35,874 nt of DNA from a virus (lineage: Duplodnaviria > Caudoviricetes), in IMG/VR virus record IMGVR_UViG_3300032223_003566, positions 1 to 35,874 of that record. One strand, given 5' to 3'. The notes below the pieces were generated by a model. That model was not told the DNA's origin and did not search any database. It was given only the letters and a program-made list of their open reading frames with translations. How positions within the stretch are numbered: the first letter of the stretch is position 1; the number at the start of each line of letters is the position of its first letter. The position numbers and the translations under genes were made by a program. This document shows positions 1 to 35,874 of the stretch, piece after piece.

Positions 1-88
1 AAACTAGCCAATTTTTCACATTATGACCACGATGCAAGACAGTGTTCTTTGTTTCTTCCATCAAACCTATTATGCTCATTATTCCCAT
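1..88 (-). CDS. partial hypothetical protein (runs off window edge)
   Basis: ATG at 88, open frame to window start (MGIMSIIGLMEE...); TATAAT box (95-100, minus) 6 nt upstream. Confidence 0.5.
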   Translation of the reverse strand, partial: MGIMSIIGLMEETKNTVLHRGHNVKNWLV

Positions 89-115
89 AGCGTTATTATA
101 TCAGAAAAATAATAC

Positions 116-144
116 TTGCACACGAATATATTATTTGGTATATT
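116..144 (+). promoter_or_regulatory. sigma70-type promoter driving leaderless ORF 151
   Basis: TTGCAC(116)-17 nt-TATATT(139) with extended TG; ATG 6 nt downstream. Confidence 0.7.
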
Positions 145-150
145 GATGGC

Positions 151-411
151 ATGAAAGCAGTATATTGGAACAACACAGAGCGATGGTTCAATCATCATCA
201 TTATGAATTATTAATTGAAGATATCACGGGGTTTGACTTGAAACAAAGTCTATGTGAAGAGTCAGTTAAGTATATGGCAAAACGCTTGAAAGATACCCCT
301 TATCATAGGACATTCAAAAGCAAGTATAGTATTTACTCTGATGAATATAATGCACTGGTAGAAAAATTCAATAATCAAGCAGACAATAACGGAAAGATTG
401 AGGTAGCGTGA
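151..411 (+). CDS. hypothetical early protein
   Basis: 86-aa ORF directly after promoter. Confidence 0.75.
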   Translation: MKAVYWNNTERWFNHHHYELLIEDITGFDLKQSLCEESVKYMAKRLKDTPYHRTFKSKYSIYSDEYNALVEKFNNQADNNGKIEVA

Positions 412-572
412 TGAATAATTATGGCAAAAAAGTTGGCCCGTATCCTAGCCCAGATAAAGAAATTAAATCACCAAAAGTATTCCGTGTCATAAAAATTGAT
501 GACTGGGAAAAGGATTTCAACAAAAGAATAAAATTAGGAATAAGAATTCAAAATGAAAAGAAAAAAATATAA
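411..572 (+). CDS. small basic hypothetical protein (53 aa)
   Basis: TGATG overlap with upstream gene, GAGGT upstream; MNNYGKKVGPYPSPDKE... Confidence 0.6.
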   Translation: MNNYGKKVGPYPSPDKEIKSPKVFRVIKIDDWEKDFNKRIKLGIRIQNEKKKI

Positions 573-726
573 CGAAGAGTTGGCTATCGCATCAGGTACA
601 GAAATGATGCGAGCAAGCCAGATGCGTCCTACTACTTTCAAGGACAAATCAAAGTACACAAGAAAGACCAAACACAAAAATCGCCAGGATAAAAATTCTG
701 GCGATTTTTGCTTGCAATCCCTGTAA
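553..726 (+). CDS. ArfA/BrfA-like small basic protein (57 aa), putative ribosome rescue factor
   Basis: Translated manually: ...RPTTFKDKSKYTRKTKHKNRQ...; terminator hairpin 675-710 lies inside the ORF before the stop codon. Confidence 0.55.
   Translation: MKRKKYNEELAIASGTEMMRASQMRPTTFKDKSKYTRKTKHKNRQDKNSGDFCLQSL
675..710 (+). terminator. intrinsic terminator inside ORF 553-726
   Basis: CAAAAATCGCCAG / CTGGCGATTTTTG inverted repeat with T-run. Confidence 0.7.
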
Positions 727-744
727 AGTGTGATATATTAACAG

Positions 745-840
745 TGAACAACTCATCGCCGTCACCGTTATCCAATGCGGAGTCGATGTGTACGTGCTCA
801 GGGGAGTTTGCCGCCAAGCTTTCGCTCCCCTAAGTCAAAA
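745..840 (+). ncRNA. candidate small RNA
   Basis: GC-rich stretch between promoter TTGCAA(712)..TATATT(734) and hairpin 842-875; stems CATCG/CGATG and GGGGAG/CTCCCC; only a 29-codon GTG frame without RBS. Confidence 0.35.
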
Positions 841-841
841 G

Positions 842-913
842 AAATAAATCTCAAGAATTTTCTTGAGATTTATTTTTAGGTGTGATATTCCCACACCTAA
901 AAAAATTTGTCAA
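842..913 (-). repeat. hairpin module copy 1 (reverse orientation)
   Basis: TTGACA(908-913 rc)-17 nt; stem TAGGTGTG/CACACCTA; adjacent hairpin AAATAAATCTCAAGAA/TTCTTGAGATTTATTT. Confidence 0.8.
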
Positions 914-929
914 AAAAAAAGCAGAGTTT

Positions 930-1073
930 TCACTCTGCTACCATAAAATAACCTTGTAAGTTATATCTTTTCATAGCGTGTCGAATTCCAGCTATTGTAC
1001 TGGTAGATACAACACAAACATCATTAACATACAAGTTCATAAAGCCGAACTCAATCTTTACTGTTCCAATCAT
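930..1073 (-). CDS. small hypothetical protein (47 aa), leaderless
   Basis: MIGTVKIEFGFMNLYVNDV...; TATAAT 6 nt upstream of ATG. Confidence 0.55.
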   Translation of the reverse strand: MIGTVKIEFGFMNLYVNDVCVVSTSTIAGIRHAMKRYNLQGYFMVAE

Positions 1074-1100
1074 AGCGTCATTATATCACAAAAATAATAC

Positions 1101-1129
1101 TTGACAGGTCATACAATATTTGATATATT
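1101..1129 (+). promoter_or_regulatory. near-consensus sigma70 promoter
   Basis: TTGACA-17 nt-TATATT with extended TG. Confidence 0.8.
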
Positions 1130-1149
1130 ATTGGTGTAAGGAGTTTAAT

Positions 1150-1422
1150 ATGAAAAACGTACGGAATTCGGAAAGACTGCGTGAGATTTTAATTTCTACT
1201 CGCCATCAGATTGTTTCGCTCAAGGACATCCAAATTGACCTTTTGCGTACGGATACTAAAGTAGCAAATCAAGTTGCTACACAGATTTCTGCTTTAGAAG
1301 AAGTGTACAAGCATCAACTCTCATTGGTAGAGTTAGCAGAGGCTCTTGAACCAAAGCCTAGAGGTTGGTTCTCTGGTCAAATCAAGAGTAAAGAAGACCG
1401 ATTAGCCAACATTATGGACTAA
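1150..1422 (+). CDS. hypothetical coiled-coil protein
   Basis: AAGGAG RBS at 1138, ATG 1150 (shorter than ORF track); followed by terminator 1421-1451. Confidence 0.75.
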   Translation: MKNVRNSERLREILISTRHQIVSLKDIQIDLLRTDTKVANQVATQISALEEVYKHQLSLVELAEALEPKPRGWFSGQIKSKEDRLANIMD

Positions 1423-1497
1423 AAAAAGCCCCTGAAATATGGGGCTTTTTTCTTGACACTATATATACAATCTGGTATATTTAACGTGGAGGAAGAA

Positions 1498-1653
1498 ATG
1501 AAAAACAAGTATGGAAAACAGTGTTGTTATTGTGGTTGTTATGTAAGTGCAGGTGAAGGAAGATGCTGGAGATGGGACGAGACAAATAGATGGTATGTAT
1601 CCTGTGAAGATTGCTTCCAAGAGAAAAAGGAAGAGCGGCGAAAACAAGGATGA
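1498..1653 (+). CDS. small Zn-finger protein
   Basis: Promoter TTGACA(1453)-17-TATATT, GGAGG RBS, ATG 1498; CxxC...CxxC. Confidence 0.7.
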   Translation: MKNKYGKQCCYCGCYVSAGEGRCWRWDETNRWYVSCEDCFQEKKEERRKQG

Positions 1654-1704
1654 TAATAAAAGGGGTTGCCAAAAGCTCCCCTATTTTTTTTGTTTATTCA
1701 CTTA

Positions 1705-1741
1705 AGGCATGGTATAAACCATGCCTATAAATTTTTATCAA
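1705..1741 (-). repeat. hairpin module copy 2 (reverse)
   Basis: AGGCATGGT-ATAA-ACCATGCCT, TTGATA (rc 1736-1741) 17 nt from loop edge. Confidence 0.85.
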
Positions 1742-1803
1742 ATTTATTTTTTAATTTGCATTCTATATATAATGTGTTATACTAGTTGTGTAAGGAGTTT
1801 GAT

Positions 1804-2136
1804 ATGAGAGATTTTATGACCCTTGGACCAGTGCCATTTGAAGAAGAGTGCATTCAAGTTAGCCCGGAAGTTGACTACACTGAAATGCGAAATGAAGTAA
1901 GCAAGTTTGTTTCTATGTTAGAGCGTCGTTTCACAAACATCCCTGAGAATGCTTATTTTGGTATCAAGCGTGAAAGCCATGATTTTGGCACTTACTTTGA
2001 AGCGGCTGTCTATTGGGATACCAATGACACTGATTCACAAACCTTCGCATTCTTTGTAGAGAACAATCTGCCAGCAACTTGGAAAGATGAATCTACACTT
2101 GATTGGTCAGCTGAATACGCTACTGCTGGAGAATAG
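1804..2136 (+). CDS. acidic hypothetical phage protein
   Basis: Promoter TTGCAT..TATACT, AAGGAG RBS, ATG 1804; motif HDFGTYFE. Confidence 0.8.
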   Translation: MRDFMTLGPVPFEEECIQVSPEVDYTEMRNEVSKFVSMLERRFTNIPENAYFGIKRESHDFGTYFEAAVYWDTNDTDSQTFAFFVENNLPATWKDESTLDWSAEYATAGE

Positions 2137-2142
2137 TTCAAA

Positions 2143-2214
2143 TAATCCCCAGAAAATAATTCTGGGGATTTATCTTTAGTTATGGTATTACCATAACTAC
2201 GAATAATGTTACAA
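2143..2214 (-). repeat. hairpin module copy 3 (reverse, degenerate)
   Basis: ATCCCCAGAA/TTCTGGGGAT hairpin then TAGTTATGGT-ATT-ACCATAACTA. Confidence 0.75.
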
Positions 2215-2291
2215 AAAAATTTTCCAAGTATTGCTTCCATATTGCGTTTATGTTATACTAGAGGTTGTGGAAATCACAGGAGGATAAAATT

Positions 2292-2510
2292 ATGGAAAAA
2301 AAAGAATGGTTTCACATTTTCAATACTGATTATACACAGGTAGAAATTGCAGATATGATGGGCGTGAAACAACCCCAAGTTAGCAATTGGTTGAATGGCA
2401 AGAGAATTCCTACTTCTTCTAATCTTATCAAGCTAGCTGGTATTTTGCAAATGTATCCAGAGAATTTATTGCAAAAATTAGAAGAAATAAAGCAAGTTAA
2501 TCAAGCATAA
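2292..2510 (+). CDS. XRE/Cro-C1 family helix-turn-helix regulator
   Basis: TQVEIADMMGVKQPQVSNWLNGKRIP motif; AGGAGG RBS, ATG 2292; promoter TTGCTT-17-TATACT. Confidence 0.85.
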   Translation: MEKKEWFHIFNTDYTQVEIADMMGVKQPQVSNWLNGKRIPTSSNLIKLAGILQMYPENLLQKLEEIKQVNQA

Positions 2511-2590
2511 TTTTTAAAAAAGCCCTGCAAGAATGTGGGGCTTTTATATAAATGGTGTTATAATAAGACATCAAACCAAGGAGTAGGAGA

Positions 2591-2986
2591 ATGAATGTTT
2601 TAACAGCCCCTAAACAAATTGACAAAGAATTGATTTACACCGACCATGCTATTCAAAGAGCAGAGCAACGTGATGTCCCAATGCCTAAATATGTGCCTCT
2701 TGACGTTCAATGCATCAAGAAAGAATACGATTTGATTCGCAAAATCATGGCATACACATTGAATTTCACCTTTAATGACAACACCTACAGCATGGTAGTT
2801 ACGGAGCGTATGCAAGTTTTAACTGTCTTCAAGCCTCATTTTAGTAATAAGTCCGTCAAGCAAATATTAGATGAAAGGCAATCTATTAAGAAACAGAGTC
2901 CTCGACCAATAGGATACAAAAGACAATCCAAGTATCGTCATCGTGAAGTACAAAATGCCATTCAGCAGTACTATAACTATGCTTAA
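2591..2986 (+). CDS. hypothetical protein, DUF4258-like N-terminus
   Basis: YTDHAIQRAEQR resembles the HA..RM..R motif; RBS AGGAG; terminator 2988-3015. Confidence 0.6.
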   Translation: MNVLTAPKQIDKELIYTDHAIQRAEQRDVPMPKYVPLDVQCIKKEYDLIRKIMAYTLNFTFNDNTYSMVVTERMQVLTVFKPHFSNKSVKQILDERQSIKKQSPRPIGYKRQSKYRHREVQNAIQQYYNYA

Positions 2987-3016
2987 TAATCAGGAGGGAA
3001 ACCTCCTGATTTTTTC

Positions 3017-3090
3017 TTGACAAAAAATTTTAGGTATGGTTTTTACCATACCTAAAAATAATTGCAAGATTTTTTTCTTGCAATTATTTT
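3017..3090 (+). repeat. hairpin module copy 4
   Basis: TTGACA-17 nt; TTTTAGGTATGGT-TTTT-ACCATACCTAAAA; second hairpin AAAATAATTGCAAG/CTTGCAATTATTTT. Confidence 0.85.
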
Positions 3091-3308
3091 TACTTAGCTA
3101 GCGGTCTTACTTCAATTACCAGTTTCATATCCTCTACTGTCCCGCTTGGTTTGAATGTGCAGTAATTGGAACCACATTCACATAGAGGAGCCCAAGCATT
3201 CCAACCTTTACAGGTTGGAATGCAATCTACGCTATCAATTGGATGCCATCTCTCTTCATCCATAATTGATGACCAAAGAGAGAGGAACTTTTTTCTGTAA
3301 TCTGTCAT
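3090..3308 (-). CDS. small Cys-rich hypothetical protein
   Basis: CKGW...CECG motif; ATGA-type overlap with upstream gene. Confidence 0.65.
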   Translation of the reverse strand: MTDYRKKFLSLWSSIMDEERWHPIDSVDCIPTCKGWNAWAPLCECGSNYCTFKPSGTVEDMKLVIEVRPLAK

Positions 3309-3544
3309 TTAAGTCTGTAGCACTTTTCTAGTTTCAATACTACTGCACCATTGTTGTTTTCGGGAATACCACGGTACTTATTGGTTCCCACACGTACACA
3401 ACATCTGACATAATTTTCAGTCATCTCCCAGTACAATGGTAAACGCATCTTATTGTATCGTTTACCATTGTGAATTCCTATGACTTGAATTTGATTATCA
3501 CAACACCATCGAGTTCCACCTTGATTGAGATAAGAATGTCCCAT
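3305..3544 (-). CDS. hypothetical protein
   Basis: Start at 3544 via TAATG overlap and GAGGAG RBS (MGHSYLNQG...). Confidence 0.65.
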   Translation of the reverse strand: MGHSYLNQGGTRWCCDNQIQVIGIHNGKRYNKMRLPLYWEMTENYVRCCVRVGTNKYRGIPENNNGAVVLKLEKCYRLK

Positions 3545-3744
3545 TACTTGTTTACTCCTCTTTGTGTGTAAAAGTTGTTTCCGTCTTGGAGAATCCATTC
3601 TGTGCAATACTTGGATGCATAGTACTCGCCCAAGTCAATTGGGTCACGACCAGAAGCAAGCAACAAACCATTGTAGTGTGCAGTGTAGAGCATCTGTGGC
3701 ACACGGCTCTTGAATTTTACGATTACTTTGTCTGTAGTGTTCAT
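3544..3744 (-). CDS. hypothetical protein, leaderless
   Basis: TTGCAT-16-TATACT promoter with -10 6 nt before ATG. Confidence 0.7.
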   Translation of the reverse strand: MNTTDKVIVKFKSRVPQMLYTAHYNGLLLASGRDPIDLGEYYASKYCTEWILQDGNNFYTQRGVNK

Positions 3745-3850
3745 AGCAATAGTATATCATCTGTTCTATAGTATGCAACATATATTTAAAAAAGAATTAT
3801 CTTGACAATGTATATACAATACGTTATACTATTGTCATAAGGAGATAGAG

Positions 3851-4033
3851 ATGGATTACACTGAAGCAGAACTTGAAGCACGAATTTTCCCTAGCGTTGA
3901 CCTTGACCCCAGAGATTGGGAAGAAGACTGCGAACCATATGAGGATGAATCTTGGATGGATTCTGACGCTCCTGCATCAGCTGGTTTTGGTAATGATGAA
4001 GACTATGCTGGATATGACGACGGAGATTGGTAA
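3851..4033 (+). CDS. very acidic small protein
   Basis: TTGACA(3802)-17-TATACT, AAGGAG RBS; D/E-rich with ASAGFGNDEDY. Confidence 0.75.
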   Translation: MDYTEAELEARIFPSVDLDPRDWEEDCEPYEDESWMDSDAPASAGFGNDEDYAGYDDGDW

Positions 4034-4104
4034 TATCCACTACCACATCCCTTGGCAAAAGTCAAGGGATATTTTATTTAAAAATATTTTTTCTAAAGAT
4101 CTTA

Positions 4105-4126
4105 AGGCATGGTAAAAACCATGCCT
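4105..4126. repeat. hairpin module copy 5
   Basis: AGGCATGGT-AAAA-ACCATGCCT. Confidence 0.85.
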
Positions 4127-4171
4127 AAAAATAATTCACAATAAAAAATTCCCCATTTCTGGGGAACTTTT

Positions 4172-4516
4172 TTACTTTGCATAGTCAGTGCTTTGTCTGG
4201 TAGTGTTCTTGAAAATTTCTGCTACTTTGAACGCTTCAGAAATATATGCGTGAATTGCACTAGTCAAACTCAAAGTTGAAATGTAATTAGCAGTGAGGGA
4301 TTTTATTGGCAAAGTATATTTCAACTCTGTTTCATCATCAAGGAAATGGTATATGTCTGCTTCTATAGCATCCATTGTTGGACTTACAACTATATCAATA
4401 ACACCATTACTATGTGTTACGCTTAAGACTAAGTCTTTTTGACCAAACTCTAACACTTGCTTTACAAACTCTTCTGTAGTATCTACAGTCTTAAAACCGT
4501 TTCTAGAGAACAACAT
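4172..4516 (-). CDS. hypothetical protein
   Basis: 114-aa ORF overlapping upstream gene end. Confidence 0.7.
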   Translation of the reverse strand: MLFSRNGFKTVDTTEEFVKQVLEFGQKDLVLSVTHSNGVIDIVVSPTMDAIEADIYHFLDDETELKYTLPIKSLTANYISTLSLTSAIHAYISEAFKVAEIFKNTTRQSTDYAK

Positions 4517-4823
4517 ATTGGTATTGCTTCTTTCCTTGTAATGCTCTAGATGATTGTACCATAACCATCCACAGAGTAGACAATAAACTAACAGTAGTAA
4601 GACCTGCTACAAACATCATTGTAGTGTCAATGTTTCCACCTAAGACGAATTCAATAAGTGCAGAAATTGGCATGGCGCATAAAACAGTAACTGACATTAC
4701 TGAAATACATTCAAGCAATGTATATAATGCTTTGGGCATATGCTTTGTAATCTGCCAAAACGCCATGATTCCACCACTATAAACAACAACATAAAATAGT
4801 CTATGAATTATCTCTTCGTTCAT
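4503..4823 (-). CDS. membrane protein (about 3 TM), leaderless
   Basis: Hydrophobic segments; TTGACA-16-TATACT with -10 6 nt before ATG. Confidence 0.75.
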   Translation of the reverse strand: MNEEIIHRLFYVVVYSGGIMAFWQITKHMPKALYTLLECISVMSVTVLCAMPISALIEFVLGGNIDTTMMFVAGLTTVSLLSTLWMVMVQSSRALQGKKQYQYVVL

Positions 4824-4871
4824 AGGAATAGTATATCACATATTGTATACCTGTCAAGAAAATAAAAATAT

Positions 4872-4944
4872 TTGATAAATATTTATAGGCATGGTAAATA
4901 CCATGCCTATAAAAAACCCTCAAGAAAATTCTTAGAGGGTTTTT
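4872..4944 (+). repeat. hairpin module copy 6 plus terminator-like hairpin
   Basis: TTGATA-17 nt; TTTATAGGCATGGT-AAAT-ACCATGCCTATAAA; AAAAACCCTC/GAGGGTTTTT. Confidence 0.85.
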
Positions 4945-5224
4945 GGTTGATTTGTGGTTAGCTGGAATTCAACCAGTACGGAACCAATGGCAGTTCTTTC
5001 GATGGTCTCTGCCTCCGATGTTGCCCGTGTCTCATGAAGAGAGCATAGCACCCAACCACAAATCATTATACTTGGATAGATTGTTTGCGTCAACCATCTC
5101 CAAGGGTTCAGTAAAAGATTGTGTTTCCACTCCAAGGTTGCTACCCTTGTTTGAATCTCGCAATAGATTCTAGCCGTTCTGGTCTTTTACTGGATGGAGG
5201 TTGGTTCTCGACTCCAACCTCACA
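4945..5224 (-). ncRNA. candidate structured non-coding RNA (~280 nt), family unknown
   Basis: Perfect stems 4948-4959/5054-5065, 5109-5118/5183-5192, 5197-5204/5214-5221; GAAA tetraloops on minus strand; own promoter TTGCAA(5258-5253)-17-TATTAT and terminator at 4911-4944. Confidence 0.7.
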
Positions 5225-5235
5225 TCAATATAATA

Positions 5236-5529
5236 CTACATCTCTGAGGTGATTGCAACTTTTTCTTGAAGATTCTTTTCTGCTTCTGCGAACAATGTGT
5301 CCCAATCAATATCAGCCCATATTGCCATCATTAACTCTTGTGTGAAGATTGGCAATTTTTCAAATGTGTATTTGCTACCAGTGAAGTCTAACAAAAGATG
5401 ACGACGAATTGTGCCATGGGGAAGAAGGTTTCCACCAACACGCTCTGTCAACTTTCTTTCAATCTTAGGGACGAGAGTTTTACTAGCGATCATTGTTGCT
5501 AGGTTTTTGTAACCGTTGAATGTATCCAT
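5236..5529 (-). CDS. hypothetical protein, leaderless
   Basis: TTGACA-17-TATACT; ATG 6 nt after -10 (MDTFNGYKN...). Confidence 0.7.
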   Translation of the reverse strand: MDTFNGYKNLATMIASKTLVPKIERKLTERVGGNLLPHGTIRRHLLLDFTGSKYTFEKLPIFTQELMMAIWADIDWDTLFAEAEKNLQEKVAITSEM

Positions 5530-5622
5530 GAACATAGTATAAACCAATAAAAGACATATGTCAAATAAATATATTTTTGATATTTTCTTGCATACCTATA
5601 CAACTGATGATATATTTAAGCC

Positions 5623-6006
5623 ATGGAAAACACTACTACTGAACGAATGATGATGACGGTTAATGTCAAAGATGTTAGCGACAAGTCATCCTGCATCGGC
5701 TACATCGGATTTGGTACATGGTTTGATGGCAAAGACTTTATGGTTGCACAATATCAAGCCAATCCTACACAATGGTATTTCTTCGTTTATGACAACCTTC
5801 AAAACCCTGAATCACTTATTCATGGTCATCTGGAAGGCTTCTCATACGGAAATGAAGTTTGGCAGATGAATCCTATCAACGGTAATTTCTACGGTACTAC
5901 ATTCATCTACAATAGCCAACAAGATAAAATGTTGTACCAGAAACAGAAATTTGATTTTTACCATGAAGTAAAAACTCCACCAAGTTTCTTGTTTGAAATC
6001 AGCTAA
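5623..6006 (+). CDS. hypothetical protein, weak KTSC-like SSxIxxIG motif
   Basis: TTGCAT-17-TATATT promoter, leaderless ATG; SSCIGYIGF. Confidence 0.7.
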   Translation: MENTTTERMMMTVNVKDVSDKSSCIGYIGFGTWFDGKDFMVAQYQANPTQWYFFVYDNLQNPESLIHGHLEGFSYGNEVWQMNPINGNFYGTTFIYNSQQDKMLYQKQKFDFYHEVKTPPSFLFEIS

Positions 6007-6050
6007 TCACTACCATATCCCTTGACTTCTGTCAAGGGATATATTTTTAT

Positions 6051-6127
6051 TTGACAAAATTTTTTAGGTATGATCTTTATCATACCTAAAGATAAATCCC
6101 CAGAAAAAAATTCTGGAGATTTATCTT
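6051..6127 (+). repeat. hairpin module copy 7
   Basis: TTGACA-17 nt; TTTAGGTATGAT-CTTT-ATCATACCTAAA; AAAGATAAATC..CAGAA/TTCTG..GATTTATCTTT. Confidence 0.85.
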
Positions 6128-6131
6128 TGGA

Positions 6132-6401
6132 TTAGGCTTCGATGTTTACATACTTAATGCGAACATCAAGCGCAAGGTTGTAGTCTCTCAATGCTTCCAT
6201 CACAACATCTTTCTCATAGACATCTTCACAATCAATGATGAAGTCTTTGAGATATGAAAGGAATGTTCCACGGCTTACCAAGGTGAATGTAGTGCGAATA
6301 TCACCATAAGTGAACTTGCTAAGGAACTGGTCTGATTCACCATGACCAAGTTCTATTGCATCAAAAAATTCTGTTGCGTTTACAAAGTCTACTGTTTCCA
6401 T
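6132..6401 (-). CDS. acidic hypothetical protein
   Basis: GGAGG RBS, TAATG coupling. Confidence 0.75.
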   Translation of the reverse strand: METVDFVNATEFFDAIELGHGESDQFLSKFTYGDIRTTFTLVSRGTFLSYLKDFIIDCEDVYEKDVVMEALRDYNLALDVRIKYVNIEA

Positions 6402-6634
6402 TACTTTACCTCCAAGTTTACAAACGGGTCTTTGATATCTTCGGCTTCACAAGCCATATCATAGTCGGTTTCAATCTTTTCCAACTCTGCTTTAAGTCTA
6501 GTCAACTCTTCTTCAATCCATTGAAGTTTCTGCTTATCGCTTGCAATGTCAACTGAAAGTGCAGACATGATACCGCAAACAAAGATTGTCTTTGCGTTGT
6601 CTTTTTGACCAATATAACTTGTGAAATCCATCAT
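6401..6634 (-). CDS. acidic coiled-coil protein
   Basis: Promoter TTGCAT-16-TATACT, GGGAG RBS. Confidence 0.7.
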   Translation of the reverse strand: MMDFTSYIGQKDNAKTIFVCGIMSALSVDIASDKQKLQWIEEELTRLKAELEKIETDYDMACEAEDIKDPFVNLEVK

Positions 6635-6696
6635 CCTATCTCCCTTACAGCATTAGTATATCACAATGTATATAGTATGCAAGAAAATAAATAAAT

Positions 6697-6772
6697 TTGA
6701 CAAAATTTTAAAGGTCTGGTAAAAACCAGACCTAAAGATAAATCACAAGAATTTTTCTTGTGATTTATCTTT
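6697..6772 (+). repeat. hairpin module copy 8
   Basis: TTGACA-17 nt; AGGTCTGGT-AAAA-ACCAGACCT; AAAGATAAATCACAAGAA/TTCTTGTGATTTATCTTT. Confidence 0.85.
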
Positions 6773-6776
6773 ATTA

Positions 6777-6872
6777 TTACTTTTGTTTGTTGATTGTTAG
6801 GGTTGAAAGCAAACCTATTGCAAGAACCAAACAACCAGCGACTACGAGTGATGTGTGAATAATAGCGTTCAT
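6777..6872 (-). CDS. 31-aa single-TM peptide
   Basis: AGGAGG upstream; MNAIIHTSLVVAGCLVLAIGLLSTLTINKQK. Confidence 0.45.
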   Translation of the reverse strand: MNAIIHTSLVVAGCLVLAIGLLSTLTINKQK

Positions 6873-6896
6873 GTCTATATAGTACCTCCTTTTATA

Positions 6897-7268
6897 TTAC
6901 TTTGCAATACTTGGAAGCAAAGGTGACAAATATTTTGATTGTTCACATCTATCGCACAATCCATCTTTGTTGTGGTCATATCCATAGCACCACACGCACT
7001 TGTATACACCGTGGCGGACATCATCTTTAATTTCAGCTACATCTGCCATATCAATTCTAGCACCTGAACCTGTAACGCCTTCAACTGGTACTGTATTAAA
7101 CTGGTTAGCAAAAAGATGTGTGGTTTCTACTTCAACCCACTTGCCTTGTAATCCCTTGAGAATGTTATAAAACCCCTCATTGTGCAACCCTACAGCATCA
7201 GGACGTGTACCCTTGTAGCATCGTCGCATATAATTATTAGCCGCATTCTCTTTAATCAAAATTTCCAT
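6897..7268 (-). CDS. hypothetical protein with C-terminal CxxC..CxxC
   Basis: TTGACA-16-TATACT promoter, GGGGG RBS; CVWC...CDRC. Confidence 0.75.
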   Translation of the reverse strand: MEILIKENAANNYMRRCYKGTRPDAVGLHNEGFYNILKGLQGKWVEVETTHLFANQFNTVPVEGVTGSGARIDMADVAEIKDDVRHGVYKCVWCYGYDHNKDGLCDRCEQSKYLSPLLPSIAK

Positions 7269-7313
7269 ATCATTCCCCCTTACAGTACTAGTATATCACC
7301 TTTTATATACTTG

Positions 7314-7568
7314 TCAAAAGATTTGTTTTTTGTAGTCTACTGCCTTTGGTTTTTTCTCATAAGATGTAAATTTCTTATTTTTGATAATCCATCGCCCTAC
7401 CAGTTCACCTGCTGGGTTCTCATCATCTGCTACATAAATAGCACAATAATCATTATTATAAGCCTTGGCTAAGATATAGGCTTTGGCTTCCTTAAGGGAT
7501 TTTTCAATGCCGATAGGTCTGGTGCTAAAAGGGTCTTGACCGAGAATCATTCTGTATACTTTGCTCAT
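7314..7568 (-). CDS. hypothetical protein, leaderless
   Basis: TTGCAT-16-TATACT, ATG 6 nt after -10. Confidence 0.7.
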   Translation of the reverse strand: MSKVYRMILGQDPFSTRPIGIEKSLKEAKAYILAKAYNNDYCAIYVADDENPAGELVGRWIIKNKKFTSYEKKPKAVDYKKQIF

Positions 7569-7616
7569 AGGGTTAGTATATCATATTGTATATAGTATGC
7601 AAGAAAATAAATTAAT

Positions 7617-7692
7617 TTGACAAAATTTTTTAGGTATGGTAAAAACCATACCTAAAGATAATTCCCAAGAAAAATTCTTGGGAATTATCTTT
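7617..7692 (+). repeat. hairpin module copy 9
   Basis: TTGACA-17 nt; TTTAGGTATGGT-AAAA-ACCATACCTAAA; AAAGATAATTCCCAAGAA/TTCTTGGGAATTATCTTT. Confidence 0.85.
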
Positions 7693-7698
7693 GTTAAA

Positions 7699-7977
7699 TT
7701 AGGAACAGTAGACTTCGCCTTCTTCGTCAAATCCACAATCAATGGCATATTCTGCATTATCACCAATAATATTATAGGTGACTGTTACTACAAGTTTGTT
7801 GAAAAACGCTTTTGTATATTTTTTTGTTAATCTTGAAATGATAGTATGGGCAAGTCCATTCAATCCTTCCCAAGTATAGTAACTCATATCCGTATAGTTA
7901 GGTGTTAATGATTTGTGTTCACCTTTAGCATTACGGGAGCTGATTTCTATCTTTTTGACTCTGTATCTTCTTTCCAT
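7699..7977 (-). CDS. hypothetical protein, leaderless
   Basis: TTGACA-16-TATAAT, ATG 6 nt after -10. Confidence 0.7.
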   Translation of the reverse strand: MERRYRVKKIEISSRNAKGEHKSLTPNYTDMSYYTWEGLNGLAHTIISRLTKKYTKAFFNKLVVTVTYNIIGDNAEYAIDCGFDEEGEVYCS

Positions 7978-8048
7978 GCTGTTATTATATCACTTGTTAT
8001 ATATATGTCAAATAAAAATATCCCTTGATTTTTCAAGGGATATAAAGT

Positions 8049-8216
8049 TTACACCAGGTCTTGTTGATATTCTTCGTATTCTCGCATTGCTTTCTCGTAT
8101 GCTTCATCTTCCAATTCTTCTTTTTCAACGTGCAGAAATCGTAAGTCTGCCATTGCTTGCGCTAATAAACTTTGAAAAACTGGGTCTTGCTCTGGGAAAT
8201 CATAGTATTCGTTCAT
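8049..8216 (-). CDS. acidic 55-aa protein, leaderless
   Basis: MNEYYDFPEQDPVF...EEYQQDLV; TTGACA-16-TATAAT 6 nt upstream; not in ORF track. Confidence 0.65.
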   Translation of the reverse strand: MNEYYDFPEQDPVFQSLLAQAMADLRFLHVEKEELEDEAYEKAMREYEEYQQDLV

Positions 8217-8269
8217 AGGTTAATTATATCACTTGTTATATACCTGTCAAGAAATTTTATAAATATATT

Positions 8270-8548
8270 ATGAACAATGCAGAACCAGAATTATACCCTG
8301 TTGATTTTGAAAATATGATATTTGATGTTTGGATATATGTTAACCCGCTTACTGGAAAACATGCTAAATCTTCAAAGACTGGAAAACTTGCTGTATTCCT
8401 AAATGAAGAAATAGGTAGGAGTTGGGAAACCGTATCATCAGCATTAAAGAATATGGTAGGGTACAAAGCTACGTGGGATGAAATGATAGAAATTTCTAAT
8501 AATCAGACAGGGGGAGAATATGAGTTATTTACTACTCATCATAACTAA
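8270..8548 (+). CDS. hypothetical protein
   Basis: 92-aa ORF. Confidence 0.65.
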   Translation: MNNAEPELYPVDFENMIFDVWIYVNPLTGKHAKSSKTGKLAVFLNEEIGRSWETVSSALKNMVGYKATWDEMIEISNNQTGGEYELFTTHHN

Positions 8549-8607
8549 CGTACTGTGTTTGTGTATGCTTATGTGGTTGTGTGTATTTAGTTATATGGTA
8601 TGGAAGA

Positions 8608-8967
8608 ATGGCAAAGATAATAAATAAGACTGACCACGTTATAGCCTTGATGGTAGATGGTTCTTGGGAGACTATTATGCCCCAGGGTTTATGTTGCAAG
8701 TTAGTAGGAGATAGGTCAGAACCAATAGTTAAAGATGGTATACAGTTTAACCCCATTAGTTTTGACCGTGTAGTAGAATTACCTGATAGACAACTAGATA
8801 CTATTATTATTGTAGAGAAAGAAGTAGCTTTGTTTGTTTGGAAGAGTCAATGCAGAGAAGATGTATGTTATTTAGACCATCCTATTGTTAGAGATGATAA
8901 GTACAATAGTCTTGCTGCTATGAGTCTAGTATGTATGAATGAAGCACTAATACGTTATTGTTTGTAA
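8608..8967 (+). CDS. viral hypothetical protein, INxTxH / LP..DT.IIV / VRD type (DUF1874-like)
   Basis: IINKTDH, ELPDRQLDTIIIV and IVRDD motifs. Confidence 0.55.
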   Translation: MAKIINKTDHVIALMVDGSWETIMPQGLCCKLVGDRSEPIVKDGIQFNPISFDRVVELPDRQLDTIIIVEKEVALFVWKSQCREDVCYLDHPIVRDDKYNSLAAMSLVCMNEALIRYCL

Positions 8968-9030
8968 GATCTATCTTTCTTATAGAATTGGCAGGGGGGT
9001 ACTATAATATTTAGGTACCATATGGATCCG

Positions 9031-9462
9031 CACCCCCTATCAAAAAAAAGGCCATATGCAAGAAAATCGTGGGGCATATTTTGGGGCAAGACAGGGGGTA
9101 TATAAGTTTTTCCGTTTTGCCCTAGAAATAACCATCCTTTTTGTTCCCGGTATATATATTAAATTTTTGTGAGAAAATTCTTGCCCAGTATTTTTTACGG
9201 AGTTTGGGTGGGGGTGGATAAATTTTCGAGTTTTGCCCAGGATTTAGGTATCTTTTTTGCCCTAGGATTATATATTAAATTTTCTCCCCTACATTTTGGC
9301 CCAGGATTGATAGGGGGGTGGTTAAATTTTTCTGTTTTCCCTTTTTTATAACCATCCTTTTTGCCCTATAATTAGTATAGAATTTTTGGGCCTCTTTTCT
9401 GATAAAGATTCTGACAAATGTATATAATCTTGGTTATTAGTTTTTGTCAGAGTTTTATCAGA
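9031..9462. repeat. degenerate ~105-116 bp tandem repeat with TTGCCC motifs and inverted repeats
   Basis: TTGCCC at 9117, 9181, 9233, 9257, 9361; repeated ATAACCATCCTTTTTG, TATATATTAAATTT, GGGGTGGWTAAATTTT; IR 9031-9043/9307-9320 and 9398-9418/9443-9462. Confidence 0.7.
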
Positions 9463-9514
9463 TTTTAGGGGAGACGTTTCAGGAATATTCTTTTGGTGTG
9501 AGTAAAAATATAGT

Positions 9515-10108
9515 ATGAGAATTAGTCCTATTGGTGTTGATAAGTTGAAAGATTATGATTGGTATTATAGCGAGGATCATAATCTTTGGTATTATTGTAA
9601 GAAGCGCAGGGGTGGTAGTTTAAATAGTGCAGAGCTTGACGATACATTAGACTCAAAGATTAAAAATATAGTAAAGTATTTGAATGATAAGGGTTATGAT
9701 ACGTTGCCAAGTTGTGAGGGTCATAATCGCACAAAGAATTTCATTGAAAAGGCTTGGAAAAATCTTTTGAGTGATAGGAAGAAAATTCGCACAATTGGTT
9801 TATGGTTAAATAATTGTGAGAATAGTAATAAATATTTTTTAATGGATCCTGATTGGGAGATTCCTTTTAGTTATAGTGAGTTTAGTGATATATGTAGTGG
9901 TAAGAAAGAAGTGGTGGGTTACATTGGTTTTTATTACAGTGATGAGAAAGTGTTTAGATCTATAGAGGGGTTGTTGGCAGGGAATTCTTATTTATCTGTG
10001 CTCTTTGATGGTAAGGTTGTAGAAATATTTAACAAGAGTAAAGATGATGTTATTCGGGGCAAAAATTGGAATTTGGTGGGAAAAGTTTTGAGGGATGTGA
10101 TTAAATAA
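9515..10108 (+). CDS. hypothetical phage protein with T..SC.GH motif
   Basis: LDSKIKNIVKYLNDKGYDTLPSCEGH; terminator 10106-10136. Confidence 0.75.
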   Translation: MRISPIGVDKLKDYDWYYSEDHNLWYYCKKRRGGSLNSAELDDTLDSKIKNIVKYLNDKGYDTLPSCEGHNRTKNFIEKAWKNLLSDRKKIRTIGLWLNNCENSNKYFLMDPDWEIPFSYSEFSDICSGKKEVVGYIGFYYSDEKVFRSIEGLLAGNSYLSVLFDGKVVEIFNKSKDDVIRGKNWNLVGKVLRDVIK

Positions 10109-10142
10109 AAAAGAGGAGCTTTGCTCCTCTTTTTTATTAAGA

Positions 10143-10628
10143 TCAAAAAGCATTCATTATTTGCTTTTTAATTTCTTCATATCTATTTTTTTGTTCTCTA
10201 TTCATCGTCATATTTTCTGCAACTAATTCATCTAAATCTCTGAACACATTTTTCATTTCTGAAAATGTTGGGTTATTATAATCTTTGGAATAATCTTCAC
10301 GAAGTTTGTCAGCAGGATGATTTCCGTGCATATCCATCATATTGCTAATTTCATCTAATCCATTTGTAAGATTACGGTTTGGATAATTTTCATCTTCGCC
10401 CCAGCCACAATCTTCGCAATGTTTATCATCACCAATCCATTCACCACAATCAGGACAATAACCCATATCTTCTGAGTTATATTCCATTTTGTCATTCATA
10501 TAATCTCTTTCATCATTTGCAATTCTGGACATAACTTTGGTAAGAACATCAGATTCGTTATGGAGTTTTGCGGTGTCGAGTTGGTTTGCAATCTTATTTA
10601 AGGATGCAACAATTTGTCTTTTATTCAT
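10143..10628 (-). CDS. tag-bearing protein with double Zn-ribbon
   Basis: N-term MNKRQIVASLNKIANQLD; CPDCG...CEDCG. Confidence 0.8.
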   Translation of the reverse strand: MNKRQIVASLNKIANQLDTAKLHNESDVLTKVMSRIANDERDYMNDKMEYNSEDMGYCPDCGEWIGDDKHCEDCGWGEDENYPNRNLTNGLDEISNMMDMHGNHPADKLREDYSKDYNNPTFSEMKNVFRDLDELVAENMTMNREQKNRYEEIKKQIMNAF

Positions 10629-10630
10629 TG

Positions 10631-11065
10631 TTATTCATTATCCTTCATATTTTTATAACTATTGAAAAGATTTCCAAGTTCATGCATTTCTTCTCCAGCA
10701 ATCAAAATTCCATATCTCTTTAAACTTTTATTCAATTCTTTGATTGCTTCTTGCATGCCATGTTTCATGAATACATCAAGAATTGAAAGAACAAAAGATT
10801 GTAATTCTCCACCACTAAAGTCTTTTCTAGCATTTTCATCATCTTTCAGTAAAGACACAATCATTTTAGAAATTGATCTTACAATATTTCTAGCTTTGTT
10901 ATCATCTTTTTCTCTTTTAATTTCAATATCGCTTTCAAAGTCACTAGGTGCTTGAGCAATTTTGTTCATCACTTCTGTTAAAGAGTTTGCTTCTTGATAG
11001 AGGCCAGTATTGTCGAGTTCATTCGCAATTTTGTTTAATGATGCAATAATTTGTCTTTTATTCAT
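10631..11065 (-). CDS. tag-bearing hypothetical protein
   Basis: N-term MNKRQIIASLNKIANELDNTGLYQEANSLTEVMNKIAQ. Confidence 0.8.
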   Translation of the reverse strand: MNKRQIIASLNKIANELDNTGLYQEANSLTEVMNKIAQAPSDFESDIEIKREKDDNKARNIVRSISKMIVSLLKDDENARKDFSGGELQSFVLSILDVFMKHGMQEAIKELNKSLKRYGILIAGEEMHELGNLFNSYKNMKDNE

Positions 11066-11154
11066 ATTATTTCCTTTTTCAGGTTGATATGATATTTTTA
11101 CAACTGCTTGTATTTTTTTCCTTTATATTTAAAATTATGTATTATTTAAGAGCA

Positions 11155-11370
11155 ATGAAAAATTTAATAAATTTCAGAGATTATATTTTAGATAATCTGG
11201 GAAAAGAAATAAGTTTTGGAGATATGGAGTTTTATTATATTTTGGGAGCAGATAATTACCTAAAGATTTATGAAGTGGATTTGGACGAGTTTGGTTTTCC
11301 TGCGCCAATATGGAAGGGTTGTTTCGGTACAAATATAAGTGTATTAATAAATGAATGGAAAACTAAATGA
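11155..11370 (+). CDS. hypothetical protein
   Basis: Likely start MKNLINF; ATGA overlap with next gene. Confidence 0.55.
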   Translation: MKNLINFRDYILDNLGKEISFGDMEFYYILGADNYLKIYEVDLDEFGFPAPIWKGCFGTNISVLINEWKTK

Positions 11371-11609
11371 GATTAATCTTTGCTGTTCAGTTATATTTTT
11401 ATTTCGTTTGGGCTTTAGGTAGTGAAAATATTACTGAATGGTTTTTATATGCCTTATTGATGTGGATTTCAGCATATTATTTGCATCAATTTAACTGGGA
11501 AAATAGAAAGAGCTATAGAACGGCTATAGCTCTTTACAGTGTGATAATTTATAGTTTTATATTTTGTTGTAGATTAATTTCATTCGTCGGGGATAATATC
11601 ACCCTGTAA
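11367..11609 (+). CDS. small membrane protein
   Basis: Hydrophobic aromatic segments. Confidence 0.55.
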   Translation: MRLIFAVQLYFYFVWALGSENITEWFLYALLMWISAYYLHQFNWENRKSYRTAIALYSVIIYSFIFCCRLISFVGDNITL

Positions 11610-12038
11610 ATTTTGTATTTTCTTTTGTTGTTCTCTTTGAACATCGTGTGCATCTGCTATTGATATTTGAAATTTGTCTATGAATTCTATTGTTTTCATA
11701 ATAGAAGATTTCACTTCTTCTAAATTTTGATAATTATTATTACCAGATCTTGTTGGTAAGTCTTCTGGTGATGTTGGCTCTATATTATTGAGTTCTTGCA
11801 TCAATTGGTTATAATCAAATGGGCGAGAAGAAACATCACCATCATTTTCTAAAATATTTGTTTGTTTGAGTAATCTTGTTAGTTCTCTTTCGTCAAAATA
11901 ATTATATAAAGCCCTAATACCATCTTCTAAATCTTGTTTATATTGTATGGCCATAAGTAAAATAGAAGCTATCTTATCTGCAGCTTTATATTGACCATTT
12001 TTATCTAATTTTTGGGCTATTCTTACAAGTTTATTCAT
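11580..12038 (-). CDS. tag-bearing hypothetical protein
   Basis: MNKLVRIAQKLDKNGQYKAADKIASIL. Confidence 0.8.
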   Translation of the reverse strand: MNKLVRIAQKLDKNGQYKAADKIASILLMAIQYKQDLEDGIRALYNYFDERELTRLLKQTNILENDGDVSSRPFDYNQLMQELNNIEPTSPEDLPTRSGNNNYQNLEEVKSSIMKTIEFIDKFQISIADAHDVQREQQKKIQNLQGDIIPDE

Positions 12039-12375
12039 ATCTTCTTGGTTTTAGTTGAATCTCGATAATTTCTTCAGGAAAACCTTTTTCAATTTCTTCT
12101 AAAATTTCTGTGAAAGTTTTGTCTTCTATATTATTTTTTTGTTTATAAAGGCCAGCTTTACTCAATTGGACCTCTAATGGATCGCTAGGGTTGCCTTTTC
12201 TCACTTTGTCAAATAAATCTTCAAAATTTTTAGCATCAATTGTTTTGTGATGTTTTGAGAGGCCATCTTGTAATGATTTGTACAGTTCGCCTTTTCTCAC
12301 TTCTTCCAATTGTACTTCTTGTTGTTCCAATCTTTCTTTTTGTTGGAGAAGTGCTGTTTTTATGAATTTTCCCAT
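12031..12375 (-). CDS. hypothetical charged protein
   Basis: TAATG-coupled in operon. Confidence 0.75.
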   Translation of the reverse strand: MGKFIKTALLQQKERLEQQEVQLEEVRKGELYKSLQDGLSKHHKTIDAKNFEDLFDKVRKGNPSDPLEVQLSKAGLYKQKNNIEDKTFTEILEEIEKGFPEEIIEIQLKPRRYE

Positions 12376-12767
12376 TAATATTTTTCCTCTCTAGATGCTT
12401 CAAAATCCATCATTTCTTGGTCATCTCTTGTCCAAGGTTTACCTGTTGGACCCACTCTTCTTGGTCTAGTTGCTGGAACTTCTGCATTTGGATCTATTTT
12501 TTTTGCATAATTGATTGCATGTTGTAAATTATTGAAATATTGAAACTCGCCATTTATTCTATAACCGAGTCTTCTTTCAAAATTACCATTGGCACGAGTG
12601 ATAATTACCACTGGCTTTCCATCAGATTGAACTTCTACTGTAGCTCTATCACCTCTGCCAGCAATTTTTTTCATTACAATAGTTAAATCATTAGCTTCTT
12701 TGAACATTCCCAAAGTTTCTAATTCACCACAAATTTCGTTAATGGATGCTAAAACTTGTTTTTTCAT
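12375..12767 (-). CDS. tag-bearing hypothetical protein
   Basis: MKKQVLASINEICGELETLGMFKEANDLTIVMKKIA. Confidence 0.8.
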   Translation of the reverse strand: MKKQVLASINEICGELETLGMFKEANDLTIVMKKIAGRGDRATVEVQSDGKPVVIITRANGNFERRLGYRINGEFQYFNNLQHAINYAKKIDPNAEVPATRPRRVGPTGKPWTRDDQEMMDFEASREEKY

Positions 12768-13822
12768 TATTTTGAGCCCCTTATTTTGCTATAAAGTAAT
12801 TGAATGGCATCTTTTCTATAGCCTTTAATTCTTGAATTGAGTTTTGCTACATATGGACTTTCAGCCATAGTTACAATCCAATTTAAGATGCCAGTTTGAT
12901 TTTTTCTATTATAATAAGCTGTCGGATTTGTTCTCACATCTTTTGCTAACTCTGTTGAATAAGAATTATTAGTTCCAACACTCATACACCAGAAAAGAAG
13001 ATCATTTGGAGAATTGATATTTTTAATTTCAGCGCCTCTACCTTTGATAACTTCGTCTACTGGTTGCGGAGTTGGTCCTGGTGTAGGTCCTGGTGTTGGC
13101 TCAGGTGTTGGTCCTGGTGGTTCTGGAGTAGGGATTACATCATCTTTCTTTACAGGAGGTTGTGTATCTCTATTTTCAGATTCGCCTTCAGAAAATGCTA
13201 AATCTGCTTCTTCTGGGCTTTTTCTTCCAGGTGATTGAATACCTAATTGCTCGCCTGCTCTACCTAAAACGCCTGTAATAGGTTTAGTAATATTATCTCT
13301 TATTGGATTTCCTAAAGCATCTCTAATTTTGTGAGAAAAAGGTTGAACGACATCTTTTCTCAATCTTTCTTCAAGATTGGTAATTCTTGGTAATTTTGCA
13401 TTAGGTAATTTTAGACCCAAAGCTTTATCTAATCTCCAAGGTGATTTTTGTCTTCTTTCGAGCATATTACCTTTACTATCAACAGGATAAAAATCTCTCA
13501 TATTTGATTTGTCATACCATACGAAATTCTTGGTTCCTGAATCATAACCCAAAGTGTATGTTTTGCCCTTTATTGTTAATGGATTTTTTCCTAACAATAC
13601 TGACGGAACAACTATTTCTTCGCCACTAGGTAAAGTAAAAGTAGTGTCTCCTTGCGCATTTGATTGTGTTGATTGCAAATTAGCTACATCTACTACATTT
13701 ACTACATTTGCAGCAATTTTTACCATCACTTGTGTCAAGCTGTCGGCTTGAGCATATAAGCCATTGTTGTCTAATTCGTTGGCAATTGCTTGGATTTTAG
13801 CAAGGGTTATTCTTTTATTCAT
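12767..13822 (-). CDS. tag-bearing protein with PTP(E/G) repeat linker
   Basis: MNKRITLAKIQAIANELDNNGLYAQADSLTQVMVKIA; PTPEPPGPTPEPTPGPTPGPTPQP; AGGA RBS before ATG 13822. Confidence 0.8.
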   Translation of the reverse strand: MNKRITLAKIQAIANELDNNGLYAQADSLTQVMVKIAANVVNVVDVANLQSTQSNAQGDTTFTLPSGEEIVVPSVLLGKNPLTIKGKTYTLGYDSGTKNFVWYDKSNMRDFYPVDSKGNMLERRQKSPWRLDKALGLKLPNAKLPRITNLEERLRKDVVQPFSHKIRDALGNPIRDNITKPITGVLGRAGEQLGIQSPGRKSPEEADLAFSEGESENRDTQPPVKKDDVIPTPEPPGPTPEPTPGPTPGPTPQPVDEVIKGRGAEIKNINSPNDLLFWCMSVGTNNSYSTELAKDVRTNPTAYYNRKNQTGILNWIVTMAESPYVAKLNSRIKGYRKDAIQLLYSKIRGSK

Positions 13823-13897
13823 AATCAATCCTTAAGAGATATATAGATGTTTTCATTGTGCAGGAATTTATTTCCTTTTTAGTTTTATAAATAAATT

Positions 13898-14137
13898 ATG
13901 AACAGAACATTTGTTATTTTTAGTGTGGATGAAATTTCCCTTATTGATTTCTCGCAGGTTTTAGAAACTAGTGCTGATACATTACGTAAGAGTGTAGATG
14001 GCACTATGACTTTTGTGAAATGGGATGGGGCGGTTGTTCCAGCTTGTGTCGAATCGCTCACTACCAAATCTGAATATCACACATATGAAGAAATGTTAGA
14101 CGTTCTTACTGGCTCAGATTGGACACAGCCGGTCTAA
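13898..14137 (+). CDS. hypothetical phage protein
   Basis: IDFSQVLETSADTLRKSVDGTMTFVKW, resembling small phage proteins. Confidence 0.7.
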   Translation: MNRTFVIFSVDEISLIDFSQVLETSADTLRKSVDGTMTFVKWDGAVVPACVESLTTKSEYHTYEEMLDVLTGSDWTQPV

Positions 14138-14302
14138 TTACTTTCCTCTACTTCCACTTCTTCTGATTTGAGGCTTTGGCGCATTTGTCGAAGCCTTTTC
14201 ATTTTTATTATCTATTGATGTTTTTGCACCATTATTATTTGCGCCTTTGAATTTGTTCAACAATGCTTCTTGTTCAGGAGATAATTTCTTTTTCATTTCC
14301 AT
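14138..14302 (-). CDS. small basic protein (54 aa)
   Basis: MEMKKKLSPEQEALLNKFKG...RRSGSRGK; AAGGA RBS. Confidence 0.55.
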   Translation of the reverse strand: MEMKKKLSPEQEALLNKFKGANNNGAKTSIDNKNEKASTNAPKPQIRRSGSRGK

Positions 14303-14781
14303 ATCCTTTTTATTTTGTCAATCTGTTTTTTTGTAATACCTATATAAGAATCTGTTTTTATATGATTTTTGGCTTCATTGCCCAAACTATCATCATCTAA
14401 TATTATATAGTCTTTCACGTTATTTTTATCTATAAATCTCTTTATCTGTGCCCATCTGTCTTTGTGTTCTTCTCCCTTTTCATCTGTCTTTGCTACTACT
14501 GCGCCTTTGAATCCATTATCTTTGAATATTTTATTTATTTTTTCTATTGGATATCTTGTGCGCCAATAGGAAGACAGCACTATTTTGGGATTATATTTTT
14601 TTATTATTACATTTAGAAGATCTATTTGTTTTTTACTAATTACAAAAGATATATCGTTTATTTTCTTTAGGAATTCTGTGCCTGTCATATTATAATCATC
14701 GAAGGAATTCATCACTCCATCTATATCCAGGAAAAGATACTTCTGTTCTTTTGCGCCTTTTATTGTAATTTTGTATTTCAT
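14293..14781 (-). CDS. HAD-family phosphatase (HAD_SAK_2-like)
   Basis: FLDIDGVMN, IVLSSYWR, YIILDDD motifs. Confidence 0.85.
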   Translation of the reverse strand: MKYKITIKGAKEQKYLFLDIDGVMNSFDDYNMTGTEFLKKINDISFVISKKQIDLLNVIIKKYNPKIVLSSYWRTRYPIEKINKIFKDNGFKGAVVAKTDEKGEEHKDRWAQIKRFIDKNNVKDYIILDDDSLGNEAKNHIKTDSYIGITKKQIDKIKRIWK

Positions 14782-14904
14782 ATTTTTATTATAGAGAGTT
14801 TAGGATATGCGCTCCTTTTTATTAAGAAACTATTTATTTCTCTTAATATATCTTTACTTATTTAGGGGAATAATATTAACAGATTTCTAAAAGGAAACTA
14901 AAAA

Positions 14905-15804
14905 ATGAAAAAAGCGTTTACTCTTATTGAACTCCTCGTTGTCATTGCAATCATCGCTATTTTGGCTGCAATTCTCTTCCCTGTTTTTGCCCAGGCTCGT
15001 GATAAGGCTCGTTCTGCATCCTGCTTATCTAATATGAAGCAGATTGGTACATCTACTATGATGTATGTCCAAGACTATGATGAGAACTATTATCCACACC
15101 GTTTTAACTGCCGTGATGCATCTAATGCATTTCAGGTATGTCCTCAATATGTAGGCGACCCAGCTGCTAGTGCTTATGATGCAAATTCTTCTATGCGTTA
15201 TTACTGGGTACACTTACTTCAACCATATGTAAAGAACTATACTTTATTCAAGTGTCCAAGCAATCCAACTGCTTTTGTACCAGGAGATAAAGCAAAGATC
15301 AATTTCAATGCACCAGGAGCATTGGGAACAAACTATGGTGGACAAAACTCATATGGACACAATGATGCTTGGATGAGTCCTGCTGGTCCATTTGCTGACG
15401 CTAGTGGCAATCCACAAAGTGTTGCAGCAGCTAGCGTTTCCAGACCTGCTGGAATTGTTCTTGTATCAGATGCATCTTACTATGGTGTAGTTCCAGATGT
15501 AATGAATGAATCAGGTTTACTTGATACTACTAAGTTTACATCTGATGATATTGCTGCTATCCAAACATATGTAAATTCTCAAGGTAGTCAATATAAGTAT
15601 TACTGGAAGAATATTGGAAACGCAAACTGGAGTGCATCTGGTGGCACTCTAGACGCTGCAACAGCATTAACTAAAATTGGTGCTAGACATACTGGTACTG
15701 TCAACTGTATTTTTGTAGATGGACATGCTAAGGCAATTCAATACAAGAAAGCAGTAGGAGATCTTTGTCTTTGGGCTACTGGAAGTTATCAAGGTTGCAA
15801 CTAA
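14905..15804 (+). CDS. prepilin-type N-terminal cleavage/methylation protein with H-X9-DG domain (DUF1559-like)
   Basis: [45 protein letters not shown]; C-term [12 protein letters not shown]. Confidence 0.92.
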
Positions 15805-15817
15805 TTTTTAGCAAATT

Positions 15818-15852
15818 AGAAAAAAAGATCTACGAAAGTAGATCTTTTTTTT
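15818..15852 (+). terminator. intrinsic terminator
   Basis: AAAAAAAGATCTAC-GAAA-GTAGATCTTTTTTT. Confidence 0.85.
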
Positions 15853-16087
15853 GTTTCTGTTTGCTAAAAGATCTATCTTAATCTCTTATTCATATAATAA
15901 TTCAAATATTGTGGCAAAGAATTTTCTAGCACAAAACTTGGTCAGCAAAATTATAGAAAAGATTTATCTCACGGTTTAGAGCAGACCAACAAACACAAAA
16001 ACAGGGGCTTTGAAAAAGCAGCCCCTGTTTTTGTGTTTTGGGATGCGAAATAGGAAACTGTATACTAAATAATGGAATAAAAATGTT

Positions 16088-19000
16088 ATGAAAAGGTATA
16101 GTTTTAGGATAATCACAGCTGGCATAAAAGAAGATATTTTGGGAATTTGTAATTTCCTGAATAAAGATGCAGAATATTATCAAGACTTGAGAGAAACAGT
16201 AAAACAATATGATCAAAAGTATCAAGTATTTGCTGCTTGGTTATTAGCCCGTAATATTGAAGCAGATGATTATGTTAAAGCTATACAAAAATATGTTGAC
16301 TCAAGAAGAATTACTAATTTTTCAGTTAGTAAAAATGCTGTCAAAATAAACGACGAAGTTTTTGATGATGCGATTAAATTAACAGAATATATCCACGCTC
16401 AATTTCCTATTTTAGAAGCTGAAGAACAAGCTACAAACACTGAAACAGAAGATGTTCCTGTTGTAGCAAATAAAGATAATTCTATAAGGATATTTGAGAT
16501 AAATAATGCCAACGATGGTAGAAGATTAGTTGGTGATGATACAAGTTGGTGTATTGGCTATAAGGGCCCAAATAATATGTGGCAATCTTATAGAGATTCG
16601 CACGATGCTTCATTTTTCGTAGTTTTTGATAACAATCCTCCTACAGAAAATCAAAGAAAAGTTGCAATTGATTTTGCTTCAGGTAATGTTTTATTAACAG
16701 ACATTCCAAATCTTACAGGGCATCGACTTTCGAATGGATGGGATTGGGATCGGTATTCTGAATATTTATCTAGCAAGGGAATAAATTTACAAGCAACAAG
16801 GCCAAATCCCGAAACTGGTCAAGAAGAGTTAATTCTCAAGAATAAACCCAAGAGTACAGAAGAAAGATTACAAAATGGCACTTTTAACTATATAGCTGTT
16901 TTGGGTGTGGAAGATATACTTTTATGGCAATCTGGAAAATCTAAAGTTAATGGCGAAGATAGAGACATAGAAAGAATAGATAAAAATAGTTTAGATATCA
17001 TAGAAGAGGTTTCAGATAGATCTGGTATTGCTTACATCCTCAATAACCCTGATGCTAAATTCTATACTTCAAGATGGATGGGTTTAGGCAAACGTGTAAA
17101 AGATGAAGTTTTAGAATATTTATCTAGAAGTGTTGGTGGTGAAGATTTGTTGATGAAATATGTCAACACTGGGTTGCCACTTTCTGAAACGCAATATCAA
17201 TTTTTTAGAAAAAACAAAAATTTACTTACTTCATACTTAAGAAGTCAAATTATAGGTGGTAGAAGATTTAGCCCTATTATGCAAATTGATTTAATGAACT
17301 TAAATAGAAAAGATTTATTTAAAGATTTAATTGAAAAACAGGGTGGTATAGATGAAATTGCACAACCAACCTTAAAAGAAAAACCAGATTTATTAAGAAT
17401 TTATCTTGAAACTTTGATAGAAAACGATAACTTACAAACTGGTACTGGAGTTCGCCTTAATGATGCTGATTTATTATTAGATTTAAACGACAGAGATTTA
17501 TTGATCAAATATATTAGCACTGTAAAAACTTTTGTTCCAAATGGTGTACGAAATTTAATTTTTGAAGATCCAAAATTATTTTTATTGTATGCAAAAAATA
17601 GATTGACAGATAATAATTTAGTAGATTACACTTCGGCTATTCCAAAAAATGATTTAAAAAATGTCGTATTGCAATCAGGGGATAAATCACTTATCAAAGA
17701 AGTGGCTATGGCAACTGGTTTTAATGAAGAAGATTTTGAAAAAGCAAAAGAACTTGGGGTATTGGAAGAAGTAAAGTATTCAATATTATGTCCAAAACCC
17801 TCCGAAAAGATTGCTAAATATTACAATCCTAACGATCCATTTGATCTTTCATTAATTAATCAAATCAAAGATGTAGATTTTTTACGTGAATTTTCTTTTA
17901 ATAATTTTGACGAATATAGTGAAACTTATCAATATGATTGGAGTGATAATCCAACCATAAATTTTGCATTTGATCTTAAGGAACACGAACAAACAATCTT
18001 AAAAGACGCTCATTACGCATACAAAGATAGACCAGAAGAAATTGTCCCTCATAATGCAAATCAAACTTTATTATGGGCTATTTACAATGATGGCAAATTA
18101 TTTAAGAAAGAAGAAGAACTGGAGATGAGTGATGAGGCAAAAGAAAATTTCAGAGATGCTATTCTAGAATTTCAAAATGCATCACAAGATATAAATTTCT
18201 GGAAAAATTTCTTTAAGAATATTGATCATTTTGCTGATTGGATAGGTAGTGAACTTAATTATAATGAAAATGATTTTGCAAACATTTTAAAGTTTATTCC
18301 ACAAGAATTTTTAGAAGATCCTGAAATTAAAGAATTTTTGCAGAGAAGAATGAACAGCATTTCTGCTAAGAATTTTATGTCTAATATAGACATTGAAAAA
18401 ACACCTTGGTTATATGAAGACTATATAAATCAATTTCTAGATGGTAACAGAAATGTAAGATCTGAATTTTACAGAGTATTACATCGTGGTAGAAGTTATG
18501 CATTTGAATTCCTTTCAAAAATACTAGAAAAAAGAAAATTTAGTGATGAAGAAATTGATTCTTTCAAAGACTTTACACCAGACATTATCTTAGAGTTTTT
18601 GGATTTGTATACACATTATTATCCAGAAGTAAAAGAAGATCCAAATTTTTATAATTTAGGAATATTTAGTTATTTTAGAAATCGTCCAAATTTGAATCAT
18701 CAATTACATTTATTAAGAAATTATCCTAAATATTTTGAAACAAGAATTTTAGAGGGAGACGTTTATGTTAATATATTGCCAGAAATAAGGGCAGCATTAG
18801 TTCATATGTATCCTAACCTTGCTCCGAAAATTCTTGCATATGAAAGACAATCAAAATATGGCACTGGATATTTTGATGAAGACGCTGGCCAAGTGATGAA
18901 AGGAAAAAGACCAACACCGCCTGGAACACAAAAAGAATTGCCTGATCCATTTGCGTCAGAAGAACCTGAAGAAGATGAAGAAGAAGAACTTACCACTGCC

Positions 19001-19102
19001 TTTGTAAAATCTATGGTGAAAATAGCTCAGAAATTAGATTTTAATTATCAATACAAGTTAGCAGATAAGTTTACAAATATATTGAGAAAATACAATGTTT
19101 AA
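16088..19102 (+). CDS. large hypothetical protein, SWCI domain, C-terminal tag
   Basis: DTSWCIGYKGPNNMWQSYR domain; C-term MVKIAQKLDFNYQYKLADKFTNIL. Confidence 0.85.
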   Translation: MKRYSFRIITAGIKEDILGICNFLNKDAEYYQDLRETVKQYDQKYQVFAAWLLARNIEADDYVKAIQKYVDSRRITNFSVSKNAVKINDEVFDDAIKLTEYIHAQFPILEAEEQATNTETEDVPVVANKDNSIRIFEINNANDGRRLVGDDTSWCIGYKGPNNMWQSYRDSHDASFFVVFDNNPPTENQRKVAIDFASGNVLLTDIPNLTGHRLSNGWDWDRYSEYLSSKGINLQATRPNPETGQEELILKNKPKSTEERLQNGTFNYIAVLGVEDILLWQSGKSKVNGEDRDIERIDKNSLDIIEEVSDRSGIAYILNNPDAKFYTSRWMGLGKRVKDEVLEYLSRSVGGEDLLMKYVNTGLPLSETQYQFFRKNKNLLTSYLRSQIIGGRRFSPIMQIDLMNLNRKDLFKDLIEKQGGIDEIAQPTLKEKPDLLRIYLETLIENDNLQTGTGVRLNDADLLLDLNDRDLLIKYISTVKTFVPNGVRNLIFEDPKLFLLYAKNRLTDNNLVDYTSAIPKNDLKNVVLQSGDKSLIKEVAMATGFNEEDFEKAKELGVLEEVKYSILCPKPSEKIAKYYNPNDPFDLSLINQIKDVDFLREFSFNNFDEYSETYQYDWSDNPTINFAFDLKEHEQTILKDAHYAYKDRPEEIVPHNANQTLLWAIYNDGKLFKKEEELEMSDEAKENFRDAILEFQNASQDINFWKNFFKNIDHFADWIGSELNYNENDFANILKFIPQEFLEDPEIKEFLQRRMNSISAKNFMSNIDIEKTPWLYEDYINQFLDGNRNVRSEFYRVLHRGRSYAFEFLSKILEKRKFSDEEIDSFKDFTPDIILEFLDLYTHYYPEVKEDPNFYNLGIFSYFRNRPNLNHQLHLLRNYPKYFETRILEGDVYVNILPEIRAALVHMYPNLAPKILAYERQSKYGTGYFDEDAGQVMKGKRPTPPGTQKELPDPFASEEPEEDEEEELTTAFVKSMVKIAQKLDFNYQYKLADKFTNILRKYNV

Positions 19103-21872
19103 TAATCGTATAGTGATAGCACAAAAAGAATTATTTATTTCTATTTTTAACGCAGTTGGAAAAAATTACAATGACTATAAAGAAATTGTAAATAAATATA
19201 GTTCAGTTTTTAAGCCTCTTGCTGCTTGGATGCTAGCAAGAGATTCTGATGAAAATGCTATTAATGATATTGTTAGTCATCTCACTCAATATATAAATCG
19301 TAAAAAATTAAATCCTGCTAATATCAAGGTATCTAAAACTTTTGTTGTTATAAATGATCAACAATTTGATGACTTGATGGCGTTGATTGATTTTGTTCAC
19401 GGTAATTTTCCAATAGCAAAGAAACAAGAAGAAAGAGTAGAGCAATCTGAAACAAATCATACTCCTGTTCTCACTGGTGATGGAATTAAAGTTTTCAAAG
19501 TAGAAAAAGCGCTTGATAGTAAACAATTAGCTGCAGATACTTCTTGGTGTATTGCTTATCAAGGCGCTAACAATATGTGGCAAAGTTATAGAAGTAATCA
19601 AGCTGCTACATTTTATATTGTATGGGACGAAAATCCACCCACTCCTAATCAAAGAAAAGTGGCTCTGCAATTTAATAATAACAACGTTCAAATTACTGAT
19701 ATTCCGAATAGAACAGGTTCAAATTTATCAAATGAAATTTCTTTCGAATACGAAGGAAAAATGATTACTGGGAGAGATATTCCCACATATCTTACTTATT
19801 TGAAAAGTAAGGGAGTGAATATAGATGCTACAACAACTAATCCTGAAACTGGTCAAGAAGAAAAAGTCTTAAAAAATAAACCAATTACACCAGAAGAAAA
19901 ATTAGAAACTGGTTTAGGTAATTATGTTAAAAGCTTCCATAATATAAATGTTGATGATATAAAAAGTTGGTCTACTGGGAAATTTGAATTAAGGCCTTAC
20001 TCAAAAGATGGATTTATCAAAGACAACGGAGATAATACTTATTCACCTTCTGCTGGGGGACATATCGGGAAATCAATAGAAATACCTGAAGAAATGATTG
20101 TTGAAAAAACTCATTTGGGTAAAAGTGCAGGGGTTTTGCCTTCAGAATCGATGTCTCATTTATTAGAGTCATTAACTATTGAATCAGAAAGTGTTAAAAC
20201 ATATCTATCCAAATTCATTGGTATGGGATGGATTATGCCTGATGATATTTTTGAATATTTATTTGATGTTCCTGGTGGCAAAGATTATTTAGTTCAATAT
20301 GTCAACACTGGATTAGAATTACCTCGTACTCAAATAGAAAAAATTCAAACAGACAAACAATTATTTAATTCATATGTCAAACAGCAATTAACTGCTTGGG
20401 AAATGAATCATAATCAAGGCGATGTTTTACAATATCTTGATCCTAATGATGCAAAAGATAAAGAAAAAGTTTTGAAAGCATTTTCTAAAACAAAAAGTAC
20501 AAATAGAATTCCTGACAATTGGAAAGAAAATGTACCTCAAATTGGAATATCTGTTGCTGATATAGATGACGATCTTAATTTTAGTGATCCTTTGGCTGAA
20601 AAATTAGCTATTGCAAAAGGTTTATATAAGGTTTATCAAAAAAATCCAACATTAGAAAATACAAGAATTTTTCTTCATACCCCAGAAGCTATTGAACCAA
20701 TGAAACCACTGGCAGGAGCAAATGGTTATAATGATGATGTCTTAAAATCTCCTAGTAATTACCATGATTTTGCTTATAAATGGAAGTTTGTACCTGATGA
20801 ATTTAAGAACCTTCCAGAATTTTATGAAATATCAAAAATTGGGCAAGTTTTAGGTGATAACAGATATAATTTAATTTCTGAATTTAAAAGTAAAAATGAA
20901 TCTGACTTGACACGAGATGACTTCGAAACTGGTATGGTTATCTCTTTTGCAACTGCTTGGGATTTTGAAGATACCCCAATTGGCAATTCTGCAAAATTTT
21001 GGAATTATTTATATGATAATTATGAAAAATATTTTAGTGGCAGATTTGATAGAGTATTCAAAGAAAAAAGAGACATTCCTGATGATGTAGATGAGGATGA
21101 CGATGATTTCGACGAAACAGAGTATCCTACTTACGATGAACCGACTGAACAAAAATGGATGATTGATGTAAAGTTAAGAAATATTCCAAAAAATTTATTG
21201 CTTGATTCTAATATGAGAGAAAAATTCTTAAGTAGATTTAATACAAAAATTCTTGTTTCCAAACTTACGGATTCTCCGTATTCTCAAGATTGCATAAATT
21301 TAGCAGCAGAATATGTGAACAGTATTCAAGATCTTCCAATATCATATACATTTGCAGGTTATTTAACATATAATAAAAATCCTATAACAGAAAAAATATT
21401 AAAGATATCAGGTTTAGACGAATATAATAAATATATGACAAAATGGCGTAGTCAATTAGATATAAGAGACTATGCAAGATTATTAAATTTTTATCCTTTT
21501 GTTGGCGATCAAATTACAGATCAAATGTTGCTGGCAAATTGGGCAAAAATGAATTTAATAAACTCTACTGAAAAATTAGAAACATTTAGAAATCTTGTAA
21601 ATGCAAGACCAGAATTTTTTAGAAACCATTGGCAAGAATTAGATTTATGGCCTGTTTGGATATCAGAATTAAGAGAAAGAAATATTATCGGCACACAAAC
21701 ACCTCAACCAATTCAAGAGCGCCCAGACAATAATTCCGCTTTACCTGAAATAGATGATCAAGAGGTATTAGCTTCTGTCAAATCTATGCTAAAAATCGCT
21801 CAAAAACTTGATTTTAAAAAAGAATATAGGTTAGCAGATAAACTAACCTATATTTTAACAAAAAAAATATAA
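19095..21872 (+). CDS. paralog of 16088 protein, C-terminal tag
   Basis: DTSWCIAYQGANNMWQSYR, NPETGQEE, YVNTGL shared; C-term MLKIAQKLDFKKEYRLADKLTYIL. Confidence 0.85.
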   Translation: MFNNRIVIAQKELFISIFNAVGKNYNDYKEIVNKYSSVFKPLAAWMLARDSDENAINDIVSHLTQYINRKKLNPANIKVSKTFVVINDQQFDDLMALIDFVHGNFPIAKKQEERVEQSETNHTPVLTGDGIKVFKVEKALDSKQLAADTSWCIAYQGANNMWQSYRSNQAATFYIVWDENPPTPNQRKVALQFNNNNVQITDIPNRTGSNLSNEISFEYEGKMITGRDIPTYLTYLKSKGVNIDATTTNPETGQEEKVLKNKPITPEEKLETGLGNYVKSFHNINVDDIKSWSTGKFELRPYSKDGFIKDNGDNTYSPSAGGHIGKSIEIPEEMIVEKTHLGKSAGVLPSESMSHLLESLTIESESVKTYLSKFIGMGWIMPDDIFEYLFDVPGGKDYLVQYVNTGLELPRTQIEKIQTDKQLFNSYVKQQLTAWEMNHNQGDVLQYLDPNDAKDKEKVLKAFSKTKSTNRIPDNWKENVPQIGISVADIDDDLNFSDPLAEKLAIAKGLYKVYQKNPTLENTRIFLHTPEAIEPMKPLAGANGYNDDVLKSPSNYHDFAYKWKFVPDEFKNLPEFYEISKIGQVLGDNRYNLISEFKSKNESDLTRDDFETGMVISFATAWDFEDTPIGNSAKFWNYLYDNYEKYFSGRFDRVFKEKRDIPDDVDEDDDDFDETEYPTYDEPTEQKWMIDVKLRNIPKNLLLDSNMREKFLSRFNTKILVSKLTDSPYSQDCINLAAEYVNSIQDLPISYTFAGYLTYNKNPITEKILKISGLDEYNKYMTKWRSQLDIRDYARLLNFYPFVGDQITDQMLLANWAKMNLINSTEKLETFRNLVNARPEFFRNHWQELDLWPVWISELRERNIIGTQTPQPIQERPDNNSALPEIDDQEVLASVKSMLKIAQKLDFKKEYRLADKLTYILTKKI

Positions 21873-21878
21873 TTTTAT

Positions 21879-23684
21879 TTATTCAAAATCATCTTCGAAA
21901 GGAATTTCTAAATTATCATCTTCAAGATCCTGTTGCTTCTTTTTATGTCTAGCTAAATTAAAAGATTCACCTTCTGGAAGATCTTGGAATCTTAATTGGG
22001 CTGGATCTGTATATTGTGAAGTTAAATGACGCATTTGAGCTCTGTGTTCACCCTCTTCAATAGTTGAAATTTCAGGAAGAATAAATTTAGTATTAAAAGT
22101 TTCTTCAAATTTCTTTATTACTGGATGATCTTGATATGTCTCATAGATACGCTTAGCAATTTCAAGACGTAATTTATCTTCAGAGTTTCTCATCATCTGC
22201 ATAGCTCTTTCACTATACTGATCAGAATCACTCAAATGTTCATAATCTTCAGAGTCTGGTGTTTTAACATATTCTTCCCATTGAGAATAATGTTTTGCAA
22301 AACTATATAATAAATCTAATAATGGATTACGTCCTAATATTTGTCTAATTCTTTCATATTTATAGCGTTGAATATCTTCTTTTGTTAAATATCCACTTCT
22401 TCTAGCCAAATACTCATCAGTTAAGCTATCTTCTCTATCCACTATAGATTCTAATTGCTTGTATGCAATATCAACAATTGTTTCTGCTAAATTTTCAAAA
22501 TCATAATCTTCTAAGTCATAAACTTTTCCGTATGTTCTTTTGCCATCAACAGCATCTTTAATTTCAGAAACAGTTTTATCGGCTAATTCATCAATATCTA
22601 AATTTCTAAGATTATTTTCTTCAAATTCTTCTTGATCTTTATTTTCCCAGGAACTTGAATGAATGCCAAATCTTGAAAAATCTCCATCAGCTTCTTCATC
22701 ATAATATCCTTCTAAATAAGGTCCATAAGCAAACTCGTGAATGCCATATTTAATTTCATCAGGACTATTTTCCCATTCAACTTCCCCAGGATACCATTGT
22801 TCAGCTCTTTGATGAGTGTAGCTTTCACCAGGAGTTTTCTTGATATCATCTCTACCCTCAAAGAAATCGCTAATTTTACTTACTAAATCATCGTCTTCAA
22901 TTTCAGAATTACTTGGGCCTTTGATTTGCTTTACTGTTCCATCTCTGCCAACTTCAATTGTTGCTTGAGGCTGATTAAATTTATTTCTCAAAGAATATAT
23001 AGTACAATCTCCAGATTCAACGTGTCTAGCGTATGATCCAACACAGTGATGCATAAAGCTGCCTTCAACATCCAAATCATTAGGATCTTCTACTCTTACC
23101 ATCATAGATCCATCTTCAAATCTTTGAACAATCTTTTCATCAACTAATTGCCCAGATTCATCTCTCTCAAATGGTAAATAGAATTTTCCAGAACCTCTTT
23201 GTGTCATAGCTCTGTGCCATTCATTAGAATCTTCATATGCTTCATCAAATGATTTTGTTCCAAGATTATAGTTGGGGTTATCTAAAGTATGAGCTCTAAA
23301 GAAGTCGTGAATCTCATCCAGATCATCTTTGATTCCAGCATAGCCATTCATTGGCTTGTATTCCCATCTGTCATCTCTAGGATCATCATTTAATTTGTTA
23401 GCTCTTAATAGTTTGTATTGATAAAGAGCCCAACTTTGAAATTTTGGATCATAATCTTGAACAAGTTGCAATTCCTGACTTGAAGGCTTATAACCAGATT
23501 CGAATAAACTTTTTAAATCATCTATCATCATAGAGGGATTTTGATTTAATGCACCAATAGCTTTACCTTTTTTATCATTTGGTAAAGAATGCACAAACTG
23601 AATAATTTCGTCACTTACACCTTTTGATTGTAAGGCGTTGATTGCATCTTCTATCGCTGCAAGGATTGTTCTTGAATACCACAT
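21879..23684 (-). CDS. PcfJ-like domain protein with MWY leader
   Basis: DLDVEGSFMHHCVGSY...IYSLR...ATIEV...QIKGPSN. Confidence 0.8.
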   Translation of the reverse strand: MWYSRTILAAIEDAINALQSKGVSDEIIQFVHSLPNDKKGKAIGALNQNPSMMIDDLKSLFESGYKPSSQELQLVQDYDPKFQSWALYQYKLLRANKLNDDPRDDRWEYKPMNGYAGIKDDLDEIHDFFRAHTLDNPNYNLGTKSFDEAYEDSNEWHRAMTQRGSGKFYLPFERDESGQLVDEKIVQRFEDGSMMVRVEDPNDLDVEGSFMHHCVGSYARHVESGDCTIYSLRNKFNQPQATIEVGRDGTVKQIKGPSNSEIEDDDLVSKISDFFEGRDDIKKTPGESYTHQRAEQWYPGEVEWENSPDEIKYGIHEFAYGPYLEGYYDEEADGDFSRFGIHSSSWENKDQEEFEENNLRNLDIDELADKTVSEIKDAVDGKRTYGKVYDLEDYDFENLAETIVDIAYKQLESIVDREDSLTDEYLARRSGYLTKEDIQRYKYERIRQILGRNPLLDLLYSFAKHYSQWEEYVKTPDSEDYEHLSDSDQYSERAMQMMRNSEDKLRLEIAKRIYETYQDHPVIKKFEETFNTKFILPEISTIEEGEHRAQMRHLTSQYTDPAQLRFQDLPEGESFNLARHKKKQQDLEDDNLEIPFEDDFE

Positions 23685-24148
23685 TACATTTTACTCAACA
23701 TTCTTAATAAAATTCTTTCAGCTTCAGGTTTTAATTCTGATAACTTGTGTACATTTTTGTTATTTTGAATAATTTCTGAATAAATTCTTCTATAAGCATT
23801 TATCAAAGAAACAAAAGAAGATCTTTCCATTTGATAACTTGGGTCGTTTATTATAGTGTCAAACATAATTTTTGCTTGATTATTTCTTTCTAAAAGTGGA
23901 TCTTTCACTAATTGTTGTAAATATATTTTTGCGTCTTTAATAAATTTGTTGTCAATATTTACCGTACTGTCAGCTTCGTAATCTTTTTTTAAAGGCATTC
24001 TGTTTTTATATGTATTTCTAGTTTGCTCTGGATATCTATAATATGGAACAGACATATCTTGGGCAATTCTATCTAATTTATCTGCTAGCTTGTAAAAACT
24101 TGAATTATCTAACTTATTTGCCAGCTTTAATAATTTTTTAGAATACAT
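23684..24148 (-). CDS. tag-bearing hypothetical protein
   Basis: LLKLANKLDNSSFYKLADKLDRIAQ. Confidence 0.8.
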   Translation of the reverse strand: MYSKKLLKLANKLDNSSFYKLADKLDRIAQDMSVPYYRYPEQTRNTYKNRMPLKKDYEADSTVNIDNKFIKDAKIYLQQLVKDPLLERNNQAKIMFDTIINDPSYQMERSSFVSLINAYRRIYSEIIQNNKNVHKLSELKPEAERILLRMLSKM

Positions 24149-24218
24149 ATCAATAAATTTCTTATAAAAAAAGAAACCCCCCTTTTATTGGGAGGTTTCT
24201 TATGAAAAATAATTTGAA

Positions 24219-24998
24219 TTATTTTACAATTTGTTCTCTTCTAGTAATATTTTTGTCATTAAGGTTTTGGGAAACAGTATTTGCAAAATTTAAACCATTT
24301 TCTTCAATAGCCAATTCGTAAAGTTCACCCTTGGTCATTTGTTTTCCACGAATTCTATTAGCGATCCAATTATTGACATATGTTGGATCTTGTCCGATTT
24401 GACCTTCATTAGCTCTTGCGGCCATACCAGCACCAGATCTTGGCTGAACTTTCTTTCTTAATTCTCTAACCTGAAATGCTTTTTGTTGCAATGCTATAAC
24501 TTCATTTTTAGCAGCTTGAGTTTGAGCACCAGGGCCATTTTGAATTGCATCGATTTTTTCCATAATAAGGGAATCAATAGTTCTTGCTAATTGATCAACA
24601 GAGACAGGGTCACTCTTTCTATCAACATAAGTCTTGAGAGTATTGATTTGGCTGTCGATTCTAGAATTGCTAATATTTGCAGAACCCATACCTAATTCTC
24701 TAGCATTTGAACCAACACCATAACCTGCTTCACTTCCCATATTTCCTAAAAGTTCACCAGCATCTGAAAAACCTTGTTTGGTAGCTTCATAACCGCTTTC
24801 TAAACCTTTTCCGATATCTCTACCAAGGCCTTTGATTCCTCTCATTGTGCCTTCGCCAACATCTTTTAAGCCCTTCATAAATTGAGAGCCAGCTGCTTGT
24901 GCTACTTTGGTTAATTGGTTGGCTTCAGAATACATGCCCATTTCATCTAATTCATTAGCAATTTTGATAATTGCTGCTACGATTTGTCTTCTTTCCAT
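24219..24998 (-). CDS. tag-bearing Gly-rich helical protein
   Basis: Start MERRQIVAAIIKIANELDEMGMYSEANQLTKVAQ with AAGGA RBS. Confidence 0.8.
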   Translation of the reverse strand: MERRQIVAAIIKIANELDEMGMYSEANQLTKVAQAAGSQFMKGLKDVGEGTMRGIKGLGRDIGKGLESGYEATKQGFSDAGELLGNMGSEAGYGVGSNARELGMGSANISNSRIDSQINTLKTYVDRKSDPVSVDQLARTIDSLIMEKIDAIQNGPGAQTQAAKNEVIALQQKAFQVRELRKKVQPRSGAGMAARANEGQIGQDPTYVNNWIANRIRGKQMTKGELYELAIEENGLNFANTVSQNLNDKNITRREQIVK

Positions 24999-25119
24999 AA
25001 ATGTTTCCTTAACTAGTGGATGTTTTTTATTATAAAAAAATTTTTCAAATTCCTCTAACACTGTTGTAAAAACAAATGCTACAGAAGTACATTTATACTT
25101 TTATTTAAAAATCACCTTG

Positions 25120-25476
25120 TTAAGCTTCTGAACCACATAACCAAAGATAATTATTAATTTTCTGCACTACATCACAACTTGTTTCGTAAAATCCACCTAA
25201 AGAATTTTCCACTTCTAAATGTAAATCTAATTCATCAATTATATTCCAAATAGCTTTATGAGAAACAAACGATCCTTTAGGCTGCCATATATTGTCTATA
25301 ATCTCATAATTATCAAATTCAAATTCAAACAAAAATGCTTCCATTAATTGATTGAAATTTATTTTTGATTTATCTAATCTTTGCGTTTTTAATAATTTAT
25401 AAAAATCTTTGTCAGAGAAACATCTATTATTTTCGATCATACATTCGATGAAAACTACAGCAAAGAATTCTTCCAT
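25120..25476 (-). CDS. hypothetical protein
   Basis: 118-aa ORF overlapping upstream gene end. Confidence 0.65.
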   Translation of the reverse strand: MEEFFAVVFIECMIENNRCFSDKDFYKLLKTQRLDKSKINFNQLMEAFLFEFEFDNYEIIDNIWQPKGSFVSHKAIWNIIDELDLHLEVENSLGGFYETSCDVVQKINNYLWLCGSEA

Positions 25477-26540
25477 AAATTAATTTTACCACTATTGGCA
25501 GTGATAACAGGATTACTTGGGTCAAACTCTATATTTTCTCTAGCGTGTTTGATGTTTTCAGGATTCCAAGTGATGTAATGTTTGATTGGTTTCTTTTGAG
25601 AGTACATTCTGAAAAATTGATTAGGATCCATAATAATACTGTCGTGCCCTAATGAATTAATAAATCTTTTGACAATATCACCTTTAAATTGAGTATCTTG
25701 ATCACTATCCCAAAATTCTAATTTTTTAATTAAGTCCATAATTAATGAAGATGCTGAAATTTCTTCATCAAACCCAACAGAATTTTCTTGAACTAATTCT
25801 TCACAAATTTCATAAACAACATCAGAATCAAAATAATCTGACAAAATATCATGCAATTTAGAAATTACAGTACTGAAATTATGGTTGTCAGAAGGATTGA
25901 TTCTTTTGCCTAAAAAATCCATACTACCTTCTATATCATCAATGAAAACTTTTTCTGGATGTTCTGCATCTTGTGAACTTGTAAGATGAATTGGATTTTT
26001 CATCCTAACGTGAGCAGGTATTACTCTGGGTTTATTTGGTCCTAAAATTGTATCTCTGGCAATTTTTTCTGCTAGATAACTTGGGTTGTATGGTGTGCCG
26101 TCTTCATTAAAATCTCTACTGTATCTTGGATCATCACTATATAAATTCCATAGATAATATTCGTCTTCACCATATTGATCAAGCAAATCATATTGTAGAT
26201 TTTCAATGTTTCTTTCTTGGTCAGGCCCAGTGCCAGTGTAATTTTTAGAAGCATCCTCTTCATCACTAGTAAAGTAAAATGCTGGACCAAAATAATTACT
26301 CATCGAGCCTTTATCAATATCAAATCTATCAAATTCGTGTGTTGTTCCGTGATAGACAGGTTCTTCTGGCACATAATGACCCTTTGCCCAATCACTAAAA
26401 AATAAACTTTGAGGTTCTTTTTGTGTTTCTAAAAGTTCAGGTGATTTATCTTTTGGTTCTGATCTTTCTTTAGTTTTTGGCTGGGATTGTTCTACATCTA
26501 AACCAGGAAGTTGTAATTGTTGAGCTAATTTATACCACAT
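25455..26540 (-). CDS. ADP-ribosyltransferase-like (ART-PolyVal type) protein with MWY leader
   Basis: VYHGT..FDRFD...FGPAFYFTSD; start MWYKLAQ at 26540. Confidence 0.75.
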   Translation of the reverse strand: MWYKLAQQLQLPGLDVEQSQPKTKERSEPKDKSPELLETQKEPQSLFFSDWAKGHYVPEEPVYHGTTHEFDRFDIDKGSMSNYFGPAFYFTSDEEDASKNYTGTGPDQERNIENLQYDLLDQYGEDEYYLWNLYSDDPRYSRDFNEDGTPYNPSYLAEKIARDTILGPNKPRVIPAHVRMKNPIHLTSSQDAEHPEKVFIDDIEGSMDFLGKRINPSDNHNFSTVISKLHDILSDYFDSDVVYEICEELVQENSVGFDEEISASSLIMDLIKKLEFWDSDQDTQFKGDIVKRFINSLGHDSIIMDPNQFFRMYSQKKPIKHYITWNPENIKHARENIEFDPSNPVITANSGKINLWKNSLL

Positions 26541-27315
26541 CGAATAACTCCATCTGATAAGGATCTTTTTCTTTAGATTCTTTAAATTCTTTTGGAATTC
26601 TATGAACTGTATCAAAAGCCTCGCCACCTAAATCAGAACCCATATCAGACCATTCAGACGGTTTAAGAGTTTTAAGCGCTGTATCTTCATCAATACTTAA
26701 ATGATTTAAAAGTTTTTTCAATGATTCAATTTCTTTCTGGGTTTCTGCAATATTTTCTTCAAATCTGCCAGGTTGTTTTTTATCAAATTCCAAAAGCTGT
26801 TCTAAAGAACGTTGAGCTATCATCAAATTTCTGAAAGCAGTTTCATAATTTTGATGCTTTCCAATTGCTTCTGGTTTACCAAAAACTCTATTCTGTGCTT
26901 TATGGGTCTGAAGAGAATGTATATTACTAACCATGTATTCTGCTTTAGATAGTTTTGGATCATTACTTATATACTCTAACATTTTTTCATAAAGCTTGGT
27001 TGATATGCCTCTGCCAAGGTTTGATATATATGTATCTTCTCCTACTTTAATGTCAAAAACTTGAACCAGTATAATTGTGATAGTATTGCTAGACTCATCA
27101 TAACCAAAGTCTAAATGACCAATATATTTTTTGCTTCCAGGAGCATAAACTTCAATTCTGTATGTGTCTATTCTTCCGTATCTTTCAACTAATTTTTTCC
27201 CAAGATATCTAATCTTGTAGGATAAATCATTAAAATCTAATTTACCTACACCCATGTCAGGAAAATTCATTTGACCAGAAGGATCAATTAGTGTTAATGC
27301 TTTTCTATACCACAT
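26530..27315 (-). CDS. GNAT-like protein with MWY leader
   Basis: LGRGISTKLYEKML resembles acetyl-CoA-binding motif A. Confidence 0.55.
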   Translation of the reverse strand: MWYRKALTLIDPSGQMNFPDMGVGKLDFNDLSYKIRYLGKKLVERYGRIDTYRIEVYAPGSKKYIGHLDFGYDESSNTITIILVQVFDIKVGEDTYISNLGRGISTKLYEKMLEYISNDPKLSKAEYMVSNIHSLQTHKAQNRVFGKPEAIGKHQNYETAFRNLMIAQRSLEQLLEFDKKQPGRFEENIAETQKEIESLKKLLNHLSIDEDTALKTLKPSEWSDMGSDLGGEAFDTVHRIPKEFKESKEKDPYQMELFDVV

Positions 27316-27363
27316 AATAATAATTTTTTCTTTTCAAGCTCACTTCACCTGTACAAAACTTAT

Positions 27364-27735
27364 ATGCTTAAGAAGTCTTGTACTATTCAAGAACCATTTT
27401 CCGCAAATAAAATGTACGCTCCAGTTGCTTGTGGAAAAATGGTGAAAAGCAAAAAATATAATGATTGGATAGAAAAAAATATTTCAATCATCAAAAGCAA
27501 TTTATTACCAGCAACAAGTTATCCAATAGAAATAGAAATTCTCATTCTTGCTGATTTTCAATGGAAACTAAAATGCGATCCAGACAATATTGTAAAACCT
27601 ATTGTTGATTTACTAGTAAGAGCTGAAATTATACCTGACGATACAAGTAGATTTGTTGAGTCTGTAAAGGTAAGATATTTGCAAGGTTTCGGATCTCCCA
27701 CCACTTGCATCTCTTACTCTATTGTAGAAAATTAA
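27364..27735 (+). CDS. rusA: RusA-family Holliday junction resolvase
   Basis: PFSANKMY, DPDNIVKPIVDLL, IIPDD motifs. Confidence 0.8.
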   Translation: MLKKSCTIQEPFSANKMYAPVACGKMVKSKKYNDWIEKNISIIKSNLLPATSYPIEIEILILADFQWKLKCDPDNIVKPIVDLLVRAEIIPDDTSRFVESVKVRYLQGFGSPTTCISYSIVEN

Positions 27736-27861
27736 TAACCTGACCAAGCTAAATAAAATATTGGAAATAAAATTGCAATTAATGTTAATGTAACAATTAT
27801 GCAAATCATCAACTCCATTGGTGATAATTTAAACTTCATAGAAATACCCTTTATTCTTATT

Positions 27862-28236
27862 CTATTTGCTTGCTTTGTATGCTTCTGTAATCAATTCAGC
27901 TCCATTAAATTTCATCTTCGGCAAATCATTTATTTTATGCCAGCTAACTCCTACCAAATCATCACCAGCCAAAAGATCACCAGAATAATCTTTTGTGTAA
28001 TAAACATAAACAATTTTGTCTGGCATATCCATAGTGCGCAAAAGTTTTATATTAGATATCTTTAAGTTAGTTTCTTCATCTAGTTCTCTCTTAGCACAAT
28101 CTTTTTCATCTTCTAAATAATCAACATGCCCACCAGGAATTTCATATCCAGACAATTTTTCACCTAGCAAAACTTTATCGCCATTAAATACGATAACTAA
28201 ACTTACTTTTTTCTTTGCTGAAATTCGATACCACAT
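27862..28236 (-). CDS. NUDIX hydrolase with MWY leader
   Basis: GGHVDYLEDEKDCAKRELDEETNL Nudix box. Confidence 0.9.
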   Translation of the reverse strand: MWYRISAKKKVSLVIVFNGDKVLLGEKLSGYEIPGGHVDYLEDEKDCAKRELDEETNLKISNIKLLRTMDMPDKIVYVYYTKDYSGDLLAGDDLVGVSWHKINDLPKMKFNGAELITEAYKASK

Positions 28237-28296
28237 AATAATTTATTCTGGTTTTAAAAAGAAAAATCCCATCTGATTAGGACGGGATTTTTCTAA

Positions 28297-28602
28297 TACA
28301 ACCGACAGGACTCGAACCTGTGGCCAAATGCTTAGCTTACCACTATAGTTTTCACTACCCTATTTCTAGGTTTGTGGTCTGGACTATATCTTCACCATTT
28401 CAGGTGTGGTACGTATAGTCTCTACGGGGTTAAAGAATTTCTTCTCAACTTCCCTCGGTATTAGCATATATTTCTACTTAGCTTTCACCGATACAGTACC
28501 ATCCATTTTATAGATTTTTATTCTCTATAAAAGCTCCCATTTACCATACTATATTATGGTGTCTTTAAGGCATTTGCTCTATCCTGACTGAGCTACGGTT
28601 GC
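28297..28602 (-). tRNA. tRNA-Arg(UCU) interrupted by group I intron
   Basis: 5' exon GCAACCG..AAATGCCTT (28602-28567) + 3' exon CTAAGCATTT..GTTCGAGTCCTGTCGGTTGTA (28335-28297) give loop CU-UCU-AA. Confidence 0.85.
28336..28566 (-). mobile_element. group I intron (231 nt, ORF-less)
   Basis: U before 5' splice site, terminal G; R element GUAGAGACUA and S element AAGAUAUAGUCC. Confidence 0.85.
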
Positions 28603-28656
28603 ATATTCAATTGTAATTTGTAAGCATTTCACTTACAAACTAATTATACCACAACT

Positions 28657-28836
28657 TTACATCTGCGCACTAACAACTTCAACTTTTTTCTTTGATTTTT
28701 CAAGTTTATATTCAATTGTTTTGCCAGTGTTTAAATAAATATTTAACCATCGATTCAATTCTTTCAATTGAGCATAAGTCATTTCAAGACTTTTCTCCTC
28801 AAAATTCTCATCTATAATTGTAATCTTGTGTTTCAT
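28657..28836 (-). CDS. small hypothetical protein
   Basis: Likely start MKHKITII. Confidence 0.55.
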   Translation of the reverse strand: MKHKITIIDENFEEKSLEMTYAQLKELNRWLNIYLNTGKTIEYKLEKSKKKVEVVSAQM

Positions 28837-28875
28837 AAGGATAGCATACCACACATAAGGTATAATGCAAGTAAG

Positions 28876-29283
28876 ATGAAAATAATTGATATCTACAACT
28901 TACCTAGAAAAACCTCATTCTCAGTGGAAGAAATATTTAAACTTAAAGATTTTGGCAGAAATATCTTTTCAATTCATAACAATATTGGTGCTAATTGGGA
29001 ACTGTTAAAGAAAAATGTCCCTGGTTTACAAGGACATTTTATTGAAACAAAACTTAATAGATTTTATATTGTTAGCTTGAATGATAAACCGTTCATTCTT
29101 GTTAATTATGATAAAGTTTTACAGTATTTCACACCATATTCTACTGACTCATCTCTTTATCAAATCTTTATGAAATTACTTATCGCTCATTCAGATTTAT
29201 CATATTGTCATTTTTCGGCAAATGATAATATCAATATTCTTTTACCTGATGAAGATGGATATGACCAACAATTCAAAGACTAA
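28876..29283 (+). CDS. hypothetical protein
   Basis: Start MKIIDIY after TATAAT; bidirectional terminator 29283-29312. Confidence 0.65.
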   Translation: MKIIDIYNLPRKTSFSVEEIFKLKDFGRNIFSIHNNIGANWELLKKNVPGLQGHFIETKLNRFYIVSLNDKPFILVNYDKVLQYFTPYSTDSSLYQIFMKLLIAHSDLSYCHFSANDNINILLPDEDGYDQQFKD

Positions 29284-29311
29284 AAAAGACTGGAGAAATC
29301 CAGTCTTTTTT

Positions 29312-29575
29312 TTATGGCTTAAAATATCCTTGAGCAAATCCCCAAACAAATGATGCAACAAATAAAATAATTCCAATTGTATTACCTGTACTAATTTGTT
29401 TTGCTCGCTTTTCTTCTTCTAAATCATTTATATTAGGCATACAAAGAAGAACGATAGCACCTAACCAACTTCCACCAAAAAACCAAACCCAAAAACTATA
29501 ACCCTTTTTATTAGCCCATTTACCACAACCATAAGCTATGAGCAACATAATTACCCAACTTGTTATTTCCAACAT
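29312..29575 (-). CDS. small membrane protein (paralog A)
   Basis: WANKKGYSFWVWF...LLCMPNIN; AAGGAG RBS. Confidence 0.8.
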   Translation of the reverse strand: MLEITSWVIMLLIAYGCGKWANKKGYSFWVWFFGGSWLGAIVLLCMPNINDLEEEKRAKQISTGNTIGIILFVASFVWGFAQGYFKP

Positions 29576-29590
29576 AATAAATTCTCCTTT

Positions 29591-29854
29591 TTATTTACTT
29601 ATGGCATCTGCAATAATAATAAAGCCAAAGGTAAAGCCAGAAATAACTAGACCCCACATATTTCCTTTTCTAACTAATTCTTCCTTATTATCAAACTCTT
29701 TCCCAGGTTCATTCAAATTAGGCAAAATTCCCAAAGCAATAGCACCAACAAATGGACTTGTGAAAATATATGCCCACCAAGCATAACCTCTTCTATTAGC
29801 CCAAACTGCAACTAAAATTCCTAAAACCGCACCAACCCAGTCCCAGATATCCAT
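29591..29854 (-). CDS. small membrane protein (paralog B)
   Basis: WANRRGYAWWAY...LGILPNLN. Confidence 0.8.
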   Translation of the reverse strand: MDIWDWVGAVLGILVAVWANRRGYAWWAYIFTSPFVGAIALGILPNLNEPGKEFDNKEELVRKGNMWGLVISGFTFGFIIIADAISK

Positions 29855-29869
29855 AATTTATTCCTATTA

Positions 29870-30193
29870 TTATTTTACCCTAGATTTAACTTTCTTATAA
29901 TAGAAATCCCACAATTCCTTAAATCCACTCCTGCCTATAGTATGTTCAATGTGATAATCAATAATTAATGGAGGACGAGCTTCTTTATTATTTCTAGAAT
30001 AAAAATTGTCGTAAAAACGCTCATATTTTTGTTTGTCAATTATATCAACACTCATAAATTGCTTATTGAGAGAAACAATACCAATCTTACTGCCACTTCT
30101 CCCAACTAACTGAATTGCATATCTAGTGTCGAAATTGCCAACATTCAAGACACATTCTTTTTTAATTTTATCAACCCATTCACGCTCATTCAT
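29870..30193 (-). CDS. hypothetical protein
   Basis: 107-aa ORF. Confidence 0.65.
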   Translation of the reverse strand: MNEREWVDKIKKECVLNVGNFDTRYAIQLVGRSGSKIGIVSLNKQFMSVDIIDKQKYERFYDNFYSRNNKEARPPLIIDYHIEHTIGRSGFKELWDFYYKKVKSRVK

Positions 30194-30243
30194 AATTTAT
30201 TTTACCTTAAAATTATAAACCCATCGATTTCGATGGGTTTATT

Positions 30244-30567
30244 TTATTTCATCAAATAAATACTTTTTAAACTAAACTCAAAATTAAGATAAATTTTGCT
30301 ATCATCTAAGAACCATTCAAGTAATTTCTCACTACTAAACAAAAGACGGTTCTTATCATAAAACTCATCAACAAATACTTTAAAACCTAATCCCTCCAAA
30401 TAGACTTGTCTCGCTTCATTAGGATAAAGCAACACAGCAGAAAAATCTCCTGAATTCTTCTTACTGACAAATTTATAATTAGGCAAAATAACGGTATTCT
30501 TGCAGATTTGTTCTAAAAGATATTGTTGATGTTTAAAGGCAAAGGGACGCATAATAACCACTTTCAA
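30244..30567 (-). CDS. hypothetical protein
   Basis: 107-aa ORF, start uncertain. Confidence 0.55.
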   Translation of the reverse strand: MKVVIMRPFAFKHQQYLLEQICKNTVILPNYKFVSKKNSGDFSAVLLYPNEARQVYLEGLGFKVFVDEFYDKNRLLFSSEKLLEWFLDDSKIYLNFEFSLKSIYLMK

Positions 30568-30617
30568 TAGTTGATTTGTAAACTAATGTAATATTGATTA
30601 TTATATACAAAATTCCC

Positions 30618-31002
30618 TTATGGTCGGTCAGTAATCATACCATCAAGCATCTTTATCAATCTATCTAAACGATAATTTACATAAAGAGTAAAAGGCAAAG
30701 TAATAAGCCAAGTAATTCCACCAATAATTAAGGCGTGAACAATAAAGTCTTTCATTAACGGTTTTCCTCGTATTTGTTATTGAGATCTTTACATAATTTC
30801 AATATGTAAAGAAGAGTGAAGAAAATTAGAATTTCACCAACTACTATATATTTTTCCATATAAGTAGTATATCACATTACTCAACCAATTTTGCTGTCTT
30901 AAGAACTAATGATTTCAAAGTGCGATTAATTAAATAAACATGCACATAAAGAGGAGCAATCAAGATATACAAAATAAGGTCAGCTAAAAGAAATGTTTTC
31001 AT
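30618..31002 (-). CDS. three tandem single-TM micro-proteins (30877-31002, 30755-30859, 30618-30755)
   Basis: Manual translation: MKTFLLADLILYIL.., MEKYIVVGEILIFF.., MKDFIVHALIIGG..; -10 boxes before first two, TAATG coupling of last. Confidence 0.5.
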
Positions 31003-31032
31003 AATTTATTATATCACAAAAATAGGGGAAAA

Positions 31033-31104
31033 AGCTTAGGAGAGGAATCGAACCCCCAACAATCATATTACAAGTATGATGTTCTACCATTGAACTACCT
31101 AAGC
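31033..31104 (-). tRNA. tRNA-Thr(UGU)
   Basis: GCTTAGG/CCTAAGC acceptor, TCATA-CT-TGT-AA-TATGA arm, GTTCGA T-loop. Confidence 0.9.
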
Positions 31105-31107
31105 AAA

Positions 31108-31178
31108 TTTTCCGGTAGAGATTCGAACTCCAATTAAAGGCACCAAAAACCTCTGTCCTACCATTGAACGACCGGAAA
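31108..31178 (-). tRNA. tRNA-Gln(UUG)
   Basis: TTTCCGG/CCGGAAA acceptor, GAGGT-TT-TTG-GT-GCCTT arm, GTTCGAAT. Confidence 0.85.
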
Positions 31179-31201
31179 ATACAAAAACATTATACCACAA
31201 A

Positions 31202-31273
31202 TAGCCCGTACGGTAGTCGAAACCGTGCCTCAAGGATGAAAACCTCGTATCCTAACCACTAGACGAACGGGCC
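31202..31273 (-). tRNA. tRNA-Glu(UUC)
   Basis: GGCCCGT/ACGGGCT acceptor, CGAGG-TT-TTC-AT-CCTTG arm, TTCGA T-loop. Confidence 0.88.
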
Positions 31274-31290
31274 ATTTACTAGATTATACC

Positions 31291-32049
31291 TTATTGTTTT
31301 GGTATTTCAAGCTTTCCAAATTTTATTTTTTCCCAATCGCCTCTTCCAGGTTTTTTGATACCATAAAGTTTGCACCACTTGTTTACAGCATTATCACTTA
31401 CGCCATACATCTCACCTATTTTGACACAAGACATTTCCCAAACAAGTTTTTCTAAAGTTTCTTTATCAGGTCTTTTAGAAATCTTTACAACAGGTGCATA
31501 ACTTACTACTGGCTTTGTTTCTGGAATGTAAGTTTGTCTGATTTCATTTTGTAGAATAACATATTCATCTATTTCAATCAATCCAGCGTGTATCTCTGAA
31601 TGGCAATTTGAACAAACTATAATGCATTTATTAAGTTCGATTTGCAGAACTTCAAATGGCTTGGTCATATTACTTGAAAAACCAAACTCTTTTTCGTGAG
31701 GTTCTATGTGATGAAAACTTAATGCTGCAATACATTTACTATAATTACAGACAATACATTTCCCTCCCATATAATCAACAGCTTTTCTTTTTTTATTTTG
31801 TCTTGATCGGGTTGTACGACAAGTATTGCAAATATTTTTATGCTGTTGATGACCTCCTGGATATTCTTTTTCACAAATACGGCAAATATTCATCACAGGT
31901 TTTTCTTCAGATAAATGTAATTGTTTAGTGTTATGCTGCTTGAATGGAGAGCATTCAAAACAATACAATCGATTGTAAGTTGTTTTTAATTGACCTTCCA
32001 AATATATTCTTGCAGGTATAGTATTTTCGCATTTTTTGCATTTTTTCAT
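31291..32049 (-). CDS. free-standing HNH endonuclease with Zn fingers and C-terminal HTH
   Basis: GGKCIVCNY..ALSFHH..ELNKCIIVCSNCHSEIH; IGEMYGVSDNAVNKWCK. Confidence 0.85.
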   Translation of the reverse strand: MKKCKKCENTIPARIYLEGQLKTTYNRLYCFECSPFKQHNTKQLHLSEEKPVMNICRICEKEYPGGHQQHKNICNTCRTTRSRQNKKRKAVDYMGGKCIVCNYSKCIAALSFHHIEPHEKEFGFSSNMTKPFEVLQIELNKCIIVCSNCHSEIHAGLIEIDEYVILQNEIRQTYIPETKPVVSYAPVVKISKRPDKETLEKLVWEMSCVKIGEMYGVSDNAVNKWCKLYGIKKPGRGDWEKIKFGKLEIPKQ

Positions 32050-32164
32050 ATCTAAAATTCCTTTGGCGGTATTTATTTATGTACTACCAATATTTTATTC
32101 GAATCAAATACAATTATACCCTATAAAACAAATAATCCCCATAAATGAATATGGGGATTATTTA

Positions 32165-32448
32165 CTGGCCAGGATGGACTCGAACCATCAACCCTTTGAT
32201 TACTTACTACTATAGTTTTCACTACCAGATAAATCTGTTTGTAGTCTGGACTATACCATCATCCTTAGCATTATCTATTAGGATGTCGTCATTATAGTCT
32301 CTGCACCTTCCTTTTCAGGCTTGGCTCAGTGTTGACATATCTTTCGACTTAGTTTTCACTGAATTTCGACAATTTTCAATATTAAATTACTCTAATAAGC
32401 TGCTATCAATTTACAGTCAAAAGCAACTGCCAATTGTGCTACTGGCCA
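32165..32448 (-). tRNA. tRNA-Asn(GUU) interrupted by group I intron
   Basis: 5' exon TGGCCAG..TTTGACTGT (32448-32413) + 3' exon TAATCAAA..GTTCGAGTCCATCCTGGCCAG give loop CU-GUU-AA, G discriminator. Confidence 0.87.
32203..32412 (-). mobile_element. group I intron (210 nt, ORF-less)
   Basis: R element GCAGAGACUA, S element GGUAUAGUCC, terminal G. Confidence 0.85.
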
Positions 32449-32686
32449 CCATCAAATATATTATACCAAAGAATATTCTAATCGCAAGCTATTTTGAGAA
32501 GAATAAGCGCTGTAAATACTGTTGCAATTCCGAGGATTAGATCTATTAGTTTAGGTTGTTGTTTCATAATTTATTTTATATCAAATCTTATAAGTTTGTC
32601 AATTATTTGCCAAATATGTACGTCTTCTTCTTTCTTTTTTTCATCAGATAAAAAAGAAAAAAGGATGAAAGAAATTAATTGTGTAT

Positions 32687-32926
32687 TCAATTGCTCATCA
32701 TCCTTTCTATAGCCACTTGTTTTTTCGTTTTGGGGTTGTAATAATTTTTTTTCGTAAAGCTGTTCATTCTGTGCATAGCTTGGGTACAGGCTTTTTGTTG
32801 AGCCATATAATGTTCTTGTAGTCTTTTTTGATCCATATTTTCTGCAGGCTTAAGTGCATATCCGATACTACCACTAACTAAAATAAGCATAAAGTAAAAG
32901 AATATCTTTTCAAAATCAATTTTCAT
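32687..32926 (-). CDS. membrane-anchored hypothetical protein
   Basis: AAGGAG RBS before MKIDFEK; N-terminal hydrophobic stretch. Confidence 0.65.
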   Translation of the reverse strand: MKIDFEKIFFYFMLILVSGSIGYALKPAENMDQKRLQEHYMAQQKACTQAMHRMNSFTKKNYYNPKTKKQVAIERMMSN

Positions 32927-32991
32927 ATCACTCTCCTTCAAATAAAAAAGCCCTATTCCAAAAAGAATAGGGCTTCAGTGCTCTATAGGTT

Positions 32992-33789
32992 TTATACCTT
33001 GCTTTTGCTTTTCTTGCCTGGTAGTTTTATTAAGTTATTGTTATATTGTTGTCCAGTGAGAGATGTAAACCTTGCTATTGATTTTTCATAATAATCAGGA
33101 TCTATTTCGCATCCTTTAAAAATTCGTCCAGTATTTTCGCAAGCTATCATTGTGGATCCAGCGCCATTAAAGATGTCTAATACTGTTTCTCCTGGGTTTG
33201 TATATGCTTCAATAAATCTTTCTAGTATGCTGATTGGTTTTTGTGTAGGATGCCAATTACAATATTCTTTACTTGTGGTGTGATTGTTCTTTTCCCATAC
33301 ACAGGTTGGGATAGTTCCTTGTTCGTATTCTTTTCCAGTTCTAATGTTTACTTTTTGTTTACGTTCAGTTCTTACATTGTCAGCATTAAAAGTAAAAGTT
33401 TTTTCTTTAGAGTAGCACCAAATATATTCGTGTTTTCTAGCAAAGTTTGTTTTGCTTCTTCCTCCCCAATTATAAGACCATATAATTTCTGGTTGTTGGA
33501 AGAAGTTTGGTAGTTTATCTAATATATCTAATCTATAGCGTAAGAATGTATTATATTTAAGAGTACCAAAGACACACATCATTTTGTTTGGCTTTAGTAC
33601 TCTAGCGCATTCTTTAGTCCATTTTTCGCACCAATCTAAATAATCTTGATCTGAATTCCATTGTGTATCCCATCCTTTTCCTCCATCATATCCAATAAAG
33701 TATGGTGGATCGGTGAGAATAAGATCTACAGAATGGTCTTGCAATGTTTGAAGATATTCGATACAATCTTTATTTAAGTATTCGTGCAT
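32992..33789 (-). CDS. DNA N6-adenine/N4-cytosine methyltransferase (beta class), orphan
   Basis: LILTDPPY, HPTQKP, VLDIFNGAGST; leaderless (TATAAT 6 nt before ATG). Confidence 0.92.
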   Translation of the reverse strand: MHEYLNKDCIEYLQTLQDHSVDLILTDPPYFIGYDGGKGWDTQWNSDQDYLDWCEKWTKECARVLKPNKMMCVFGTLKYNTFLRYRLDILDKLPNFFQQPEIIWSYNWGGRSKTNFARKHEYIWCYSKEKTFTFNADNVRTERKQKVNIRTGKEYEQGTIPTCVWEKNNHTTSKEYCNWHPTQKPISILERFIEAYTNPGETVLDIFNGAGSTMIACENTGRIFKGCEIDPDYYEKSIARFTSLTGQQYNNNLIKLPGKKSKSKV

Positions 33790-33992
33790 AAGATAATTAT
33801 ACTTAAAATTTATCTTGTTGCTATCAGAATTATCAAGTATCCTATGATGCTGTATCCTATAACGAATAAAGCATCACGTTTTCTATCCTTATCGTTCATA
33901 CTTTCCCTCCAGATAAATCTTTTATTTCATTGTTAATAAAAGATAAGTGATGAGACCGATTACAAAGAAAACAAAAATTCTTCTAATTAATT

Positions 33993-34187
33993 TCAACTTC
34001 TTGTTTTTAATTCATTATTGCAAACATCGATAAGTCTATGAAGAGTTTCTTTTGGAAGTTGTTTGACAAGTTCTTCCATGCTATTAGTTTCCCAGTCGCC
34101 TACGATTTTGTTTGCGAAAGGAAGTTTATTAAGATTAACTTCTGGTACTCCGGCTGCTTTCTTTAATATGTTTGATAAGATGGACAT
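33993..34187 (-). CDS. hypothetical protein
   Basis: GAAGGAG RBS, 64 aa. Confidence 0.7.
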   Translation of the reverse strand: MSILSNILKKAAGVPEVNLNKLPFANKIVGDWETNSMEELVKQLPKETLHRLIDVCNNELKTRS

Positions 34188-34293
34188 AATTTTCTCCTTC
34201 TCTAGTTGTGATTTAAAATTTGTATCACATTAATATATTCTGTTATATTGTTGGGTTTGCTTCTATATGATATTAAGATATTGAGGTGTAAAA

Positions 34294-34923
34294 ATGTTTG
34301 TTAAATCTTGGAAACATATATTTATTTGTGAGAGTAATTCGATTGATCCACAACCAGGTTATATGGGTAATTATCCTGGTTGCCATATGTACGACAATCA
34401 TCTTCAGGCTTTGAATTTTGCTTTGTCTGATGGTTGGGAATTAAGTTCTTCTACTCCATTAGATATCCATAGATTTCTCACTCGTGGTATACCTTATTTT
34501 GAGGAGAGGAATAGTTCTGGGCAATATCGCACTATGGATGTGTATATTGGGCATGAATTATGTCCAAATTATATGTTGATACCTTCTCTTATGGAGCGGT
34601 GGTATAAATTCGCAAAAGATTTGATGAGAGAAGTTGAGAATGGCGTAGTAAATCCACTCGATGCTGCTCTTTATATTCATCATTTTTTTGAGGTAATTCA
34701 TCCTTTCATAGATGGTAATGGTCGTACTGGCAGATTGTTATTGCAGAAGGCATTAAATGATCTTGGAGAATGTCCTGTAATTATTTATTTTGATGATCGT
34801 TCAGAATATTATGATTCTATCCAATATTTCCGTGATAGTTATTGGGCAAATAACACTTTAGATTATGATAAAATATTGACAGATTTAAAGATGGGAAATT
34901 TACTCAATGACTTTCAATTGTGA
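34294..34923 (+). CDS. Fic-domain protein (AMPylase-type)
   Basis: Canonical HPFIDGNGRTGR motif. Confidence 0.92.
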   Translation: MFVKSWKHIFICESNSIDPQPGYMGNYPGCHMYDNHLQALNFALSDGWELSSSTPLDIHRFLTRGIPYFEERNSSGQYRTMDVYIGHELCPNYMLIPSLMERWYKFAKDLMREVENGVVNPLDAALYIHHFFEVIHPFIDGNGRTGRLLLQKALNDLGECPVIIYFDDRSEYYDSIQYFRDSYWANNTLDYDKILTDLKMGNLLNDFQL

Positions 34924-35464
34924 TCGAATTGTAATATTTGATCTTGAAGCTACTTGTTGGGAAGGGCGAGAGAATTTTCATAAGTATCGTGAAGTTATTG
35001 CTCTTGGTGCTTGCATTTTAGATATAAAATCTTTAGAAATATCTGGCAAATTCAATGTAGTTTGTAAGCCTATAAGAAGTGAAATTTCTGAATACTGCAC
35101 AAGAATCACTGGCATTACAAAAGAGCAAGCAGAAAACGGTGAAGATTTTGGCGATATGTGCAAGATGGTGATGAATGATCTTAATTCAAAATCTATTCCT
35201 TGTGCTGCTTGGGGTAATGATGATGAAAAAATGTATTCTGAGTGCCGTGAAAAGCAATGTAGATATCCTTTTTCTAATGAATACTTAAATATATCTTTGC
35301 TCTATAGTTTGGTAATGGGAAAGCCTTACAATAATGGGCTGGAACGATCTTTGGCAGAGTTGGGATTGAAGTTTGTTGGAGAAAAGCACGATCCTTATTG
35401 GGATGCATACAATGCTGCAATTATTTTAAAACATATTGTGGAGAAGTGTCGTGAAGCTGTTTAG
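34907..35464 (+). CDS. DEDDh 3'-5' exonuclease (ERI-1/KapD-like)
   Basis: FDLEATCW, LTGI-like ITGIT, WGNDD, HDPYWDA. Confidence 0.88.
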   Translation: MTFNCDRIVIFDLEATCWEGRENFHKYREVIALGACILDIKSLEISGKFNVVCKPIRSEISEYCTRITGITKEQAENGEDFGDMCKMVMNDLNSKSIPCAAWGNDDEKMYSECREKQCRYPFSNEYLNISLLYSLVMGKPYNNGLERSLAELGLKFVGEKHDPYWDAYNAAIILKHIVEKCREAV

Positions 35465-35684
35465 TCAAATTACTCGTCCATTAATTGCTCTTGAATTAAA
35501 AGTAAGGTCTCGCAAATGGCCTGAAGATTATTATATATATCGAGAACAAGAAAAATTGATGGATAGTATGGGTAATGAATTTTATTACAATTGGGAAGAA
35601 TTTATCCGTCTTCATCAACATATTTTAAATAATGGTGGTCCAATTTGGGAGATTTATGAAGAGGTTGGGTTTAACAATTTATAA
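35436..35684 (+). CDS. hypothetical protein
   Basis: ORF overlapping exonuclease end. Confidence 0.55.
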   Translation: MWRSVVKLFSQITRPLIALELKVRSRKWPEDYYIYREQEKLMDSMGNEFYYNWEEFIRLHQHILNNGGPIWEIYEEVGFNNL

Positions 35685-35754
35685 AGTATCACCCTATTAA
35701 ATCAAGAATAAAACAATAGCTCTCTAACCAAAAATAAACCTGGGGAGGTGAAAA

Positions 35755-35874
35755 ATGAAGAAAGCTATTGTTTTATTTGTGTTTTTATACACATTTGTTT
35801 CCTGTGCGTGGGCTCAAAAACCACCACAAGTTAAAAATTTTTCTTCTCAAGTAGAATTGTGCTATTGTGTTGGC
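35755..35874 (+). CDS. partial secreted protein (signal peptide)
   Basis: GGAGG RBS; MKKAIVLFVFLYTFVSCAWAQ. Confidence 0.7.
   Translation, partial: MKKAIVLFVFLYTFVSCAWAQKPPQVKNFSSQVELCYCVG

Follow-up and report, generated by a model that had tools for sequence, protein, structure and literature searches.

A conserved, modular structured RNA gene with a tRNA-shaped tail in uncultured freshwater phages

The window, i.e. the whole stretch of DNA analysed here, is an entire virus record of 35.9 kb. Its minus strand carries, at 5223-4944, a folded RNA gene of about 280 nt, a real, conserved and modular phage non-coding RNA (ncRNA) composed of three parts: a 5' hairpin of variable sequence, a core termed D1 (5192-5071) and a tRNA-shaped tail termed D2 (5065-4948). 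The gene is surrounded by small, individually promoted genes and by copies of a repeated palindromic hairpin. It should be added that this palindromic module is present in about six copies between early genes (window 1701-7674), beside promoters, and is possibly an operator, a terminator or a site of cassette recombination. Clusters of tRNA genes lie 26 kb from the RNA in the window and 8-14 kb from it in three jumbo phage records, and a tRNA-Leu was found directly 3' of D2 in three of 100 distinct loci. Coordinates of the individual features are compiled in Table 1.

Table 1. Features in and around the RNA gene, in window coordinates
Feature	Position	Strand	Remarks
-35-like hexamer	5253..5258	-	inside last codons of upstream ORF 5236-5547; similar site in many relatives
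-10 hexamer	5230..5235	-	position conserved; predicted start ~5223
5' hairpin, 8 bp	5197..5221	-	several different sequences in relatives; absent in L011
D1 junction domain P1-P4	5109..5192	-	P1 5192-5183/5118-5109, P2 5170-5153, P3 5148-5134, P4 5130-5121
D1 near-invariant single strand	5180-5171	-	alignment of 56
P5 hairpin, part of D1	5071..5104	-	covaries; loop predicted to kiss P2 loop
Predicted kissing-loop pseudoknot PK2, 5 bp	5085..5163	-	5163-5159 with 5089-5085
Possible pseudoknot PK1, 4 bp	5140..5174	-	5174-5171 with 5143-5140
Internal promoter-like site	5065..5093	-	11/12; start would fall at D2 acceptor helix
D2 tRNA-shaped tail	4948..5065	-	acceptor-like helix 5059-5052/4961-4954, extended to 5065/4948
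D2 arm A	5051-5022	-	long first arm
D2 arm B	5017-4979	-	GAAA tetraloop where anticodon arm would be
D2 T-arm	4976-4962	-	4 bp, 7-nt loop
ACCA just past long helix	4944..4947	-	position not conserved
Terminator-like hairpin and U-tract	4911..4942	-	read from sequence

The first-pass annotation of this DNA had described a GC-richer island at this place, and the composition bears it out: GC is 0.457 in 4945-5224 against 0.326 contig-wide, with none of 1780 sampled 280-nt windows as high. The minus strand folds with a z-score of -4.2 (0 of 100 shuffles were as good), the plus strand with -2.8. All pairs of the two proposed closing stems were recovered, 12 of 12 for 4948-4959/5054-5065 and 10 of 10 for 5109-5118/5183-5192, as were the 8-bp 5' hairpin and the intermediate hairpin, P5. 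As to the two tetraloops named on the minus strand, UC-GAAA-GA is invariant in 56 of 56 aligned relatives; GUG-GAAA-CAC is indeed present in the window, but it represents a local shortening shared by 4 of 80 distinct cores and is not conserved.

Relatives were collected by pattern scans of viral and metagenome contigs, which returned at least 154 pattern matches and at least 97 distinct cores. Among the cores listed, at least 79 (at least 125 loci, some contigs being counted twice) scored at least 35 bits and were kept, and 18 of the 97 distinct cores listed scored under 35 bits and were dropped as chance. The first pattern scan, which used the window's own GAAA loop, gave two matches, both by chance. 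At least 75 distinct full-length versions were 70-97% identical to the window, with a median of 86%. From 61 selected full-length sequences an alignment of 56 was prepared, five with indels (L035, L043, L047, L072 and L138) being left out.

In this alignment, 98.2% of the cells at predicted pairs hold pairing. Two-sided change was observed in 34 of the 83 pairs, compared with 17.8 in shuffles and 4-7 with partners slid, counts that are inflated by relatedness, several of the changes being single block events. The top MI-APC signals corresponded to predicted pairs or to neighbours of predicted pairs. Protein coding was rejected: the overlapping plus-strand ORF is open in none of 55 relatives and the minus-strand ORF in 12 of 55, frame-shifting indels occur in 25, and there is no PHROG match. 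Pairing, and not a reading frame, is therefore what the relatives conserve. Comparison with Rfam 15 gave no family match to the RNA at the gathering threshold; at E <= 10 there were 15 weak matches, all below cut-off, none of them on D1 and most of them on flanking hairpins. ARAGORN called nothing at the RNA, neither tRNA nor tmRNA, in agreement, as are the unconserved ORFs, with the earlier statement that it does not look like tmRNA. The two-sided pairing changes, the broken ORFs and the lack of an Rfam family match thus uphold the view of a novel ncRNA of the phage that has a promoter of its own.

A single copy of the RNA was found in each of five carrier records, three of them of 300-358 kb, one a 104-kb fragment and one a complete 84-kb phage. 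Among 20 runs listed as holding the RNA stretch or part of it, 17 were labelled as freshwater, lake, river or aquatic, and three only as 'metagenome'. The RNA belongs to uncultured freshwater phages and is common in freshwater data sets. A blastn comparison of the window RNA with 50,697 cultured phage records gave one match, by chance. Furthermore, a search for cellular copies in 185,579 species genomes yielded a single exact-pattern match, on a 4.3-kb contig with the phage's neighbour genes, which is likely mis-binned.

Within D1, two-sided change affected five of ten pairs in P1, five of six in P2 and three of four in P4, and none of the four in P3, which is invariant. The letters predicted to form PK2 are paired in 28 of 28. 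L011 contributes a two-sided change and there are four G-U changes, which weakly supports a predicted kissing loop in D1. A second knot, PK1, is possible and unsupported by covariation, three of its four pairs being invariant and the fourth broken in 2 of 56. Freeing those letters in a scan revealed no PK1 variants among its 27 loci, of which 7 matched by chance, 19 were on known contigs and one was a genuine new copy that carries the usual letters. It should be added that the invariance of the D1 blocks is partly built in by the search patterns; loci selected by D2, and a scan with four-letter stretches freed, returned the same D1 letters.

The first-pass annotation had also considered the RNA not tRNA-like, which is wrong for the 3' domain, since D2 resembles the top half of a tRNA. 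Among 76 distinct D2 sequences, the 8-bp helix is fully paired in 74, G stands at +1 in 73 and the T-loop reads UU(G/A)AA in 75, so that an acceptor helix stacked on a T-arm with a 7-nt T-loop is present (74/76 and 75/76, respectively). The T-stem has no covariation support because it is invariant, and no partner of T-loop position 56 was found (best MI 0.18). An anticodon arm with a 7-nt loop is lacking, arm B ending in the invariant GAAA tetraloop, and the offset of CCA varies among the 76 sequences, none of which has it immediately 3' of the 8-bp helix; without an anticodon loop and a fixed CCA, D2 would therefore not decode mRNA. The inner arm of D2 is exact in 114 of 118 untruncated loci selected by D1. 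A 27-nt hairpin is inserted in the arm B bulge of L043, L072, L138 and L155, at the position of the tRNA variable arm.

Transfer RNAs of the 8/4 type, the allo-tRNAs of Mukai et al., occur in phages (PMC5389517). Like these, D2 combines a T-stem of 4 bp with an acceptor helix of 8 bp or more; unlike them, it has no anticodon loop, D-loop pattern or fixed CCA, and its helix is usually longer than 8 bp. The helix extension measures 0-3 bp in 21 of 76 and 4-6 bp in 55 of 76 sequences, and these extensions of at least 4 bp, together with the 12-bp helix of the partner of D1 in locus L012, leave no sharp 8/4 boundary. Because the helix usually extends and the CCA is unfixed, we regard D2 as a mimic of the tRNA top half and not as a demonstrated 8/4 tRNA; neither ARAGORN nor the Rfam tRNA model called it.

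The partners of D1 differ between loci. In the 125 loci listed, some contigs again being counted twice, D2 comes next after D1 in 108, an insert of about 110 nt and then D2 in six, and other sequence in four; seven loci are truncated. In L012, D2 is replaced by a degenerate tRNA (28.5 bits with Rfam tRNA, cut-off 29) with a 12-bp helix, and in L011 and L057 D1 leads into an ORF. The former, the complete 84-kb phage, has a higher GC content (46% in the region compared); its D1 is positioned right at the promoter, without the 5' hairpin, and forms a 5' leader, 16 nt before an AUG. Conversely, D2 was never seen without D1, which is present in 11 of 11 loci selected by D2. These natural domain swaps (D1 alone, D1 with D2, and D1 with a degenerate tRNA) show which part to examine.

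The insert between D1 and D2, a four-way cloverleaf with nearly identical copies, was identified in L007 (1594-1690), L015, L052, L066, L118 and L122, of which L066 ends early. It holds a 7-nt loop resembling the P3 loop of D1. The insert of L015 had no Rfam match, and a scan for standalone copies gave two new matches, both by chance.

The best working analogue for such a combination of a module with a tRNA mimic is YrlA, a bacterial Y RNA that is also found in phages; in M. smegmatis, RNase P cleaves YrlA and CCA is added to it (PMC4201824). YrlA likewise joins a functional module to a tRNA-mimic module. The architecture differs in that the acceptor helix closes D2 and in YrlA is located between the D and T arms. 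The window RNA has no Rfam match to Y RNA, and the Ro60/TROVE gene was detected in none of the five carrier records, four of which are incomplete, the control being positive in 2 of 14 genomes.

A promoter embedded in the end of the upstream ORF had been proposed at the outset. In 77 of 83 distinct upstream sequences, the 5' hairpin is preceded at a distance of 3-8 nt by a -10-like hexamer (exactly 6 nt in 72), compared with a flank background of 6.2%, the regular expressions having been drawn from the same data. The promoter-like site at 5258-5230 is supported because the position of its -10 relative to the 5' hairpin is conserved; its score adds little, as the site reaches 9/12 and sites of this kind occur in the region at chance level (44 found against 43.9 expected). 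The internal promoter-like site is kept in 41 of 80 distinct cores. As to the proposed U-tailed terminator, hairpin and U-tract are present at 4942-4911; the list of the terminator scan does not include them. Within 75 nt downstream, a terminator-like hairpin was found in 52 of 85 relatives, counted without a background run. As for the 5' hairpin, 21 of its 33 distinct versions gave folding z-scores below -2 relative to mononucleotide shuffles; its sequence comes in several types, and therefore only its shape would matter. It is predicted to protect the 5' end.

Contigs assembled from RNA runs (4 of 4 compared) cover 6-7 of 30 bins, all inside the RNA and only at 4945-5194, not the flanks, compared with 29-30 of 30 bins, i.e. 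nearly all of the 1.1 kb compared, downstream gene included, for contigs from DNA runs; the comparison comprised four of six RNA runs and four of 14 DNA runs, and concerns assembled contigs without strand, ends or level, from RNA runs that were picked for holding the RNA stretch and whose phages may have other flanks. This coverage fits a discrete and abundant RNA. One RNA-run contig of 282 nt spans the D1-D2 junction; it fits an uncut RNA, and could be a precursor or DNA. Adapter-marked contig ends at 4988-4989, seen in two RNA studies, are too weak to be called an RNA end. The host-type promoter and the slot among small, separately promoted genes would point to early expression.

We found no description of this RNA family in the literature searched, subscription papers being outside its scope. 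Four supplement files of Fremin 2023 (PMC10690425), a study with 10,006 candidate structured RNAs, contained no match; its alignments and bed file, outside that scope, may list the family. What is new here are the domain swaps of the D1 partners and the failed test against T4 RNAD/RNAC detailed below.

Host takeover is a frequent function of the small genes that phages express early. Our tentatively favoured reading is that the RNA may be an early, trans-acting decoy that binds a host factor. Pairing and the -10 position are conserved, no ORF is, and each record has a single copy. The host sigma70-type polymerase would produce a single transcript, about 300 nt long, immediately on entry, and the hairpin, free in sequence, would shield its 5' end. 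D1 would be the working unit, because it occurs without D2, and its near-invariant unpaired letters would form the binding surface. D2 would mimic the acceptor/T-arm half of a tRNA, and maturation or stabilisation of the RNA would therefore fall to the tRNA-processing machinery of the host (RNase P, 3' trimming). The putative target would be a host defence or stress protein, as it is for many of the small early products that phages encode in slots of this kind. Some observations count against parts of this scheme: the constancy of the D2 inner arm exceeds the need of a mere handle, D1 as a 5' leader in the 84-kb phage fits a cis role, and the extended acceptor helix may block or shift cleavage by RNase P.

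It is rather unlikely that D1 is a mobile pseudoknotted aptamer, i.e. an RNA-only counter-defence factor which, placed on tRNA-shaped carriers or mRNAs, would soak up an immune signal or block a defence enzyme. If true, it would be the RNA counterpart of protein sponges and a new class. More generally, should D1 bind a defence protein or signal, it would represent an anti-defence factor made of structured RNA.

Structured RNAs of phages whose function is unknown, such as T4 RNAC/RNAD, ROOL and GOLLD, are a long-standing gap, and the small size of the family described here allows direct experiments in vitro. ROOL and GOLLD likewise are structured phage ncRNAs with kissing loops whose function is given as unknown in 10.1101/2024.12.08.627333; they are much larger and located near tRNA islands. 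That the window RNA would, like these, self-assemble into an RNA-only multimer, through intermolecular kissing at PK2 and docking of GAAA, seems unlikely. The loops of P2 and P5 are complementary in 28 of 28 and the GAAA tetraloop of D2 is invariant, and contacts in ROOL/GOLLD that were first read from covariation proved to be intermolecular (10.1101/2024.12.08.627333). Yet the RNA is far smaller than GOLLD, many members of which exceed 800 nt according to that source, it has no Rfam match to either family, D1 survives without D2, and there was no D1-D2 covariation among the top MI-APC pairs.

The roles of the two domains may also be reversed, with D2 as the working part, a tRNA top-half decoy for defence enzymes that attack tRNA, and D1 as the stabiliser. 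The conserved acceptor/T-arm and the exchange of D2 for another tRNA-like RNA in L012 would agree with this, as would the encounter of T4 with the tRNA nuclease PrrC, described in PMC3014915. Nevertheless we consider such a decoy improbable: D2 has no anticodon loop, the main recognition feature of PrrC in that text, and D1 is found without D2, never the reverse.

Distinctly unlikely is a small-molecule aptamer in D1, which would act as a sponge of nucleotide signals in the jumbo phages and as a cis switch in the 84-kb phage. The junction is of riboswitch size with near-invariant unpaired letters, and the leader position of D1 in L011 would suit a switch. Against it, the L011 leader showed no alternative fold covering the ribosome site (minimum free energy folding only), no Rfam riboswitch matched, and D1 is usually not upstream of a gene.

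A role of D1 as a novel ribozyme, self-cleaving or processing, that would cut the precursor is very unlikely; if D1 does cleave, it would represent a new ribozyme class. Its core is compact, possibly double-knotted and of ribozyme size, with invariant letters, and it precedes varied 3' partners. No ribozyme family in Rfam matched it, however, in L011, where D1 starts directly from its promoter, there would be no upstream RNA to remove, and PK1 lacks covariation.

T4 RNAD (species 2, 119 nt) and RNAC (species 1, 139 nt) are likewise phage-encoded in tandem, about 265 nt in all, a compact RNA followed by an RNA ending in a T-arm. Their roles are given as unknown in PMC3014915 and PMC9697503, the latter placing them at the end of the tRNA cluster and classing them as late; unlike them, the window RNA has its own host-type promoter, away from tRNAs. 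It is highly improbable that the latter is a distant, rearranged relative of this pair. Apart from the same layout and size, RNAD resembles D1 in a 5-bp hairpin and in a short block, the order of the two being reversed. However, the D1 model, run on 50 kb of T4, scored RNAD at 8.0 bits and E 6.2 (row 33 of 50), which is noise, and the D2 model gave no match to RNAC at E <= 3. Among the relatives of RNAD, the 3' block pairs with the segment after the first hairpin to close a stem, with a two-sided change in L182, whereas D1 has no partner for its look-alike block; moreover, the loop of the look-alike hairpin is replaced in divergent RNAD relatives. Two scans for intermediates between D1 and RNAD gave only chance matches (11 of 11). 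D1 as a circular permutant of RNAD was thus rejected for its noise-level score, other pairing and lack of intermediates, and D2 as a relative of RNAC for want of a model match; kinship is largely refuted, and the T4 pair is an analogue, not supported as a homologue.

It should be added that unannotated relatives of T4 RNAD (L160, L182 and L183-L185) were found in Vequintavirinae, Phapecoctavirus, Karamvirus and Jiaodavirus. They give the first covariation-supported closing stem for T4 RNAD.

A role as an antisense regulator of phage genes is highly improbable. In 26 loci, the gene divergent from the RNA is leaderless and belongs to the MENT.. family, with a shared start tag, which would favour such a role; but no pairing with the RNA was found, and the longest complement, 13 nt, was matched or beaten by 4 of 30 shuffles, i.e. 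chance level within the 36-kb window, the genome part searched. Leaderless genes with the same 13 starting letters (MENT..) are located at window 5623, at eight sites in L213 and at two sites in L214, and their carriers are the window phage, the 358-kb relative and the 84-kb carrier of D1. The shared start tag may hint at a common host.

Elsewhere in the window, a prepilin/DUF1559 gene (14905-15804) may point to the host group; the pilin-like gene had no tblastn match. The T4-type capsid family matched nowhere, controls included, and hence is uninformative on the phage group. Two large tandem paralogues (16088-19102 and 19095-21872; 1004 and 925 aa) have no PHROG or confident Pfam match. Further assignments are an RNA-repair HAD domain (14293-14781), a polyvalent-protein ADP-ribosyltransferase domain (25455-26627) and a Fic domain (34294-34923). 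A group I intron was identified on the minus strand at 32227-32422 (81.8 bits, cut-off 50); it adjoins an HNH gene (31291-32049) as well as three tRNAs. The stretch 28336-28399 of the same strand, which has no Rfam match, is 80% like the 3' end of this intron and is possibly part of a second intron, split or ORF-containing.
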